Source: a virus (lineage: Duplodnaviria > Caudoviricetes). From it: 64,000 nucleotides of DNA. Under the pieces are notes generated by a model. That model ran no database searches. It had not been told where the DNA came from and saw nothing but the letters and a program-made list of their open reading frames with translations. Positions 1-64,000 of this stretch are shown here, piece by piece. Positions within the stretch are counted from its first letter, which is position 1, and each line of letters begins with the position of its first letter. Location: positions 1,180 through 65,179 of the IMG/VR virus record IMGVR_UViG_3300025689_000007. One strand, written 5' to 3'. The position numbers were made by a program, and so were the translations under genes.

Positions 1-389
1 GATTGGTAGTCAATCGCACTACTGGATGGCTTATTAACTAAAAACATATATTCACGGTAACAGATATCCTTTATGTCACTATGCTTATTCTGCTCTTTTA
101 TGTATGTTAGAAAAGCATTTTTACAAATTTGTGTGATATAAGCAAAGGCATTTTGTGATTTGTCCTCATCGAAATTTTTGAGATACTTTAAACAAGTCAG
201 AACCGCCTCTGAAATCATATCTTTTTTCCAAGTATAACCGGCAAAACTGCCCTTGGATGAAAAGTTTTCCGCAATGGTAAGTAACATTTTACCAAGTTCT
301 TCAGATGCTCTTCCTTTTGTTTTATAAACCACAATTTCTGCTAATAAATCACTGTTTTTGATGTAATAGTTATCATCCTTTTTTGACAT
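1..389 (-). CDS. gp55: T4-like late sigma factor (3' end runs off the window)
   Basis: Not in the ORF track. Hand translation from ATG 389 (SD GAGGAG): MSKKDDNYYIKNSDLLAEI...KGSFAGYTWKKDMISEAVLTCLKYLKNFDEDKSQNAFAYITQICKNAFLTYIKEQNKH, matching the gp55 pattern NF...KS.N.FAY.TQI..NAF. No stop before base 1. Confidence 0.88.
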   Translation of the reverse strand, partial: MSKKDDNYYIKNSDLLAEIVVYKTKGRASEELGKMLLTIAENFSSKGSFAGYTWKKDMISEAVLTCLKYLKNFDEDKSQNAFAYITQICKNAFLTYIKEQNKHSDIKDICYREYMFLVNKPSSSAIDYQ

Positions 390-457
390 AATCTCCTCAT
401 TATTATGATATGTATTTTACGCTAAAATAGGGACGAAGGAAACCTATATTTGAAAAG

Positions 458-820
458 TTATGATTTATCTTTTTGTTTTGAGAGTTGTTTTTCCAAGTAT
501 GATTGTAGCTGGCTCAAATCGCTTGATATTTCAAGATATTTTCTTCTGATTTTTTCGTTTCTTGTTCGCAGCTTGTCTATTTCATATCCTTCAAGGCAAA
601 AGTCAAATTTCAATTTTCCCCGGTAGTTTTTTTTCAGCTCGTCATTGAGAGAGTTCACTTCATCAATAATACTTTTATTGAGTTTGTATTTCTCTAACAT
701 TTCAGATACTATCTCGCGATTGGCTGCATTAATTTTATCCGTCAATTTGATATTAAGCGCTCGAAATATATTGGTCTTATTGTCAAGACCGGAATGTGAT
801 AAATGTTTTAATAATCTCAT
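458..820 (-). CDS. hypothetical coiled-coil protein
   Basis: 120-aa ORF coupled to the upstream gene by a TAATG overlap at 820; no motif recognised. Confidence 0.6.
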   Translation of the reverse strand: MRLLKHLSHSGLDNKTNIFRALNIKLTDKINAANREIVSEMLEKYKLNKSIIDEVNSLNDELKKNYRGKLKFDFCLEGYEIDKLRTRNEKIRRKYLEISSDLSQLQSYLEKQLSKQKDKS

Positions 821-1431
821 TATCCAACAAGAGTAATATAACTTTCGTTATTATCAATCTTCCAGATTTTTATAGCGTTTGATGTCAGGGCCTCGGCAAT
901 TACCTCAACTGTTTGTTTTGTTGCAACATCCCAGCATTGAACAAGTGGCCATTCATTATTGAAATTATGCACTATATTGACAAAATAGTTACCCCCAAGA
1001 AATGTCCATTCATCAGCTATAACGTGAGTTACCAATATTTTTGATCTCTCGTTCCAGCTTTTCGCAAGTGCGTTGCTCACCGTTTTGTTTTTGGTAACAT
1101 CTGTATCATATTCATCGACCTCTGCCACGGAAAGAGAAATTTCAACATAGTCAACATATCCATCATCAATTACACCGGGCTTTGACCACGCGATTTTGAA
1201 CTTTTGCCCTGTATATCCATACTCTTCCAAGGCATCCGCAATCCAAAACTCAAAATACCCATCAGACCTTGTTGTAACTTGTGGTGTGACATTTGTTGCT
1301 GTTCCACCACTTTCTGCAAGATATACATATGCAGGTGTGGATGAATTTGCCAGATAGACGGAAATCTCCGCTTCGTTTATTGGTTGACCTTCCTCATTCT
1401 GGAGGAAATGCCAAAAGTGTGTTCTTGCCAT
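820..1431 (-). CDS. probable virion structural protein
   Basis: N-terminal beta-rich segment (GQPI..AEISVY...VTT..DGYFEF) and a C-terminal I.HN....PLVQCWD module shared with the gp7-like and fibre proteins. Confidence 0.55.
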   Translation of the reverse strand: MARTHFWHFLQNEEGQPINEAEISVYLANSSTPAYVYLAESGGTATNVTPQVTTRSDGYFEFWIADALEEYGYTGQKFKIAWSKPGVIDDGYVDYVEISLSVAEVDEYDTDVTKNKTVSNALAKSWNERSKILVTHVIADEWTFLGGNYFVNIVHNFNNEWPLVQCWDVATKQTVEVIAEALTSNAIKIWKIDNNESYITLVG

Positions 1432-1442
1432 AATAATACCTC

Positions 1443-3620
1443 TTATTTAATTGTTAATTCTATTCTGTAAAATATTTTCAATTCAACATTAGCCGGTTTG
1501 AAAATAGGACTACAAGCCGTGTACCATACCAAATCATCATACAAGTTATATAAGCCAATTTCGGTGATTGTCAAATCAGTTGATGTTTGTGGCACAGTAG
1601 ATGTAACATAATAATAATTATTATCACCTCTCAATGTCGTCGAATGTGTACTAATTAGGCTTTTCAAAGCCCCATAATACTGTGCATCCCAATGTCTTGT
1701 ATCATCCCCATTACCAATACCGAGATAGGAAATGTCTGCCGCCATTCCATCCATATCGGAAAATGTCTGCCCAATTTCTCTTATAACAGCTGTTCCTGAA
1801 ACAGCCGATGAAAATGTTACCGTGCATCTACTGGTAGTATTTATTTGTATATTTTTAGGAATAATTAATTCATCATTTTCATCATACACTTCGATATGAA
1901 GTCCATATGCATCAAGACCATGTGAAATAACCCAAGTATCTTGCGCACCTGACGGATGATAAACATATGCTGCCTTACCAAGTTCAATACTTCCAGCTTG
2001 AATGGACGAGAAAGTTGCTGTAAGTGTATCATCATCAACTATCGTGACAGATAAAGGCATAAACACATCAAAATTTGTTTCCCTTAATTGAACAATAGGA
2101 TATTTATCTGGTAGTGTATGGTCTATATTCCATGAAGCTGCTGACGGCCCAAGAATTGTTTGTGTGTATTCCGGTATGGCGATAAAACAATGCCCGTTCA
2201 TTGGATTGTTCTCATCCCAATATATCCTGATATGATTGGAAGAAATTGTTTCTATTCTTGCTGGAAAAATTCTCTCATATTGAGGATTATAGCATTGGAC
2301 TATAGGTATTTCAGTTCCCAAATTGTGGTGAATATCCCAAATTGATGATAGAGAACTTCTACTGTAAATTGCGGTTGCACTTATTACACCAACTGCCAAT
2401 GGTTTTGTACATCGTGTGAATAGAAATGCAGAAAATGTCCCACCATAGAGAGATGTTGGAGCGGGCCCGAAATGTGTCAAAGGAGAAATCAGTTGTTGAT
2501 AATGTGATACTCTTGCAACTGGGCGGACTTCTTCCCAATACTCAAGAAGATTGTCCATAATGTTTTTATTGATGATATAATCAGCACCAAGAGGCTCACC
2601 GCTCAAATCTATCTGGACTTTGTAATGTGGAGAAAGAATTTTACCATCAGGCCAAGAATAATCTGTCGGATATCCTCCAGCCCCTGTGGTTTCCAAGCTA
2701 TGATAAAATCCTTCTCCAGCAGGCCCCACCGCCACAGTTCCACCATAAATCGGATTGGCTGTATAGAGATAATCCTCAAAATATAGATAGGGAACATCTT
2801 CTGGATCAATAACTGGATGCCATCTTTCATATATATTCAAGAAATTACTCGTACCGCCTACAATTGCTCTCCAAATAATATTGAGTGCTGTATATGTTCC
2901 CACCCTCTTGAGAAGATAAGGTAAGTTTTCAACCCACGCCCTCTGTGAAGGAATATCACCGAGCAGATTAGGAATGGTCATATTAAACATATTCCCGATA
3001 TAGTACAGATAATCACTATCTGTTTCCTTCGGATCAGAAAGGGTAAGAATATTTTTTAGGCGATTGTAAATTTCTTGATATTGCTGGTCAAAGGAGACCT
3101 GTAGAAATTCTGTAAATCTGTCTGTCCTGTTATTTTCCGGTAGGGCGTCCACCACATAATCTTTCATACCGTAGAAAATAACATTGAAAAAGTTTTCACT
3201 TGTATCTGGGAAAATTTTTCCAAAATAAAGATATACCTTGTTTGTATTGACAAAATTTTTCCAATCTGAATTGTTATTTACAAAATCGTGAAACTGACAA
3301 TCTTTCCTGAAATAAACTTCTGAACCCGCATATGTATTCAATAAATCCGTCCAAGTAACATCTGATGTCCTGTAATTATCATATGGCCCGAAAAACTTGA
3401 AAACATTATCCGTGGGTGTATCATCAACAGGAACACCTTTTATTCTCAAATATCCTGCCTCGGTCTTTATAAACAAATCAACACCATAACCAAGTTTAGC
3501 AACCATTCCGGAACTTGGCCCCCTCAAGTGAGCCCGCTTTGGATATGCTGTTCCATAGGGATCAATATTCTGGATAAAATCTTCAACTATAAAATAAGGA
3601 GAATCGCAAAATTTAGCCAT
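1443..3620 (-). CDS. baseplate wedge protein, gp7-like
   Basis: Directly follows gp6 (TAATG overlap at 3620, so the start is probably MAKFCDSP). Phage tail P2-I-like segment (DPKETDSDYLYYIG...LPYLLKRVGT) and repeated W.I.H.L modules. Confidence 0.55.
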   Translation of the reverse strand: MAKFCDSPYFIVEDFIQNIDPYGTAYPKRAHLRGPSSGMVAKLGYGVDLFIKTEAGYLRIKGVPVDDTPTDNVFKFFGPYDNYRTSDVTWTDLLNTYAGSEVYFRKDCQFHDFVNNNSDWKNFVNTNKVYLYFGKIFPDTSENFFNVIFYGMKDYVVDALPENNRTDRFTEFLQVSFDQQYQEIYNRLKNILTLSDPKETDSDYLYYIGNMFNMTIPNLLGDIPSQRAWVENLPYLLKRVGTYTALNIIWRAIVGGTSNFLNIYERWHPVIDPEDVPYLYFEDYLYTANPIYGGTVAVGPAGEGFYHSLETTGAGGYPTDYSWPDGKILSPHYKVQIDLSGEPLGADYIINKNIMDNLLEYWEEVRPVARVSHYQQLISPLTHFGPAPTSLYGGTFSAFLFTRCTKPLAVGVISATAIYSRSSLSSIWDIHHNLGTEIPIVQCYNPQYERIFPARIETISSNHIRIYWDENNPMNGHCFIAIPEYTQTILGPSAASWNIDHTLPDKYPIVQLRETNFDVFMPLSVTIVDDDTLTATFSSIQAGSIELGKAAYVYHPSGAQDTWVISHGLDAYGLHIEVYDENDELIIPKNIQINTTSRCTVTFSSAVSGTAVIREIGQTFSDMDGMAADISYLGIGNGDDTRHWDAQYYGALKSLISTHSTTLRGDNNYYYVTSTVPQTSTDLTITEIGLYNLYDDLVWYTACSPIFKPANVELKIFYRIELTIK

Positions 3621-5329
3621 TATGTTTCCTCTGAAAATTCGCAATTGGTCATATAAATTGCTGGAAATTGATTGTTCCCAAGTTTTATCTTTCTTAGTTG
3701 GTTCTCGCCTGGATATGTTGATGCTGCTTCTACATATTGAGGATAGTTACCGCTACTATTTGGTTCGTATACAGTATAACTTTCACAATCAATATTTCTT
3801 ATAATCAAATTCTGTATTCCTTTCACTTGAGACCAAGTTTCTCCCGTGGTGGATGATTCTGTTGAATCCATAATATAGTTTACAATATCAATGTGAGAAA
3901 TTGTTTCTGCAAATGAACGGTTTGCGGCATTGAAGTAGTATTCAAGTTTATCTCTCACATCATTCATTACATCTGTATAAACATATGTTCTTTTTATCTT
4001 AATACCTATATCAAATGAAAAATATACAAGATCAGGTAAATCAAACTGCTCATAGGTTGTAAGTATTTTTCTTGGTTCAAGATATGTAGATAGCGTTTCC
4101 ATCCAAGATGATGAGTATGCTAATGGAACAATGATTTCATCTTCTGCTCCACTTGTTGAATATGATATAGTCGAATCTCCCCACTCATTAGGTATCAGAG
4201 CGATGTGGACTTTGTTATATTCCTGAATGCTTCCTGACGGAGCAATCTCCTGTTCACCCCAAATGTGCGCTGCAATAATATCAGACCTTGCCTCAAGATG
4301 TGATCTATAATCTGCCGCTGTAACATTCCTGTACTGTGAGTGAATAGCCCCAGTTGATGCGTCCTTGATTTCTGCTATGGTATCAGGAGCAGATGAACCT
4401 ATAGTGGCGGTTAAATTTGTCACAGTATATTCTGCAATTGGAATTGTATCTCCAGTTGTTCTGTTTACCAGAAATGTCGTTTCTGGAGATGTAATTGTAT
4501 TTGCACCGGCCGCCCCGTCAGCTCCGGCAGTTTTCAAGAGATAAACAACTATATCATCTGTAAGCTCGGGAACAGTTCTATTATTGGAAAATTCTATCAG
4601 ATACTTTTCATACTTGTCAAATCTCAACATATAAACTGTATCAACCGTTGATAATGGTGATAACTCATCATAAAAATCAGAAACCCTTGTCCAGACTTCA
4701 TCATTTACTTGAACTTCTACTGAAGGATGTTCTGTTTCATCAATATCATCATCATAATCATAATTTTCAAATGGAAGATAAAGAATGTTATCAATCAAAT
4801 CTTCTCCTCTATATGTGTATGTTCTTACAATTCCCTGTCTTATCGGAACTGTTTCTGTGAGTGTATATGGAAAGGTTGCAGTTGTAGGAATTGTATAAGT
4901 AAAATCGGTGATAGTTGAAAATCTCAAAATATCTCCATTCTCATCTGTAAGATCCGGCGCATCAACTTGTTTCCATCTCTGAATATGGATTTCATCGCCG
5001 GGAGAAATACTTGCACTTGTAAGAATTGTAATTGTTAAATCTGTCTGTGCTGACCTATATCCCTGTGGGTTATATCCTCTCAACCTTGATAGCATATGAA
5101 CTGTTTCATACAAGTCGGCTGTGTCTATATATTGATTTTTTGCAACCTTATTTGTATAATAAGTTGTAAGCGCCCCAAGATATGCAATCAGTTCTATAAG
5201 AAGAGTGATATTACTTCCCTCATAATTATAATCAGCAAAGGTAGTTGTGTTTGCAAGTAAATCTGCTATCCTTGCTTTTATAGTGGGAAAATCCATATTT
5301 AGATAATCTGGAATTAATGTATTTGCCAT
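3620..5329 (-). CDS. gp6: baseplate wedge subunit
   Basis: DFPTIK...F.DYNYEGSNI..LI.L.AY, R..GY.P, IRQG, and D.I.EIK...Y..Q.R.VTA.DY are typical gp6 motifs. Confidence 0.9.
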   Translation of the reverse strand: MANTLIPDYLNMDFPTIKARIADLLANTTTFADYNYEGSNITLLIELIAYLGALTTYYTNKVAKNQYIDTADLYETVHMLSRLRGYNPQGYRSAQTDLTITILTSASISPGDEIHIQRWKQVDAPDLTDENGDILRFSTITDFTYTIPTTATFPYTLTETVPIRQGIVRTYTYRGEDLIDNILYLPFENYDYDDDIDETEHPSVEVQVNDEVWTRVSDFYDELSPLSTVDTVYMLRFDKYEKYLIEFSNNRTVPELTDDIVVYLLKTAGADGAAGANTITSPETTFLVNRTTGDTIPIAEYTVTNLTATIGSSAPDTIAEIKDASTGAIHSQYRNVTAADYRSHLEARSDIIAAHIWGEQEIAPSGSIQEYNKVHIALIPNEWGDSTISYSTSGAEDEIIVPLAYSSSWMETLSTYLEPRKILTTYEQFDLPDLVYFSFDIGIKIKRTYVYTDVMNDVRDKLEYYFNAANRSFAETISHIDIVNYIMDSTESSTTGETWSQVKGIQNLIIRNIDCESYTVYEPNSSGNYPQYVEAASTYPGENQLRKIKLGNNQFPAIYMTNCEFSEET

Positions 5330-5331
5330 AA

Positions 5332-5739
5332 TTATGTCCTCTTCAAAACAAAAATTACTTTGTCAACATTTCGATAATTTGTTCCTTGTATCGAATATGT
5401 TACTGTTATATTATACTGTGAATTATCATAATCCGCTTCCACATTGATGTTTATTATTTCAATGCGGGAATCCCAGCTGGATATTTCCTGTAATATTGTA
5501 TTGCCAATCTCTCTAGCAGTTATCTCATCTATCGGTTCAAATAAATATCTTTCAAGCTGTGCGCCAAATGTTGGCAACATTCTCCTGCTTCCCTTTCTCG
5601 TCTGTAGAATATTTCGAAGGGAATTTTTAACAGCATCATATTCAGTAACCCTTTTAACATCCCCATCTGCCTGGCGGGGCATCTCAATATCAAAATCTGA
5701 ATAGATATCTTTAATTGTATATGTAAACTTTCCTGGCAT
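5332..5739 (-). CDS. gp25: baseplate wedge subunit, gp25/GPW family
   Basis: YSDFD...AVKNSLRNILQT.KG.R...PTFG..L...LFEP...I..W.PR-like motif; upstream of gp6. Confidence 0.9.
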   Translation of the reverse strand: MPGKFTYTIKDIYSDFDIEMPRQADGDVKRVTEYDAVKNSLRNILQTRKGSRRMLPTFGAQLERYLFEPIDEITAREIGNTILQEISSWDSRIEIININVEADYDNSQYNITVTYSIQGTNYRNVDKVIFVLKRT

Positions 5740-5744
5740 TGATC

Positions 5745-6038
5745 TTATTCACAATCAACATTAGGCGATCCTGCAACTATAGTTCCACTATATGTTCCAG
5801 AAAAAGAATCACCTATTCTTGCGATTGCCCTCCCATTGGCATTTGTGTTTAGTGCTCCTGAAACTATCGTTCCAATATGACCACAATTGGCTCTTACTTT
5901 ATCACCTACTCTTGCCACACCTATACCATTTGCATTTACATTTGGCGAACATTCTATAATAACACCATCTTGATAACCGTGTATGCCTGATGAACAATAT
6001 CCTGTAACTGCATCTCCCAATCTACTTACTTTAGCCAT
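5745..6038 (-). CDS. PAAR-type spike tip protein (gp5.4-like)
   Basis: Three R.GD repeats (SRLGD, ARVGD, ARIGD), C/H ligands and a terminal GSPNV; directly after gp5. Confidence 0.85.
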   Translation of the reverse strand: MAKVSRLGDAVTGYCSSGIHGYQDGVIIECSPNVNANGIGVARVGDKVRANCGHIGTIVSGALNTNANGRAIARIGDSFSGTYSGTIVAGSPNVDCE

Positions 6039-6039
6039 A

Positions 6040-6831
6040 TCAATTCAAATTTATCGGATTTCCTGTAATATCACAGGAACCTGTAACATTTATTGTACAA
6101 TTCCCACTTACTGTAATCTGAAGATTTCCACCAACTGTTGTCTGCTGGTCTGATTGAAATCCTTCTGTCACATTTCCAGAAACGGTTTCATTCTTATTAC
6201 CATTTATATTTATGGTTTCATTTTCCGCAATAGTCTTGCTTCTATTTTTTACACCGTTGATTTCTATATTTCCCTCATTATCTATGATGATATATGTACC
6301 GGCAGAATGATATACTCTAATTCTTTTTGCATTTGGTGTCGAATCAACCTCTATAACATGACCACCGTGAACATGGAAAACAACATTATGTGGGTATATT
6401 CCCAATCCCTTATCAAAGTCAGGCCCCGTTTTATCGGGATATGTTCCCGATGGATCAACAAATCCATGAAGAGTGTCAGTTGGTGGTGATGACGATCCGC
6501 CAGGTAATGTAGCAAAATATATTGGTCGAAGAATATTTCCATTTTCGAAAAATACAAGAACATGAGAACCCTGAAGTGGAACGCCCCACACTCCATAATT
6601 CGAAATAGAGCCTTCAATTAATCCATATGCCGGTTCCGCCCAGAGTAGTTCATCTGTAGGAATACCTTCCAAGGCGGTTTTTGTTTTTTGTGGAGTATGA
6701 ATACCAAATATTCTCACTCTTACTCTTCCTGCTTCCAGAGGATCAACATTATCCTCAACAACCCCGCGATAAATCCCTAATAATTTATCTCTGGGTAGAG
6801 TCATATCTGTAAATTCATTTTTTATCATCAT
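6040..6831 (-). CDS. gp5: baseplate central spike (OB-fold plus beta-helix, no lysozyme domain)
   Basis: YRGVVEDNVDP...GRVRVRIFGIH...LLWA, G..V.VFFENG....P, H..E.D.TP...RI..YH..GT, then 8-residue beta-helix repeats. Confidence 0.88.
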   Translation of the reverse strand: MMIKNEFTDMTLPRDKLLGIYRGVVEDNVDPLEAGRVRVRIFGIHTPQKTKTALEGIPTDELLWAEPAYGLIEGSISNYGVWGVPLQGSHVLVFFENGNILRPIYFATLPGGSSSPPTDTLHGFVDPSGTYPDKTGPDFDKGLGIYPHNVVFHVHGGHVIEVDSTPNAKRIRVYHSAGTYIIIDNEGNIEINGVKNRSKTIAENETININGNKNETVSGNVTEGFQSDQQTTVGGNLQITVSGNCTINVTGSCDITGNPINLN

Positions 6832-8099
6832 CTTACATTACCCAATTTTTGTGTTTTTACTTCAAGATTTATTTTTGTAGCACTATATAAGTCTTTTATT
6901 ATAGAATCTGTATATGCCGTTTTCAATAAAACAAGAAGTTGTTTATAGAAAGGCATTGTCCTTCCGCTAAATTGATGAGTGACAGATTTTACAAGATACT
7001 TTCCTTCAAATGATTTATTAGTAATATATTCTTTTGCAGTACTTGGCCATATGATATCCACAATCATTCCGGCGTATCTTCTCTCATGCCCTACTACTGT
7101 CATTAAAACTTCATGTTCCTTGATGTATCTCTTGAATGAATCACTATATGCCATATTTTCCAAAAAAGCAATATCACTATCGCCTTCAAGATCAAATCTT
7201 GCCGATGTATCACTAATATTCCAAAAAAAACTTTTCTTTCCAAATAATGTAAATTTTTTAATCATATTTTCGTATGTATAAGGTTGATCAACGAAGCTTT
7301 TAGTGACAAAATCATATCCAAGTTTGTGGCCTCCTTTTATACCTGTCATTGATTGATAGTCAATTCCACTTATTGTAAATCCAAGTATTTTATTTAAACT
7401 CTGATCTGCCCCAGTAGAGAAATAATATCTTTGCGGGGTTCCATCAAAACCCTTTTCCAATTCGGTCTGTTTCAATAATTTTTCCAATGTTACAAAATTT
7501 AATCCCCTCGAATTATTATAAAATAGATAGCCTGGCGCCAGAGATTCCAAACTACTTGCTCTTCTTGAAAGCCATTTTATAGCTTCCATAGGCGTCCAGT
7601 ATGGCATATAAAAATTAGGTATGATTTCTTTTGTCTCCTCAAAATTTACATATGGCCGAGTACAAAGTAACATAAAATCTGAAATATGTTTTATAATATC
7701 AGAAATTTTCTTATTAGTGAAAGACAAGCTATATCTTCTTTGCGTAAGAGTTGTAAACAGTGGTTCAACAAAATACATTTCCACTTGATTCAAATCATAC
7801 CCCTCAAATTGCCCAATTGGAGAAATTTGATTTATAGAATAAACCATGAATATTTGTGTTCTATCATCATCCAACCCATATGATAAATAAATTGGTTCGT
7901 GGCCCACAATAGGTAAAAGTTCAAGACCACCAACTTTATCAAGAAAAACTAACTTACCAACCATGCTTGCAGAAAAAATATCTTCAATAAAAGTAAACTC
8001 TATAATATCTCGCGCATCAATAAACGCAAAGCCCCTTTTAGTTCCAATAGCAACAGTAAAATCCCCTCTACCAACGGGTTTTTGAGATGTATCTATCAT
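6828..8099 (-). CDS. baseplate hub protein, gp27-like
   Basis: EDIFS..M.G.L...D, P.W.P.EAI.WL, YLFY....G.NFVTLE.L, and SFEGKYLV.SVTH.F; lies between gp53 and gp5. Confidence 0.65.
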   Translation of the reverse strand: MIDTSQKPVGRGDFTVAIGTKRGFAFIDARDIIEFTFIEDIFSASMVGKLVFLDKVGGLELLPIVGHEPIYLSYGLDDDRTQIFMVYSINQISPIGQFEGYDLNQVEMYFVEPLFTTLTQRRYSLSFTNKKISDIIKHISDFMLLCTRPYVNFEETKEIIPNFYMPYWTPMEAIKWLSRRASSLESLAPGYLFYNNSRGLNFVTLEKLLKQTELEKGFDGTPQRYYFSTGADQSLNKILGFTISGIDYQSMTGIKGGHKLGYDFVTKSFVDQPYTYENMIKKFTLFGKKSFFWNISDTSARFDLEGDSDIAFLENMAYSDSFKRYIKEHEVLMTVVGHERRYAGMIVDIIWPSTAKEYITNKSFEGKYLVKSVTHQFSGRTMPFYKQLLVLLKTAYTDSIIKDLYSATKINLEVKTQKLGNVR

Positions 8100-8476
8100 A
8101 GTTCTCCAATATCTCTAATTTCACGCAAAAGAATTGGTATTACACTTGGAACAAGAACTTGTATATCATTTTCTTTGTCCAGTTCTTCAAATGGATTTAT
8201 AACTTTATTTGCCAAGGGTGTAACCCACCATAAACCAACTGAATTATAAAAACCATTGGAAATTAATTCCCACCAATCTTCTTCTTGAACCTCATAAACA
8301 GAATAGTACATAACATCTCTAAAGAGAGATTCATTTATTTCATATGATCGAAAAATATTTAGGAACAATGTTCCATCTTCTTCCTTCATAATATTGAAAA
8401 GTTTGATATAAGAAACATTTAATAATGTATGACCGGTTAAATCTTCAAATGATTCTGTGACTTTTATTGATGCCAT
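8096..8476 (-). CDS. gp53: baseplate wedge subunit, gp53-like
   Basis: Y.V.E.D.WE.IS..FY....LWW.....N...NPF LysM-like pattern. Confidence 0.75.
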   Translation of the reverse strand: MASIKVTESFEDLTGHTLLNVSYIKLFNIMKEEDGTLFLNIFRSYEINESLFRDVMYYSVYEVQEEDWWELISNGFYNSVGLWWVTPLANKVINPFEELDKENDIQVLVPSVIPILLREIRDIGEL

Positions 8477-8494
8477 GAATTAAAACACCTCCGC

Positions 8495-9616
8495 TTAGGA
8501 TGCTCTGCTTAATCCCTCCATTTGAGGTCCGATCTGAACTTTTGATGTTTTCGTTCCAACTGTTACCAAACCTTTATCATGGAAAGTGCTATCCCATAAT
8601 GGAGGTATTTCTACAAATGAAAGATGTAATTCACAATATGAAGGATATCCTCCTATATATGGACCCTTCCAAGTTGGTTCAACAAGTGTTAATGCTGCAT
8701 AATCTATTTTTAAAAAATCTATGGGATATGTCTCTAATGTAAAATAAAATGGAAAATCTATATCTGCTAAATCATTTACCCCTCCTGATTTTAGTTTGGA
8801 TGGAGATGATAAATATTGCAGAATCCTTACAGGATAAATGATTTCATTATATAAAGGTGTACCAACATCCGCAAGATGAAAAACAAAATCGTATTTTCTT
8901 CTTTCAGAATTTTTATAAACCAGCGCGGTATCAACTCTTGTTTTCGCAACTTCGGCTTGAGATGCGGCTATGAGAGCTTGTCTGACAAGCTCTGGAAAAC
9001 TATCGCCGGCTTTATTAAATGCATTAGCAATTGCCCCAATAAATGCTTTACCGGCTCCATATAAGTGAAATTTTGAAGCCTCCTCAGCCGTTTCAATACC
9101 TGTCCCCTTTAGCTGTTGTTTAAGGTTTCGAAGTTCTGTTCCCATTCGTGATACCCATGCGGTTTTTTCAGCAATACTTGCAGCTAAGGATTCATATGGG
9201 CCCCAATCATGAGCAATTATTTCCTGTAATTCGTTAGGCGCAAGAAAATAAAATGTAAATCTTTTATTTCGGGGAATAAGTGTTTTATCTGCCCTGCCCC
9301 ATGCTGCCATACTATGAATACCACGTGCAGATATTTTTAACCAAAGACTATTTGTATCATTAGTATGTAATGATGAAGGGCACCATATTGCCGGAACATC
9401 GTCTGTGATTTCCTCTGATGGTGCTGTTTTTGCACCGGCATCACGCTGGGCTTCTATTTTCTTTCTTATTCTCTGCTTGGCCGGTGTATTATCCTTTTTA
9501 CTGCTCTGTGTAATACTTTTTTTTGTGTGAGAATATTCCCTAACTGCAGCACCAGATTCTTCCCAGCCAGGTAAGCCGGGCTCATTTAATTGTTTATTTT
9601 TATAAGCTCCCGCCAT
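8495..9616 (-). CDS. baseplate-tail tube junction protein, gp48-like
   Basis: C-terminal tube-fold motifs (RKYDFVFHL, ALTLVEPTW, ELHLSFVEI). Start reassigned to MAGAYK at 9616 (SD AAGGAG). Confidence 0.55.
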   Translation of the reverse strand: MAGAYKNKQLNEPGLPGWEESGAAVREYSHTKKSITQSSKKDNTPAKQRIRKKIEAQRDAGAKTAPSEEITDDVPAIWCPSSLHTNDTNSLWLKISARGIHSMAAWGRADKTLIPRNKRFTFYFLAPNELQEIIAHDWGPYESLAASIAEKTAWVSRMGTELRNLKQQLKGTGIETAEEASKFHLYGAGKAFIGAIANAFNKAGDSFPELVRQALIAASQAEVAKTRVDTALVYKNSERRKYDFVFHLADVGTPLYNEIIYPVRILQYLSSPSKLKSGGVNDLADIDFPFYFTLETYPIDFLKIDYAALTLVEPTWKGPYIGGYPSYCELHLSFVEIPPLWDSTFHDKGLVTVGTKTSKVQIGPQMEGLSRAS

Positions 9617-9627
9617 TTTGTTTCTCC

Positions 9628-11976
9628 TTAAATTGTATTTTGTAAAACAATATACCAAGCCACAGGTGTTGACATTAAAGTAGGTAGTGGGTCTGTGGGT
9701 TGTGATCCTTGCCCTATATTACCCATCATATTAATAGGGGATGTATTTACAGTTGCAGAACTCATACCAACTGGAACAGGAAGAGCCACGGGTTCCCTTT
9801 GTCCTCCACTCGTAAGTGCAGCAGTAAGTTTATTTAACATCATTTCTTGATTTTCTAAATTTCTCAATCCTGCTCCTGTTACTCCCTTAACAGGTGCACT
9901 GAGTTCTCTTCTTGTAAGAGACACTCTACCGCCCCTCTGAAATCCCATTAACGTGCCAGCGCTCAAACCACCAAAAGTAAAATTACTTGCAAATCTCATC
10001 AAAGTTCCAATTGGATCACGAATTAAGGCAGCCATTCCACCAGGCAAAATGCTGTTAAGCATTCCAGCAGTTCTTTTCGGTGTTATCCATTCACCAACTG
10101 ATGCCCTAATAAGTTTACTATCAATGCCGGCTCCGGGCATTGAAGGCCCGCCTGTAATTTTTCCACCTTCCGCCATCCCGGCCATATTTTTAATTCTTTC
10201 AACATATTTTTGTGTTTCTGGATAAGGAGGAATACCTCCATATTCTCGTACTCGTTTTGCCCCGGCGTTATATGCGGCAAGAGCCTTTTCCCAGCTTCCA
10301 AATATATTAAACATCTGTTTAAGATATCTTGCTCCGCCTTCAATATTTTGATATGGATCATAAGGGTTCACATCCAGATCTTTCGCCGTTTTTGGCATTA
10401 ATTGTGTCATTCCTATTGCGCCTTTTTTGGAAAGATTACGTCTACCCCCGGCCGATTCTTGCTGTATCAGAGCTCTAAAAATTTCTTCTGGTATTTCATA
10501 TCTCTTTGCTATCGTAGTAATATATTCATCAAGTTTTGGGTCTTGTATAGCATTTTTCTTTCTTATCTCCTCGAGCACTTTTTTTCGATACTCTGGATCT
10601 TTTTTTATGCGTTTGAGCTCTTCAGTTTCTGCAGCCTCGCGTTTTATTTTTTCCCTTTCTTCATAAGCCTTCAATATCCTCTTTGTTGTTTCTCTGTATG
10701 GCACGGCCAGACCAAAACTGGCTATATTCAATCCATATTCGACCCCTTTTTCTTTAACCGCTTTCATAACAAGATCAAATAAATTTTTAAATTTTTCAAC
10801 GATCCAATTAGTAAAAATCTCCCAATCTTTTTTAAATGCTGGATCATCAATAAGAACTTTTATCAATGATGCGCCACTAATAGCCAAAAGACCAAGAGCA
10901 ACTGGAAGCAATAGAGGAGCCAATAATGACATCATTCCACTTACCAGACCAGCAATAGCCGAAATAAATAGTGGAAAAGCCCATTTCATCAATGAAATAC
11001 CGCCTTTTATAGCTTGAGCAGATTTTTTAAATGGTGAGATTATTTTGCCAAGGCCGCCTTTTGTTTTTTCCCATAACCAATACTTTGCAGCCAGAGCTTT
11101 TTGATATGCCCAATGTTTTAATGCATTCTTTTTTTCCTCGGCCCATTTTTTAATTGCTTCCTTTTTTTCCTGTCTCCATAGCTCTGCACGAGCCTTGCCA
11201 GACATCCATGGCTGTTTAAATAATGTATAAAATTTTGTAAAAAAACTTTTCTTTATAGATGAAAAGAACTTCTGAAACGGGGAGAATATAAAATCTTTAA
11301 ATTTTTTACCTATATCTTCAAAAAATCTCTTAACTGGGGCCAGGGCCCAGATACCTTTCGCCGTTTTCCAGAGAGCCTCTCCTATACCCATTACGGTATT
11401 TTTTGCAAATATAAAGGTATCTTTTGCCAAATCAAAGAGAGGCGCCATATCACCAAGTATGTCATGTAACTGTGATTCGAAAAACCCTGTTATTCTTTGA
11501 ATACCATCTCTTATTGTCGAAAGAACTTTAAGATTCCAGAAACCATACCACGCTTTCAAGAATGTTCTACCCCAAAATCTTTGTAAGAGCCACCTCTCGA
11601 CTTTCTCCCTCATTGACATTGATTTTCGAAGGGCCCTGTAATATCTCTCTAATTCTGCTTTTCTTTTCTTTTCATCCGCTGTTTCATCTTTTTTACGTTT
11701 TTCTTTTCTATCTTTATTTTCGATTTTGGTTTTTTCTACTTTGTCTGTCTTATAAAGTTTTAAAATATCTTTGTGAATTTTTTTAAGATATCTATCAGTA
11801 GCAGTACCAGCCCCCTCGCCACCTCCAACAACATTTTTACCTTTAACCATACCAGCAGTTTTATCAATGTCTTTCTTAAACTTCAACATTTCCTTAGTTG
11901 CTGCTGTGGCAAAAGATTTGGTAAATTCCTTGATGAAGGTTTCCATTTCTTTTCCAATTGAGGGACTGGTTGCCAT
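9628..11976 (-). CDS. tape-measure-like protein with soluble lytic transglycosylase domain
   Basis: Helical Lys/Ala-rich body and hydrophobic segment. SLT motifs ALIQQES, GAIGMTQLMP.TA, NIEGGARYL, ALAAYNAG, ETQKYV. Sits after the gp26/gp51-like genes. Confidence 0.75.
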   Translation of the reverse strand: MATSPSIGKEMETFIKEFTKSFATAATKEMLKFKKDIDKTAGMVKGKNVVGGGEGAGTATDRYLKKIHKDILKLYKTDKVEKTKIENKDRKEKRKKDETADEKKRKAELERYYRALRKSMSMREKVERWLLQRFWGRTFLKAWYGFWNLKVLSTIRDGIQRITGFFESQLHDILGDMAPLFDLAKDTFIFAKNTVMGIGEALWKTAKGIWALAPVKRFFEDIGKKFKDFIFSPFQKFFSSIKKSFFTKFYTLFKQPWMSGKARAELWRQEKKEAIKKWAEEKKNALKHWAYQKALAAKYWLWEKTKGGLGKIISPFKKSAQAIKGGISLMKWAFPLFISAIAGLVSGMMSLLAPLLLPVALGLLAISGASLIKVLIDDPAFKKDWEIFTNWIVEKFKNLFDLVMKAVKEKGVEYGLNIASFGLAVPYRETTKRILKAYEEREKIKREAAETEELKRIKKDPEYRKKVLEEIRKKNAIQDPKLDEYITTIAKRYEIPEEIFRALIQQESAGGRRNLSKKGAIGMTQLMPKTAKDLDVNPYDPYQNIEGGARYLKQMFNIFGSWEKALAAYNAGAKRVREYGGIPPYPETQKYVERIKNMAGMAEGGKITGGPSMPGAGIDSKLIRASVGEWITPKRTAGMLNSILPGGMAALIRDPIGTLMRFASNFTFGGLSAGTLMGFQRGGRVSLTRRELSAPVKGVTGAGLRNLENQEMMLNKLTAALTSGGQREPVALPVPVGMSSATVNTSPINMMGNIGQGSQPTDPLPTLMSTPVAWYIVLQNTI

Positions 11977-11988
11977 ATATTACTTCCT

Positions 11989-12177
11989 CTATTTCTTTAT
12001 TTTTTCTGGTTGCTTCATAGCATCTGCTTTTTGTTTCATATCTTTTATAACAAGGTTGAGAAAGGCTTCTCTTTCAAAATCAGGCAAGAGATTGCTTTCC
12101 TCAATACTTATATTCGCCCGGCTTGCTAAATAATACTGCTCCTCTGTAATAGTGTGCAAGCTCGTGCCACAACACAA
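11989..12177 (-). CDS. baseplate hub assembly protein, gp51-like
   Basis: Short ORF after gp26 with Y.L......S.EE...L..FER..F..L pattern. Confidence 0.6.
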   Translation of the reverse strand: MCCGTSLHTITEEQYYLASRANISIEESNLLPDFEREAFLNLVIKDMKQKADAMKQPEKIKK

Positions 12178-12185
12178 TGTATAGA

Positions 12186-13046
12186 TTAAAAGAAAAAATC
12201 TTCAAGAGGAACATCCCTCTTTGATTGATAGCCACATTGAGGACATTTAATGTTAATTGAAAAATCAACACCAAAATCATACTTCTCAAACCACTTTGGA
12301 AGTTTTACCTCTTCCTGTTCTGTAAGGGAATCCAGTAAATAAATTCTATCCTCTATGCTCAAGTCTTTCTCTTCACCATCTGGAGTAATAATACCTTGTA
12401 TTGCAAGAGCAAGAATTGCTGTCATTGTATGAATAGCCTTTTCAGCATCAGATACTTCTGGATAATTAACTTTTACCCATTCCATCGCCTGTTTTTGCAT
12501 ACCTCTTGTAATTAAGGACATTCTCACAGATATATTATCATTTATTTTAACAATATCGGGCTCTGACACATCTTTCTGTGGTGGCGCTTCCTCTAACATA
12601 CTCTCTTCTTTTACTTCTTGAAGTGATTGTGTCTTTTTCTTTTTAGATGCTGAAATCTCTGGTGTCTTAACCTTCTTTTTATTGAGCTCTAAAACTTTCA
12701 CCGGCATTTCAGAGAGATTCACCGTCTGTAGTGATTGAGAGCCACAACTTGGGCATACTGTTTGAAACTGATAAGTATTTCCTTTTGTTGCCTTTCTTAT
12801 TTCCAATAATAAATAAAATCTATCCTGTAAATATAAATCATCTATTTTAAAATCTTCTCCCAAAACACATCCGGCTAAAACATCATCAAGTGCAGTCTCA
12901 ATTACTGCTTGATCTTCTGCGTTCTCATACATTAGCAGCTTTTTAATCTGCCCCGTTGAGATTGGTTTGAATTTTACAGTTTTACCACTTCCTGGCAAAA
13001 CAGTTTCAAATTCATACACATTGATATACCTTTTAAAATTTGACAT
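12186..13046 (-). CDS. gp26: baseplate hub assembly chaperone
   Basis: Y...LP.SGK.V.F.P....Q.K.LL, D..Y.LL.IR....G and two CxxC pairs (CPSC, CPQC). Confidence 0.82.
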   Translation of the reverse strand: MSNFKRYINVYEFETVLPGSGKTVKFKPISTGQIKKLLMYENAEDQAVIETALDDVLAGCVLGEDFKIDDLYLQDRFYLLLEIRKATKGNTYQFQTVCPSCGSQSLQTVNLSEMPVKVLELNKKKVKTPEISASKKKKTQSLQEVKEESMLEEAPPQKDVSEPDIVKINDNISVRMSLITRGMQKQAMEWVKVNYPEVSDAEKAIHTMTAILALAIQGIITPDGEEKDLSIEDRIYLLDSLTEQEEVKLPKWFEKYDFGVDFSINIKCPQCGYQSKRDVPLEDFFF

Positions 13047-13056
13047 AAAAACCTCC

Positions 13057-13806
13057 TTATATTGGTATCTTTCCTCTTATTGCTTCCATATTCAAATCCA
13101 AATAACTTCTTCCTGCCCTCTGTAAGAATGTTGCAAGAGCGCCAGGTTCTCTTTCGGTTATTGTATGATATTGATAGGAAAAAGTAACATCAAATTGGAC
13201 TAAATCATTTGTTTGATAGTCTAATTGAATTTGTCCTATGCTTTTCGGCCAGGCCCCATAAAGTTTAAAACAACAAATGGTGCTCCCTGTATCAAAACCC
13301 AAAAGATGAATATCTTGATCAACCATATAGGAAATGGGCTTACCATAGATATTACTTTGTGGATTATGAATTATTTTTTGCCACGCCCAGAATTTTGTAA
13401 GAATCTTGGCATCATTGTCAACAATAAATGTAACATTCCAATCACCATCACTTCGAACAGAGGCCATCTTGTATTTTTGTCCAACCCAGTGTGATTGTAT
13501 TTCTTCAATTGTAGAATCGGGTAAAGATGTGGATTTAACAAGATAAGGAAATTTTTTTACACTATTATTCAATAGAAAAACATCAACCGCTGTACCTCCA
13601 GCCTCAATTGCCCCCTTTGTTAAAAGATCATCTCTGGCGCCGCTTTCGAAATCCTCAACTGTTTTTGCTGTTGATAATGCACCCTCTACTCCCGCTTTTA
13701 ATATATTACTGAGATTTGGGAATTGAAGATTTACATAAAACAGATATTGTCTCGCGCCACCGAGAAATCTTGCTTTATACTCTTGAATATCAATAGGTAT
13801 TTTCAT
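13057..13806 (-). CDS. tail tube paralogue (gp19 fold, possible gp54 role)
   Basis: F.GGARQYLFY...LP.S......W.G..Y......GDW.VTF..D...GAWPK.IG...LDY...FDVTF.Y. Confidence 0.7.
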   Translation of the reverse strand: MKIPIDIQEYKARFLGGARQYLFYVNLQFPNLSNILKAGVEGALSTAKTVEDFESGARDDLLTKGAIEAGGTAVDVFLLNNSVKKFPYLVKSTSLPDSTIEEIQSHWVGQKYKMASVRSDGDWNVTFIVDNDAKILTKFWAWQKIIHNPQSNIYGKPISYMVDQDIHLLGFDTGSTICCFKLYGAWPKSIGQIQLDYQTNDLVQFDVTFSYQYHTITEREPGALATFLQRAGRSYLDLNMEAIRGKIPI

Positions 13807-14522
13807 ATCGTCATTATCCCCGTTAGTTTTTCATATCCTCTCTTTATTGCGTCCGCTATTTTTGTAGATGGTTTTGTCTCTAATCTCATTTTATAAAATG
13901 TAAAAACTACATTCATTGTTAAGAGTTCGGACGAGGCATAATCAAAAGTAATATTACCAACTGATTTTGGCCAGCATTTTTCCAATACAAAAGATTTTAC
14001 AACATTTCCTGAATAATCTATCATATGAACTTCCTGATCTTGCATATATTGTGTAGAGTTCGCTCTATCGTGTTCTCTTTTTATACTTCTCCCACTTTTT
14101 AATTCTGACAACGAATTTTGAATTATATTTTGCCAGCTATACATTCTCTCTATAATGTCTCCATTAATGTCAACATTCATATCAACTGACCAATCACCGT
14201 ACTTTCTATAGCCCGCAATTTTATAATCAAGACTTTGCCAGGGAATTGGAATTTCATCAAACATTGATTCTGGAATTGTTGTTGATCTTATAAGATAAGG
14301 CCACTTATCAAAATCAGATCCTAACCCAAATGTTGTAAGTGCACTATCTGCTGCAGGAACAAACCATTTTTTCCATCCATCATTTGTTGATAATACTCCT
14401 GTTTTCCCCATTTCTCTACTAATTCCAGCTGGCAATTTTAAGAGAATATAGAATAAAAATTGTCTTGATCCACCGGTAAATCTTGTGCGATATGTATCAA
14501 CATCAAATAAAATCCGTGGCAT
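13803..14522 (-). CDS. tail tube paralogue (gp19 fold, possible gp54 role)
   Basis: Same gp19 motifs (GGSRQFLFY, YGDWSV, CWPKSVG..FDY). Confidence 0.7.
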   Translation of the reverse strand: MPRILFDVDTYRTRFTGGSRQFLFYILLKLPAGISREMGKTGVLSTNDGWKKWFVPAADSALTTFGLGSDFDKWPYLIRSTTIPESMFDEIPIPWQSLDYKIAGYRKYGDWSVDMNVDINGDIIERMYSWQNIIQNSLSELKSGRSIKREHDRANSTQYMQDQEVHMIDYSGNVVKSFVLEKCWPKSVGNITFDYASSELLTMNVVFTFYKMRLETKPSTKIADAIKRGYEKLTGIMTI

Positions 14523-14531
14523 CTTTCCTCC

Positions 14532-14573
14532 AAATAAAAAGGTCTGAAGAGTTTCAGTACCCTTCAGACCTTT
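14532..14573 (-). terminator. intrinsic terminator after the tail tube gene
   Basis: 12-bp stem AAAGGTCTGAAG/CTTCAGACCTTT (14538-14549 and 14562-14573) followed by UUAUUU on the minus strand. Confidence 0.75.
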
Positions 14574-14631
14574 CGATCCATTAGTTTTATCACTAAGCGT
14601 GGTACGGTATATAAGTATTTATTAATACCTA

Positions 14632-15177
14632 TTATCCGAAAGTTACTCCAGTGCCATAAGTCACATTATCAGCAACATGATAAATGTAAGTAAATGTCAT
14701 ATCAAACTGGACAACATCATTAGCAGAGTAGTCCAATGTGGCCGTTCCGACCGATTTTGGCCATGCGCCAAAAAGTTTATACTTCATAATTGGCTTACCA
14801 TCGTAACCTAAAAGTTCGAGCTGCTGGTCAGCCATATAAAGATTCGGTGCGGTGTAAATATTTGTTGTTGGGTCGTGAACAAGCTGCGCCCATTGCATAA
14901 ACATTTGCTGAATTTTCGCATCGATATCCACATTAAAAGTAACTGTCCAATCACCGTATGTGTACTTTCCGGCAAATTTAAAATCGAATCCTTGCCAATT
15001 TGTCAGGATTTCGTCCGATGTTGTTTCAGGCAGGTTTGTTGACCTTACAAGGTAAGTTGCCTTTTCAGTATCTCCCCCTGCAATACTAATAGGAAATATC
15101 GGTTTATAATAAAATAAGTATTGTCTTGCTCCACCCTGAAATGATGCCCTATAACTATCAATATCAAATCTTGGCAT
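14632..15177 (-). CDS. gp19: tail tube protein
   Basis: Directly after the sheath gene; LP......I...W.G..FKFAG..TY.DWTVTF..D, GAWP..VG...LDY...F..TF.Y. Confidence 0.9.
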   Translation of the reverse strand: MPRFDIDSYRASFQGGARQYLFYYKPIFPISIAGGDTEKATYLVRSTNLPETTSDEILTNWQGFDFKFAGKYTYGDWTVTFNVDIDAKIQQMFMQWAQLVHDPTTNIYTAPNLYMADQQLELLGYDGKPIMKYKLFGAWPKSVGTATLDYSANDVVQFDMTFTYIYHVADNVTYGTGVTFG

Positions 15178-15201
15178 TTTTTATTCCTCCAATTTATTCT
15201 C

Positions 15202-16926
15202 TTATCCAGCTGTCGCTCCAGCAAGCTCTGTGAAGGAGGCGCCGGTCTTGGTTGCGATAAAGTTCAGAACAATAAATTCTGCTGCCCTTGTGGGCTTAAT
15301 GTAAATGTCACACCAGAGCTCATTTCTATCAATTCTTTCCGGTGTATTATTTGTCTCATCACAGACAATCATATAATCATAAATACCTCTTCTTGAACGA
15401 ACATCTCTCAAGAATGGGTCAATCATATTGACCAAAAGAAGTCTTGTAAGATCATCATTTGGCTCAAAAAGAAAGTATCTTGCTGCTGTAGCAATTGCCT
15501 TTTCAAGAACAATGAAGAGTCTTCTTACATTAATTCGATTGAAAGCAGATTCCTTGTCAAGAAGTGTTTTCTGACCCCAAACAACTTTGCCCTGACCAGA
15601 GAACGAGACAAGTGGGTTGATACCGGCTTTATAGAGAATATCTCTTTCTCCCTGTGTTGGGTTCCAAGCAAGTCTCCTTACATTACCAAGAAGGGCTCTG
15701 TTAAGACCAGCCGGGGCAAACCAAGGATCAGAAACATCATCCGTATTGGCATAGATACCAGCGATATGTCCTGAACATGGAATCCATCTATATTTACCGT
15801 TCCATTTGTCATATACTTCAATCCAGTTACCATAAATGGAAGCATAACTGGTATTTTCATTAAGTGTCTGCTGTCTATAAGTTCTAAGTGATGTTGCCTC
15901 ATTACCGGAGTTATTAATAACATCAGCATAAAGACAATCAAGAACAGCAATACAATCCTTTCTTGATTCTGCAATCGAAACCAGATATTGTTTTACTGTA
16001 GTGGATTTATTTCCATCAATAAGAATATTAATATCAATTTCTTCTGCATTTGCATAAAGATCAATATCATCAATGATAAGTGCATCCGTTACAGAATCAT
16101 CCTGATCATCTGCCCCTCCTCCGAAACTCTGCCAAGATGATGTAGAAATCGTGATATTTTGATCCTTTTGTGATTCATTCATACTAATCCTAATATAACT
16201 TGATGATTCATTAATAACTGTTTCTGCGAAAAGTTTATTTCCACTATCATCAACAACATCTTGATCAGTAGAAACATTCCAAACTTCCTTTGTTGCATAG
16301 GATGTTTCTCCCTGTGGTTTTACCTGTACAATAATAAGGAAGGATTTAGAATTAAGAAGCGGACTATCAATTGCTGAAACATCTGAATATACTTCCCATT
16401 CTGAATGTCCTCCTGATGCAATTTCATTATAGGTTGTATAATCAATAACGGCTACCCTGATATTATTTCCCCACTCACCTCTTGAGTTGGCGATAAGATA
16501 AAATGGCCAAGGTGCGGTTGGTGAAACATCATCCGCAAACTGATCTGGGTCTTTACTTGGGAGGTCTGATAAAGTCAGAGCATCACTACCAAGAACAAAC
16601 TGGGTGAATGTTGCTTCTGAACCACTTACAGCTTTCGTTCCAGCAAAAGTTGCGGATACGGGCATTGTTCTTGTGCAATAAAGTGCATTTCCATACCTCA
16701 AATATCCCGTAGCAGCAAGAATATCCTGATAGCAATTCGCCACATTTGTTGGTTTTCCAAATATATCTATCAATTCATTTACGGTTGTTATCAGAGTTTT
16801 CTTTCTCTCCGGCCCCTTGTAAGTATTCCTTAGAATAATTGCTGCAATAGAAGTAGCTACCGCTGGAATAGTAGTAGACAAATCTATTTCGTTTACATCT
16901 ACGAGTGGTGACAAATAAAATGCCAT
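15202..16926 (-). CDS. gp18: contractile tail sheath protein
   Basis: MAF.LSP.V.V.EIDL, PWFAPAG.NR, VVWGQKTL, AF.RINVRRLF, IYIKP.RAAEFI.LNF.AT.TG..F.E. Confidence 0.97.
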   Translation of the reverse strand: MAFYLSPLVDVNEIDLSTTIPAVATSIAAIILRNTYKGPERKKTLITTVNELIDIFGKPTNVANCYQDILAATGYLRYGNALYCTRTMPVSATFAGTKAVSGSEATFTQFVLGSDALTLSDLPSKDPDQFADDVSPTAPWPFYLIANSRGEWGNNIRVAVIDYTTYNEIASGGHSEWEVYSDVSAIDSPLLNSKSFLIIVQVKPQGETSYATKEVWNVSTDQDVVDDSGNKLFAETVINESSSYIRISMNESQKDQNITISTSSWQSFGGGADDQDDSVTDALIIDDIDLYANAEEIDINILIDGNKSTTVKQYLVSIAESRKDCIAVLDCLYADVINNSGNEATSLRTYRQQTLNENTSYASIYGNWIEVYDKWNGKYRWIPCSGHIAGIYANTDDVSDPWFAPAGLNRALLGNVRRLAWNPTQGERDILYKAGINPLVSFSGQGKVVWGQKTLLDKESAFNRINVRRLFIVLEKAIATAARYFLFEPNDDLTRLLLVNMIDPFLRDVRSRRGIYDYMIVCDETNNTPERIDRNELWCDIYIKPTRAAEFIVLNFIATKTGASFTELAGATAG

Positions 16927-16956
16927 TGTATGAATCCTCCAAATGTTTTCCTTATA

Positions 16957-16985
16957 TATTTATGGATATTTCAATTATATTTATA
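16957..16985 (-). promoter_or_regulatory. two T4-type late promoter motifs upstream of gp18
   Basis: TATAAATA at 16978-16985 and CATAAATA at 16957-16964 on the minus strand; a gp55 homologue is present in the window. Confidence 0.65.
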
Positions 16986-16990
16986 AAAAT

Positions 16991-17491
16991 TTACCCGATT
17001 TCGTATCTATCATATATAAATGTTGCGCTGGCTTCCAGAACAGCCCCCCCCTCTCTTGTTGAGAGAGTAATCTCTCCAAGTTGTTGAATCCAGACATTTT
17101 TAAAGTTAATTGCCATTATTTTTCTACTAAAATTATCGGTTATTTGGAGAGAAGCATCAACAACCATATTATTTGGTAAGACACCAAACTTATCCTTGTT
17201 ATTATTTATATAAAATATCCAGTTTGCAAGCGCTTTCCAGTTTCTAAATTCCGAATCTACAATGAAATTTACTGTCCAAGAATCAAAAACCAGTTTCCCA
17301 ACCTGTAATTGAAGTTTACCACCCTGCCAAGGAGACTCTGCTTGATCTAAAGACAAGCCAGGAATAACTGTGCCAAACAGGTTCAACTCAAGTTCTGCAG
17401 TAGCCGCACGGGATGTTTCCGATGGAAGAGTTGGAAACTTTAATCTAAAATTAGAGGGGGTTGCCCTATGTATGTTTACTGTTATTGCCAT
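16991..17491 (-). CDS. gp3: tail tube terminator/completion protein
   Basis: P.NF.L..P, ..PG.SL, KL.FD...V.F.VD....NW..L..W, F.N.W...LG......F.Y..Y. Confidence 0.75.
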   Translation of the reverse strand: MAITVNIHRATPSNFRLKFPTLPSETSRAATAELELNLFGTVIPGLSLDQAESPWQGGKLQLQVGKLVFDSWTVNFIVDSEFRNWKALANWIFYINNNKDKFGVLPNNMVVDASLQITDNFSRKIMAINFKNVWIQQLGEITLSTREGGAVLEASATFIYDRYEIG

Positions 17492-18294
17492 TATGTCCTT
17501 CCCTTACCGCCCTCCGGAAATACTGTATATCTCGACAAAATGCCCGCTGTTTCATCATATCCGAGGGCCTCGACATATACCGCTTCATCATACATACCAC
17601 TTGCACCAGATGTAAATGTTGTTTCTGTTTCCTCTGCCATGGCTTCTTCTGAAGAATAAATTCTTGATATAACCTTCTCAATAAGTTTCCCATCAGGATC
17701 GGTTGTTGGAGTAATAGGCTGCAGAAAATATCCCTGAATAGTGAAAGTCAAGGTCCATTTTAATACTCTCCAATCCTCTTCCCCCCATTCTTCCATAATA
17801 TCCGGTGTCGCACTATTGAAAACTGTTTTTAATTCAAGGTCTGCGTTCATTTCTGGAACATTGATTTTCAAGAAAACATATGGATTGAAAAACGGTAATA
17901 TCTGTTCAAGAATTTGGTCAATATCAACAATATGAAGTGCCCAGATATTTACATTGAGAAGAAAACTATATGGTATCAGGTTAGGTATTGTTTCAATTGT
18001 TTTTGCATCATAATCTTTTGATATAACAATATTCTCGTTCTTATTTCCCAATCTTGAACCATCATAGTCAATTGACATAAGGGTTACGGAAATGATGGGA
18101 AGCTTTTCTTCAGTTGAATACTCTTTTATCCAGTAATATGCCTTTTCCTTTGGCCCGAATTTCACAGGAACAAGAACGGTTTTTGTTATGTTTCCGTCAT
18201 TGTCATACCTTGCCACATATATGTCTGCTAACATATCGAGAAACTGTATAATTGTTTTCCTGAAAATTCTATAAAAATAATAAGTTCGTGCCAT
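17491..18294 (-). CDS. gp15: tail sheath stabiliser/terminator
   Basis: YF....RK.I.QF...L..I, VP..FGPK.K, LP.IS......YD.SR, DQI.EQILP.FNP, WTL.FT..GY. Confidence 0.88.
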   Translation of the reverse strand: MARTYYFYRIFRKTIIQFLDMLADIYVARYDNDGNITKTVLVPVKFGPKEKAYYWIKEYSTEEKLPIISVTLMSIDYDGSRLGNKNENIVISKDYDAKTIETIPNLIPYSFLLNVNIWALHIVDIDQILEQILPFFNPYVFLKINVPEMNADLELKTVFNSATPDIMEEWGEEDWRVLKWTLTFTIQGYFLQPITPTTDPDGKLIEKVISRIYSSEEAMAEETETTFTSGASGMYDEAVYVEALGYDETAGILSRYTVFPEGGKGRT

Positions 18295-18302
18295 TTATTT
18301 TC

Positions 18303-18635
18303 TTACGCTGGGCCGGGATTTTCTTCCTGTTTTTTCTTGATAATTTCCTCAACATCACTTATAGCCGTGTTTATTGACAATATCTTGCCATGTATCCTTA
18401 CTGCTTTATAGCCTTGCATTTTCCAGCTTTTGAGTTTAATCAATATTTGCATTTTAGTCATATTATTCCACATTGAATTTGGAATTTCCTTTACTTTTTC
18501 TTCAAAGAGATACTTTTCCAAAAGTTTATCTACTTTATTCATTGCTACTTTTTCTTCTCTTTCTTTTCCGGTCATTTCCTCTTTATCGGTTCTTCTCCAA
18601 TGTAAAGTTTGCTCTTGAAAATTCAAGGCGGTCAA
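18303..18635 (-). CDS. small hypothetical protein with CTS-like motif
   Basis: True start probably internal (ATG 18575 or 18542): MNKVDKLLEKYLFEE. Confidence 0.5.
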   Translation of the reverse strand: MTALNFQEQTLHWRRTDKEEMTGKEREEKVAMNKVDKLLEKYLFEEKVKEIPNSMWNNMTKMQILIKLKSWKMQGYKAVRIHGKILSINTAISDVEEIIKKKQEENPGPA

Positions 18636-19725
18636 CCAATTTCAATATATTACCTGATCTATCAATAACACAAAAACCTTCTGGTTTTGCTACATTGTAA
18701 CCTTCCCCACTACGGATAAATGTTCCTATATTGCTGATTTCACTGAACTTTCTGACAAATATATCTTTCAACCTGATGAAAATCAAATAAAGATATAGTA
18801 ATCCCATTATTTCTTTCTTATATTTAGTTAGAAAATGATGCGCAGAATCTATCATTTCCCTTCTTTTCTGTTTTGCTTCTGGTGATTTCACCTGTTCTGC
18901 TTGTTTCTCATATTTGTCCTTTATGAATATCATAAAATCATCATAGTAAAGTGATACGGAGCGGAGAGCGTTTGCCTTCTTGATGTTTTCGTTGTGGAAT
19001 ATCATGAATAATTGATATAGCCCGAAGCTTTTCATCTTTTTGAAAATATCTTCCTTGATATATTTCGCAACCCGCTCTGCTTCTGAAATCAGTTCATTTA
19101 TCCTGTCAATTTCCGGCTTGGAGAAGTTTACTGTGCCGGATTCATCCCTGAAATAGGCATCCTGAAGCCAGACATTTGGATTATTAAAATACCTTGATAC
19201 ATCTATATTAAATTTGGCCGAAAGCGTATCAAGTGTATCTCCTGTGTATTCCGTGTGAACGACAATACCCATTTTGGCTTTATTGATCCTGTTTGCAAGG
19301 TCTGAACCGTCATTTGGTATAGCATAGGTTATTGTATTCGGTGTAAAAGTAATATATGGCATTCCGTTGATATTCTCTATTTTCTTATCATCTGTAAAAA
19401 GAAGATCTCCCTGATAAATTGTTTTCACTCCCAATTCTGATAGATACTTCAGGGAAGTTTTCAGCTTAGCTGCCAGACCAGGCGCATGACCGAAATATTC
19501 ATTTACATCTTTATAATTATATGCAAGTTTCGGTGTCTTGTTGAAAATGGCTTTCGTAGAAACAAAGAATTTTCCATTTTCTGGATTAATACCAAAAAAC
19601 ACTGCTGGGCTATTATGAATAAGAATATATACATCACCGGCTTTTACATAAAAATTCTGATTATGTGTTGTCATATCACATTCTGGATATTTCTGTTTTA
19701 TCTTATTCACTTTTTTGACTTTCAT
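18583..19725 (-). CDS. split intein C-half (38 aa) fused to the C-extein of a conserved T4-like ligase-like protein
   Basis: MKVKKVNKIK...CDMTTHNQNFYV...ILIHN then Ser+1 of SPAVFFGINPENGKFFVSTKAIFNKTPK; QGDLLFT and PEGFCV...LKLVDRLEF further on. Confidence 0.88.
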   Translation of the reverse strand: MKVKKVNKIKQKYPECDMTTHNQNFYVKAGDVYILIHNSPAVFFGINPENGKFFVSTKAIFNKTPKLAYNYKDVNEYFGHAPGLAAKLKTSLKYLSELGVKTIYQGDLLFTDDKKIENINGMPYITFTPNTITYAIPNDGSDLANRINKAKMGIVVHTEYTGDTLDTLSAKFNIDVSRYFNNPNVWLQDAYFRDESGTVNFSKPEIDRINELISEAERVAKYIKEDIFKKMKSFGLYQLFMIFHNENIKKANALRSVSLYYDDFMIFIKDKYEKQAEQVKSPEAKQKRREMIDSAHHFLTKYKKEIMGLLYLYLIFIRLKDIFVRKFSEISNIGTFIRSGEGYNVAKPEGFCVIDRSGNILKLVDRLEFSRANFTLEKNR

Positions 19726-19809
19726 ATTCTATAAGCCCTTTCAGTTTTTCAGATTGGAAAAATGTTTTTTCATCATCATATTTACAAAAAGAGATGGTTA
19801 TCTTCCCAT

Positions 19810-20868
19810 TTATTCGGTTTCTTTTATATTATCATTTTCATTCAATTCTATAGCCTTCACCCAACCCCTATTGATTGTATAAAATTCGTGATCCTCTGTA
19901 ACTATTATTTTATCACCATTTTCCAACTCAACTTCTACCCAATTTTTATTATTATGATTTATTCTTGGTTTTATTGCTAAATTCAACTCATCAATACCCT
20001 TATCAAAATTATAAGTAAAAACTTCCACATCATTTTTACCAAGAATCTCTTTCATTTTCATATCACCGTTTTTCGTCTTGATTATTGTATCTGGATGAAT
20101 ACAACCATCCCATTTCACTGTGATAGCCGCCTTTGATTTCGATCCACCGGAAAGTGTATCACGAATGAGTTTGGCTAATTCGATATTCTTTTCTATACCA
20201 TTCACGCCGTTGTTAAACATATTATCCTCAAAATGTTCTATATGCCGATTTATATCTTCATTGAGCACTTCTTGAATGGTATATATTCTTTGTTCCTTGA
20301 AGATTTGGCCTCTGACATTTCCAGGCCTTCCAATGGTTGCCCTGAGAAATTCCCTGAATTTCTCAAACCACTCCTTATTATCCAATCCCCTCGCTACATT
20401 TCTTTTATACTCCTCGAAGTCATTTTCTCCGATAGCCTTTCTTACCTTAGATGCAGAAATATCTTCTGCTGTTCTCTTGATTTCATCAAAGATTACATTG
20501 TAATCCACTCCGATAAACTGTTTTTTATAGTCTTCAATCCTGTCAGAACCGGCTATGATTGCAACACCATTGCTTGTTTCAATGTTTTCCTGTTTAATAA
20601 TATCTGGAATATAACCGTGAGAAGATAAAATCGGATGTGCTTTCGGGTTCGTTATCTTGAGAATGGATTTTCTCTGATTGTATGTAAGGAAATTTTTGGC
20701 GAGTTTTGAGGATTTCTCTCCCTCGATGATAAAAATGTATACCTTTGAATATTTCTTGAGAGAGTCTTCAATAATTTTTTGGTGGGCTTTTGTGGGTGGT
20801 GACATTCTACCTATAAAAATACCCACCGCTCGTGACTTCTGTTCTGTAATGTAATTTGAAAATCTCAT
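19810..20868 (-). CDS. HxGH nucleotidyltransferase (cytidylyltransferase-like) plus ligase-like N-part, ending in a split intein N-half (97 aa)
   Basis: GRMSPPTKAH, IAGSDR, ISASKVR motifs; HIEHFED...ITVKWDG, then CIHPDT.I...VTEDHEFYT..GWV.A.EL to the stop. Start reassigned to MRFSNYITE at 20868. Confidence 0.85.
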   Translation of the reverse strand: MRFSNYITEQKSRAVGIFIGRMSPPTKAHQKIIEDSLKKYSKVYIFIIEGEKSSKLAKNFLTYNQRKSILKITNPKAHPILSSHGYIPDIIKQENIETSNGVAIIAGSDRIEDYKKQFIGVDYNVIFDEIKRTAEDISASKVRKAIGENDFEEYKRNVARGLDNKEWFEKFREFLRATIGRPGNVRGQIFKEQRIYTIQEVLNEDINRHIEHFEDNMFNNGVNGIEKNIELAKLIRDTLSGGSKSKAAITVKWDGCIHPDTIIKTKNGDMKMKEILGKNDVEVFTYNFDKGIDELNLAIKPRINHNNKNWVEVELENGDKIIVTEDHEFYTINRGWVKAIELNENDNIKETE

Positions 20869-20934
20869 CTTAATAATGATATTTACTACCAGTATATATG
20901 TATTTCTTTCCAAACCGGTGTTACATTTCTATAC

Positions 20935-21255
20935 TTATCTCTTCATTCCCTCCAGATCTCTCATCAGAGTGCTCCTTTCGTGTTTCTCCCACATATCAAT
21001 TTCATAATTCATTTGTTTGATTATTTCATCCGGAATACCAAGTTTTTTTCCCGTTTTAGTGTTTACATCTTTTTTTATTTTCACCATCCTGTCAAAGTTT
21101 TTGAGGGCTTGATCTGGCTCATCCCTATATGTGTCAAAGATCTTTTTGCGAATAACCTCAAGATCTTTGATAGATGTCTTTACAAGATATTTTCCCTTTT
21201 CCAACCAATCCCTGTCTTTGTTAAATTCTTTGAAAATTTCTTCTATCTTATTCAT
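20935..21255 (-). CDS. hypothetical protein
   Basis: Probable start MNKIEEIF at 21255, with an ATGA overlap with the upstream gene. Confidence 0.55.
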   Translation of the reverse strand: MNKIEEIFKEFNKDRDWLEKGKYLVKTSIKDLEVIRKKIFDTYRDEPDQALKNFDRMVKIKKDVNTKTGKKLGIPDEIIKQMNYEIDMWEKHERSTLMRDLEGMKR

Positions 21256-21611
21256 ATGCTTTTCAGTTCCCCCGTTTTTGCCAAGTATAGAGTTATTGCC
21301 CATATATCAGCTCTTATGTTCTCTGGTACTTGACGAACATCACCTTTATATTTTAATTCTCTCTCAACATACTTCTGTATTTTCTGTTCCTCATCTGGAC
21401 TTTTATCCAATATTTTTATATATTCATTCCATAGTTTATTATCTATATCTCCGAGCATTGATGAAAGCCTTCTTGCATCATCAATACTTTTTGCTGTTGC
21501 AATTTTGAACATAAATTTTGTCAGATCCCGCATACCAATTGCTTCTGTCAATGCCATTAAATCACTTTTTCTGTAGAGATATTTGTCAATAAGATTGTCT
21601 ATCTTTTTCAT
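21252..21611 (-). CDS. hypothetical protein with CTS-like N-terminus
   Basis: MKKIDNLIDKYL start; coupled to its neighbours. Confidence 0.6.
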   Translation of the reverse strand: MKKIDNLIDKYLYRKSDLMALTEAIGMRDLTKFMFKIATAKSIDDARRLSSMLGDIDNKLWNEYIKILDKSPDEEQKIQKYVERELKYKGDVRQVPENIRADIWAITLYLAKTGELKSI

Positions 21612-21874
21612 ATGTTTGTTCTCTGTATTATCCTTTCATCTGGATTTAATCCCCAATTGGGGTTTTCTTTTGCTTTTTTAAGCAGTGCTTCCGGTGGTTC
21701 ACCTTCAATCTTTTGAGGATGAAAGAGTATTCTGTATTGAGGTCTTCTTCTTTCATCAAAATATGCAACAAGAACAGACCAGTTATTATATTCCCTTATC
21801 ACAACTCCTTTCAACATAACTTTCTTGTTTATCTGTGCTCTGCCTGTAACATAATCTCCACTCTGAAATTTCAT
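21608..21874 (-). CDS. hypothetical small beta-rich protein
   Basis: MKFQSGDYV..GVV SH3/KOW-like start. Confidence 0.5.
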   Translation of the reverse strand: MKFQSGDYVTGRAQINKKVMLKGVVIREYNNWSVLVAYFDERRRPQYRILFHPQKIEGEPPEALLKKAKENPNWGLNPDERIIQRTNI

Positions 21875-22237
21875 TTATAGCTTGCCCCCACCATATTTTT
21901 TGAATGCCTCTTTTTTCTTTTTGTCTATCACAGCCTGTTTTATTTTGGGATTTCTTTCCAGCTTATCAGCAAACCACCTAAGCGTATCAAATATTGGATC
22001 TTTATCGTCATATTCACCCACTTTCCTTATCCAAAACCAAAAATCATCTTCTTCATCGGCGAGAACCAGCTTTGCGTTGAAGGACAATTGTTCCAAGTTT
22101 TTCTCAAAATCATTCTCTATTTTTATTATCTCATTATCTGCCTTTACCAGAAGATTTCTGATTTCATCCCATTCTGGTTGCTTTTTGTATGTCTCTTCGC
22201 TCAAATATCTCTCAATCTTCTCGTCTATTCTTTTCAT
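21875..22237 (-). CDS. hypothetical protein with CTS-like N-terminus
   Basis: MKRIDEKIERYLSEE start. Confidence 0.6.
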   Translation of the reverse strand: MKRIDEKIERYLSEETYKKQPEWDEIRNLLVKADNEIIKIENDFEKNLEQLSFNAKLVLADEEDDFWFWIRKVGEYDDKDPIFDTLRWFADKLERNPKIKQAVIDKKKKEAFKKYGGGKL

Positions 22238-22458
22238 TTACTATACCATCCATATTTTTTGGTAATGAATTTTGCGTGTTCTTCCATTTCACTTACAAGC
22301 TCATCTATCAAATCTTTGGACATATATGGCATCCATATTTCTTGGGCAAAGCCGATAAGACGAGAATAAAAGCGCCACCAACAATCAGATTGTTTTTCTA
22401 TATCACCTTTATATAAATCGACACAAGATTCTTTGGCATATTCATCCATCACACTCAA
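22234..22458 (-). CDS. hypothetical protein (start uncertain)
   Basis: Weak TTG start; in frame with the upstream ORF across one TAG. Confidence 0.4.
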   Translation of the reverse strand: MSVMDEYAKESCVDLYKGDIEKQSDCWWRFYSRLIGFAQEIWMPYMSKDLIDELVSEMEEHAKFITKKYGWYSK

Positions 22459-22536
22459 TGTTGCAGATACGCTTTCCTTGAATGCATCATCCGCTTTCTT
22501 CTGTGCGAGTTTGAACCGGCTTTTAAGTCTCCCGTC

Positions 22537-22773
22537 CTATTCAGAAATATTTTCTTTATCATTCAAATATTTTCCAAATTTCATTTCTTCCTTCAGACCA
22601 TATTTTTTGAGAATGGCTCTCGCCTGTTCTTTGGTCATACCACCCATTATCCTTGCCATTACATCATTCATTTTCAATGTTTTTCTGGCCATGGCTATTT
22701 GATGTTTTACAAATGGATCTGTTGGCATCTTCTTGATCAAATACTTTTCAATTTTCTCATCTATTTTTTTCAT
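22537..22773 (-). CDS. hypothetical protein with CTS-like N-terminus
   Basis: MKKIDEKIEKYL start; ends in TAG. Confidence 0.55.
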   Translation of the reverse strand: MKKIDEKIEKYLIKKMPTDPFVKHQIAMARKTLKMNDVMARIMGGMTKEQARAILKKYGLKEEMKFGKYLNDKENISE

Positions 22774-22774
22774 C

Positions 22775-23079
22775 TTACACCATACCTGCGTAATTTTTCC
22801 AGATCATTTCTTATCTACCGGATGGAAAAATATATTCTTTCCTTTTATAACTATAACTGCCTGACGGGCCGTACCGCTTTATTGGAATTTGAAATGGATT
22901 TTCTACACTATATTTTTTAATCATTGAAAGTCTTTTATTTTCTTTGACCATTTTTGACTGATTTTGACTTTCAACACCATATCTTTTAATACAGGTCTTT
23001 TTTGACTTTTCCCTTTTTGTTTTTTTTTCCCTATCCTATATTTTCCTATTTTATTACAACCGTATTCACATATGTTCAT
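22775..23079 (-). pseudogene. decayed free-standing homing-endonuclease-like gene
   Basis: SD GAAGGGA then MNICEYGCNKIGKY; after a frameshift near the A9 run the sequence reads KTCIKRYGVESQNQSKMVKENKRLSMIKKYSVENPFQ...YKRKEYIFPSG, then a stop. These KKYGVEN-type repeats are typical of endonucleases in large phages and giant viruses. Confidence 0.65.
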
Positions 23080-23109
23080 AATTGATATCCCTTCTATATG
23101 TTTTTGTAT

Positions 23110-23799
23110 CTATATTACAAAATTATTTATATAGTTCATTAACATTTTTAACAAAGGATATCCCATCAATGTAAGATATGCAATAACATAACCGTAGATG
23201 CGAGTGTCGATATCATCAACAACATTTGCGTGTTCTTCAATCCAAGTATTATCACCAAACGCCGAAATAAGTTTGCTGGTAACGGCAATATCCGCAGCAC
23301 TTTCGCTCTGCTCTGAATATCTGAACGGCCTTAATATCAATACCCATATCATTTTCTTGAGCTGGAAGGTTTTGTCATCATCATCAACATGACAGACCTC
23401 AAATGATCTGTTAGCCAATTGATACCATTTAATATGAACGGCGTCGCCTATTTTCGGACTTACTGTTTTACTAACATCTCTCCTCCAAGTACTCATCGGG
23501 ATATGTGCAGTAATAACATCACCACCTGTCATTCCAAAAGATGACCACAAATTAGGTTCATCCACGACTTCGTAAATTATTTTTGTCTCCTTCGGTGCCT
23601 CATATGTAGTTCCTGTATGTTCACCATATAGCGTATCATACTCTACATCATTTGACCTGATATAATAATTTATCTTAACACCGGCAATATCGGTATACTC
23701 CATAATCATGCTTTCGGCAAGCATATGCTCCTGATTACCTTCTATATCATACAAATTCCATTGTGGTTTCTGTAAGCCAGTTCTATTCTGTTTGTTCAT
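23110..23799 (-). CDS. gp14: neck protein
   Basis: E.I...GV...Y..R...D..YGE, ..FG....D, P..GD......N..FE. Confidence 0.8.
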   Translation of the reverse strand: MNKQNRTGLQKPQWNLYDIEGNQEHMLAESMIMEYTDIAGVKINYYIRSNDVEYDTLYGEHTGTTYEAPKETKIIYEVVDEPNLWSSFGMTGGDVITAHIPMSTWRRDVSKTVSPKIGDAVHIKWYQLANRSFEVCHVDDDDKTFQLKKMIWVLILRPFRYSEQSESAADIAVTSKLISAFGDNTWIEEHANVVDDIDTRIYGYVIAYLTLMGYPLLKMLMNYINNFVI

Positions 23800-23826
23800 T
23801 TTTGAATTATCTTCATTTGTAATTTT

Positions 23827-23910
23827 GTGAATGCTCCCCCCCCCCCTCTAAAGGGAGTGGGCTTCTAAAGTAACCTTACGATTACTTAAAGAGTCCATTC
23901 CGACTCTTAA
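23827..23910 (-). mobile_element. IS200/IS605-family right-end / TnpB omega-RNA scaffold relic (non-autonomous)
   Basis: Minus strand: hairpin AAGAGTC-GGAATG-GACTCTT, hairpin AAGTAATC-GTAA-GGTTACTT (GNRA loop), then GAAGCCCACTCCCT-TTAG-AGGGGG...AGCATTCAC, the GAAGCC..TTTAG..GG..TTCAC layout of IS605/IS1341 right ends. Confidence 0.6.
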
Positions 23911-23962
23911 AATGTTAAATAAAAATTTATAAAAAAGTTATCCAATATAAATATAATAGCCA

Positions 23963-24757
23963 TCAGCCTATAAAAATTCCCAATCCCTCCCAACTTTCCT
24001 CGTTCCTCAATTGCTCTTCCAGTTTTTCTATTTCTGTTTGAGCCTCTGAAAGCAATGTATCACCATCAAGTGCGAGGCCAGTCTGCCCTATAGCCGTAAA
24101 ATTAGCAAACTTCGATCTAATTCTTCCCAGTGTTTTCTTACTCAAGGCTGTGGCATAATCAAATATCCACATATTATCATATAAATCCTCTTCCGTTCCT
24201 TCCAAGACATATGCCCTAACAAGAATATAGCCTGGAGAATCCAACCAAGTGTCCTGCCAACGAATTGTTCCTCCTGATGGTGGTGGCGGTTGTATTTCAA
24301 GAATATTGGTATATCTGTGGTAAGTAAAGTTGTATGTGTCAAATACGTATCGTTTTATTGTGTCCAAAAAATCTCTTGCTATGTGATAAGATACCAATGT
24401 ATATCCTGACCCGCCACCTCTCATCAGCAACATATCATACATACCTGCATTATACAGGTAATTTTCAATTGTAAAGAGTGTATGGATTGATCCGGTGGTT
24501 CGTGTGTCATAACTCAAAACTTCTGTAACATCTCCCGGCAACTCATAATCAGTAACACCGGCTGATAGTGCGATTGTAAAATATTTTTCTACTACACCTT
24601 GGCCAACTGCCCATTTGATAAATTTCTGTCTAGCATAATCAATATGATCAGCTATTTGCATATCATCCAGTTCAACTTTGACAACAGGATAACCAAGAAT
24701 CCTCTTAATCCTTTCTATCAACTCTGATTTTTTTATTGCTCTATATGGTTTAAGCAT
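23963..24757 (-). CDS. gp13: neck protein
   Basis: I.R.LG.PV..VE....Q....I..A, W...YA.AL.K...G.I..KF.....DG..L..EA..EI..LE..L. Confidence 0.9.
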   Translation of the reverse strand: MLKPYRAIKKSELIERIKRILGYPVVKVELDDMQIADHIDYARQKFIKWAVGQGVVEKYFTIALSAGVTDYELPGDVTEVLSYDTRTTGSIHTLFTIENYLYNAGMYDMLLMRGGGSGYTLVSYHIARDFLDTIKRYVFDTYNFTYHRYTNILEIQPPPPSGGTIRWQDTWLDSPGYILVRAYVLEGTEEDLYDNMWIFDYATALSKKTLGRIRSKFANFTAIGQTGLALDGDTLLSEAQTEIEKLEEQLRNEESWEGLGIFIG

Positions 24758-24758
24758 T

Positions 24759-24983
24759 TTATTCCCCAGCCTCTATTTTATCTTCAATGTCCTTCTTCAT
24801 TGCTGTCAACATTTCAATAGCATTGTCAATGAAGGTAAATACCATTTTGTCATTATAATTCAGATATGATCGCTCAAGGGATTTCAATATATCCATTACT
24901 CTATGAATATTAACGGGAACTTTTGCAAGAGGGTGTCTACTCCCAATATCGTCGTTCAATAGTTTGCTCATCTTTCTATCCAT
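24759..24983 (-). CDS. hypothetical protein
   Basis: 74-aa ORF tightly packed between neighbours. Confidence 0.5.
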   Translation of the reverse strand: MDRKMSKLLNDDIGSRHPLAKVPVNIHRVMDILKSLERSYLNYNDKMVFTFIDNAIEMLTAMKKDIEDKIEAGE

Positions 24984-25357
24984 TCACTATCCACGGCTTC
25001 CCAAAAGGCATCAACAATAGGATGTGATGTTCGTTCTTTTGGTTTCATAACATATTCTCTAACCAGTTTTTGATACATATCCTTGAAAAAATTATCAACT
25101 GAATTTTGTGATATGCCCCACGCACCCTCGGCCTCCGCGTTTGCTTTATCTATTTCTTCTATAACATCTTCTATTGCCTTTCTAAATTGAAAAACCATCT
25201 TTTTCTTCGCTTCTAATAGTATTTCTTTGGCCCTTTCTACTTCTTTATCAATAATGTTTTCAATTACATTATAGGTCAACCTTATTTCGGCTCTTGCCCG
25301 GCTTTCTGGTGTGATGACTTCTCCTAAATATTCCTCAATTTTCTTGTCTATAGACAT
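24968..25357 (-). CDS. hypothetical protein with CTS-like N-terminus
   Basis: Probable start MSIDKKIEEYLGE at 25357. Confidence 0.55.
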   Translation of the reverse strand: MSIDKKIEEYLGEVITPESRARAEIRLTYNVIENIIDKEVERAKEILLEAKKKMVFQFRKAIEDVIEEIDKANAEAEGAWGISQNSVDNFFKDMYQKLVREYVMKPKERTSHPIVDAFWEAVDSEWIER

Positions 25358-25460
25358 ATTCTCTATTGGCAAACATCATTCCCCTATTAAATACCACCGC
25401 CATTTTCATTTCTATTGTTTCTTCGTTTAAAAAGTTATTGATTTTCCTCTCAATAGACAT
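25335..25460 (-). CDS. 41-aa ORF with CTS-like N-terminus (below the ORF-track cutoff)
   Basis: SD GGGGG then MSIERKINNFLNEETIEMKMAVVFNRGMMFANREYVYRQEN; its 5' end resembles that of the next gene at DNA level. Confidence 0.4.
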   Translation of the reverse strand: MSIERKINNFLNEETIEMKMAVVFNRGMMFANREYVYRQEN

Positions 25461-25496
25461 TGAATCCCCCCCTGAAAAGTTATTATAATTCTCTAT

Positions 25497-25504
25497 TATT
25501 TATA
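25497..25504 (-). promoter_or_regulatory. late promoter motif
   Basis: TATAAATA just downstream of the terL stop. Confidence 0.6.
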
Positions 25505-25507
25505 ATT

Positions 25508-28069
25508 TTAATTAATTAATTTACCAGTTCTTGAAAGCCAGCTCCAATCCTCTGCAATCGGTTCAATATCACTTAAAACACCCCAAACATCGTCCTCTAT
25601 TTCTGTCTTTTTGATCTCAAATGATTCTTCCAGCATATCGGTTGTGGTAAAATAACATCCCCAGTATAAGGCTGTAATAAGGTCATCTGGCATATCTTTC
25701 CCAAAAAATTTACCTTCTTTTTCAATAAATGTGGATATTTGGTCCACAGTATCATAATCAACTATTGTCAAACTACCATCTTCCACAAGCTTTTTCATAA
25801 GCATGACGGCTCTTGGCTTGGTTCTGCGATCTGCTCTTACTCCTAAATCCTTTGTTTTTGAGCCAGAATTAACAAGACCGGGGTTTTCATACTCCCACCA
25901 TAGCCTTGTTACAACAGTTGAGCCCTCTGCATTGTTCTCCGCCATAATAAAGGCTGAATTATAATAGATTGATGTCCTATTTACAATGTCCGCAAATGTA
26001 TAAACATCAATATAATTATCATTGAATGTCGCTACTTGTTGCAATATAATTGGTTTGACCTGAACAATTTTCAATACCTGCATAGTAGAATAATTTTCTC
26101 CTGTTCCCTTTGCTGTGTCAACACCAATAACATAAACCGCCTTTTCTACTGGTTTTTCGTATATTTTGAGTTTCCCATTGGCCTGTTCAACTATCGGTCT
26201 GGTGCATTTGTCATATAATTTTTCAATAATGTCGGAATCTATAACTGTATTTGTAGAACCAAGAAATTCACATTCATATTCCTGTATAAATTTCTGTTTA
26301 CCAAGATTCTTTCTCTGGTCCGAAGCCCATTTCCTGTCTCTGCCCGGAACATCCTTCCAAGTTGATTTGATAGCAACGAAAGTGTTTTCCTTTCTTTCTG
26401 CTTGAGTATAAAGCCTGTGATATAGATTGAACATACCATTTGGTGTGGAAATGATAACAACTCTGGACTCTGATGAGGCGGCAATTGTAGGAAGGTTGGA
26501 TGACCAGAACTCTTCCGCCTTGTTTTTCTGAACGAAAGCAAACTCGTCAAGTATCAGGAGATTTATAGTTCTACCACGGAAAGAATCGGGAGATGTAGCT
26601 GATACCATAATTTTTGAGCCATTATCAAAATTTACGAATGTTTTGGAATATTCCTGAACGCCCGGTTTCAACCAGACGGGAAGCTCCTCATACATTATTT
26701 TCAGGCGGGAAAGAATGTCAATAGCCGATATCTGTTTATTAGACGCAATTCCAACGATTTTATCGGGATTAAATATTGCATACCAGAGAGCGTATGCACA
26801 TACGGTAGTCGTATTATGTGTTGGTATCATCGTTTTTCCACAAAGGAAAAGATGTTCATCATTGTCTACCTGTATACATTTTACAGGAACAGAATTAACC
26901 TTTATGATATTTTTGATGTATATTCTTGTATTTTTATCATGTCCAAAACATTTTGTTTGTCTATCTTTTTTTCTGGAAAGATTGAAAACAGAGAACCGTG
27001 TTGTGGAAAAAACAAGTGAATGATATCTTTCTCCATTTATAACTCTGTAATTCAATTTTGTTTTTATTCCAATAGATGAAAAAATTTCTCTTATATCTTC
27101 TATAAGAGTTGAAGATTTTTGAGAGAACTCACAAACCCCATCTTTCCCACAATAACCATTTGTGTCCATGAGACCTCGTATAAGTTCAAGTTTCTGATTT
27201 ATAGAAGCTGAAAAATATACTTTTGGTATATGTTTATTATTGATGAGATTAATTTTCCTCAAATCAATCATTAATTTATAAACATTAAAATACCCCCCAT
27301 TCTCATTTCTCCAATCTTTTTTAAAAGATGATGTTAAATACTTTTCCTGTATTATTTTGGAAATCTCATTATAGTCATTTATAGATGTAGATATTCTTCC
27401 ATTTACTAAATGACCTTCCCCCAACCATATACCAAGAATATATGGGTCTACGGGCAATTCAATATCGTCATTCACCACACCAGAGTGATAATTGATATAA
27501 TAAGAATGAGATGTATTACTGAATTTATCAAAAATTTCTTTTGTTGTAAGAACTCTTTCTTCGTGAGTTGTTCTTGGATTGTCTTGACTATTTTTATGAC
27601 CAAAATTTGATGAACCCACACACCATAAATGTTCCTCATCAACAACTATTCTTTCTCCATTGTCAAATTCAATCTCATAACAATTATGATTTTCCATAAC
27701 TTCTGTTACAAAAACAACTTTTGTGGGCTTACCATCCCTCCCAATGAGAAAATCCCCCACTTGAACATCACCTATCGTTGTCCATTTACCATTGGGTTGA
27801 GGCAAGGGAGTATCAAGAGCAAGTGCTTTTCCAGACTGCCTGCTCCAAAGACCAATGACAAATCTTTCATCTTGTAAAATTTTTAGAATTTTTCTCTGAT
27901 AAGGATACGGCTCAAATGCTATTCTTCCCCTATCAGGATGAATAATTTTAACATATTTCAGGAACTCCCATATATCTTGAGAGCATTTAGACAATGCGGC
28001 TACTTCTTCTGGTGAATATGAATATTCCTGAAGCGGCCTTTTTATAAAATCATCATATTTTACTGGCAC
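25508..28069 (-). CDS. gp17: terminase large subunit with intein
   Basis: Walker A SRQSGK/T split by an intein, Walker B LLILDEFAF, STPNG.FN.Y, F.QEYECEF.GS, and nuclease motifs GVDTA.G.G.NYS, AENN..G, DDL..AL. Confidence 0.97.
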   Translation of the reverse strand: MPVKYDDFIKRPLQEYSYSPEEVAALSKCSQDIWEFLKYVKIIHPDRGRIAFEPYPYQRKILKILQDERFVIGLWSRQSGKALALDTPLPQPNGKWTTIGDVQVGDFLIGRDGKPTKVVFVTEVMENHNCYEIEFDNGERIVVDEEHLWCVGSSNFGHKNSQDNPRTTHEERVLTTKEIFDKFSNTSHSYYINYHSGVVNDDIELPVDPYILGIWLGEGHLVNGRISTSINDYNEISKIIQEKYLTSSFKKDWRNENGGYFNVYKLMIDLRKINLINNKHIPKVYFSASINQKLELIRGLMDTNGYCGKDGVCEFSQKSSTLIEDIREIFSSIGIKTKLNYRVINGERYHSLVFSTTRFSVFNLSRKKDRQTKCFGHDKNTRIYIKNIIKVNSVPVKCIQVDNDEHLFLCGKTMIPTHNTTTVCAYALWYAIFNPDKIVGIASNKQISAIDILSRLKIMYEELPVWLKPGVQEYSKTFVNFDNGSKIMVSATSPDSFRGRTINLLILDEFAFVQKNKAEEFWSSNLPTIAASSESRVVIISTPNGMFNLYHRLYTQAERKENTFVAIKSTWKDVPGRDRKWASDQRKNLGKQKFIQEYECEFLGSTNTVIDSDIIEKLYDKCTRPIVEQANGKLKIYEKPVEKAVYVIGVDTAKGTGENYSTMQVLKIVQVKPIILQQVATFNDNYIDVYTFADIVNRTSIYYNSAFIMAENNAEGSTVVTRLWWEYENPGLVNSGSKTKDLGVRADRRTKPRAVMLMKKLVEDGSLTIVDYDTVDQISTFIEKEGKFFGKDMPDDLITALYWGCYFTTTDMLEESFEIKKTEIEDDVWGVLSDIEPIAEDWSWLSRTGKLIN
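26813..27826 (-). mobile_element. class 3 (Ala1) intein with LAGLIDADG-type domain, 338 aa
   Basis: Starts ALALDTPLP and ends IPTHN/T; W in block B (EEHLW), C in block F (VKCIQV), T in block G (PTHN); endonuclease motifs LGIWLGEG and IRGLMDTNG. Confidence 0.9.
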
Positions 28070-28070
28070 G

Positions 28071-28115
28071 TAAGAAAACCCCCATAAAACATACTTTCAT
28101 ATGTATTTATGGGGG
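28071..28115 (-). terminator. hairpin/terminator containing a late promoter and the terL RBS
   Basis: CCCCCAUAAA-U-ACAUAU-GAAA-GUAUGU-UUUAUGGGGG (10 bp, bulge, 6 bp, GAAA loop) followed by UUUUCUU; CATAAATA in the 5' arm; GGGGG 9 nt before the GTG start. Confidence 0.7.
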
Positions 28116-28136
28116 CAAAACAATAAAAAGGGGAAA

Positions 28137-29729
28137 CTATAATGAAATTGGAGCTAAGTCCATCATATCAAAGTGAAAAGTTGAAAATGGATTGTCAGAC
28201 GCCTCCATATTTTCTGAAGAAGCCGGGGGGGAGACTGTTCCATCCTCTGTATAATACAGCTCTTTATCTTTACCTGTTTTCTTATCCCTTGTAAAAGTCT
28301 TTAGTGTTACTGGCCTTCCCCATAGGTAGTAAATATGCTTCAATGTCTCTTGTGCATATTTTTTGTGAAGAGGAATACCGTTATACCTATGTACAAGCTC
28401 TAAATGCCCGCCCTTGTCAAGATTTCCATTGACAATCTCAATCTTGGGTATTCCACTGTTTGCAAAGCTATTGATAATTAATTCCCTTACTTGCTCTACT
28501 GTATGATTGGTTCTTACATAATCAATAGAGGCAACCGTTTCCATTATCTGATAAATATAAAGATCGAGTTTATCAATCAAATCAACCGTTAGAAAATCTT
28601 GCATAAAGAACCAATCAGTATAGCTCCTCATAACCTCAAACATTTTCTCCCGGCCTTTCATCTCCTTTGTATCCCAATTTTCCTTAGTTTTCGCATCTGT
28701 GCAGTTATCATAATCGGTACCGTATCTACCCTTGTTCCACCTCTCTTCGATTTCTTTCCACATCTCCGAGCCCACCAGATATGGGTTCATACCCATCTTA
28801 TTTGTGGCTTTGACAAGAGAATTACTATAATTATACTGGCCGTGTTCTTCTGCAGTGAGTAGACCTTCATCAAATAATCTGTTCATAAAGATATTGTGCC
28901 AGTAGGTCGCCCAGCCCTCATTCATATATTTGGTTTTGGAGTAAGGCCAAAAATACTGTCCTTCCATTCTCAAAATTTCCAGAATGTCCTTCTGCCAATC
29001 TTCCAGAATACGGGAATTGTCAATAATGAACCGAAGAATATCTTCTGTGGGTTCTATCGGGGTTGTAGCAAGTATCTTTCTCCACAGCCTGTTATTATAA
29101 ACATCGTAATCCTCTGCCACATCCTTCTTGGTATCACGAACAATATCACCATAAACAGCTCGGGAAGGAAGTTTCTTTTTCTTCATTTGCTCAAAGACTC
29201 TTTTCTTCCTCTCCATCTCCGTTTCCTGATTAAATGGTGATGAGTGCCATTGTAGGGCGTGTCCAGCATCTTCAGTTTTCTCCACCTCATCAAGACCATA
29301 TATTCTTTCATAGTCATTGAATCTCTTCTGGGCAGCAGCCAGCACTTCAACAATATCCTCACGGAAATTTACATACCATTTACTTTCCGTAAAGAAATTG
29401 ACATGCGCATAAACGTGCGCCATAACAAGAACCTGAACAGCCAATGTATTGGAATTCATCAAAAAGGCTCTTGAAGGATTATCGTGGACAACCAGCTCAA
29501 GAGGAAGGTTCGGATCTACTGTGTCAAATACAGTTTTCAATCTTTCATAATCCCTACCATATTTCCAATTGGAGATATTTGTAGGCATCCTGTAAGCCAG
29601 TATCTCTATCATCTTTTGTGGTGGAACGATATCAAACTCTACAGGCAGACACTTCATTCCATATTCTTCAACATACTGTTTAATTCTATCTTCAATTTTT
29701 ATCAATCTCTGCAAATCATTTTGTTTCAT
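28137..29729 (-). CDS. spoVR: SpoVR family protein
   Basis: W.YGR.YER, ELV....P..A.L...N......LV.AHV.AH..FF, TKYMNEGWATYWH, MNPY..G; overlaps yeaH by TAATG. Confidence 0.93.
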   Translation of the reverse strand: MKQNDLQRLIKIEDRIKQYVEEYGMKCLPVEFDIVPPQKMIEILAYRMPTNISNWKYGRDYERLKTVFDTVDPNLPLELVVHDNPSRAFLMNSNTLAVQVLVMAHVYAHVNFFTESKWYVNFREDIVEVLAAAQKRFNDYERIYGLDEVEKTEDAGHALQWHSSPFNQETEMERKKRVFEQMKKKKLPSRAVYGDIVRDTKKDVAEDYDVYNNRLWRKILATTPIEPTEDILRFIIDNSRILEDWQKDILEILRMEGQYFWPYSKTKYMNEGWATYWHNIFMNRLFDEGLLTAEEHGQYNYSNSLVKATNKMGMNPYLVGSEMWKEIEERWNKGRYGTDYDNCTDAKTKENWDTKEMKGREKMFEVMRSYTDWFFMQDFLTVDLIDKLDLYIYQIMETVASIDYVRTNHTVEQVRELIINSFANSGIPKIEIVNGNLDKGGHLELVHRYNGIPLHKKYAQETLKHIYYLWGRPVTLKTFTRDKKTGKDKELYYTEDGTVSPPASSENMEASDNPFSTFHFDMMDLAPISL

Positions 29730-31048
29730 TATTTTTTATTCCTCTTCTTCTCAAATAACATATGTTTGAGTGCAGGATATATATGTTCTTTCCCTTTTAT
29801 GATACAGGCAAGAAAATGCCTTTCATTATCCTTATAGAAATTGGTTCCGGCTTCCGTTTCAATCTTGAAGTCAAATGTATTGGTGTATTTTTCCATCAAA
29901 TTTCCGTGTGATGCGTGGAAATATCCCTGTGAGGAAATATGAATTTCACAATATCCCAGCATATTAATCTTCTTGTCCAGAAGAAGTTTTGTTGATTGCA
30001 TGGTTTCATCAGGATTAAAATCCTCTCCATCAGAAACATATACAACATAAACATTCCACTGGTTTACAGGATATTCCCTTTCAACCAGATCTCTGGCAAG
30101 ATCAAAAGCTGTATGACAATAGGTTCCCCCACTCTCGCCTTTCTTGAAGAAGGTTTCCTCATCCACAAGAGAGGCGATAGTGTGATGGGCGATAAACCGT
30201 ATCTGAACATGGTTATAGGTTTTCTTCAAAAATTCAACCATCCAGAATAACATTGATCTGGCAAGATATTTCTTTTCCGGTGTCATTGACCCCGATGTGT
30301 CCATCATGGCAATAACAACAGCATTACTGTGAATTTCAAATTCCTGTTCCATCTGTTTGAACCTCAAATCATCATCCTCGATAAAAAGAGATTGAACATC
30401 AGCATCAGGATTTACCTTATTTTCTTTTATAAGATTGATGGCATCAACCAAATCTCCGTGAGAGGTTGCAAGGGCCTTGTATGCCGTTTCCTCATCACAC
30501 TTGGTTTCATCCATAATTTCAGCAGCATAAATAGCCATCCTTTTTATGGATTCTTTGATGGTTCTTCTCTTGTGGATTCTTGGATGGATGCCTACTTTTG
30601 AAACGGTTTCGAATTTCCATCCGGAAGGAACAAGTAATTCTGCTTTTGTTTTCTCTTCAATATATGGAAGACCCAAATCTTGAAACATAATATTGATAAG
30701 ATAATCAATATCAACTTCTGTTTCCATATAATCGTCACCACGGGCATTACCGGGCTTACTGTCATCATTCTTTTTTCCTTTACTTCTTCGGCCTATAATA
30801 TCTCCAGCCTTACCTTTACCCTGACCAACACCGCCTGCAGTTCCTGTGCTTCCATAAATGAACCGATAATCCCTCAATCCCTTTACAGGAATACGCACAG
30901 TTTTACCGTGCTTTTGAGTGATTATAGATTCCTCTGCAATAATATCTTTTATATTTTTTCTAATTGTATCTTCGATTTTCTCACGGTGCCTGGCAGCATC
31001 TTTTCTACCCCTCGAAGATAAATCCCAATTTTCATGCGAAATGATCAT
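29729..31048 (-). CDS. yeaH: YeaH/YhbH (DUF444) family vWA-like protein
   Basis: D..RH.EKI...I..NI..II..E, VRIPV.GL.DY.F.YG, AVV.AMMDTSGSM...KK..AR, FF...ESGGT, W.NVY..Y.SDGE. Confidence 0.92.
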   Translation of the reverse strand: MIISHENWDLSSRGRKDAARHREKIEDTIRKNIKDIIAEESIITQKHGKTVRIPVKGLRDYRFIYGSTGTAGGVGQGKGKAGDIIGRRSKGKKNDDSKPGNARGDDYMETEVDIDYLINIMFQDLGLPYIEEKTKAELLVPSGWKFETVSKVGIHPRIHKRRTIKESIKRMAIYAAEIMDETKCDEETAYKALATSHGDLVDAINLIKENKVNPDADVQSLFIEDDDLRFKQMEQEFEIHSNAVVIAMMDTSGSMTPEKKYLARSMLFWMVEFLKKTYNHVQIRFIAHHTIASLVDEETFFKKGESGGTYCHTAFDLARDLVEREYPVNQWNVYVVYVSDGEDFNPDETMQSTKLLLDKKINMLGYCEIHISSQGYFHASHGNLMEKYTNTFDFKIETEAGTNFYKDNERHFLACIIKGKEHIYPALKHMLFEKKRNKK

Positions 31049-31067
31049 ATTATTCCCCTTTTATTGT

Positions 31068-31099
31068 GTGGTGGTGGCGGATTTCTCTGCCACCACCAC
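31068..31099. other. GC-rich stem-loop in the prkA-yeaH intergenic region
   Basis: GTGGTGGTGGCGG-ATTTCT-CTGCCACCACCAC, with no U-tract on either strand. Confidence 0.7.
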
Positions 31100-31264
31100 C
31101 TCCCGAAGCATCTCACACCGATTTGGAGGAGATTAGTTATTTTTCATTTTCATAATATCTTCATATATCATACTTCATTCTACTTCTCCTATTCCCCCAC
31201 TACTTTTCTATATGTGTATAAAATTTTGTGAGGAATTTATATGAATTATCTACTTGATGTTATT

Positions 31265-33223
31265 TCACTCTTCCTTCCTGAGTATTTCTCCAACGAAGCT
31301 TAACAATATATTTGCACACTCTGGGCAGTATCCCCTCTTAGTAAGATTTGTGACGGCTGATTTTCTCTTCATCTGCGTCCTCTTGTCCGTAGCAGACTTG
31401 TCTGCGAGCGTAAGAGATACCACATTTTTGAGATCACTCATCAACTTCTTCTCAATGGCGATACGGAGAGGATCATAGGTTTTGAAAGTGAAGGCTTCAC
31501 CCTTCTCCAATTGGGCAGATTTATAAACGAATATACCGTTTCTAAATTCTGTTTTAGAATTTATTGGAATACCAATATACTCTTCAATCTGTCTCATCAG
31601 CTTCTCATCGGGATCACTATATTCACCTGTAATCGAATCTTGAATTTTCTCCTTACGACAGAAAGCATCGGCATTTCGAATATAGTTTTCGAAGAGAGAT
31701 TGTGCCTGCTCTTCATAAGCGGAGAGAAACGCCATATTGACTTCCTTTTTCGCTATATCTTTGAACTCGGCACTTACAGATTCCTTTTCACCGAGAAGAA
31801 GTGTAAGATATTTCTTTGATTCTTCTTCGGTGATTCCGATTTGGTGCTCAAAGTTAGAACGAAGAGCTCGAATAATGTCAATTGGATTGACACACTTCTT
31901 CTCTTCTTTCTGACCAAGTGCAATGTTTAGAGCGTTGATGATGAATCTTGGGGAAATTCCTCTCATTCCCTCACCCTGCTCCTTACCTTCCAGACGGAGA
32001 GCTTTGACATCAATCTCCTGTTTCTTCAGCTCCTCAGTAATCTCGCCATTATAAATTTTCATTTTCTGAATAATGGAAGAAACCTTATTTGAAGGAACAA
32101 GCCTTGTCAGAATAGCGAACTGTGCAGCAACTTTCAGAGTATTTGGAGCTATATGGATTCCGCGAAAATCAGATTCTCGAATCATCTTCTCGTAGATTTT
32201 TATTTCATCGTCTACACGAAGATTCCAAGGAACGGTAATAGGATACATTCTATCGTGTAGTGCCTCGTTCTTCTTCTCCCCCCTGAAACCATCATATTCC
32301 GTTTGGTTCGTGTGCGCCAAAATTAATGTATCAATATACATTTGTGGAAAACCGGGCGCCTTAATCATCTGCTCCTGTGCAGCAGTAATCAGTACATAGT
32401 GGAATTTCACATCGGCTTTCAACAATTCGATGTATTCAATAACACCACCATTGGCTACCTGTAATTCACCATTGAACTGATATGCACGGGGATCTGTTTC
32501 ACCGTATCTTGTCATCTTGGACATATTGACACGACCAATCAATTCAGAAATGTCCTGCGATTTGGGATCCGATGGCTGGAATGTCCCAATACCAACTCTC
32601 TTCTGTTCAGAAAACTTTATTGACACTATCGGAACATCTTCCCATTTAATATGGCCATCTTCTCCCATAAAGTTATCTTCAACCATTTGCTGACAAACGG
32701 GGCAGAGGGTTCCTTCAATCTTCACACCCAATTCCTGTTCCCACCTTGGACGGTCATCGAGCGGAATAAGGTGTAGAGGTTCTTCGTGAATAGGACATCC
32801 TTTAATTGTATATTTGGGTGTCTTGTCTCTTTCAAGACCTCTCTTGATAAGAGCAGCAATCGTAGACTTACCGGAAGCTACAGGGCCTACCATAATAAGA
32901 ATCCTCTTACCAGTTTCGGTTCTTCTGGCGGCCGCCTTGAGGAATTTCATAATGTCGTGTAATGCCTCAAGAGTACCGTAAATTTTACCATCAAAAAACT
33001 TGTATCGCACCAAATCTTCATAACCTCTGATTTTGAGGGAGTTGTCAACATCTTCAATTCCATGCCTCATAATCATATTGTAAATCCTGCCGGGTGCAAA
33101 ATTGGCAACATCCGGATTCTCCTTTACGATGTAAAGGTAGTCCAAACATTTTCCTTCCCATTGGGCAAGTTTTTGATCTTTGCGCTGATCCAATATGATG
33201 CTTCGGAAATCATTATTCATCAT
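31265..33223 (-). CDS. prkA: PrkA/YeaG family AAA+ ATPase / serine kinase
   Basis: RILIMVGPVASGKST, CP.HEEPL.L, GIGTFQP.DPKSQD.SEL.G, DPRAY.F.GEL..AN.G..E..E.LK, ALHDR, GM.GISPRF. Confidence 0.95.
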   Translation of the reverse strand: MMNNDFRSIILDQRKDQKLAQWEGKCLDYLYIVKENPDVANFAPGRIYNMIMRHGIEDVDNSLKIRGYEDLVRYKFFDGKIYGTLEALHDIMKFLKAAARRTETGKRILIMVGPVASGKSTIAALIKRGLERDKTPKYTIKGCPIHEEPLHLIPLDDRPRWEQELGVKIEGTLCPVCQQMVEDNFMGEDGHIKWEDVPIVSIKFSEQKRVGIGTFQPSDPKSQDISELIGRVNMSKMTRYGETDPRAYQFNGELQVANGGVIEYIELLKADVKFHYVLITAAQEQMIKAPGFPQMYIDTLILAHTNQTEYDGFRGEKKNEALHDRMYPITVPWNLRVDDEIKIYEKMIRESDFRGIHIAPNTLKVAAQFAILTRLVPSNKVSSIIQKMKIYNGEITEELKKQEIDVKALRLEGKEQGEGMRGISPRFIINALNIALGQKEEKKCVNPIDIIRALRSNFEHQIGITEEESKKYLTLLLGEKESVSAEFKDIAKKEVNMAFLSAYEEQAQSLFENYIRNADAFCRKEKIQDSITGEYSDPDEKLMRQIEEYIGIPINSKTEFRNGIFVYKSAQLEKGEAFTFKTYDPLRIAIEKKLMSDLKNVVSLTLADKSATDKRTQMKRKSAVTNLTKRGYCPECANILLSFVGEILRKEE

Positions 33224-33719
33224 TATTCGCCTCCATTTGTTTATTTGTTTCTAATTGTTTAACATCTTGTCCGTCTTTAAGATACTTGAGAATAGTTTCT
33301 CTATCGGTAATAACTAATCTATCTCGACCCACTGGTTGTTGACCGGCGAGTAATCTACTTTTTATTTCAAGTTCCTTTTCTTTTAATTTTAACACATCTC
33401 TTTTTATCTGTAAACTATTTAAATTTGACTTATTTATCATAATCTGTGTTGATGCTTGAGTTACTGAATTTATTATCAGGCTCGCAACTTCAACAAGTCT
33501 TGCAGAGAAATTTCCATTCTTCAATTCTGTTTCTACTGAATCAAGAATGTTATTCGCCCTGATGATATTCTTTCTTAAAATCTGCTCAGGTTCCTCCTGA
33601 GTGGGGGCAGAATCCATTTCTTTCTGGACTTCCACTACCTCGACATCAAGAATTTTCTCAAGATTACTTCTGTTTAATTCTGGCATATTCCATACACTCC
33701 TAATAACATATATACTCAT
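33213..33719 (-). CDS. gp16: terminase small subunit, gp16-like
   Basis: SARLVEVAS.I..SV...(cf. PRAYEVA..LI) and C-terminal ..VITDR..IL..LK; probable start MPELNR. Confidence 0.65.
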   Translation of the reverse strand: MSIYVIRSVWNMPELNRSNLEKILDVEVVEVQKEMDSAPTQEEPEQILRKNIIRANNILDSVETELKNGNFSARLVEVASLIINSVTQASTQIMINKSNLNSLQIKRDVLKLKEKELEIKSRLLAGQQPVGRDRLVITDRETILKYLKDGQDVKQLETNKQMEANNDE

Positions 33720-33750
33720 TATACCATATTTATTAAGAATTGTAAAGAAT

Positions 33751-33782
33751 AAAAAAACCCCCTCCTGTAAGGGAGGGGGTTG
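33751..33782 (-). terminator. intrinsic terminator after the major capsid gene
   Basis: AACCCCCTCC/GGAGGGGGTT 10-bp stem followed by a U run on the minus strand. Confidence 0.9.
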
Positions 33783-33806
33783 ATTTTACTCTCTACCTAA
33801 TTTACA

Positions 33807-34979
33807 TTAGGTTGGTAGTCCTGTGATATCCACCTTCTTGTAGTAGAGATTACTACCAAAGATGTGCTGATGAATTGCATATCTGCTCATCAAACCTACG
33901 GTTGGATGGAATGACTGCTCATAGATTGTCTTTGATACCATCAGCTGAATGTATGGAAGGTAAATAATACCTGCATCATACTCCGATGGACCTTTATATC
34001 CAACTGTCATATAATCTGATGCGGCAAATGTATCCCTGAATACCGTGATACGGCCGTCAAGGGAACCCATCTTTGAAATACCCGCTACAAGGGTGTTTAT
34101 CTCACCGTCTGTTGGGTGAATTACGAAGCTTGAAAGTCCTTCGAATGCGGCACAAGTGTAAGGTGATGCCAGAACAAAGTTACCGGCGCCTCTCCTTGTG
34201 TCAATCGCGATCTTGTTGGCTCTACGAACAACCACATTGTAAAGGTTTCTGTATTTCTCAGATTCCCATCTACCATCAGCGGATGTTGAGTATGACCAAG
34301 TAGAGGATTCCGCAATACTATTCACAACATTGACGATCTCTCTGTCAATTTCCGCCGTGATTTCGTATGCGAGAATATCCATCATCTCTTCTTCAAGATC
34401 AAGACCGTGCATTGCCTTCAGGTCTTGTGCCACTTCAAGTGACCATCTGCTTCTCAATTTTCTCGTTTTAGCCTCGACTTGCGCCTTTTCAACTGTAAGG
34501 TTTACTTCGTTGATAGCCGTACCAGAACCAATGCCCAGACCAACATCGCCCGTTACATTGGAGCCGAGAACTTCACCAGCAGAGGTTGTATATGATCCAG
34601 AATAAGTGGTATCCATCGTGTTATATCCAAGTTCAACATCTGACGAACCGCCATAAGTAGATGGGCCTCCTGTTCTGAATCTGAGCGCGAACGCTAGCCC
34701 TACTGGGCCTGTGAGTGGCTGAACACCAACGATATCGTGGGCGATCAGCTCTGGAAAGGTTCTCCTTACCATCGGAACTGCAATCTGATGGAAATCACCG
34801 GAAATCGCATAAGGCGATCCACGGCCGACTTCTGACCAGTTTCCAGCTTCACTGAGGTACTTATATTCATTCTCCAGCATAATAGCTGTAGATTTGAGAA
34901 TCTTTTGAGAACGAATTTTATTTCCCTCTGTAAGAACAGCTTTCCACTTCTCGATCAACTTCTTACTCTCTTCTCTCAT
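33807..34979 (-). CDS. gp23: major capsid protein
   Basis: PMVRR.FP.LIA.DIVGVQP.TGP.GL.FA.R, EAK.RKL...W.LE.AQDLKA.HG.D.E.E, YDAGI.Y.PY..L, RY. Confidence 0.97.
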   Translation of the reverse strand: MREESKKLIEKWKAVLTEGNKIRSQKILKSTAIMLENEYKYLSEAGNWSEVGRGSPYAISGDFHQIAVPMVRRTFPELIAHDIVGVQPLTGPVGLAFALRFRTGGPSTYGGSSDVELGYNTMDTTYSGSYTTSAGEVLGSNVTGDVGLGIGSGTAINEVNLTVEKAQVEAKTRKLRSRWSLEVAQDLKAMHGLDLEEEMMDILAYEITAEIDREIVNVVNSIAESSTWSYSTSADGRWESEKYRNLYNVVVRRANKIAIDTRRGAGNFVLASPYTCAAFEGLSSFVIHPTDGEINTLVAGISKMGSLDGRITVFRDTFAASDYMTVGYKGPSEYDAGIIYLPYIQLMVSKTIYEQSFHPTVGLMSRYAIHQHIFGSNLYYKKVDITGLPT

Positions 34980-35002
34980 TTCAGAATCTTCCTCCTATAA
35001 AT

Positions 35003-35911
35003 TTAGAATCTATTCTCTTTCAGAATTGCGACAGCTCCCTTCAAATATTTGCTGAAAGGATCGTCTGCTTCCTCGACTTTCTTTCCCTCTTGATCTTCAA
35101 CTTCGATTTTGCCTTGACCCATATCCTTTGCAGGTGTTGGATCTGAAGCATCTTTCATTGAAGCACCACAAGACGGGCAAGCCATCGAGGCACATGCGCC
35201 CTTTGTGGTCGCGTGAGCACCACAGGATGGACAAATACAATCATTTGTTTTTGCCTCTGCATCAGGATCCTGTGTGCCGGGTTTTAAACCAAATTCGGCA
35301 TCAGGTGCATCCTGTTCGAGAACGGTATCAACAACAATCTGAAACTTCCTGTCAATTTCTGTCTTTTCATTCAGGTCGCCCAGAAGGTCAATAACCTTTC
35401 TCCTTTGTGACTCCGTGAGTCCGTCACATTTCTTTCTCAAATAAAGGTGAGATGCGAGAGCACGGGCATCTTCCTCTGCCTGTAGTCTCCCCGCTGTTTC
35501 CTTGTTAAGCTCATCCTTCAATCGAATGATCTCTTCTTTGGCTTCACGGAGAAGCTCTCTAATTTCTTCATTCAGAACACCCTCATCAATGGCCAATCTG
35601 ACTTTGAGTTCCTGAATGACATCATCATAAAGCTCGCCTTTCTTTGCATAGTCCACAATTTTCTCAGGCAGTTTGAGTTCTTCTTCAAGAACTTGATCAA
35701 CAAAGTTCGAAAACTTTGATGTGATATCATTCTTGTATTCCTCAAATTTGCCCTCATATTCCTCGATAAGTTTTTCTGACTCTTCCTTCAAAAGGCTGTC
35801 TGCTCTCTCACGGGATTTTACATCCACGATTGCATCCAGTTTCTCTTTAATAGAAGTAATCTGTGACTCATCGAGTTTTTCAATACCGAGCACTTTCAAG
35901 ATTTCTTCCAT
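35003..35911 (-). CDS. gp22: prohead core scaffold protein
   Basis: Acidic coiled-coil directly upstream of gp23; C-terminal MSKY..A..-like helix; inserted Cys-rich segment. Confidence 0.75.
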   Translation of the reverse strand: MEEILKVLGIEKLDESQITSIKEKLDAIVDVKSRERADSLLKEESEKLIEEYEGKFEEYKNDITSKFSNFVDQVLEEELKLPEKIVDYAKKGELYDDVIQELKVRLAIDEGVLNEEIRELLREAKEEIIRLKDELNKETAGRLQAEEDARALASHLYLRKKCDGLTESQRRKVIDLLGDLNEKTEIDRKFQIVVDTVLEQDAPDAEFGLKPGTQDPDAEAKTNDCICPSCGAHATTKGACASMACPSCGASMKDASDPTPAKDMGQGKIEVEDQEGKKVEEADDPFSKYLKGAVAILKENRF

Positions 35912-35955
35912 CTATTAGTTACCTCCTATAGTATTTCTATTCTTTTTCAAGAATA

Positions 35956-36420
35956 TTACTTCTTTTTCTGTAAATTTCTCTTTTTTCTTTCCTTGATATG
36001 AGTCGTTGTAGTAATACCATCTATTGTCATTCTTTTCTTTTTTACCTCGTTTTCCTCATATACTTTATCTTCGAGTTCAGCATCTTCATCCGCTATAGTA
36101 TTATCAACGACTTCATCATCCTCCATTGTATCCAATTCGGATGTATCATCAGAAAGATGTGTATCGTCAAAATTCCATTCTCTATCTGTCAACTCAAATG
36201 GAGGCTCAAAGGCTGCAAGAATTTCTTCCCTTATTCTTTTGCCTTCCATATCAAGAACATTTGGATCAAGGTTATAGATGAAATTTCCCATTTTATCGAG
36301 CAAATCATCCATATCAAAGTTTTCTTTCAGACATCTTTTGGGATCTCTCTTACGAAGCCTCTTTTGCTCCCTTGTAAGAAACTCATCAATTCTATCAAGA
36401 ATAGACATATTCTCCTCCAT
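35956..36420 (-). CDS. hypothetical acidic protein (head region)
   Basis: 154-aa ORF between the protease and scaffold genes; MSILDRIDEFL.RE motif. Confidence 0.55.
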   Translation of the reverse strand: MEENMSILDRIDEFLTREQKRLRKRDPKRCLKENFDMDDLLDKMGNFIYNLDPNVLDMEGKRIREEILAAFEPPFELTDREWNFDDTHLSDDTSELDTMEDDEVVDNTIADEDAELEDKVYEENEVKKKRMTIDGITTTTHIKERKKRNLQKKK

Positions 36421-36530
36421 TTTAAATTATTTATCGGTTTTTCGGTTATTTACAACAGATTGGTTAAAACACACGCGTGGCAATGATTTTGGACTACACA
36501 AATTACTTTACAACCTATGATTTTCTCTAC

Positions 36531-36944
36531 TTACTTCCCCCTCAGTGTTTTTATCTTGCCTTCAATTTCATTTTCAAAAATTGTCAATCCCTTTATGATG
36601 TGCTTGTAAGCATCGGCTATATTCTCGTATTCGTCCATTTCAAACAGACCATCTCGCCACATTGCTTTGAGGGAATTGAGATTTGTTTCAAATTCTTTAT
36701 TAGTTTTCCTTACGAAGGAAAGTATATTCATAAGAGCCACAATGGCTCTTGGAATGTCTGCTTCTGTTAGTTGTTTCGATTCTGGAAAAGATATCATACC
36801 GGTATAGGTGGGACCCGCTCCAATGTACTTGTTCATTACATCGTATGCCCTGTTCTTGGCTTTTTTCTTTGCCTTAAGAAGCTCGGGTGATTTTTTCTGA
36901 AGAAGATCGTCTATTTTTTCCTCTTTTAAATCATTCTTATCCAT
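36531..36944 (-). CDS. hypothetical protein
   Basis: Coupled to gp21 by a TAATG overlap. Confidence 0.55.
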   Translation of the reverse strand: MDKNDLKEEKIDDLLQKKSPELLKAKKKAKNRAYDVMNKYIGAGPTYTGMISFPESKQLTEADIPRAIVALMNILSFVRKTNKEFETNLNSLKAMWRDGLFEMDEYENIADAYKHIIKGLTIFENEIEGKIKTLRGK

Positions 36945-37582
36945 TATTTTATCCTCTTTTCAATATCAGAAATAACTTGCCAAATTTTTCTGTAATATGC
37001 TTCTTGTGCTTCTTTCAAGGAGATTTTTGGCTCTTCAATCACAGACTCGGGTTCTTCAACGACCCTTTTCTGTGGCGGTTCAAAATCCTGGCCTTCATAG
37101 ATACCATTCACCCAAGATGGATGATTTGACGGGTCTGTGACCATATCCCAAGTGATGAGATAAAAATCCTCATTGACATAACCGTTCTCGTTCACGGAGC
37201 CAAGACCACGGGAAGAAATACCCATTCTACCCTCTTTGATAAGAGTCTTTGCAATATTTCCCATTGGTGTATCAAGAACTTTTGACCTACCAATGACATT
37301 TGGGCCATCCCATTCCAATTTCTCTGTCAGGATAGCAATTTTATCCGGATTGATCTCTGGATTTGGTGGATGCCCAAGTTCTCCCCAAAGACTCCTGTTT
37401 ACCAGTCTCTCTTCCAGCTTACTAATTTCTCTCTCAAGAATATGTCTTGAATATATTCTTTTATTGTTGTTCTCTTGATCTGCCGTACTGTAAATTCCAG
37501 TAATGTAGAGAGACTTCTCCTTCTTTTCAGACTCCTCCACAATAAATTTAATATCGTGAGAGAGCTCGGTTATAAGCTTCAT
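36944..37582 (-). CDS. gp21: prohead core protease
   Basis: MKLITE, N.NKRIY, GELGHP, G..K.LDTPMG.I.K.L, GISSRGLGS, D.V.DPS. Confidence 0.96.
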   Translation of the reverse strand: MKLITELSHDIKFIVEESEKKEKSLYITGIYSTADQENNNKRIYSRHILEREISKLEERLVNRSLWGELGHPPNPEINPDKIAILTEKLEWDGPNVIGRSKVLDTPMGNIAKTLIKEGRMGISSRGLGSVNENGYVNEDFYLITWDMVTDPSNHPSWVNGIYEGQDFEPPQKRVVEEPESVIEEPKISLKEAQEAYYRKIWQVISDIEKRIK

Positions 37583-37653
37583 CTTTTTCTCCTCCCAGTT
37601 TTATACATAAAAAATGTGTGAACTAACACAACTTTCTGGCAATATTATATAAA

Positions 37654-38001
37654 TTACTCTTCACCACCAACCGTCTTGAGAATACGAATGGGCGTGGTCT
37701 TGATAACATTGATAACCTGTGCAATTCTCTGATTGTTGGGGTACTTTACTACAAGTTCGTGTGCAAGAGACATGGCCTTCGCAAACTTTTCTGGTGTATT
37801 TGCCATTGTGAGATAATATTTCAATCTTTTGAGGCCCTGTGTAATACTGCCTGCATCCCTTGTGGGATCATAGGTGCCGGGAACAGATCCTCCTACAGGC
37901 GGGTAAAGCTTCTGATCGCCTGCCGAAAATTCCTGTGGCTTTGGCTCATCAAAAACCGCTTCTTTCAAATACATATCAATTTTTTCTTCGATCTTCTTCA
38001 T
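37654..38001 (-). CDS. hypothetical protein with CTS-like N-terminus
   Basis: MKKIEEKIDMYLKEA start. Confidence 0.55.
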   Translation of the reverse strand: MKKIEEKIDMYLKEAVFDEPKPQEFSAGDQKLYPPVGGSVPGTYDPTRDAGSITQGLKRLKYYLTMANTPEKFAKAMSLAHELVVKYPNNQRIAQVINVIKTTPIRILKTVGGEE

Positions 38002-38204
38002 TTTTTCTTCTTTTCCTCCGCTAGTTTTTGTACCACTTGCTTTTGTTTTGGTGGTTCGATATCCTTTGTCAAACCAAGTTTACTTTTTAAGTATTCATTC
38101 TTGGCCTGTTTAACAACATTCTTAACTATTTCTTTTGCAGAAATAAAATCATCGTTCTCAAAGGAATCCAAAGCTTTTTTAATATCTTTCTCGTCCATAA
38201 ACAC
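37998..38204 (-). CDS. small prohead core protein (gp67/gp68-like position)
   Basis: Small helical ORF between the portal and protease genes. Confidence 0.4.
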   Translation of the reverse strand: MFMDEKDIKKALDSFENDDFISAKEIVKNVVKQAKNEYLKSKLGLTKDIEPPKQKQVVQKLAEEKKKK

Positions 38205-38209
38205 ACTCC

Positions 38210-38479
38210 TTATTTTTTAGCCGCTTTCTCTCTTTCTCTTTCGGCTTTTGCTCTTTCCTGATAACTCTCTATTCTTTTTTGCAGAGACTCAATATGTGCC
38301 GTTCCTCTCTTGCGAATCTGCTCTTTCTTGTCAGAATCATCCGTATCTTCAATCGCTTTTCTCATCAATTTACGGGAGTCCCTTATTTGTTTTTGCAAAA
38401 GTTGAATAGTATCAGAATAATCTGCTTCTACAAGACTAAGATACTTGTTCATAATTCTGTCAATCTTCATTAGATACAC
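38210..38479 (-). CDS. hypothetical coiled-coil protein with CTS-like N-terminus
   Basis: MKIDRIMNKYLSLVEA start. Confidence 0.55.
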   Translation of the reverse strand: MYLMKIDRIMNKYLSLVEADYSDTIQLLQKQIRDSRKLMRKAIEDTDDSDKKEQIRKRGTAHIESLQKRIESYQERAKAEREREKAAKK

Positions 38480-40898
38480 CTCTGATATATTTATAATTAT
38501 TTATATATTTTTCTACAAGAATTTCTGTATTTCTGTTCCACGGATATTTGTAGGAGGCTTTTTGTAGTCTTTGTTTTTTCTTGGCCTCCTTCTCCGCTGC
38601 TTTCTTCTCGGCCCTCGCCGCGGCCCTTTGCTCCGGTGTGGTCAAATATATACGCCTTTTATTGAATCCAGCATTCAAACCTTGTACTCTTGAACCGTAT
38701 GGCCTCCAGCCTAATTTCCACAGTTTGAGATTTATAGTACCATCTTCGTATGTATTTGTTTCAGAGTGATATTCTCCATTTATATACTCCTGATGATTAT
38801 GTTCCAACATCTCCAACCCATTTGATGTCTGAAGAACATGAGAAAATGTTATTGCACTCATAAAACAATTCGGACCTGATAATGTATCTGGATCGCCCTT
38901 TCTTGCTGGCATACCCAATACCATTCTAGCATTATCATATCCAATGACATCTGATAATTTATCATAGTCCACAAGTTCTCTCATTCTTTTGGTATATATT
39001 CTATCCAACTTTTCCCTGGCTGATTCTGATGCCGCCAAAACACCTTTTTTCGCAATAGTTTCAGCCGTCGCTTCTTTATATTCTTTTACCAATTTATAAA
39101 ATTTATCCATATCCTTTATAGCCTTATCAATGCCGCCGCTATTTTTAAGAATGGCATCAAATTCTTTTCTATCATCAATTATGGAGTCCTTGACACCTAT
39201 TGTATATCCATTTTCCCCCGGCCGTGATTTCAACAATTCTCTCTTCTTTGGGTCTTTATGATATAGACAATACTTTGAAGCCTCGCCCGGGAATCCATAA
39301 GAGCTAAAATCTCCCTTCTTTCCATATTTTATACTAACAGATTGAATTTTTTCTATTTTTGTTCCCTTCCTTGTAATCTTCAGCTTATCGCCTGATGGGA
39401 AATTTCCGGCTGATGGAAGATATACTTCTTTCCCCCGTGCAATTTCTGTATCATACAGAGCCATTTCGGCAAAATTTTTCATAACAGATTCAGCCGCGTC
39501 TTTATCAATTTCTGATAATTTACAGGCCAAAGTTGCATATGAATCACCTACTGCCTTTTCTGCATCTGCTGATGGTATTGATTTTTCATTATCAACAATT
39601 TCTAACATTCTGGTCTTATGTGCTTTGAGTTCTGCAACAAATTCTTTTTTCAATTTCCCAGCTTTAACAAGTTTTTCAGAGGCTTCAATTGTTCTATCAA
39701 GTGCTTTATTATTTGAAACAGAGTGCTTGAGATATTCCAAGGAGTTCTTCCCTCCCTTATTATCAATCGGGTTTCCCTTATCATCTATTGGCATATATAA
39801 TTTTTTGAAACCAGGCTCCAATGCGGCCAGAGGGCCCTCGGAAAATATTTCTGCAACATATTTATTGTCTTTAGCATCAAGTCCTGTCATTCCTAAATTT
39901 GGTTTTGATGATGTAGAAAGTGTCTTTGTTTTTCCTTCTTCACCTACTTCTGCCTTTAAAAATACACCGATATCCTCAAAATATTTTGCTATATTCCGTG
40001 CAACCAGGCCGGAGCCTATGAGTTTCTTACTATCGTGATGTAATTCACCAACAAGATCAACATTCAATACTCCAGTTGCTCCTATACGCAATCCAAAATC
40101 ATTCTTGATTTTTTCTGCTTTAGCTTTCTTTTCTGATGGCTTCGCTTTGTCAAGATTTATAAGTTGCTGTAAAAGATCGTCATATATTTGTTTTATTTCT
40201 TTACCTTTCACATGCATTTTGAGAAGTTTATTGGTTTTGATCTTGTCGCTGATATAAGATACATTAGACTTCATATCAGAAGTAGGAACTTCCTTTTCTT
40301 TGGTGGGCTTCTTCTCTGGCTTTTCTGGTTTTTTCTCTTTCTCTTTTGTGGGCTTCTTTTCAATAATATTTTTCCAATGATTATGAACATCAGCAACCCA
40401 AGAAGGAACAATTCCACCATATTTTTTAACAATGGAGTTGAGAAATTCCTTGGCGGCTTCTGGTTTCATTGCATCAACTACATCATGAAGCCTTGAAGAT
40501 TTCCTATCATCGGGAATATTGGATGCTTCGATTTTATCAAATGCGGGAATTTTTATACTATCATCTTTTTTGATAGGCTCCGTAGTACCTTTTGCTTCTT
40601 CATCCTTTTCGTGAGCAATTGGTTTGGAGGCTTTGTCTTTAAGCTTGATGATATTATCTTTTACTGCCTGAGCATATACACCTTCTGGAGATCTCTGTAT
40701 TACATAATTCTGTTCGCCTGGTGACCAGCTATTCCATTTTTTAATTTGTTCTGGTTTTATCTTATTTTTAGGCCTTTCCTCGGATTTTGGTTCCGGTTTT
40801 ATTACACTTTTTTGTTTGGGAACAAGTTTCTTTGCCTCAAAAATTTGATCCAGAAATTCTTCATTTACTTGATGGAAAAAATTTCTAAGTTTCATCAA
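38460..40898 (-). CDS. large Lys-rich hypothetical protein, possible PD-(D/E)xK-like domain
   Basis: 812 aa directly after the portal gene; KP-rich linkers; FPSGDKL...VSIKY motif. Confidence 0.5.
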   Translation of the reverse strand: MMKLRNFFHQVNEEFLDQIFEAKKLVPKQKSVIKPEPKSEERPKNKIKPEQIKKWNSWSPGEQNYVIQRSPEGVYAQAVKDNIIKLKDKASKPIAHEKDEEAKGTTEPIKKDDSIKIPAFDKIEASNIPDDRKSSRLHDVVDAMKPEAAKEFLNSIVKKYGGIVPSWVADVHNHWKNIIEKKPTKEKEKKPEKPEKKPTKEKEVPTSDMKSNVSYISDKIKTNKLLKMHVKGKEIKQIYDDLLQQLINLDKAKPSEKKAKAEKIKNDFGLRIGATGVLNVDLVGELHHDSKKLIGSGLVARNIAKYFEDIGVFLKAEVGEEGKTKTLSTSSKPNLGMTGLDAKDNKYVAEIFSEGPLAALEPGFKKLYMPIDDKGNPIDNKGGKNSLEYLKHSVSNNKALDRTIEASEKLVKAGKLKKEFVAELKAHKTRMLEIVDNEKSIPSADAEKAVGDSYATLACKLSEIDKDAAESVMKNFAEMALYDTEIARGKEVYLPSAGNFPSGDKLKITRKGTKIEKIQSVSIKYGKKGDFSSYGFPGEASKYCLYHKDPKKRELLKSRPGENGYTIGVKDSIIDDRKEFDAILKNSGGIDKAIKDMDKFYKLVKEYKEATAETIAKKGVLAASESAREKLDRIYTKRMRELVDYDKLSDVIGYDNARMVLGMPARKGDPDTLSGPNCFMSAITFSHVLQTSNGLEMLEHNHQEYINGEYHSETNTYEDGTINLKLWKLGWRPYGSRVQGLNAGFNKRRIYLTTPEQRAAARAEKKAAEKEAKKKQRLQKASYKYPWNRNTEILVEKYINNYKYIRGVSNED
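38488..38505 (-). promoter_or_regulatory. tandem late promoter motifs
   Basis: TATAAATA at 38488-38495 and 38498-38505, just upstream of the 38210 gene. Confidence 0.55.
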
Positions 40899-40899
40899 T

Positions 40900-42576
40900 T
40901 TATTTTATCTCCTCCACGGGAACTCCTTCTTCTGGCGCTGGTGAGCCAGCGCCCGTTTCTCCAGCACCAAATTCCTTTTCACCACCAAGCTCTTCACTAC
41001 CCATTTCTCCTTCCATACCCGGCTCCGGTGGTGGTTGGAATAGTTTATCCTTGTCTTTCAGACATCTTATATTTTCTTCTATTTCCTCATCCGTCCATCC
41101 AAGATATTTCTTCATCAAGAAGTATTTAGAAAATTCCTGATTTCCAGCAAGAGCATTGTAGTTTGAATGGCGAACTTCAACAAATCCCTGTTCCAGAGAT
41201 TCTTTGTAATGTGACGGTGGAACCATATTGATAGTCAACATATCTTTCTCAATACCATACTGTTTCTTCAATCCTCTGAATGCAAGATGCATTAAGAACA
41301 AGTCCTTGAATTCATCACAGAACCTTTTCTGATGCTTCTCAAGAAATTTTGCCCATTTGACTTCATCACGGGAAATTTCACCAGTATGGGAACCACCAAC
41401 AACAATCTCGGCTTCCCTCTTTTCCTGCCCAGCTGTAACACGAGAAGCGGGATATTTTAATGCTCTATAAAGTTTTCGTGCAAAATAGTAAATGTCATCC
41501 AGTTCGGAGAAGCCCGCGGGGTTACCACCTACGGTTTCAATGGATGACCCTCTTCCATCAGCAGATTGTGGAAGGAAGAAGTTTTCAAGAATGGAAAGAA
41601 CTTCCGGTTCCTGTGATAGCTGTCCTGTTTGTGGATCATAGGTTTGGCGCTTGATAAATTTTGTCTTAATTTTCTCGACAAATTTCATCGCCTTGTCTTT
41701 TGGCATATTACCCGTATCAATCTTGAACACAAACCTTTCAGGTGCACGAATGATACGATAAATGATGACAGATGTTTCAAGAAGCTTCAACTGATTGTAA
41801 GGAACTCTGGCCTTCTCAAGATACCCGTAAACTTCACCTTTTGTTCGTCCATAAATTCCATAGTTAATATACCCAATCTGTTCTGGATTAAACACAACAA
41901 CCTTCGGATCTTTTTCCGCTTCTTCCCTGTTTATTGGTCTTTTTGTATTGGGAGCAAGATACTGGTAATAATAAAGAATCTGTCCTGTCATCGGATCATA
42001 GACATAATCCATTGTTTCCGATGGAAGTTTCTTGATTGCTTGGATGCCTTGTGATGGTGCCTTGGTATTGATTATTCTTTCATAATAAACCCTGCCGTCA
42101 ATATAGTAGGTTCTCATAAGGTCATCAATAATCCTGTCTATTTCAATTCTCCTGTAAAAGAGGTCATCAAATTCCTTGTAAAGATTCTTGATAACATTCT
42201 TGTTTTCAGATAGTTTATTGTCTGTTATGATCAAACTGAAAACTCTGTTATTATTATCTGTTAGGGTCGATTCATTGACAGCATCCTCAATAACATCACC
42301 AATTTCTGGATATTCCGCCATCTTTCTGTATTCGATGATTTTTGCAACTTCTGTCTCAAAGACCTTGTTGATATACCTGTTATAGAAGGTATTCAGATTT
42401 CCATAACCAAGAGAACCATAGCCGGAAATGAGCATATAGTCCTCAACACCTTCTCCTTTTGTTGCCTCCACTTCTGACTTCATGGGAATATCACCCTTTC
42501 CCACGAATACCTTCATAGATTCATCTAATCTTACATCTTCATCCTTCTTACCTCGCAAAAAATCATACCAAGCCAT
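40900..42576 (-). CDS. gp20: portal vertex protein
   Basis: YR.MA.YPEI...IED.VNE, YIDGR.YY, YLEKA..P.NQL...E...IYR..RAPER.VF.ID.GN.P..KA, LPGG-like ETVGG, R.EVK..KF. Confidence 0.97.
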   Translation of the reverse strand: MAWYDFLRGKKDEDVRLDESMKVFVGKGDIPMKSEVEATKGEGVEDYMLISGYGSLGYGNLNTFYNRYINKVFETEVAKIIEYRKMAEYPEIGDVIEDAVNESTLTDNNNRVFSLIITDNKLSENKNVIKNLYKEFDDLFYRRIEIDRIIDDLMRTYYIDGRVYYERIINTKAPSQGIQAIKKLPSETMDYVYDPMTGQILYYYQYLAPNTKRPINREEAEKDPKVVVFNPEQIGYINYGIYGRTKGEVYGYLEKARVPYNQLKLLETSVIIYRIIRAPERFVFKIDTGNMPKDKAMKFVEKIKTKFIKRQTYDPQTGQLSQEPEVLSILENFFLPQSADGRGSSIETVGGNPAGFSELDDIYYFARKLYRALKYPASRVTAGQEKREAEIVVGGSHTGEISRDEVKWAKFLEKHQKRFCDEFKDLFLMHLAFRGLKKQYGIEKDMLTINMVPPSHYKESLEQGFVEVRHSNYNALAGNQEFSKYFLMKKYLGWTDEEIEENIRCLKDKDKLFQPPPEPGMEGEMGSEELGGEKEFGAGETGAGSPAPEEGVPVEEIK

Positions 42577-42577
42577 A

Positions 42578-42970
42578 TTATTCCTCTATCTGAGCTTTCT
42601 CTTCTTCCTGTTTTTTCAATTCAATAACTCTCAATTGCCTCTGCCTTTCCTCGACAAATTTCGTCAAATCAATACCGATATTCTTTCCAATTACATGCGC
42701 CACAACTTCCGTCCAAATAGTCTCATTTCTTAACTGCTCCTGCGCTTGCTGAAGTGCTACTGTGCGATTATGCAACTCCTGTATCATCAACAAAGTTCTC
42801 TTTGGAATACAATCGCTTACAATTTTGACACCCTGATCGCTATCCAACGGATTTGGCGTAAAAATATTCTCTACAAAATTGGGGCATTTTCTTATATCCC
42901 CAAATAGCTCATACAACCCACAAATAACCTTTCCTGTTACTGGGTCAATTGGTTCACAAGTTCCTTTCAT
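42578..42970 (-). CDS. hypothetical protein (Cys-containing N-terminus, C-terminal coiled coil)
   Basis: 130-aa ORF coupled to the radical SAM gene upstream. Confidence 0.5.
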   Translation of the reverse strand: MKGTCEPIDPVTGKVICGLYELFGDIRKCPNFVENIFTPNPLDSDQGVKIVSDCIPKRTLLMIQELHNRTVALQQAQEQLRNETIWTEVVAHVIGKNIGIDLTKFVEERQRQLRVIELKKQEEEKAQIEE

Positions 42971-44106
42971 TAGTTTTCTCCACTATTATTTATCTTTTTC
43001 ATAATATCATTATGTCTTTTTATTTCATCGAGCCTTGATATAACTACAAAACCCATTGATCTTAATGTATTGACGATTTTATCCGATATTCTTATATCTC
43101 TTCGTGACCTTATTACCTTATCAAAAGAAAAATGTAAATCATCGCTTTTACTTTCTTTTATTTCATAAGGCCCAAATTCCGCGGCAATCTGCTCATTTGG
43201 CCATTCATATTCAAATGTATCCCAAAATCTGACAAATGGTGATCGTAAATTATCTCCTATCCATTTTAGACTTTTATCTATTTCCACTTCATCATATATA
43301 CCAAAGCTTGATACTAAACTGAAAGATACATATGCTCCTCTAACAACCATTGATTTGGCAGAAGAAAGGGCGTCATTAAGAGTAAATCCTTTATCTAAGA
43401 CATCAAATCCTTTCTGACTCAAATTTTCCACACCAATCCCAAAATCAATTCCTCTCAATTTTTCCGATCTTTCTATTATGTTCATTACCTCTTTATCTGG
43501 TCTAATACCGGCTTTGATAACAGTTCTCTCTGGAACATCGTATTGGCAAAGAATTTTTAATTTTTCTATATCAATACTGCCGTTCACCATATTAACATAA
43601 GAACAGAAACCATCTTGTTCGGGTAACTGTTTTAACACCTTTAGGATATTTCTTTCTACTTTCTTTTTACCGTATACTCCACCGCAATACTTACACCTAT
43701 TCCAATAACAATGTGTCTTGCAATTTGCACTATATCTTATGGTGCGAGGAGATATTTTTTCTTTACTAAGCCATTTATCCCAATAGGAAGTAAATATATC
43801 ATCTTCTTCTACTCCCAATTCTTTACATAATGTTGTTTGTTTACCTTCTATAATATCAATATAGGGGCCTCCTATAACCCATCTATCATCAACAATTTTT
43901 TCAATCAATTTAAGTTGATATGGAAAAGTAACAGAATAATATATTTTTGAGTATTTTTCAATTTCTCCTTTTAATTTACTTATATCTACATTATCCGTTA
44001 TAAATTTATAATCTGCTTTCTTTATATGATGACAACCAAAAGAAAATCCATTATAAATGTCCAATATATCTTTATCCAATCTATAATATGTCAAAAACAG
44101 TTTCAT
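42970..44106 (-). CDS. radical SAM enzyme, class B (B12-dependent)-like
   Basis: CYWNRCKYC cluster motif preceded by a VIGGP segment; GIGVENLSQ...L.KG pattern typical of class B/MiaB-like enzymes. Confidence 0.65.
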   Translation of the reverse strand: MKLFLTYYRLDKDILDIYNGFSFGCHHIKKADYKFITDNVDISKLKGEIEKYSKIYYSVTFPYQLKLIEKIVDDRWVIGGPYIDIIEGKQTTLCKELGVEEDDIFTSYWDKWLSKEKISPRTIRYSANCKTHCYWNRCKYCGGVYGKKKVERNILKVLKQLPEQDGFCSYVNMVNGSIDIEKLKILCQYDVPERTVIKAGIRPDKEVMNIIERSEKLRGIDFGIGVENLSQKGFDVLDKGFTLNDALSSAKSMVVRGAYVSFSLVSSFGIYDEVEIDKSLKWIGDNLRSPFVRFWDTFEYEWPNEQIAAEFGPYEIKESKSDDLHFSFDKVIRSRRDIRISDKIVNTLRSMGFVVISRLDEIKRHNDIMKKINNSGEN

Positions 44107-45275
44107 AAAAGTTCATCACTCTTGTTTATCTCTTCTTTATATTCACTATATTGCACCAATCTTTCGGATGCCCTTTTATGTCTATTGTAATAATATTTGT
44201 ATAATTCTTTATCAGTATTCATCATATGTAAAGTATTATAATACAATACTTTTATCGAATCACATTTCGTGGGTCTGCCGTCCATTGAACTTATATCACC
44301 GTAACATCCACCAAAACAGGCTCCCCATACCGGGCAACCCTTACAAACCCCATCAAAAATTGCTTTATATCTTTTTTGCATAGAAATATATTTGTCACTA
44401 TATTTTACATCCCAAAAATCATCAACGAATATATTTCCAAGTTTATAATTAGGATTTGCGAGAGTATTACATGGATATACATCACCTGCACCATCAACAC
44501 AAATTATAAATTCCTTCATTAAAGTACATTCTATAAACTCACAAACCCTTATTAATTTTTCCTTATCATGTATACCAGCAATCATATGCTGAATAGTTTG
44601 ATCAACTAAGCCTCCGGCCTCATAAAGTTTTCTTGGTGCATAATTTAACCAATGTGAATAATATTCTGCATTACAACTATACCCCAACTTTTTTGCCAGT
44701 TTATCTCCACTTGAAAAATTATAGGGCACCCTCGCCTCTATATCTGTTTTGAAGTCAATTAAATCTTCCACTAATTCTTCTATTGGCACAAGAGGAATTA
44801 ACTGTGTAATTATTTTTGGTCTATACGCCTCCCCTAATGTTTCTACCATTCTATCACCCATCCATAAAATTCTCTCTTTTATAAGATGGGAAGCATCTAT
44901 TCCACCTTTTAACTGTCTATAAGATACTGGCCCGTCGTATGAGGTTCCGATCCTAACTTTATACTTTTCAAAGAGCTTTATCCATTCTTCGTTTATATTA
45001 AGAGCATTTGTTTGAAGGGCAATGCTTTTAACATATTCTGAAGATTTTAAAATTTCACACATTTCGGAAAATTTATCAATTCCAACTTCCGTTGTTTCTC
45101 CACCGAGAAAAATGAACTTTGATGGCCGGACAAATTTTGTTACAAGATGTTTTAATGTTCTTACACAATCCCAGTTTTCCAATTCTTCCTTGTCAGGATT
45201 GTTTAATTCTGAATAACAGTACCGGCACGACAAATTACATTTTTTTGTTGGCCTATAAAGGCATACTCTATACAT
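44103..45275 (-). CDS. radical SAM/SPASM domain maturase
   Basis: CNLSCRYC, FLGGE, IALQTN, SYDGP; SPASM C..C...GDVYPC...CKGC.VW..C.GGC....C. Confidence 0.9.
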   Translation of the reverse strand: MYRVCLYRPTKKCNLSCRYCYSELNNPDKEELENWDCVRTLKHLVTKFVRPSKFIFLGGETTEVGIDKFSEMCEILKSSEYVKSIALQTNALNINEEWIKLFEKYKVRIGTSYDGPVSYRQLKGGIDASHLIKERILWMGDRMVETLGEAYRPKIITQLIPLVPIEELVEDLIDFKTDIEARVPYNFSSGDKLAKKLGYSCNAEYYSHWLNYAPRKLYEAGGLVDQTIQHMIAGIHDKEKLIRVCEFIECTLMKEFIICVDGAGDVYPCNTLANPNYKLGNIFVDDFWDVKYSDKYISMQKRYKAIFDGVCKGCPVWGACFGGCYGDISSMDGRPTKCDSIKVLYYNTLHMMNTDKELYKYYYNRHKRASERLVQYSEYKEEINKSDELL

Positions 45276-45293
45276 TTTTCATTCCTCCATATT

Positions 45294-46250
45294 TTAGGAC
45301 GGTGACGGTATATCACCATATGCGTAATATTCCGTATAATCCATATATACCACGCCAGTAGGATATTGATAATTAGCCCAAGACTGCTGTGGCCAAGGAA
45401 TATAGGCTGCAAAACCGTATGTACCCCTTACTCTTGCATGAACTATTCCTGAATTTAGAAGAAAACTGCTTGCGTGATATCCATCTAATGTATCTGCATT
45501 TCCGGCATTTGTGGCATATGCCACTTGTAGGCCTCCCAAGGAAACGGTTGATAAACTTGCACCAGTTATTCCTATCAATGATAGATTATTTGCTGAAATC
45601 TGTAGTGTTCCACCAATTACTGATGCCTGATATCCATCAATCAAATCGGCACTGAAAATTCCTCCATCCCTCTGATCAAGCGGTGGTCTATCTTCGTGAA
45701 ATACTTTTATCCATCCGGTATTGGCTGCGTTTCTCAAATACCAGTATTTTTCATCTGTCCTATAGAACATCATCCCGGCTACAGGATTTGTTGGAAAGCT
45801 TTCACCACCATAATTTGCAGTAAATGTAATTGTATCAGTTGTGGGGTTTGTAAAGATGCTCAATCCGCTATTGGATGATGCGAGGGTAAGAATATCATTG
45901 GCATTATCAGCTACTACATCAAGTTGGCCCGGCACAGAAATTCTACCAAAATTTGCCGCTATTGTAATAGTCAATGCATCGCTTGACGGGTCTGTGGTCA
46001 GAACAATACCATCACCGGCGACCAATGTAAGAACATCTTCAACATCGTCGGCTATAATATCGTCTTGTCCTGATACCCTGATTGTTTTGAAAATATAAAG
46101 AGGAACCCACTTGGAAGGATTGGCATAGTAAATAATACCGTCGCTGGTATTATAAACCACTCTACCAATAAAAGAGTCTTCCCAAGTTGGAAGGGATGAA
46201 ACCCTCTCACACCAGTTTTTTCCCATCATATCTACTTCGTGAAATTTCAT
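45294..46250 (-). CDS. fibre/decoration-like virion protein
   Basis: Shared N-terminal LPTW..GR..Y module, two I.V.GQ.D..AD...D.LTL repeats, NADTLDGYHASSF fibre motif, Tyr-rich C-terminus. TATAAATA at 46293-46300 upstream. Confidence 0.6.
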   Translation of the reverse strand: MKFHEVDMMGKNWCERVSSLPTWEDSFIGRVVYNTSDGIIYYANPSKWVPLYIFKTIRVSGQDDIIADDVEDVLTLVAGDGIVLTTDPSSDALTITIAANFGRISVPGQLDVVADNANDILTLASSNSGLSIFTNPTTDTITFTANYGGESFPTNPVAGMMFYRTDEKYWYLRNAANTGWIKVFHEDRPPLDQRDGGIFSADLIDGYQASVIGGTLQISANNLSLIGITGASLSTVSLGGLQVAYATNAGNADTLDGYHASSFLLNSGIVHARVRGTYGFAAYIPWPQQSWANYQYPTGVVYMDYTEYYAYGDIPSPS

Positions 46251-46295
46251 TTCTTATCCCCCGAATAAAAGAATTATACAATATTTCTCTTATAT

Positions 46296-49200
46296 TTATA
46301 GAATTTTGTCTATTTGTTCTATAATAACTTCAGGTTTTATGGTTCGCGAACACTCATATTTTTTATTTCTTGGGCACCAAGTCCAATTTCCCCTGTCATA
46401 TGGATGTTTTATGTCATTGTAACATCCTCTGCAGATTCCTTCCGGTGGAGAAATTCTTATACAATCATTCATTTCTGACCACGGCTCGGAAAAACCGGAG
46501 ATAAGAATGACAGGTATATTCAATGCCCATGCAAGCCAAGAGAGACCGGAACCAACTCCAATGAAAAGTCTCGAATTGTAGATATTATTTATTGTTTGTT
46601 GAATTGTTGAGTTTGTTCTGTCAATGATATTTTTTAATTGTGTAGGCTCTTTACTGACAACCATTACACCATATCCCCTGTCATTCAGGGCATCAACGAC
46701 TGTTTGCCAGCCAAGAGGGTAATGCCACCTTTTACAGAGAAGGGTTGAATGTTCTGAAATTGTTACATACGGTTTCTTGACATTCTTTTTTTCTGCTGTA
46801 ACCTTTGGTCTCACTTCCTCGTATTCAAGGCCGAGATAATCCGTTGCAACTTTCTGTAATGGAACCAATCTCCAATTGTTTTTATTTGAGTGATAGTCAT
46901 TATCCCGGCATCCCACATTATAATAGATATCAGGTCTAAATTGACCCGGCTCTACAAATTTCAAATCCGGATATTCCTTCTCAAATATCCTATTCCAGAA
47001 TGTTGACACATAAAAGTTTTTGCAACCGTGTTTCTCCTTAAATATCTTTGCGTAGGGGAACCAAGCCAATGTATCACCCAGCGCCTTACTGTCAAAATAT
47101 ACAAGAACCTTATTGTTCACAAGATCAAGTTCATATGATTTGTACGGCTTCCCATCCTTATTAATCATTATTTGCCAGTTTACATAGTATCTCGCATTCG
47201 GAGCAATCCAATGATTCGGTTTTATTTTACCCCTATGAATTTGAAGATTTACATCCTTGTCAAAAAAGCCTACATCGTATTCTGAACTGCTATTACCAGT
47301 AATCTCCACCTTTACACCATCAATAAAGGTAACCGCAATTTTATCTTCAGACTCCATCCATCCCTTGTCATCAGACGGATTCCATCTTTTACAGATTAAT
47401 CTTCCGTCCTTGAACTTGAAATTGGTTTTGGTATAGTCCTTATTCTCCTCCCTTTCTACTATTTTATATGACCATTTTTTTGTTTCAGTATTGACAGTAA
47501 ACTGGACAACTTTATTATCCGCTGTTTCAGATAGAAATACTCTTTCTATCGGCTCCTTTTTTCCTTGATCAAATAAATTCCTTTCCTTGATGATTTTATA
47601 TTTCATATCATTTTTGGTGAATAGAAAAATATCTTTCCAATCGGCATTTGCCTTGAAATAATTATACAACCAGTTCTCAAAAATCAGGTCAATTCTGATC
47701 TTGGTCTTTTCGGAGGCCTCTGCAATTACTTTGTTGTAGTCACTCCAAGATGAAATGTCCTTCATCCTTTCATTCATCCATTTTATATCAAATGAGAAAA
47801 GATTAGAGATAATTCCGTATGTCGGTTCCATACCGGCTACTTTTCTTGTATTTTGTTCCTCATCATACATAAAGCCGACCAGTTTGTATTTTTCAAGCTT
47901 CTTCCCAGCTTCGGAGAGGTAAAGGTCAAGATCAGCATCAATGTCAAATTCTATAAAATGCGCAATATCATATTGAGAGAGCACTCTAACGGCATTTACC
48001 AGTGATGAATAACAGGCGGCCCCGTGGTATTTCGTTTCATATTGGGAAACTATTTTTACTTCTTCATTTTGGAACCAATAGTTGAGGTTCCAACCATCAC
48101 TCATAATATTATTTGCATCATAAACATAGTAATTCACCATTTTCTGTATATCAGTAGAAATTGGATAGTGAGATACAAGAAGAACAGGATATCCCCTGTC
48201 TTTTACTTCTTCTATCATTCCTATGGTAAGTTCTTCCTTTTCAGGCAAGTCTGGATAGGTATCAATAATGAAAATTTCTTTCAGGTGCCTTTTTTGTGCT
48301 TCGACATAAATACATTGCTGGTCATGTGACCAGATATCTTTCATTACGATATTTCTGAATCCTGCTTCCGCAAGAAGACTTTTAAGTTTTCCTCTTGTGA
48401 AACCAACTTTATGCTGTTCACCTTCATTGGTCTGCAAGCCGAAAATAGTATCAAGATGAAATCCCCATTTTTCCTCATCAGTTTTTCCAAGCCAGGTTTT
48501 CACAACCCACTCAAAATCCGGAACCTCAAAAACAAGTTTTCCACCATAATTCAATATACGGTAACATTCTTTGAAAACAACCGGCACTTCATACTTGTTA
48601 AAATGCTCCATCAAATGTGAAGAATAGACCTCATCAAAAGTTTGATCATCATAAGGAATTTCTTTCGCATCAAAGTTCACATCGGCTCTTTTATCAAACT
48701 TGTCTGCATTGATATATCCGACTTTAATGTCACCACCACAACCCAAGTGTAATCTTTTTGTCTCAACTTTTTTACCCTTACTTTTTCCCGATCCAAATTG
48801 TTTGAGAATTTCAACGGATTTATCAACTGCCTTCTCCCAAGTAAAATCTCTTCTCACTACTTCAGATTGTTTGAGGGCTTTCTTTTTACATTCTTCATAA
48901 TTCTCATAAATTTCCCTCATTACTTTCTTGAGATGTTCATAGTCTGGCTCGGCCCATTCGCCCGGCGTGTCCTTCTGCATAAAAACATTTTCAGGCCTTC
49001 TCAATTCCTTGATGTTTACCAAATGGGATGCGTCCTTACAGAACTCCAATTGGGCTCCCCAGTTTGATGCGATTGTTGGTATTCCTGTTGCAATTCCTTG
49101 ACAATTATGAACAGTGACATTACATAATAGATAACTTTCATCCTCTTCCACTTCAAAATTATAAACCGGCCCATCATAAAAAATATTTTTCACATCCTTT

Positions 49201-51560
49201 ACAAGGATAGCCAATCCCTGATTTATAAACCAAGAATAATTACTGTGTCTATAATTTTCATTTTCTCTACTCCACCAAATAACAAAATCTTCTCTTTTAT
49301 TTTCTCTCCGAACAGACTTTCGAATTGATGCCTTTCTTCCTAATCGTTGGTTTGCCAATACAAGTTGTCGTGCCAATTCTTTTGATATTGTTGAACAGGA
49401 AATGTTTCTATCTGTTATGTGCCCATTACTCTTTGCATATTCATCAATAACAATTCGAAGATTTTCAACATCTCCAAATAACAATTCATAAGGAATTTTC
49501 TTTTGGTCAGCCTTTTCACCACAATAAAAAGAAAAAAACTTTGACAGGAGGGTAGAACTAACTCTTGCTTGAATTTTTGTTGGATACTCTGTATAACTTC
49601 CAACAGCACCAAAAATCTCTTTTATATCTTCAAGCCACTTTATTACGACATCTTTTTCTTTTATATTTACCGTTATATTCACTCTTGATTTATCTGAAGA
49701 ACATCCTTCGGCAATATACCAACCAAATACATAAGATAAGTCAGATAAATTTATAAATCTTTTGTATTTTTTCTGTTCGCCTTTACCATTATATCCGGTA
49801 TTATACCATACATAATCATTATCATATAATAATCTATTATCAATATCTTTCATATCAATTATGATATTTTTATTATATTTCTGTGGAATGGTTGTTCTTA
49901 CAATCAAATCCCCCTTCTTTATGTCAGATGCCCTCACCCATTCAGGAACAATTTTATCCAGATATTTTCTGAATTTCCCCCTGATTTTTTCTCTTTTTAT
50001 TGTAAGTATGGGATGTTCATTCGTTACATTTATTGGCTCATAATCTGTCCATAAACGGATGGAAATAATATCTTCTTTTATTTTTCTTTCAAATTTTTCA
50101 ATGACTTTTCTTTCTCTTCCAAGATGTGTTATAACATTATCATCTACATTTATATTCTCAATTGGTGTTATTCCTTCGGATGTTACAACTTCAGATCCCT
50201 TTATAACACACAAAGGAAGATTCCATCCTTCTGATCTTGAACAGGTCACAAGACAATGACAAGAACGAAGATAAGAAAGATAAAGATCATCATTTTCCGG
50301 AAGCCCCGTCACAATTTTTATTCGTGGATCAATAAGTTTATGTCCGGCTAATCTTTCCTGTGTAGTGTTGTAATCATCCTGTTTGAATGGGTTTTCAATC
50401 TGACAAATAATATCGACAGGCTCATCTTTCTTGAACTCTTCAATAAAAGCTCTCAAAATTTCTGCGGTAGATTTTCTATAATCCCATCTTCCACAAAGAA
50501 GAAACTTAAACCTTTCATCATTCAATACCTTTATTGGTGGCTCGCCAGGACAGAAAAAATTACCATTAACACCTTCCGGTACAACAAATATCTTATCTGC
50601 CGGATATCCCTGTTCTATCGTGCACCATCTCTGCCAATTTGTGGGAACCCACATCATATCAAATTCAAGTAGTTTTTGAAAAAATTGCTCTGGCTGCCTT
50701 GTGCTCTCCCATACATTGTAGGCAACTTTCGGCCCGTCATAATTCTCATAATAGTAATAATGATTTGTTTCAAGTAGAATAATGTTTATGATTCTATGGT
50801 AAAAATTTCGATTGAATGGTTGACCCAATTGATATGGCGGCTGTGTCCAAGTCTGGTGAATGACCATATTCTTCTGTTTTTCAGAAAGATGTGACAAGTC
50901 TGGTGTGTATGCAAAATTTCTTATTCTTACGGGAAGATGGTCTGCAAGTCGAGTAAAATATTCTCTTGCGTGGTAGGCATATCCAGTATGGGGAATAAAG
51001 CTACAATGACCAATGACCAAATCAAAAGGAATGGGTGTATCAAGTTTCACATTTGGAATTTTTCTCATCTCTACTCCCTTTACACCATAAAATAAAACAC
51101 CCTTTTCGGGATCATCTTCTATAATGACATTTTCCATATCGGAAAAAATTTGTCTGAAATTTTCCTTTGTATATCGCCAGTAATCTGATGGATAGTTGTG
51201 AACTGGAAAGCCGGGTGATCGGGTAGTGATAATAAGCTTGCCGCCTGTACGGAGAACTGAAATCATATTCTCTATGGCGGCCTTCCAATCTTGAACGTGC
51301 TCAAGAACTTCTGTGCATATTACAATGTCAAAACTATTTTCACCATACTTTTTGGCAAGATGTTGAACATCACATATTTCATCAACACCTTTACCCTTTA
51401 CAATATCAGTTCCAAGATACTTTGACGGATTATGTTTCTCGACATAATACCTTGCAGAGCCATTTATATCGAGGGAACCAACTTCAAGGATATTTTTACC
51501 AGCAATATCTTCCGGTTTCAAATATTTTTCAACAAACGACAAACATGCTTGATTACACAT
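46296..51560 (-). CDS. multi-domain methyltransferase/glycosyltransferase protein with intein and C-terminal BAHT (TibC/Aah)-like domain
   Basis: MTase 1 (ILEVGS..SFDIVICTEVLEHV); GT-B/GT4 (GRWDYRK, RSEGWNLP); intein; MTase 2 (LHLGCG, YSSHLMEH); C-terminal SKALGDTLAWFPY...FIG.GSGLSWLAWAL..P..LISGFS...CRGC..WCP..EC. Confidence 0.85.
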   Translation of the reverse strand: MCNQACLSFVEKYLKPEDIAGKNILEVGSLDINGSARYYVEKHNPSKYLGTDIVKGKGVDEICDVQHLAKKYGENSFDIVICTEVLEHVQDWKAAIENMISVLRTGGKLIITTRSPGFPVHNYPSDYWRYTKENFRQIFSDMENVIIEDDPEKGVLFYGVKGVEMRKIPNVKLDTPIPFDLVIGHCSFIPHTGYAYHAREYFTRLADHLPVRIRNFAYTPDLSHLSEKQKNMVIHQTWTQPPYQLGQPFNRNFYHRIINIILLETNHYYYYENYDGPKVAYNVWESTRQPEQFFQKLLEFDMMWVPTNWQRWCTIEQGYPADKIFVVPEGVNGNFFCPGEPPIKVLNDERFKFLLCGRWDYRKSTAEILRAFIEEFKKDEPVDIICQIENPFKQDDYNTTQERLAGHKLIDPRIKIVTGLPENDDLYLSYLRSCHCLVTCSRSEGWNLPLCVIKGSEVVTSEGITPIENINVDDNVITHLGRERKVIEKFERKIKEDIISIRLWTDYEPINVTNEHPILTIKREKIRGKFRKYLDKIVPEWVRASDIKKGDLIVRTTIPQKYNKNIIIDMKDIDNRLLYDNDYVWYNTGYNGKGEQKKYKRFINLSDLSYVFGWYIAEGCSSDKSRVNITVNIKEKDVVIKWLEDIKEIFGAVGSYTEYPTKIQARVSSTLLSKFFSFYCGEKADQKKIPYELLFGDVENLRIVIDEYAKSNGHITDRNISCSTISKELARQLVLANQRLGRKASIRKSVRRENKREDFVIWWSRENENYRHSNYSWFINQGLAILVKDVKNIFYDGPVYNFEVEEDESYLLCNVTVHNCQGIATGIPTIASNWGAQLEFCKDASHLVNIKELRRPENVFMQKDTPGEWAEPDYEHLKKVMREIYENYEECKKKALKQSEVVRRDFTWEKAVDKSVEILKQFGSGKSKGKKVETKRLHLGCGGDIKVGYINADKFDKRADVNFDAKEIPYDDQTFDEVYSSHLMEHFNKYEVPVVFKECYRILNYGGKLVFEVPDFEWVVKTWLGKTDEEKWGFHLDTIFGLQTNEGEQHKVGFTRGKLKSLLAEAGFRNIVMKDIWSHDQQCIYVEAQKRHLKEIFIIDTYPDLPEKEELTIGMIEEVKDRGYPVLLVSHYPISTDIQKMVNYYVYDANNIMSDGWNLNYWFQNEEVKIVSQYETKYHGAACYSSLVNAVRVLSQYDIAHFIEFDIDADLDLYLSEAGKKLEKYKLVGFMYDEEQNTRKVAGMEPTYGIISNLFSFDIKWMNERMKDISSWSDYNKVIAEASEKTKIRIDLIFENWLYNYFKANADWKDIFLFTKNDMKYKIIKERNLFDQGKKEPIERVFLSETADNKVVQFTVNTETKKWSYKIVEREENKDYTKTNFKFKDGRLICKRWNPSDDKGWMESEDKIAVTFIDGVKVEITGNSSSEYDVGFFDKDVNLQIHRGKIKPNHWIAPNARYYVNWQIMINKDGKPYKSYELDLVNNKVLVYFDSKALGDTLAWFPYAKIFKEKHGCKNFYVSTFWNRIFEKEYPDLKFVEPGQFRPDIYYNVGCRDNDYHSNKNNWRLVPLQKVATDYLGLEYEEVRPKVTAEKKNVKKPYVTISEHSTLLCKRWHYPLGWQTVVDALNDRGYGVMVVSKEPTQLKNIIDRTNSTIQQTINNIYNSRLFIGVGSGLSWLAWALNIPVILISGFSEPWSEMNDCIRISPPEGICRGCYNDIKHPYDRGNWTWCPRNKKYECSRTIKPEVIIEQIDKIL
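49104..50210 (-). mobile_element. class 1 intein with LAGLIDADG-type domain, 369 aa
   Basis: Starts CVIKGSEV, has block B VTNEHP, ends VYNFEVEEDESYL..VTVHN/C; endonuclease motif FGWYIAEG; second motif degenerate (YAKSNG). Confidence 0.92.
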
Positions 51561-51974
51561 TTATAATAATAACCCGATAAGTATTCCTGCTCCAAGAAAA
51601 CCGGCGTACTCCAATATCTGATACATCATATTGGGCTTGGATTGTTTCAGCTGTTTCTCGTAAGCTTCTCCCTGTGCTTTGATGGTTTCCTGTAAAACTT
51701 CAACTGTTTTCTTGGATGCCTCCAATTGCTGTTGTTGTAGGTCAACAACTTCCTTCATCAGTTTTACTTGTTTATACAATTCGGCATTTTGATCCTTGAG
51801 TATCTGAAGTTCTTCCTTCATAATATTGGCTCTCTCAAGTTCGACAACTATCTTTGCAGCATTTTCCTCTGATAAACAGACTTCTTCTGCAAAAGAAACA
51901 TTAGCGAACAGGAGGATACCCAAGATCAGTAAGCCTACGCTTAGTTTCTGCAACATTTGTGGGCATCTGAACAT
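51561..51974 (-). CDS. putative spanin-like component (signal peptide, coiled coil, C-terminal hydrophobic anchor)
   Basis: N-terminal hydrophobic segment ending SFA, long heptad region, C-terminal GFLGAGILIGLLL; last gene of the lysis cassette. Confidence 0.45.
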   Translation of the reverse strand: MFRCPQMLQKLSVGLLILGILLFANVSFAEEVCLSEENAAKIVVELERANIMKEELQILKDQNAELYKQVKLMKEVVDLQQQQLEASKKTVEVLQETIKAQGEAYEKQLKQSKPNMMYQILEYAGFLGAGILIGLLL

Positions 51975-52278
51975 TTTGTATCTTTGCCTCCAATTCTTTT
52001 ATTTTAGTACGAAGTTTCTTTAATTCTGCTTGTGACTTGTTTAATTGGATTTTGTAACTCTCAATTTGTGTTTCCTTGATTTTCAATTCTGCTTCATATT
52101 GGTCACTTATCTCCTGTAACCTATCGCTGAAGATACCTTCAAGAAGACCGGGAACTGCTCCCCAATTTTTATAGGCATAAGCACCACCAAAAACAAGGCC
52201 ACCAATGGTCACAGCAATAATCAATACCGCTTTGAAAGACTTTATAAATTCCCAAACATTTGTCATAATAATCACCAA
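51901..52278 (-). CDS. putative i-spanin (Rz-like)
   Basis: Single N-terminal TM plus coiled coil, directly after the endolysin gene. Confidence 0.55.
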   Translation of the reverse strand: MVIIMTNVWEFIKSFKAVLIIAVTIGGLVFGGAYAYKNWGAVPGLLEGIFSDRLQEISDQYEAELKIKETQIESYKIQLNKSQAELKKLRTKIKELEAKIQNVQMPTNVAETKRRLTDLGYPPVR

Positions 52279-52871
52279 AATTTTATTTGATCTATATTTT
52301 GACTTCTATAAACCTTACCATATTTATGAACCTTCACAGAGTAATCATAGTTCACTTCACAAAAATCAAGTACCTGACCACTCTTGAGGGTCACTTTTCT
52401 TCTTTTACAGTTTTCTTTCATTGCGAGCCAGTCAACCTTACCGGCTCTCCTGTATTCAGATTTCAGATTTCCATATCCACCATTGTATGCTTGATATGTC
52501 AACCACAATCTCTTTTGTTCATCCCAATTTTGCCTATGAAGGGATGACATATAATATGCCTGCATTCTGATGGCGTGTTCCGGATTGTAGGGATCAAGGT
52601 TCGTTTTCATCAGACGATTTATTTCTTTTGCGGTTGCTGGCATAAATTGTGCAATACCCATCCCCTGATCCCACGCCGTAGCTTTTGCTCTACAGTTACT
52701 TTCCTGTCTCAATTGTCCAATACCGTACCACCAAGAAGCCCGAGGGCCGAAATACCTGATATGTTGCGCTCTCACATCCGGTATGAAATCATCACATCTG
52801 TCAAGGGACAATGAATTAACCGGAAGTAGAATCAGAATCAGTATTATCAGTAATTTTAAAAGTTTTTGCAT
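52272..52871 (-). CDS. lytic transglycosylase endolysin with N-terminal signal sequence
   Basis: Hydrophobic N-terminus; QLRQES, GIAQFMPAT, AYNGG SLT motifs. Confidence 0.85.
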   Translation of the reverse strand: MQKLLKLLIILILILLPVNSLSLDRCDDFIPDVRAQHIRYFGPRASWWYGIGQLRQESNCRAKATAWDQGMGIAQFMPATAKEINRLMKTNLDPYNPEHAIRMQAYYMSSLHRQNWDEQKRLWLTYQAYNGGYGNLKSEYRRAGKVDWLAMKENCKRRKVTLKSGQVLDFCEVNYDYSVKVHKYGKVYRSQNIDQIKFW

Positions 52872-53085
52872 CTACAATATACTCCACGGTTTTCTTGGTA
52901 GACCAAATTCCAAAAGACGCTGAGAAAAACCATATCATAATATATTGCAAAGCAAGTATACTTTTCTGGATTTTCTCATCTATTATACCATAAACTATGA
53001 GAAAAAGAAAGGTGAATGTTATAAAAGCGTTGATAAATCCACCTCTTATTTTCTTCTCTTTTCTGTCCAAAATATAGTCTATCAT
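52816..53085 (-). CDS. small two-TM membrane protein, holin/antiholin-like
   Basis: Two hydrophobic segments; in the lysis cassette. Confidence 0.5.
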   Translation of the reverse strand: MIDYILDRKEKKIRGGFINAFITFTFLFLIVYGIIDEKIQKSILALQYIMIWFFSASFGIWSTKKTVEYIVDAKTFKITDNTDSDSTSG

Positions 53086-53156
53086 CTATTTTTCCCTCTA
53101 TCTAAAGCCTTCTGTTGATAACATTTTTTATAATGTAAACATCTGAAATCATTGGA

Positions 53157-53486
53157 CTACCCGCCGCGTGCCCAAGCAAAAATTATGATCATATACCAAC
53201 CAACAACCATCAACTTTCTAACCATATCAGTTTCTGTGCTGAAGTTAATATAGTTCCACATTATCTTTCTTGTGATGTGTGCATGAAGAATACCAGCAGA
53301 AATGAACATAAGTTTACCTACAAAAATACTAAGTAAACCCATCTTCGGATTTTCCTGAAGAAAAAATTCTGTTGGTATAAAAAACAATACAAGAAAAATT
53401 GAAAGAAGAGCTAAGATATCTGGCCACAATCTCTTGAAGTTCCAAATAAAGTTGCTCCACACTGAAAACTCTTCACCGTTTGACAT
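53157..53486 (-). CDS. putative holin (three TM)
   Basis: Three hydrophobic segments, ends FAWARGG; upstream of the endolysin gene. Confidence 0.6.
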   Translation of the reverse strand: MSNGEEFSVWSNFIWNFKRLWPDILALLSIFLVLFFIPTEFFLQENPKMGLLSIFVGKLMFISAGILHAHITRKIMWNYINFSTETDMVRKLMVVGWYMIIIFAWARGG

Positions 53487-53498
53487 AAAACACCTCCC

Positions 53499-54737
53499 TT
53501 ATTTTATTGTATAATCTTTTCCTGAATAAGCCAGAGGAACTACCTGTGGCGGATCACCTGTATAATCTGTAAATTCAATTTTTAATTTTGGTGCATAAGC
53601 ATATTTGTCCACATAATATGGACTATCGCCACCAAGAGATGTTATTTGCAGATAGCTATTAGGTACTGAAACATAGGTTTCAAATCCCATTAGCATAATT
53701 GCATTACCCTGTCTATAGCCAAGCTTGTTAATAACCTCTTGAAGTGGCTCTGTAAAACCAGATGCCATTAGATACCAAGTCCAACTGACCATATCTGTAG
53801 TCCAGACATTACTATAATATTTGGTAGTTTTGACAAGGGCAGCCCATGCATCCTCATCATCATTAGGTGGTGAAATTGCATTATTAATATAATTTGCATA
53901 TATATCATAATTTACATCAAGTGTCTGTGATATTGATCTATTGAATTGATATAGACTTGCAGATGTAATTATAGACCTTCTTGGAATATTACAACTTGGA
54001 AACCTCAATCCCCAATCATATAAAATTGGTACTGAAAAACGAGTGCTAGCTCCCCAAGGAAGAAAGGAGTAGGTGGATGGGGGAACTTCAATATCGTCAT
54101 AGCTTGGATTTGAGGGGCATCTAATAGCAGATATAATATCAGTTGTTGCCTGTGCCTGACCATACCATTTATTTTCAGTTGTAAATGTAACAACCAAAAC
54201 AGGACACCGTTGTGATCCATCCCCTGTACCATCAATGCGACGATACACAAGACTATCAGACCCATTATCCTGAATACCGATTAATATATAACCACCCTCA
54301 GACCATCCTGCTTCGGAGATTTTTTCCTGTATAAGAGATGTTATAGACGGAGTGTTTCTTTTTGCTGATAAGTCGGGCCCGCTACCACCAAATTCCTCAA
54401 CATTATTCCACTCCACAGTAGTCGTACTCCAAGTTTTTGCGTCATATTGCGCATGTGTTGTTGGTGCCGTGGGATCATCCGCCACTTTTATAATTGCATT
54501 ACAAGTATGCAGATTAGGAGAATTATGACCTAAAAATCTTATATACGCATAATTTATTATAGAGCCCTGTGGAATATAAATGGGCCCAAATCTTATAAAA
54601 CAATCATATTTATATGTTCCATTATAATCTCCAAAAGATGCTGAGCCCGTGTTGAAGCTGGCAGAACTGTATACATAGCCTATATTTTGATAACGATCTT
54701 CAATACCAAAACTCAATGTTGAAGTAACAGATGCCAT
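53499..54737 (-). CDS. virion surface protein with two beta-sandwich repeats
   Basis: Duplicated .RF....IP..S.I..A.L module, each ending P.L...FT. Confidence 0.55.
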   Translation of the reverse strand: MASVTSTLSFGIEDRYQNIGYVYSSASFNTGSASFGDYNGTYKYDCFIRFGPIYIPQGSIINYAYIRFLGHNSPNLHTCNAIIKVADDPTAPTTHAQYDAKTWSTTTVEWNNVEEFGGSGPDLSAKRNTPSITSLIQEKISEAGWSEGGYILIGIQDNGSDSLVYRRIDGTGDGSQRCPVLVVTFTTENKWYGQAQATTDIISAIRCPSNPSYDDIEVPPSTYSFLPWGASTRFSVPILYDWGLRFPSCNIPRRSIITSASLYQFNRSISQTLDVNYDIYANYINNAISPPNDDEDAWAALVKTTKYYSNVWTTDMVSWTWYLMASGFTEPLQEVINKLGYRQGNAIMLMGFETYVSVPNSYLQITSLGGDSPYYVDKYAYAPKLKIEFTDYTGDPPQVVPLAYSGKDYTIK

Positions 54738-54746
54738 AGAAATTCC

Positions 54747-56678
54747 TTATGCCTTGGTAAATGTCAAGGCTACAGATAATCCGTATGCTGGTGTCGGGTC
54801 GTGAACAGTATCCACATCAATGAATATCAAGTCACCCGTAGCCACATCATCATTACTGGTGTCTATTACACCATCCCTTGCATAATATTCACCAGAACCA
54901 ACCGTTACAGGGGTTAATAACATATCAACTTCGGATCCGGCTCTCCTTCTCCTCACTTGTATATCCATATCGGGTTCATATGTTCCTGTGCCCGGTATGG
55001 CTACTGAGGCGATTATATCTGTCAATTCATAACCGTTCAAATCAAGAGGAATGACAAATCCCGTATATCCAGCACCGGATGCACAAGGAGTATCGGAATC
55101 AAAGATTGGAATCGTTGTGAGTGCCAATGATTCACCAGATGTTCCACTTGAACCACTTGTGCCTGAACTTCCTGATGTTCCTGATACCCCAGATGTTCCA
55201 CTTGAGCCAGAGGTTCCGGAAGAACCAGAGGTTCCACTTGAACCGGATGTACCGGGAGCCCCGGAAGAACCATCATTACCACTCTTCACCCAAGAAACGA
55301 TAACTCGATCAGTATTTGATATTGTACCATTACTATCAACATATGTTACCCATGCTCTGTAATAACCTGTGGCAGAAAGAACACCGATAACTTCGAATAA
55401 AACGAATGTATTCGGATCGCCAACTTTTGACAATCTCAAATATCCGGTTGTGGCGGTATCTCCATGTAAAATATAAAGAACTGGATAATTTGATCCATAT
55501 TCAGAAGTATAATATGTTCTACTTGTCGAAAATCCCCCCGTATATGTATCCAAGATAAAAACAAAATCATCTGTTGGTGCATGACTATTATTCTGTAAAA
55601 TACAATTCAAAGGAGCTGCAATATTTGGTGTGTCATAAGTAGAACCCAATACCCATTCTGGTATTCTCCAATCTACATAATCTTGTAATCTTGTAAGTGC
55701 TAATGCTGTAGCTACATTTGTTGGTGCTGCGCTAACTGTTCCATATATCAATACTCTTGGTGGATGATTCTCAGGTGTTGTTCCACCATTCGCCGCGGCT
55801 GTGAATCTTATAAATGCTTTACTTATTTTCGTTGTTTTATAAATTGTTTCATCACTTCTGAATTTTATGTAGGAATGGTTCCAATTAGGGCCCATTGCAA
55901 TTGTTGTACTTGAGGATGAGAAAGTCTCAAGGCCGGGCCATAAATTCCAATATGAATCATCTGTTCCACCACCGGAAGGCTCATAAATTGATAATGTCGA
56001 AATTATACTATCCCAAAATCCAGTTATATCATTCGAATAATCATCAGTTCCGTTAATATAGAGATATGTTACATTTGCGGGAGTTGCATTATTAAATCTC
56101 AATTTTCCTGCGCCGGGGTCGGCGTCAGATGTCGTAGAATCAAACTCATATTGAAAACCGGCAGAAATGCCTGAAGTACCAGAAGAACCTGAAGTTCCGG
56201 AAGTTCCACTTGTGCCACTACTTCCAGAAGTTCCAGAGATTCCACTTGAACCAGAGGTACCGGATGTTCCACCAGCGCCGCTTGCCCCACCAGTAAGAAT
56301 TGCTTTTCCAGAAATTGCTGAACTAAAAGTAATTTCCAATTCATCACTATCTATGTAGTGAATTTCAAGAGGATCAATAATATTATCATCGGCATCGTCC
56401 ACAACCATAACCGTGACATATTTCTGACCAAGAGAATGTGTAATAGACCATGCGGTTGCGGGTGTTGATTGTGTAAACAACTCATATCCACCACTACCGC
56501 CACCGCCACCAGTTCCCACTTCAAGCCAATCACTATCCGTTCCATAATAGAGTTTATCATCGTCTTCATTATAAACAAGTCTACCATAATCGTCGGCTGT
56601 CCATGTGGGAAGAGTTGCCAATTTCTCAAGAATGAGCTTCCCTTGAAAATCCTTACCGTAACTTTTTGTTCTCGCCAT
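54747..56678 (-). CDS. fibre-like protein with Gly-X-Ser runs
   Basis: Shared N-terminal module, W.I.H.L module, two (GTS/GSS)n runs, ADPGAGKLRFN motif. Confidence 0.7.
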   Translation of the reverse strand: MARTKSYGKDFQGKLILEKLATLPTWTADDYGRLVYNEDDDKLYYGTDSDWLEVGTGGGGGSGGYELFTQSTPATAWSITHSLGQKYVTVMVVDDADDNIIDPLEIHYIDSDELEITFSSAISGKAILTGGASGAGGTSGTSGSSGISGTSGSSGTSGTSGTSGSSGTSGISAGFQYEFDSTTSDADPGAGKLRFNNATPANVTYLYINGTDDYSNDITGFWDSIISTLSIYEPSGGGTDDSYWNLWPGLETFSSSSTTIAMGPNWNHSYIKFRSDETIYKTTKISKAFIRFTAAANGGTTPENHPPRVLIYGTVSAAPTNVATALALTRLQDYVDWRIPEWVLGSTYDTPNIAAPLNCILQNNSHAPTDDFVFILDTYTGGFSTSRTYYTSEYGSNYPVLYILHGDTATTGYLRLSKVGDPNTFVLFEVIGVLSATGYYRAWVTYVDSNGTISNTDRVIVSWVKSGNDGSSGAPGTSGSSGTSGSSGTSGSSGTSGVSGTSGSSGTSGSSGTSGESLALTTIPIFDSDTPCASGAGYTGFVIPLDLNGYELTDIIASVAIPGTGTYEPDMDIQVRRRRAGSEVDMLLTPVTVGSGEYYARDGVIDTSNDDVATGDLIFIDVDTVHDPTPAYGLSVALTFTKA

Positions 56679-56703
56679 TTACAGATCCTCTATATCGATA
56701 TTT

Positions 56704-57078
56704 TTACATCCCTCTACCGTAATTGTCTTGAAGAGTTATAGATACTATAACATAATCTTCTTGCGCAGATTCATCAGTAACTTTCACATATGCCGCGGTG
56801 GACCCGATATCGGCAGATGTATAATCCAAATATGCCAACTGTGGGTTTGTACTCGAACTCCAAGACATTCCATTCTTGCTCATATGATATGTAATTTCAC
56901 CAATCCCGCCATGAACAGACACTATCAAATCAAAGGCTGTAAGTCTCGTTGACGCCGGGGTTCTATTAGCAAGGTCTATATTAATATTATTTATTGTGAC
57001 TATTTCAAGAACCTCATCTCCCGTTGGATCAAAAACGAACTCTGTTTTACCTATGAACCTTTTCCCGTGTGATCTCAT
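56704..57078 (-). CDS. small virion-like protein
   Basis: N-terminus MRSHGKRFIGK resembles that of the adjacent fibre gene; beta-rich. Confidence 0.5.
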   Translation of the reverse strand: MRSHGKRFIGKTEFVFDPTGDEVLEIVTINNINIDLANRTPASTRLTAFDLIVSVHGGIGEITYHMSKNGMSWSSSTNPQLAYLDYTSADIGSTAAYVKVTDESAQEDYVIVSITLQDNYGRGM

Positions 57079-57090
57079 CCTATTTCCTCA

Positions 57091-57666
57091 TTATGATTTC
57101 GTGCAAATAATTCCTATAGCAGCATATGGGCGGTATGTATTCGTAGTACCAGAACTTGTGGTGCTACCCCCCGTTGCAGAACCACTTGTCAATGTTCTGT
57201 TAGATGTCATATAATCAACATATTCAGCATGACCGCGGCCAACAGCAAGTTGGCCGTAACCATATATATTACTATGAGGCCAGCCGCTGTCGCCCGGAAT
57301 TACTACTGAATGTGTATGGTCTGCCGTCATATGTGTATGGCCGGGTTGTGTCCAAGTTCCCGCTAAATTTCCACCAGCAACATTGAAAGAACTTGTTCCA
57401 CCTTTTACACCTATAAGAGCATCGGCAACAGAAACATCAATTGTCCATCCTACTGGAGCCGTATTCTGATAAAAATACATCTTTACTCCAGAAACAATAC
57501 CAGAAGATATTGACACTAATACCCAATCAGTGGATGTTCCGTAATAGAGACTATCCGCAGACTCATCATAAATCAATCTACCTTCATCACTTGCAGACCA
57601 TGCCGGTAATGTTGCTTCCCTTTGAACATAAAATGGGCCTTGATTATTAAATCCGTAGGAATCCAT
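57091..57666 (-). CDS. short fibre protein with collar-like C-terminus
   Basis: Shared N-terminal module; G.KM.F.Q..AP.GW tail-collar-like motif; H.H; terminal RP......C.K. Confidence 0.65.
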   Translation of the reverse strand: MDSYGFNNQGPFYVQREATLPAWSASDEGRLIYDESADSLYYGTSTDWVLVSISSGIVSGVKMYFYQNTAPVGWTIDVSVADALIGVKGGTSSFNVAGGNLAGTWTQPGHTHMTADHTHSVVIPGDSGWPHSNIYGYGQLAVGRGHAEYVDYMTSNRTLTSGSATGGSTTSSGTTNTYRPYAAIGIICTKS

Positions 57667-57745
57667 ATATTTTTCCTCTTATATTTTTACTTTTTTTATC
57701 CGTACCACCCTCACAATGAATCCAATTTGTTTATATTTATGAAAA

Positions 57746-57913
57746 TTATTCTTCTGTTTTGCCTATAAATCTCTGTAGAGTCTCTTTCACTTTCAGAAGT
57801 CTCTCTTTCTGTTGCTCCATTTCGGGGGTAAGAACTTGATCCTCAAATGTTGCAAGTCTTTCATTAATCATCATTATCCTTTTTTCTAATATCGAATTCC
57901 TTTTCTGATTCAT
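57746..57913 (-). CDS. 55-aa coiled-coil ORF (below the ORF-track cutoff)
   Basis: Strong SD AAGGAGG then MNQKRNSILEKRIMMINERLATFEDQVLTPEMEQQKERLLKVKETLQRFIGKTEE. Confidence 0.6.
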   Translation of the reverse strand: MNQKRNSILEKRIMMINERLATFEDQVLTPEMEQQKERLLKVKETLQRFIGKTEE

Positions 57914-57985
57914 ATTTTCCTCCTTATATCAAATATCACTATCGTTTCCTCCAGAGGGGTTTGATTATAGATATATGTTTTTCTA

Positions 57986-58561
57986 TTATTTTTTGTATAG
58001 TTTACCGAGACCACAAGATTTGGTTGAAACTACCTCATAAGTCAAATTATTCTGTGCTGCAAAGTCTTTTATGGGCTGAACAATATTCTGCTCTTCTCCA
58101 CTTATATTGTCTATAACATCGTGAAAATACCAGACTGTATTATCATCTGTCAGTGGAAAATAAGCATTGAGTTCCTTTGTAATATGGTCTGGATCATGAA
58201 AAGAATCCACAAAAATAATATCTGCTTTTCTACCGTTTGCCAATTCCTTCACCTTATCAATTACAGTTGCTTCAACATCATCACCCAAGATAAACTTCCA
58301 CCAGTTTTCGGTGGGAATACGATACTTGGTCATTTTATCCTCAATATCAATTGATATCATAAGTTTATCCTCTGCATCAGAATTTCTTAATCCCTCTGCA
58401 AGAGCCTTCGTGGAACCATTTCCATATTCTACACCAAGTTCAATAACAAAAGAATGTTTACTGGCTTCCAATGCGAGAAAAGGCATATGAGGAACCATAT
58501 CAGGCCTTATACCGATATCATCCATCATTTCTCGAATTTTTTCTTTTGTTATCATATTCAC
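57986..58561 (-). CDS. class I SAM-dependent methyltransferase
   Basis: VIELGV.YG.GS, MISIDI, DIIFVDS.H, ..FHD. Confidence 0.85.
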   Translation of the reverse strand: MNMITKEKIREMMDDIGIRPDMVPHMPFLALEASKHSFVIELGVEYGNGSTKALAEGLRNSDAEDKLMISIDIEDKMTKYRIPTENWWKFILGDDVEATVIDKVKELANGRKADIIFVDSFHDPDHITKELNAYFPLTDDNTVWYFHDVIDNISGEEQNIVQPIKDFAAQNNLTYEVVSTKSCGLGKLYKK

Positions 58562-60153
58562 ACCTCCCGTTTTATTATATTTATAGTTTCTTTGACTACT
58601 TCTTCCGGTTCTGGAATGTAATCAAGGATATCGCCCGGAACAATATCAACACTTGCGCCATCAATCGTAGTGGGTAAACTCTCTATGTCATCCGTGGTCA
58701 ATCTTTTATAAAGCGCCAATGTTTTATATGATTTTGATCCCTTTCTGTAGGGAAGAACATGATCGGGGTGTTTACAAGTTGGAATAAGAACTATCCAATT
58801 ATCAAATGCCCCCGCAATATGAACAGGAGAACTATCATTCGTTACAACGATAGGGGACATTGAAATCAATGCAATCAGTCCTCCTATGGATAACATATCC
58901 CTGAAATCCACTGCACCCTTTGGACATTTTACATCAACATATCCCTGATCATCGCCGATATGTTTACCGATAATACCAACTTTATACCCCTCATTTATAA
59001 GACCGTTGATTACTGCCAGCCACCATTCAATGGGGAATGTTTTACTTTTCCATCCTCTGCCAGGATGAACCAGAATAAGTTCTTCAGGTTTCTCGTATAT
59101 TGATTTTACCTCCTCTATTTCGTGGTCATATACTTCCAGTTTTATCTGTTTTTCAATATCAGGAATCGTTCTTCTCAATGTTGCAAGAGAAGCAAAATCC
59201 GTAGCGTGAACCAGTGGGTGAGAAATGAACTGCCATATCAATTGATTTTCATTTGGTGCTGTTTCCATTCTGTATAGTGAAACATCATTAAATGTCTGAA
59301 ACTTTTCTGCAACAACAAAATCGTCTTTCAGATGCTCAAATAACCTTGGCCAATGTGTAGTCACATAAATGTCATTGGAATCTTTCGGATACCACTTTCT
59401 TATAAACCTCAACACGGGTTCTGCGCATAGTTGGTCACCCATTCCACCGCCAACTTGAACAAAAATAGACCTCTTGTATTTATAATCTGGTTTCCCCTTT
59501 TCCCATCCTTCCAAATCTTTTCTCATCAATTCAACCATAAGTGCTGGTAATGGACAGCCGGCATAGTGAACAATATATGATGACAATCTGTTTTCTCCTG
59601 TAAATTCATCCATACAACTCATTCTGTTTAACCTGTAATTCAATTTATGAACTTTTACAAGATCATCTTTGAGTATCCTGTAATTCAAGAATGTCTGTTC
59701 ACCAAAAGAGTTTTGTATAAATGGAATTTCTGTCACAGGATAAAACACATTTCTATGTATTTTTGATAGAACCATTACACCAGTGTTGTAATATGTGCCT
59801 GTCTCAAAATTTTGATTATATAATTTATTCAGTTCCATTAAAGCAGGTATCCTGTCAGTATAGGGAGCTTCATTGAAGATGCCCAGTTCTTTACTCGACA
59901 CAATCTCAAACAAATTAGGACAGTCATCCCTTACAATCAGGTCAGTATCAAGCCATAACAACCTGTCATATTTCTTCAATAAATCATATATGATAATAAG
60001 TTTTTCATAATGAGGTGGATCAGAAATATGTTCGTTATAAACAATGAAATCTGCCCCAATTTTATCTGCGTATTTTTTGATTGTAGGATGACTGTAATTT
60101 GATATGAGTTTATAACTATCCCCCACACATAAGGTCACAATTGCTTTTTTCAT
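58558..60153 (-). CDS. bifunctional glycosyltransferase (GT-A/GT8-like plus GT-B/GT9-like)
   Basis: N-half WLDTDL DxD motif, YNTGVMV, EQT.LN, HYAG; C-half GG.GD.L..EP, HPG.....K.FP..W, VVTNDSSPVHIAGA. TATAAATA at 60212-60219 upstream. Confidence 0.85.
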   Translation of the reverse strand: MKKAIVTLCVGDSYKLISNYSHPTIKKYADKIGADFIVYNEHISDPPHYEKLIIIYDLLKKYDRLLWLDTDLIVRDDCPNLFEIVSSKELGIFNEAPYTDRIPALMELNKLYNQNFETGTYYNTGVMVLSKIHRNVFYPVTEIPFIQNSFGEQTFLNYRILKDDLVKVHKLNYRLNRMSCMDEFTGENRLSSYIVHYAGCPLPALMVELMRKDLEGWEKGKPDYKYKRSIFVQVGGGMGDQLCAEPVLRFIRKWYPKDSNDIYVTTHWPRLFEHLKDDFVVAEKFQTFNDVSLYRMETAPNENQLIWQFISHPLVHATDFASLATLRRTIPDIEKQIKLEVYDHEIEEVKSIYEKPEELILVHPGRGWKSKTFPIEWWLAVINGLINEGYKVGIIGKHIGDDQGYVDVKCPKGAVDFRDMLSIGGLIALISMSPIVVTNDSSPVHIAGAFDNWIVLIPTCKHPDHVLPYRKGSKSYKTLALYKRLTTDDIESLPTTIDGASVDIVPGDILDYIPEPEEVVKETINIIKREV

Positions 60154-60162
60154 AAATTCTCC

Positions 60163-62478
60163 TTACCATATATTATCCCAATAATTATTCTGATGGGCTG
60201 GGCCCTTGTTATATTTATAGTATGCAATACTTGTCATTGCCACGGGAGAACTGTATCCAAATGTTCCTCCGGCTTCATATTTGTTCATAAACAATTGATT
60301 ATATGTATAGTCTCCTCCCCATACCCATATTGATCCATCAGATTTTATTCCCATTGATACTTGCGAATTTGCCCGAATAGAAACAAACGAATGGTCACCC
60401 CTAACTGATACAGGATATGACCGACTTGTTATACTATTATCACCAAGTTGCCCATAACTATTCAGACCCCAAGACCAGCAAGTTCCATCATCTTTTAATG
60501 CCAAACAATGCCCATCGCCTGCACATATACTTTTAAAAGTATGGCCACCAGCAACAGATCGAGGAGTAGACTGGTTTCCTGCGATACTTATTCCAAGAAA
60601 ACCGGTTGCTGCGCCTGTATTCTGCCCCCAAGCCCATACTGTCCCATCAGCACCATTAATAAGAAATGACCCAGAATTGTGATTCATCGCAATCTGTATA
60701 GCCGACCTTCCACCCACAACTGAAACAGGGGACGATCTATCTGTAGTTGTATTATCTCCGAGTTGACCATAACTATTATATCCCCAAGACCAGCAAGTTC
60801 CATCGTCACCTTTGATACCAAGACTACAAGTAGCATCAATAACTACATCTTTAAAACTTATAGAGCCGACTACAGAAACAGGAGATGATCTATTAGTTTT
60901 TGAATTATCTCCGAGTTGACCATAATTATTATATCCCCAAGACCAAGCAGAACCGTCAGAACCATCAATACCAATCATACTTTGTGAGGCATTATATATT
61001 TTAGAAAATGATTTACCACCAAGAATAGATGATGGAGATGATTTACTTATAGTTGTCCCGATACCAAGTTCACCATATTGATTACTTCCCCAAGACCAAG
61101 CAGAGCCATCATTTGCAATTGCAACAGCTGTGCTTCTTGCTACATTACCAGAAACAATTTTTAAAGAAATAGATACCCTCATTGGCCTATTTGTCTGTCT
61201 TGGCATACTTACAGCGGCAACCCTATTTTGATCATACCTCGTCTGCGACCAACGACCCATACCCCACCATCTACCATTTGTATCGACACAATGATAATGT
61301 TGATCTCCGGTAGTCATTCTCACAATTTTTCTATCACCACCAAAGTACGGTATGCAAACAGGAGATGAAAAACTGAGTGCCGAAGGACCAAATTGCAAAT
61401 CACCAGCAAACCCCCAACCCCATAAAGTACCATCAGCTTTAAGTGCAAGATAGTAACTATTTGTACTAAGGACACTACATCCACCAGCAATAGAAATGAA
61501 GGAATGATCACCAACAACCGATACGGGTGATGATCTTGTGGTGCGTGTATTATCCCCCACTTCTCCCATAGAATTCTGCCCCCAAGCCCATACTGTACCA
61601 TCTTCTTTCAAACCAGCAGCACCTGATCCGTTGCATGTAATCTGAATAAAGGAATGACCACCGACTACTGATGTAGGAGTTGACCTATGAGCGGATGCTG
61701 ATATACCAAGAGCCGCATTACTGATGTTCTGACCCCAACTCCAAACAGTACCATTTGCTCCTTCGAGTCCATGAACATGATCATCGTTACCACATAATTG
61801 TGTAAATAAATGATCACCAACTACAGATACGGGAGATGATTTGCTCATTGTGGTACCATCTCCAAGTTGCCCATAATTATTTTGACCCCAACTATAACAT
61901 TTCCCATCCGTATCTATCGCTATCGTTTGATTTGCCTGACAAAAAATCTTCGCCCAAGATTTTTCACCAACTACTGATATGGGAGAAGAATAATTTGTTC
62001 TGTTATTACATCCGAGTTGTCCGTAAGAATTGTACCCCCATGCCCATGCTGTACCATTTGCACCATTAATACCAACAGAATGTCCAGAACACCCCGCAAT
62101 AAAAGTAAACGATATCCCTCCCCTTACAGAGGTAGGAGCATATACAGGATTGCTATTGGCACCAAGTTGTCCATAATAGTTTGAACCCCATCCCCAACCA
62201 GTTCCATCAGATGTTCTTCTGGTAATTGTGTGGAAATTATATCCACACATATAGTCACAAATCAGATTACCTATGCTATTCGGACTGAGTTGAATTGGTT
62301 TTGCAACTATCATCATGGAACCAAAAGCCGTATTATTACCCAACTGACCAAAATCGTTCCTCCCCCATAACCATAGTTGACCTGAATTTATAATAGCAAA
62401 ACCCTGGCCCTCGGCCGCGCAATTCACATAGGACACACTTATGTTTCTTCTTGCTCCATTTCTATATCTTATCTTCAT
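60163..62478 (-). CDS. RCC1/BLIP-II repeat beta-propeller protein
   Basis: More than ten repeats of dG..W.WG.N.yGQLGd.....sSP.sV.G. Confidence 0.9.
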   Translation of the reverse strand: MKIRYRNGARRNISVSYVNCAAEGQGFAIINSGQLWLWGRNDFGQLGNNTAFGSMMIVAKPIQLSPNSIGNLICDYMCGYNFHTITRRTSDGTGWGWGSNYYGQLGANSNPVYAPTSVRGGISFTFIAGCSGHSVGINGANGTAWAWGYNSYGQLGCNNRTNYSSPISVVGEKSWAKIFCQANQTIAIDTDGKCYSWGQNNYGQLGDGTTMSKSSPVSVVGDHLFTQLCGNDDHVHGLEGANGTVWSWGQNISNAALGISASAHRSTPTSVVGGHSFIQITCNGSGAAGLKEDGTVWAWGQNSMGEVGDNTRTTRSSPVSVVGDHSFISIAGGCSVLSTNSYYLALKADGTLWGWGFAGDLQFGPSALSFSSPVCIPYFGGDRKIVRMTTGDQHYHCVDTNGRWWGMGRWSQTRYDQNRVAAVSMPRQTNRPMRVSISLKIVSGNVARSTAVAIANDGSAWSWGSNQYGELGIGTTISKSSPSSILGGKSFSKIYNASQSMIGIDGSDGSAWSWGYNNYGQLGDNSKTNRSSPVSVVGSISFKDVVIDATCSLGIKGDDGTCWSWGYNSYGQLGDNTTTDRSSPVSVVGGRSAIQIAMNHNSGSFLINGADGTVWAWGQNTGAATGFLGISIAGNQSTPRSVAGGHTFKSICAGDGHCLALKDDGTCWSWGLNSYGQLGDNSITSRSYPVSVRGDHSFVSIRANSQVSMGIKSDGSIWVWGGDYTYNQLFMNKYEAGGTFGYSSPVAMTSIAYYKYNKGPAHQNNYWDNIW

Positions 62479-62479
62479 T

Positions 62480-64000
62480 TTACCAAGGTGAAGGTGTCTG
62501 GTCGTTATTGTATTGTATCAAGACACCTATCAAATAAACTATTCCATCAAGATCATCATTACTATCACTCGTATATCTACCAACCTTGAACATTACAACA
62601 TCCCCAAGGGCGGGGGTACCGGCTATTGTGAGTGAATCTGTTGCTGGAGAGATATGAAGGTCGCCAATATCAAGAATTTCATCAGCTGCTGAAACAGGAG
62701 AACTATACGCAACATCAAGTGCATCACCGTTACTTACTGCAACCGCCTTGATAATCCAGACAACTGTTGTTCCTGAAGCTGGGGCTTCATCATATGTCCA
62801 GTAAAATTTTGCCTTTACCGTTCCACGATCCCAAGTTTCCGGCATAACTATGGTAAAGTCATTATATAGATCAATATTATTTGGATACTCTACTCTGTCT
62901 ATTGCATTATCATTTGAAGTATATTCTTTTCTATTTATTGCACCGGGAGCCGTGATCGGTTCAATCATTGCGCCTGCTGGAAGCCACATTACATCAAGTC
63001 CACCACCAACTCCGGAAGTACCACTTGAACCGGAGGTTCCGCTTGAACCTGATGTGCCTGACGATCCAGATGAACCAACTATGTTTTCAATCAATACCCA
63101 AGTGAGAGCACCGCTTGTTGTATAGATTCCGGAAGTAAATCCAGATGGAACACTATAGGTAAATGCCGAAGCCCCAAAATTGAATGTTATGGAAGATGTT
63201 CCCTGTATAGACACACCGGCAAAGTATTCCGCAGCATCAAGACCTGACTGTGACGGATTTGTATTTGTCGCTGGATTACCGGATTCATTCCAAGTTCCAT
63301 TTTTACCATACCATATTCTACCAGCATCAATATCAAGTGCAACCATTACAACATCACCATCTGTGAATGTCGTGCTTGCGAGACTTGAACTTGCACTATG
63401 ATAATACAATCCCCGTGCTACAGATGCTCTACCGTGGTATCCCCAACTATCCGCTGTTTGACCAAAATAGTTGGATGTTGTCATTGTTGCATTATCTGCG
63501 ACACCTATCAGAATATATGATTCTGCACCACCATCGGTAACAGACATTTCCCAATAGTATTTTCCGGATGTTTTGGAAAGTATTGAACGAACACTATACC
63601 AAGTATCCGGTGCTGTGGCAGAAGATGCTGTATTATTACCACCTGATAATGTTATATTTGCGTGTTTATCACTTGGATTGAGAGTTGTATAGACGGGAGT
63701 ATAAACCATCTGATATTGGTAAATATTACCCGTATCAGTATCAAGATAATAATCTCCCTCATTAGCAGGGTCAGTCGGAGCTCCACTTCCACTATCCCAA
63801 GTATTACCGGATGAACCCGATGAACCCGATGTGCCTGAACTTCCGGAGGTTCCTGATGTTCCTGATGATCCCGATGTTCCGGAACTTCCTGATGTTCCTG
63901 ATGATCCCGATGTTCCGGAACTTCCTGATGTTCCCGAACTACCACTTGTTCCCGAACTTCCTGATGTTCCAGATGTTCCGGAACTTCCACTTGTTCCACT
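62480..64000 (-). CDS. fibre-like protein with long Gly-X-Ser run and SPRY/B30.2-like domain (5' end outside the window)
   Basis: The frame is open from base 64000 (21 GTS/GSS triplets) into MVYTPV, so the ORF-track start at 63709 is internal. SGKYYWE...GD.V.VALD.D.G..W..KNG SPRY-like motif. Confidence 0.75.
   Translation of the reverse strand, partial: SGTSGSSGTSGTSGSSGTSGSSGTSGSSGTSGSSGTSGSSGTSGSSGTSGTSGSSGTSGSSGSSGNTWDSGSGAPTDPANEGDYYLDTDTGNIYQYQMVYTPVYTTLNPSDKHANITLSGGNNTASSATAPDTWYSVRSILSKTSGKYYWEMSVTDGGAESYILIGVADNATMTTSNYFGQTADSWGYHGRASVARGLYYHSASSSLASTTFTDGDVVMVALDIDAGRIWYGKNGTWNESGNPATNTNPSQSGLDAAEYFAGVSIQGTSSITFNFGASAFTYSVPSGFTSGIYTTSGALTWVLIENIVGSSGSSGTSGSSGTSGSSGTSGVGGGLDVMWLPAGAMIEPITAPGAINRKEYTSNDNAIDRVEYPNNIDLYNDFTIVMPETWDRGTVKAKFYWTYDEAPASGTTVVWIIKAVAVSNGDALDVAYSSPVSAADEILDIGDLHISPATDSLTIAGTPALGDVVMFKVGRYTSDSNDDLDGIVYLIGVLIQYNNDQTPSPW

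Follow-up and report, generated by a model that had tools for sequence, protein, structure and literature searches.

A probable naturally split class-1 intein in a DUF6267 gene of a T4-like sludge phage, with the scar of a deleted putative homing endonuclease gene

Two neighbouring open reading frames of a T4-like sludge phage very probably constitute a genuine, naturally split class-1 intein, which interrupts a conserved phage gene and arose from a fractured gene by endonuclease deletion. The locus lies in a DNA stretch of 64,000 nucleotides (the window; positions 1,180 to 65,179 of the IMG/VR record IMGVR_UViG_3300025689_000007) and, as judged from its sequence and that of its relatives, appears to be a genuine case of a fractured gene with a natural split intein. 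An initial annotation had already proposed such an intein, predicted to rebuild a conserved phage protein, and every computational test agrees with this proposal, namely those of the junction, the catalytic residues, the split point, charge complementarity, collinearity, conservation and independent assemblies. The arrangement itself is known; the host gene was met in no paper, and the scar of the deleted endonuclease gene, the mobility of the cassette, the spread of the family and the related intein halves in Rnl2-like RNA ligases are new. The endonuclease scar, the fractured gene as the usual state of the locus, the metagenome-wide spread and the tentative ligase kind of the host were absent from the initial annotation.

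The anatomy of the locus is summarised in Table 1, and all positions that had been assigned before were recovered, including the Cys1 codon (20103-20101), the block B motif TEDH, the acidic tail of the N-fragment, the 38-aa C-fragment ending with IHN and the Ser+1 codon (19611-19609). The N-half gene closes with a stop codon at 19812-19810. Its longest ORF opens at TTG 20913; ATG 20868 was taken as the start because aligned homologues begin with MNF. The C-half gene runs from ATG 19725 to 18583 on the minus strand and comprises 380 codons. Both genes share one reading frame, 87 nt (29 codons) apart, and are separated by a spacer of 84 nt (19726-19809), within which, counting the terminal stop, TAA, TAA, TGA and TAG occur in the frame of the N-half. 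No terminator-like site is found between the halves on the coding strand, the Shine-Dalgarno-like sequence ahead of the C-half start is weak (AAAGGG), and the remnant of the putative endonuclease gene extends 23 nt into the start of the C-half gene. Contigs from four runs, which belong to four studies (2016-2024), reproduce the spacer with all four stops and show 0 differences; the full spacer is also bridged by two short independent contigs. Since independent contigs of four studies match without a difference, the spacer is not an error, and the earlier argument against a single-base error holds.

Table 1. Features of the split-intein locus, numbered from the first nucleotide of the window.
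Feature	Position	Strand	Remarks
N-half gene	19810..20868	minus	352 aa + stop; 255-aa N-extein, then 97-aa intein N-fragment; ORF and Pfam matches
Cytidylyltransferase-like (NMNAT/PPAT-like) domain, part of N-extein	20437..20820	minus	
N-terminal 49 aa of DUF6267 domain, closing with KWDG	20104..20250	minus	PF19782 profile positions 1-47
Intein N-fragment, 97 aa	19813..20103	minus	Cys1, block B T-E-D-H, net charge -7; PF14890 40 bits
Left spacer part, intergenic leader preceding the endonuclease gene in relatives	19778..19809	minus	aligns to L003 5033-5064
Remnant of lost putative homing endonuclease gene, last 24 codons + stop	19703..19777	minus	aligns to L003 5750-5824
Intein C-fragment, 38 aa	19612..19725	minus	basic leader, block F Asp, terminal His-Asn
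C-extein, 342 aa + stop, from Ser+1, remainder of DUF6267 domain	18583..19611	minus	PF19782 positions 47-376, E 1.1e-85

The N-fragment alone matches the Pfam profile Intein_splicing (PF14890) with 40.0 bits against a cut-off of 35.8 and covers profile positions 6-92, while the C-fragment corresponds to the profile end through position 155. In a six-frame search, both halves together span positions 6-155 with 42.8 bits. Cys1 and the block B residues Thr, Asp and His are at least 95% conserved among 84 cluster representatives. The C-fragment (CDMTT...ILIHN/S) contains the block F Asp, the terminal His-Asn and Ser+1, which are kept in 7/7 C-fragments seen. The acidic/basic complementarity put forward by the initial annotation is borne out by net charges of -7 for the N-fragment and +6 over the first 14 residues of the C-fragment leader. 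The read-through translation is collinear with the contiguous intein of cluster P0081, located at the same site (E 9e-31); in this alignment the spacer forms a gap exactly between the fragments, and the C-fragment is collinear with the C-terminal part of the P0081 intein. In block F, the window has Gln and its relatives have Glu or Asn at the position occupied by His in NrdJ-1; Glu is also present at the aligned position of the TFIIB mini-intein 5o9j, in a weak match to the read-through translation (E 0.2). A model of the read-through translation, generated by AlphaFold2 without an alignment, reached a pLDDT of 34 and was discarded.

Removal of both fragments yields a seamless protein with a cytidylyltransferase-like domain followed by DUF6267, and its predicted length of 597 aa is correct when counted from ATG 20868. 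The junction matches nine uninterrupted homologues across KWDG/APA, the slash marking the insertion site. The DUF6267 profile (PF19782, cut-off 27) is divided at the same point, as the match to positions 1-47 (37.9 bits) stops with the last residue of the N-extein and the match to positions 47-376 (288.7 bits) starts with the first residue of the C-extein. The TxKWDGAPA motif named in the initial annotation is real and invariant in uninterrupted homologues; Lys, Trp, Asp and Gly of KWDG are invariant in 12 homologues, and across split alleles the motif reads K-x-D-G. The +1 residue is always Ser in intein-bearing and Ala in intein-free alleles. The host protein is widespread in T4-like phages, including cyanophages and pelagiphages, and uncharacterised.

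A related N-fragment is located directly after the Gly of KxHG in Rnl2-like RNA ligases, as seen in the metagenomic N-halves P0149, P0125, P0153 and P0140. Insertion after the Gly of K-x-H/N-G in these ligases is equivalent to KWDG/, and T4 Rnl2 has EKIHG at this position, but the ligase hosts combine a PHA02142-type OB fold with KxHG and do not contain DUF6267. That motif I of Rnl2-like RNA ligases is likewise followed by related inteins provides a testable hint that the host protein may be a lysine nucleotidyltransferase. KWDG, as marked by the intein, is likely its active-site motif, and the DUF6267 domain is probably ligase-like. Comparison of the DUF6267 family with a single sequence of a single ligase, T4 Rnl2, by hhalign gave a probability of 0.1%. 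When 12 family members were scanned against Pfam with E values up to 10 allowed, no ligase family was returned, and a PDB profile search of the host family matched the N-terminal domain only and no ligase. Searches of a 584-aa homologue model by Foldseek and VIA were dominated by the NMNAT-like N-terminal domain, with one ligase row for DUF6267, and the protein atlas contained no usable match. Of the "conserved phage enzyme" in the initial annotation, the conserved phage protein stands, and its assignment as a ligase-kind enzyme is tentative.

The spacer corresponds to positions 5033-5064 plus 5750-5801 of the related locus L003, relative to which 685 nt are missing in the window. Positions 5750-5824 of L003 are the 3' end of its 247-aa ORF. 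An ORF of 217-265 aa lies between the halves in 8/8 distinct related loci (gap 674-818 nt), and the window is the sole locus among nine that lacks an intervening gene. In the relatives, 52 nt precede the C-half start, and exactly these are spared by the deletion. The intervening ORF of the relatives carries a C..DH..N..N motif, and C163, D186, H187, N209, C211 and N218 are invariant in four diverged copies. All eight PDB matches of this ORF are Cas9 HNH-domain entries; they are weak (E 0.014-0.09), and the motif region is covered by seven of these alignments. A match to phrog_3339, annotated as 'homing endonuclease' (E 1.7e-5), lies outside the motif in another part of the protein, and a Pfam match for the intervening ORF of the relatives was not found. 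The ORF is best described as a predicted HNH-like homing endonuclease gene, and the 84-nt spacer as the scar left by the deletion of such a gene. In its left part, the spacer reads TGTAAATA where the relative has TATAAATA, and this late-promoter-like motif is one base off the TATAAATA consensus. Of the 12 occurrences of TATAAATA, 11 are on the coding strand, but overall the motif is no more frequent than expected by chance, so that a role of the spacer motif as a promoter is no more than a guess.

The ancestor was very probably a fractured gene, composed of the intein N-half, a free-standing HNH-type homing endonuclease gene and the intein C-half. A deletion of 685 nt took out the endonuclease gene and spared its last 24 codons as well as the upstream leader, which overlap and precede the C-half start and probably carry its translation start region. 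Both halves would be expressed from neighbouring genes on one strand, and the acidic N-fragment and the basic C-fragment may then associate into one HINT fold. Splicing would proceed by an N-S acyl shift at Cys1, transfer of the acyl group to Ser+1 and cyclisation of the terminal Asn. The joined exteins would form the 597-aa protein, with the KWDG-SPA junction placed within the most conserved motif of the family, and the function of the host protein would be expected to require splicing.

It is unlikely that the intein fragments hold the halves together without splicing, so that the enzyme would be a non-covalent two-chain protein. Phage genes that are split yet functional without splicing have been reported (cited in PMC2677866), and two-chain proteins of this kind have been described for the endonuclease-split nrdA of phage Aeh1 or for intein relics, but Cys1, the block B Thr and His, the block F Asp, HN and Ser+1 are kept across dozens of diverged clusters. 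An invariable Ser+1 in intein-bearing alleles, replaced by Ala in those without an intein, would not be expected unless the nucleophile is in use. Moreover, the invariant KWDG/APA is itself the site of the break, and a retained insert of 135 foreign residues would hardly be tolerated there.

Decay of the locus into a non-functional gene, with C-half expression crippled by the endonuclease deletion and the protein in effect lost, is very unlikely. The absence of the intervening gene from the window alone among nine loci and the mismatch in the promoter-like spacer motif would fit such decay, but both ORFs are intact (352 and 380 codons), and the deletion has kept precisely the 52 nt ahead of the C-half start. 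The same sequence recurs, free of differences, in samples from sludge and digesters that span 2016 to 2024. In addition, dN/dS relative to L003 is about 0.06 for the exteins (C-extein 0.06) and 0.14 for the N-fragment; the value of 0.55 for the short C-fragment stems from 11 changes and is uninformative. That the intein is in fact contiguous, its split being an assembly or sequencing artefact or bypassed by read-through, can be practically discounted in spite of the common reading frame of the closely spaced halves, because the four stops are of all three kinds, so that no single recoding reads through the spacer, the independent contigs are identical, and the eight related loci are split at the same point.

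The locus has close counterparts in the fractured genes described by Dassa, London, Stoddard, Schueler-Furman and Pietrokovski in 2009, which include gp41-1, gp41-8, NrdJ-1, NrdA-2, IMPDH-1 and others (PMC2677866). In both cases a conserved phage gene is broken by a split intein at one locus, with order and orientation kept, the split coincides with the loop in which endonucleases are usually inserted, and one fragment is acidic and the other basic. A further shared feature, present in the relatives of the window, is a free-standing endonuclease gene that is placed between the halves and extends over the C-half start. Because only 84 nt with a 24-codon remnant are left in the window and the endonuclease gene is present in eight relatives, the window is considered to derive from a fractured gene and is comparable to gp41-7, the locus of the 2009 set that likewise has no endonuclease gene between its halves (PMC2677866). 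In contrast to that set, the window shows the deletion scar itself, in which the last 24 codons of the lost gene are readable. The endonucleases of the 2009 set are GIY-YIG or Vsr-like and an HNH role was predicted only (PMC2677866), whereas those of the window's relatives are HNH-like. The host, combining DUF6267 with a cytidylyltransferase-like domain, is absent from their eight host types. Our literature searches returned no paper on DUF6267 or on an intein in a phage cytidylyltransferase gene, and only general papers on HNH fractured genes, which fits the earlier suggestion that this gene is new among split-intein hosts.

The best solved relative of the N-fragment is the NrdJ-1 split intein (PDB 8ubs, 9omb; E 3.8e-5 for 8ubs), which has the same fragment sizes and split point, and a representative search showed that N-halves of ribonucleotide reductases carry related N-fragments. 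The match to NrdJ-1 comprises N-fragment residues 9-93 and is visibly diverged with several gaps; host protein, insertion site and the block F residue (His versus Gln) differ. Cyanobacterial DnaE inteins (Npu, Ssp) are likewise natural split class-1 inteins with Cys1, an acidic N-fragment and a basic C-fragment of about 100 + 36 aa, but their halves lie far apart in the genome, the +1 residue is Cys, and sequence similarity is marginal (E 0.3-0.5).

The cassette is mobile, since nucleotide identity to L003 is far higher in the spacer (93%) and the intein (85-90%) than in the exteins of the host gene (69-72%). At least 61 protein clusters contain the split intein at the DUF6267-gene site, and three clusters a contiguous version. 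The C-fragment query retrieved only two clusters from a word-indexed protein collection because of its short length, whereas an exhaustive search based on the N-part gave a much larger yield. In a tree of the N-fragments (~100 aa), the three contiguous forms are placed at separate positions within the split forms; support is weak at most nodes and the tree is therefore a lead only. The contiguous P0081 still has Met-Lys-Val where split C-fragments start, and in P0022 the N-fragment is fused to a decayed HNH tail. The family could conceivably represent a natural series covering all stages in the life cycle of a split intein and its endonuclease, from HNH fractured genes via the P0022 fusion and the scar of the window to contiguous mini-inteins at the same site, with the window as an intermediate, a reading that we consider rather doubtful. 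If true, split inteins can revert to contiguous ones by endonuclease loss and fusion.

Protein ligation tools are built on natural split inteins, among which fast and mutually orthogonal examples are in demand. The family supplies dozens of diverged natural pairs with Ser+1 and a small C-fragment of 38 aa, together with contiguous siblings for comparison. The window provides a rare direct footprint of the step in which the endonuclease is lost and the split intein is kept, as predicted by the gene-breaking model.

The split intein in the window is real, its two fragments being encoded by adjoining genes on the minus strand (Table). The window makes up most of a 65-kb IMG/VR virus record that is about half complete, and the phage is T4-like, judging by the neighbouring gp13 and gp15 and a T4-type terminase. 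The first ORF encodes, in this order, a cytidylyltransferase-like domain, positions 1-47 of the DUF6267 profile (PF19782) and a match to Intein_splicing (PF14890). Because homologues start at the position of ATG 20868, the N-half is taken as a 352-aa protein, of which 255 aa are extein and 97 aa intein fragment. Cys1 (20103), the block B motif TEDH, the terminal His-Asn and Ser+1 (19611) are all found as stated in the initial annotation. The acidic tail of the N-fragment and the basic leader of the C-fragment are also as it described. The N-fragment has a net charge of -7 and C-fragment residues 1-14 one of +6, and the 84-nt spacer does contain four in-frame stops, counting the terminal one (TAA, TAA, TGA and TAG).

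Table. Intein-related features of the window, with nucleotide identity to the closest related locus, L003
Feature	Coordinates	Strand	Content or position	Identity to L003
First ORF (N-half)	20913/20868..19810	minus	adjoins second ORF	
Second ORF (C-half)	19725..18583	minus	DUF6267 profile position 47 to end, match from ORF residue 38 on	
N-extein				69%
Intein N-fragment				85%
Spacer	19726-19809			93%
Intein C-fragment				90%
C-extein, first 60 nt				92%
C-extein overall				72%
T4-type large terminase	25508-28069	minus	853 aa, contiguous intein	
Multi-domain protein	46296-51560	minus	1754 aa, full-size intein	

In a six-frame search, the match to Intein_splicing covers profile positions 6-155 and continues through the stops. 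The read-through translation is collinear (E 9e-31) with P0081, a metagenomic DUF6267 protein whose intein is contiguous and occupies this very site, and the spacer-derived residues form a gap in this alignment that fits exactly between the last N-fragment residue and the C-fragment's Met-Lys-Val. Together with the seamless extein junction, these observations support the proposal of a naturally split intein. Among solved structures, the N-fragment comes closest to the NrdJ-1 split intein (E 3.8e-5), and the intein of the window is predicted to be most likely active.

The claim that the spacer is not a sequencing error is confirmed by independently assembled contigs from four runs, each of a different study, on activated sludge (2016), bioreactor sludge (2023) and two anaerobic digesters (2024); the contigs show no differences over 19300-20400. 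Two of them are short (19481-19869 and 19702-19945), and each spans the spacer from end to end. The two best-matching runs may represent the source sample of the window, while the digester runs are other samples. Since independent contigs are identical, the DNA data, as far as they go, rule out both a sequencing error and a contiguous intein.

Once the fragments are removed, the joined exteins align end to end with nine uninterrupted homologues (550-604 aa, 49-63% identity), with no gap at the junction. The homologues read TVKWDG/APAVFFG at this point, and the window has Ser for Ala at +1. The TxKWDGAPA motif named in the initial annotation holds throughout the uninterrupted family, where its K, W, D, G, A, P and A never vary; the intein therefore lies within the most conserved motif.

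In L003/L014, whose N-half protein is ~72% identical, the halves are separated by a 247-aa ORF. The window spacer corresponds to L003 5033-5064, the leader before this ORF, joined directly to L003 5750-5801, which falls inside the last 24 codons of the ORF. These codons extend 23 nt into the C-half gene, and 685 nt are absent from the window in comparison with L003. An intervening ORF (217-265 aa, gap of 674-818 nt) is present in all eight distinct readable related loci and overlaps the C-half start with its 3' end in each of them, whereas the window is the sole locus without it. This comparison shows the 84-nt spacer to be the scar of the ORF's deletion. The deletion stops exactly short of the 52 nt found upstream of the C-half start in the relatives, which would fit a need to preserve the translation start region of the C-half. 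In the metagenomic representative P0022, the N-fragment continues in frame into the last ~45 residues of the HNH-like protein. Here a different lineage has lost an internal part of the endonuclease gene independently, which represents another route of endonuclease decay.

The intervening ORF contains invariant Cys, Asp-His, Asn, Cys and Asn residues, ordered as in the HNH motif. A PDB profile search returned only Cas9 HNH-domain entries (E 0.014-0.09), seven of the eight aligning over the motif region; a PHROG match to 'homing endonuclease' is weak, and Pfam gave no match. With moderate confidence, the ORF can be assigned as a putative HNH-type homing endonuclease. L003 has TATAAATA and GAGGTGG in front of it, and the window retains TGTAAATA. 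The window has 12 copies of TATAAATA, the T4 late-promoter consensus, 11 of these on the coding (minus) strand, and several copies lie just upstream of gene starts, e.g., at 16978-16985 and 25497-25504; since the total is not above chance, a promoter function is only a suggestion. The octamer GTAAATAT (10 in the window, 5 expected) is found on the minus strand at 20879-20886, 11 nt before the N-half start, and, inside the spacer, at 19778-19785, 53 nt ahead of the C-half start.

Nucleotide identity to L003 changes sharply along the locus (Table), and synonymous divergence, which has reached saturation in the exteins, amounts to 0.64 for the N-fragment and 0.17 for the C-fragment. It follows that the cassette is far more recent than its host genes, a pattern that is the signature of homing with co-conversion. 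The dN/dS values against L003 (0.14 for the N-fragment, about 0.06 for the C-extein) indicate purifying selection on both.

Dassa et al. 2009 reported 26 fractured loci, spread over eight host types, with endonucleases that are GIY-YIG or Vsr-like, as well as one gp41 locus without endonuclease, and predicted that HNH enzymes could do the same (PMC2677866). The DUF6267 intein family shares this layout but differs in its host and its HNH-like endonuclease; the window matches the endonuclease-free gp41 case, with its deletion junction still readable. To this family the window contributes the scar without endonuclease and the host's fusion to a cytidylyltransferase-like domain. A literature search found no paper naming this split-intein host, in agreement with the initial annotation. 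The locus is thus a natural split intein of a known kind, in a host gene for which no mention was found.

When the last 55 extein residues and the N-fragment were used together as query, an exhaustive search retrieved 132 cluster representatives (E below 1e-10). Among the best 150 representatives, at least 61 show both the family's HxxHxED motif and a KxDG with Cys right after it, and end ~100 residues on; up to 96 qualify under a looser rule; most are ~160-aa N-halves without the cytidylyltransferase domain. Cys1 and the block B Thr, Asp and His are conserved in at least 95% (84 representatives), and the C-fragment Asp, His-Asn and Ser+1 are invariant in every copy seen. Three representatives (P0072, P0101 and P0081) carry a contiguous mini-intein at the same KxDG/S site and nest separately among the split forms in a weakly supported tree. 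P0081 retains Met-Lys-Val where split C-fragments start, which suggests the fusion of a formerly split intein. At the related locus L008, the C-half (5526-8669, 1047 aa) runs from the DUF6267 C-extein into a long C-terminal extension, and the N-half differs in its N-terminal region, which lacks the cytidylyltransferase domain.

The window phage contains at least three inteins, because the terminase and the 1754-aa protein also carry one. The terminase intein includes a LAGLIDADG domain (Hom_end_hint, aa 93-137; LAGLIDADG_3, aa 292-357), as in the L003 terminase. The 1754-aa protein, with methyltransferase domains and a heptosyltransferase-like end, has its LAGLIDADG-containing intein at about aa 451-819.

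The host protein occurs in 338 phage records, mostly T4-like cyanophages and pelagiphage HTVC008M, annotated only as hypothetical, sometimes beside 'cytidyltransferase'. N-halves of ribonucleotide reductases, a UvsW-like helicase and PHA02142-type OB fold proteins likewise terminate in related N-fragments. In the OB fold proteins, the intein directly follows E-K-x-H/N-G, which matches motif I of T4 Rnl2 (EKIHG); inteins of this family in recognisable RNA ligases and in DUF6267 proteins therefore share the spot after the motif I glycine. Sequence-profile tests of the host protein against T4 Rnl2, Pfam and PDB found no ligase; the KxDG motif, a single structural match and the corresponding intein position in Rnl2-like ligases tip the balance slightly towards a ligase-like lysine nucleotidyltransferase. 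The metagenomic representatives P0149, P0125, P0153 and P0140 are N-halves of Rnl2-like RNA ligases with the PHA02142 OB fold, and they finish with a related split-intein N-fragment directly after motif I KxHG, and these ligases may be another undescribed split-intein host.

Follow-up and report, generated by a model that had tools for sequence, protein, structure and literature searches.

A split gene with an intein between its halves

The locus lies on the minus strand of the window, the whole 64,000-nucleotide stretch of DNA from an uncultured T4-related phage analyzed here, and consists of two open reading frames, ORF-N (19810-20868) and ORF-C (18583-19725), which are the two halves of one gene. 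ORF-N terminates with a TAA codon (19810-19812) and is followed by an 84-nt spacer (19726..19809), delimited by the ORF map and by comparison with the relative L011, which is in frame and contains the stops TAA, TAA, TGA, and TAG. ORF-C starts at 19725 with its own start codon, and the sequence AAAGGG is located about 10 nt upstream. A split mini-intein of 97 + 38 aa occupies the inner ends of the two ORFs, with the N-half in ORF-N and the C-half in ORF-C. The N-intein (19813..20103) begins with Cys1 directly behind the sequence KWDG, contains a T-x-x-H block, and is missing from the intein-free allele; it matched Pfam Intein_splicing with an E-value of 1.3e-8 and a score of 35.2 bits, slightly below the cut-off of 35.8 bits. 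The C-intein (19612..19725), assigned from the intein borders and from comparable C-halves in other lineages (P0003, P0045, and P0185), ends with HN immediately before a Ser residue.

The joined exteins give a protein of 597 aa (68.9 kDa, pI 9.3). In the closest relatives, the same HxGH-DUF6267 fusion is encoded by an uninterrupted gene of 596 aa. Comparison of the spliced product with this gene in L005 revealed an end-to-end match with 83% identity, one gap, and an exact junction, which reads KWDG followed by A/S-PAVFFG among the closest relatives. Several features of a split intein are present: two ORFs, Cys1, the block B T-x-x-H, the terminal HN, a nucleophilic +1 residue, and a colinear intein-free allele. 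Based on these sequence comparisons, the two ORFs almost certainly yield one spliced protein. ORF-N and ORF-C would be translated apart, and the intein halves would then associate and trans-splice to produce one basic 69-kDa protein, with the HxGH nucleotidyltransferase at the N-terminus and DUF6267 at the C-terminus.

An HxGH nucleotidyltransferase domain paired with DUF6267

Pfam, Foldseek, and invariant residues together locate an HxGH (cytidylyltransferase-like) nucleotidyltransferase domain at aa ~12-175 (20344..20835, minus strand). This domain matched Pfam PF01467 (CTP_transf_like) with an E-value of 5e-8 and 33.7 bits against a cut-off of 21 bits. When the model of a two-domain homologue was searched with Foldseek, the HxGH domain was the sole part matched, with NMNAT and PPAT structures found at E-values of 4e-6 to 1e-4 and a TM-score of 0.7. 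The invariant residues of the domain are G20, R21, P24, P25, H29, K58, N59, G107, D109, R110, S138, A139, S140, and R143. In the spliced numbering, PPTKAH spans aa 24-29 and ISASKVR spans aa 137-143. The HxGH motif thus reads T-K-A-H, with the first His replaced by Thr and the Gly by Ala in this clade and the second His invariant, while the S, A, S, and R of the SAS-K-V-R motif are invariant. The CoaD/NadD-like HxGH domain that the original prediction had read from TKAH and ISASKVR is borne out by these results.

In comparison to NMNAT (NadM/NadR/archaeal NMNAT) and PPAT, the domain shares PF01467, the Rossmann-like fold (TM 0.7), and the motifs GR-x-x-PP-(H/T)-x-(G/A)-H and SAS-x-x-R, but it differs in the Thr and Ala substitutions of its clade, in carrying an N-terminal leader, and in being joined to a ligase-like domain. 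In NCBIfam, it scores far under every NMNAT or PPAT cut-off; the nearest models are NMNATs, and the NMN adenylyltransferase equivalog gave at best 26.6 bits versus a cut-off of 403. The domain may move an NMP onto a phosphate-bearing acceptor, for which the conversion of NMN to NAD+ is the nearest model.

The HxGH-DUF6267 fusion is also carried by many metagenomic proteins, and S-PM2 has the two domains in reverse order. In many cyanophages, HxGH and DUF6267 are encoded by adjacent separate genes, such as genes 141 and 140 of S-SZBM1. The statement in the original prediction that cyanophages carry the two as separate neighbors is supported; the fusion that it had singled out here is real, but it is not special to the window. 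The occurrence of the two domains as fusions in both orders or as neighbors supports a functional link between them, as judged from gene arrangement. Marine T4-related phages carry DUF6267 very frequently: of 8,000 scored candidates, 6,774 matched, and clustering at 50% identity left 2,713 representatives. A literature search returned no mention of DUF6267 and none for 'cytitidyltransferase', and none of 50,697 phage records matched the region in a megablast search. In HTVC008M, a Zeta/AAA_33 kinase is encoded between the HxGH and DUF6267 genes.

A leader resembling the T4 capsid-targeting sequence

The protein begins with the leader MRFSNYITE (20842..20868, minus strand), which ends with I-x-E and is conserved in the relatives and in the cyanophage HxGH orthologues. 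The T4 capsid-targeting sequence (CTS) is MKTYQEFIAE (PMC8442874), in which residues 4 and 7 serve targeting and residues 8 and 10 serve processing (PMC9026906). We read the leader against the corresponding rule of about 10 residues with aromatic residues at positions 4 and 7, an aliphatic residue at position 8, and Glu at position 10 (PMC9026906). The leader of the window presents F3, Y6, I7, and E9 in the T4 order and is one residue shorter, and the leader of S-CREM2 gp154 is in the exact T4 register. As a resemblance, the capsid-targeting sequence proposed originally therefore holds at the key residues. The leader pattern also heads the proteins of the relatives and 25-39% of the DUF6267 cluster representatives.

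Two readings of this leader were weighed. It is probably a T4-type capsid-targeting and processing signal, by analogy with T4, which would make the protein a head cargo. In the other reading, which we regard as doubtful, the same spliced bifunctional enzyme works in the cytoplasm only, and the N-terminal peptide belongs to the normal make-up of the HxGH family, perhaps as an oligomerization or partner-binding helix. The leader appears to fit the T4 CTS determinants position by position, lies at the extreme N-terminus whichever domain leads, and is disordered in both homologue models, all of which argue against an ordinary enzyme part; the absence of the leader Glu or of the entire leader in HTVC008M gp130 and several fused forms argues for it. 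The inter-domain linker (20245..20343, minus strand), recognized from homologue comparison and low pLDDT in the model, contains a conserved hydrophobic-x-Glu site, VLNE, at aa 201-204. Of the 27 fused or N-extended homologues, 26 have such a site ahead of the DUF6267 core, at a distance of no more than 10 residues, and it may be structural. Because the hydrophobic-x-Glu pattern is thus also internal, the leader-type stretch could be part of the enzyme and not a signal.

Virion data bear on the same question. S-SZBM1_140 and S-CREM2 gp154, HxGH orthologues with the same leader, are both listed in published virion proteomes, with 2 and 3 peptides, respectively, and the leaderless DUF6267 protein of S-SZBM1 is absent from the S-SZBM1 virion list. 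These two independent proteomes favor head loading, but their authors mention possible co-purification, which would suit a cytoplasmic enzyme. Genome context also points both ways. In the window, the gene has neck and tail-sheath genes on either side and belongs to a late block in which neck and tail genes share its strand, as the gene of a head cargo might; in cyanophages, genes for replication and nucleotide metabolism surround the module. Directly upstream of the gene, no perfect TATAAATA late promoter was found, and the number of TATAAATA late promoters (12 observed versus 7.9 expected) was not significant. The flanking small ORFs matched nothing in Pfam or PHROGs. The window also encodes a gp21-type prohead protease (Peptidase_S77; 36944..37582, minus strand; E-value of 1.4e-28, above the cut-off).

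Under the head-cargo reading, the similarity of the leader to the T4 head-loading tag means that the protein is probably injected with the DNA. The protein would be built into the prohead core and trimmed after ITE9 by the gp21-type protease; a further cut at VLNE204 in the linker may release the two enzymes, and the protein would then be ejected into the host along with the DNA. The T4 capsid cargo (IPI-III and Alt, CTS-loaded and gp21-cut) provides the closest comparison: the leader follows the T4 order (two aromatic residues, an aliphatic one, and Glu), the window encodes a gp21-type protease, and the mature protein is basic and has orthologues detected in virions. In contrast to the T4 cargo, the putative cargo would be a 69-kDa two-enzyme fusion, and its leader is shorter.

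DUF6267 is predicted to be an RNA-ligase-type enzyme

The Pfam DUF6267 family is divided over the two ORFs at profile position 47, with E-values of 1.8e-9 and 1.1e-85. The N-terminal part (20104..20244, minus strand; profile positions 1-47) extends from a HIEHFED motif to KWDG, which contains the putative catalytic Lys252. The remaining DUF6267 forms the C-extein of 342 aa (18586..19611, minus strand; stop codon at 18583-18585), which begins with Ser+1 and is supported by the Pfam match, the homologue model, and fold matches. It comprises a motif III-like block, PNTITY, HTEY, motif IV (EGF), motif V (K-LVDR), and a helical insert of about 130 aa. In the spliced numbering, KWDG lies at 252-255, YQGDLLF at 321-327, PEGFCVID at 565-572, and LKLVDR at 578-583. 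All motifs on which the original prediction was built (TKAH, ISASKVR, KWDG, QGD, EGFCV, and LK) were recovered in place on the minus strand; QGD and PNTITY are assigned as motifs III and IIIa by order alone.

Comparison of 102 diverse DUF6267 members, sharing at most about 40% identity, revealed that K68 (Lys252 in the window), D70, G379, and K391 are invariant and that at least 90% keep the motif IV Glu. DUF6267 and T4 Rnl1 share the motif I sequence TK-x-DGS. The PEGF and K-LVDR blocks align with E227-G and K240 of T4 Rnl1 at equal spacing, with 13 residues from the motif IV Glu to the motif V Lys in both, as read from an hmmsearch alignment whose scores were not significant. Sequence profiles gave no link to ligases. 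The hmmsearch scores of the family profile against T4 Rnl1, Rnl2, and DNA ligase were not significant, and hhalign against T4 Rnl2 gave no match (probability 0.1). Phmmer and profile searches of PDB sequences returned spurious or low-complexity matches alone, and an ESM Atlas search matched DUF6267 clusters alone. In Pfam, the second domain matched DUF6267 alone, and weak RNA_lig_T4_1 matches were seen in 4 of the 102 members (best E-value of 6e-4); NCBIfam and PADLOC gave nothing for DUF6267.

The original prediction had named structure prediction and fold comparison as its check, and the AlphaFold2 model of the stand-alone DUF6267 member P0011 (pLDDT 90, pTM 0.86), searched against 48,161 PDB representatives, gave RNA ligases as all ten best matches. 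These have Z-scores of 6.4-8.7 over 173-200 aligned residues, each on the ligase adenylyltransferase (NTase) domain, and include NgrRnl (8.7, 186 aa), TbREL1 (7.9), T4 Rnl2 (7.7), Trl1 (7.4), and T4 Rnl1 (7.0); DNA ligases come next, with Z-scores of about 6. Z-scores of 7-8.7 are in the range where the search tool warns of common arrangements, and at such modest values the match between DUF6267 and ligases is one of fold only. With Foldseek, the DUF6267 model gave no PDB match at E ≤ 0.001 (best E-value of 0.17, with DNA ligases at the top of the weak list). In BFVD, the next matches beyond the DUF6267 family itself are phage RNA ligases. Taken with the conserved motifs, the model makes it likely that DUF6267 has a ligase-superfamily fold with a catalytic Lys, in agreement with the ligase-like second domain originally proposed. 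We predict that DUF6267 is a covalent nucleotidyltransferase of the RNA-ligase type and that Lys252 in KWDG accepts the nucleotidyl group.

DUF6267 resembles the OB-less ATP-dependent RNA ligases (Naegleria NgrRnl/Rnl5, T. brucei REL1, T4 Rnl2, T4 Rnl1, and the fungal Trl1 ligase domain), its best structural matches, in the KxDG motif I with its invariant Lys and in lacking a C-terminal OB domain; with T4 Rnl1, it also shares the motif IV-V spacing. Unlike these enzymes, it has no detectable sequence-profile relationship to RNA ligases, carries the helical insert of about 130 residues between the central sheet and motif IV, has an extra conserved N-terminal H-x-E-H-x-E-D motif, reads K-L-V-D-R and not K-x-K at motif V, and is always linked to an HxGH enzyme. 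The Z-scores below the tool's comfort line and the lack of profile-level links would also suit a common alpha/beta arrangement without ligase-type catalysis, for example, a non-covalent assembly role like that of T4 gp63 (Rnl1) in tail-fiber attachment. The position of the gene between neck and tail-sheath genes is compatible with such a role, and T4 Rnl1 is annotated both as an RNA ligase and as a tail-fiber attachment catalyst. We consider this improbable: the ten best PDB matches are all RNA ligases aligned on their adenylyltransferase domains, the conserved residues are precisely the Lys and Asp of motif I, the Glu and Gly of motif IV, and the Lys of motif V, and a domain so consistently paired with another nucleotidyltransferase is more likely to have a chemical role than one in assembly.

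Protein splicing and formation of the putative active site

Since KWDG is separated by the intein from the remainder of the fold, a ligase-type active site would form only upon splicing or tight intein association. The original prediction had placed the intein immediately after the lysine motif, and the border indeed falls directly behind KxDG, so that the predicted active site is incomplete in each half on its own. This arrangement resembles the 'fractured genes', which combine split inteins with a free-standing endonuclease (Dassa et al. 2009, PMC2677866): the window has an adjacent ORF pair, Cys1, HN followed by Ser+1, and a mini-intein of 97 + 38 aa inserted at a catalytic motif, and the relative L011 has a free-standing 247-aa ORF between the gene halves. 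Unlike those loci, the intervening gene is gone in the window, where the 84-nt spacer alone lies between the halves and no endonuclease gene is present. PMC2677866 does not list HxGH-DUF6267 among its named enzymes; it also includes one 'unknown function' locus. The spacer of L011 starts as that of the window does, and on this sequence comparison the spacer of the window appears to be the remnant of a longer one; in a relative, this longer spacer contains a gene for a free-standing endonuclease.

The short spacer with its four stops and the intact gene of the closest relatives could suggest a decaying remnant in which loss of the endonuclease gene was followed by loss of splicing and of function, but this is very unlikely, as both frames are open over their full length and keep all extein and intein motifs, the split layout is retained in L009-L011 (68-69% identity) and recurs elsewhere, for example, in the lineages of P0045 and P0185, and ORF-C keeps its own start codon with the upstream AAAGGG.

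Proposed role

Our overall explanation, a trans-spliced, capsid-tagged enzyme combining an HxGH nucleotidyltransferase with an RNA-ligase-type domain, has a probability of roughly 0.6. The ligase-like domain may seal or adenylylate 5'-phosphate nucleic-acid ends, most likely of RNA. Possible roles would be the resealing of nucleic-acid ends or the rebuilding of a dinucleotide cofactor destroyed by host defenses; we put forward a function in RNA-end repair or NAD-type counter-defense only tentatively. An RNA-repair kit with end-healing enzymes is not supported in this lineage, as no kinase, phosphatase, or DUF5824 partner was found: DUF5824 and the AAA_33 kinase are absent in the four records of the lineage, one of which, a genome of 101.8 kb, CheckV rates as 100% complete.

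It is conceivable, at a similarly low level of confidence, that the phage head carries a pre-made kit by means of the T4-type leader, consisting of an NMNAT-type enzyme and an unrecognized RNA-ligase-type enzyme (DUF6267, with thousands of members in marine phages), that the head protease cuts the leader and the linker, and that the enzymes act before phage gene expression. On this view, since the leader is on the N-half only and the putative catalytic lysine is split from its fold, only the trans-spliced or intein-docked enzyme would be both packaged and active. If true, an injected pair of a ligase and an NMNAT-type enzyme would add a new class of cargo that acts early, possibly for counter-defense. 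If the leader truly loads heads, the T4 capsid-targeting system would also serve enzymes in cyanophages, pelagiphages, and uncultured relatives of these phages, and the 'cytidylyltransferases' of cyanophage virion proteomes would be explained. The split intein at the catalytic lysine would be a further natural case in which formation of an active site needs protein splicing. Reading DUF6267 as RNA-ligase-type and tied to an HxGH nucleotidyltransferase would give testable chemistry for both.

A split gene interrupted at the lysine motif

ORF-N (19810-20868, minus strand; 352 aa counted from the ATG common to its relatives) and ORF-C (18583-19725, minus strand; 380 aa) share a frame, and every gene in this part of the window lies on the minus strand. 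The 84-nt gap between them contains TAA, TAA, TGA and TAG, and therefore represents neither a read-through nor a sequencing slip. In ORF-N, Pfam assigned residues 17-144 to CTP_transf_like, above the cut-off, and matched residues 207-255 to DUF6267 positions 1-47; an intein splicing domain comes next. DUF6267 positions 47-376 lie in ORF-C (E 1e-85). The N-intein (97 aa) starts with Cys immediately downstream of KWDG, and the C-intein (38 aa) ends with HN, with Ser as the next residue. The junction reads KWDG-[intein]-SPAVFFG in the window, compared with KWDG-APAVFFG in intein-free homologues. Joining the exteins by script yielded a protein of 597 aa (68.9 kDa, pI 9.3) with 83% identity to that of the related viral locus L005, with 596 positions aligned and one gap. 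To judge from these sequences, ORF-N and ORF-C are one gene.

A scan of viral contigs returned ten loci. The closest (L005-L008 and L014) carry a single uninterrupted 596-aa gene, the N part of which is 84% identical to the window, and in L009, L010 and L011 (68-69% identity) the gene is split as in the window. In L011, a free-standing 247-aa ORF with an HNH-like C-terminal part (9081-9824, plus strand) separates the N- and C-halves, which is the "fractured gene" layout (Dassa et al. 2009, PMC2677866). After the stop, the 84-nt spacer of the window opens with the same residues as the L011 spacer and retains nothing beyond them; the endonuclease gene has apparently been lost from the window by deletion. 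C-halves resembling that of the window were also found in more distant lineages (P0045, P0185 and P0071), showing an insertion site that has been used repeatedly or over a long time. In addition, the terminase large subunit ORF (25508-28069, minus strand; 853 aa) exceeds the usual TerL length by ~250 aa and contains a LAGLIDADG-like stretch, ILGIWLGEGH, at about 27400-27450 (minus strand); the excess length and this stretch suggest that it may hold another intein with a homing endonuclease.

Structural analysis of the two domains

No mention of DUF6267 was found in the literature searched, and sequence and profile searches with DUF6267 reached no solved structure. We modelled P0011, a stand-alone member, using 102 diverse representatives (pLDDT 90, pTM 0.86; residues 1-22 disordered). 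Foldseek comparison of the model with the PDB gave only weak matches, with DNA ligases at the top of the list. In an exhaustive structural search, the ten best matches were all RNA ligases, among them NgrRnl (Z 8.7, 186 residues aligned), TbREL1 (Z 7.9), T4 Rnl2 (Z 7.7), Trl1 (Z 7.4), T4 Rnl1 (Z 7.0), and, at Z 6.4-6.7, archaeal RNA ligases and a putative ligase of their type from Aquifex. Next came DNA ligases (Z ~6), and the ligase region matched was the adenylyltransferase domain in every case. In a viral structure library, phage RNA ligases were the first matches outside the DUF6267 family. In DUF6267, KxDG is invariant at Lys and Asp, motif IV at Gly and K-L-V-D-R at Lys, as are a few other columns; the motif IV Glu is nearly invariant. 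Comparison with T4 Rnl1 revealed TK99-E-DGS against TK-F/W-DGS in DUF6267, and E227-G ... K240 against E378-G ... K391, with a spacing of 13 residues in both; the Pfam family RNA_lig_T4_1 gave weak matches in 4 of 102 members. An N-terminal H-x-E-H-x-E-D motif and a ~130-residue helical insert upstream of motif IV are specific to DUF6267. Because the Z-scores of the model are modest and hhalign of the DUF6267 profile against T4 Rnl2 found nothing, we put at about 0.8 the probability that DUF6267 is a ligase-superfamily enzyme with Lys252 as the predicted catalytic residue; action on RNA is rated lower.

The model of P0004, an intein-free homologue (pLDDT 76), matched NadM/NMNAT and PPAT structures (E 4e-6 to 1e-4), with a TM of ~0.7 to the small enzymes. 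Alignment of the window domain and its relatives with the "cytidylyltransferases" of S-SZBM1, S-CREM2, HTVC008M and S-PM2 revealed invariant G20, R21, P24, P25, H29, K58, N59, G107, D109, R110 and S138-A-S-x-x-R143, with T-x-A-H in the window clade at the position of the cyanophage H-x-G-H. The nearest NCBIfam models are those of NMNAT, with scores far below their cut-offs; the domain is thus an HxGH enzyme rather than a proven NMNAT.

Domain arrangements and genomic setting

The nearest homologues of the window protein are HxGH-DUF6267 fusions of 584-605 aa, and other proteins are arranged as HxGH-DUF6267 or DUF6267-HxGH-DUF5824. In S-PM2, DUF6267 precedes HxGH, with a frameshift dividing them in the old record, and in HTVC008M the two genes are three apart, with a Zeta/AAA_33 kinase between them. 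The original prediction of a fused HxGH and ligase-like protein largely holds for the structure, but the fusion is a feature of the clade and not a novelty of the window; its statement that cyanophages carry the two domains as separate neighbours agrees with S-SZBM1, where they occupy adjacent genes 141 and 140. The HxGH-DUF6267 finding is real, with function and injection as predictions. Since the fusion recurs in both orders, there is good evidence that the two predicted enzymes work together. In the 252-aa metagenomic protein P0154, HxGH with the leader is joined directly to only the last ~45 DUF6267 residues (motifs IV-V), which reflects a deletion or an error of assembly.

The window gene is flanked by neck proteins (gp13/gp14-like) and by sheath stabiliser, tube and sheath genes, and the gene order around the split gene of L011 is the same, whereas the cyanophage copies of the module occupy the replication block. 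No perfect T4 late promoter was found directly upstream, and late expression is suggested by position only. In four related records, one of them 101.8 kb long and rated complete, neither DUF5824 nor an AAA_33 kinase was detected. The window also holds four paralogous tail-tube genes, all phrog_45 (16991-17491, 14632-15177, 13803-14522 and 13057-13806, minus strand), the first separated from the other three by the sheath gene, an unusual layout compared with the T4-type tail module.

Leader and head loading

The capsid-targeting sequence of T4 is MKTYQEFIAE (PMC8442874), in which residues 4 and 7 serve targeting and residues 8 and 10 serve gp21 cutting (PMC9026906). The window N-terminus, MRFSNYITE, is one residue shorter and shares the order aromatic, aromatic, aliphatic, x, Glu; its relatives begin alike. 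The strict T4 register occurs in 36 of 144 cluster representatives and a looser one in 56. The leader keeps its place at the very start of the protein in both domain orders, HxGH-first and DUF6267-first, and is disordered in both models. The strongest support for the leader reading comes from published virion proteomes. S-SZBM1_140, an HxGH orthologue (26% identity) with the N-terminus MRFRQFIIE, was detected in the S-SZBM1 virion by few peptides, and the leaderless DUF6267 protein beside it is absent from that list (PMC9146016). S-CREM2 gp154 (N-terminus MKNFSSFLTE) is annotated as a virion protein, also from few peptides, in a proteome whose authors warn of co-purification (PMC10665884). Three genes of the cluster at the DUF6267/HxGH pair of S-SZBM1 (L017), 136, 139 and 140, encode proteins listed in that phage's virion proteome; the 457-aa product of gene 139 is without family assignment.

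A gp21-type protease is encoded on the window contig. Of 27 homologues that are fused or N-extended, 26 have a hydrophobic-x-Glu site just upstream of the DUF6267 core (VLNE, 201-204, in the window). This site fits a second cut that would free two enzymes and equally fits a structural element, which somewhat weakens a pure signal reading of the leader. Overall, loading of the window protein into the head is somewhat favoured.

A nearly identical stretch of ~14 residues, of the type MKKIDEKIEKYL-x-E, opens at least nine short ORFs (41-129 aa; pI 9-9.8 in many of them): 25335-25460, 24968-25357, 22537-22773, 21875-22237, 21252-21611, 20935-21255, 18303-18542, 37654-38001 and 38210-38470 (all minus strand). 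Comparison with each other revealed no similarity past residue 16 (best E 0.028), and Pfam and PHROG gave no match. Of 26 occurrences of the motif, 7 are at N-termini, an enrichment of ~8-fold. Two of these ORFs lie between the portal and prohead protease genes, where T4 has gp67/gp68. They look like genes for internal-protein-like head cargo with the leader alone in common. An 812-aa lysine-rich ORF (38460-40898, minus strand; no Pfam match), between the portal and prohead-core/protease genes, may encode a large head-internal or ejection protein.

Proposed mechanism

Sequence and models together place a split intein at the lysine motif of a two-part gene for two nucleotidyltransferase-type domains, with a T4-like leader, and show that the contig also encodes a gp21-type protease. 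In the proposed mechanism, the ORF-N and ORF-C products would trans-splice, and Lys252 would form a lysyl-NMP intermediate. The leader is on the N-half only, and the ligase-like part would therefore depend on splicing or intein docking to enter the head. The protein would be loaded into the head, cut and ejected together with the DNA, and its target may be nucleic-acid ends or a dinucleotide cofactor.
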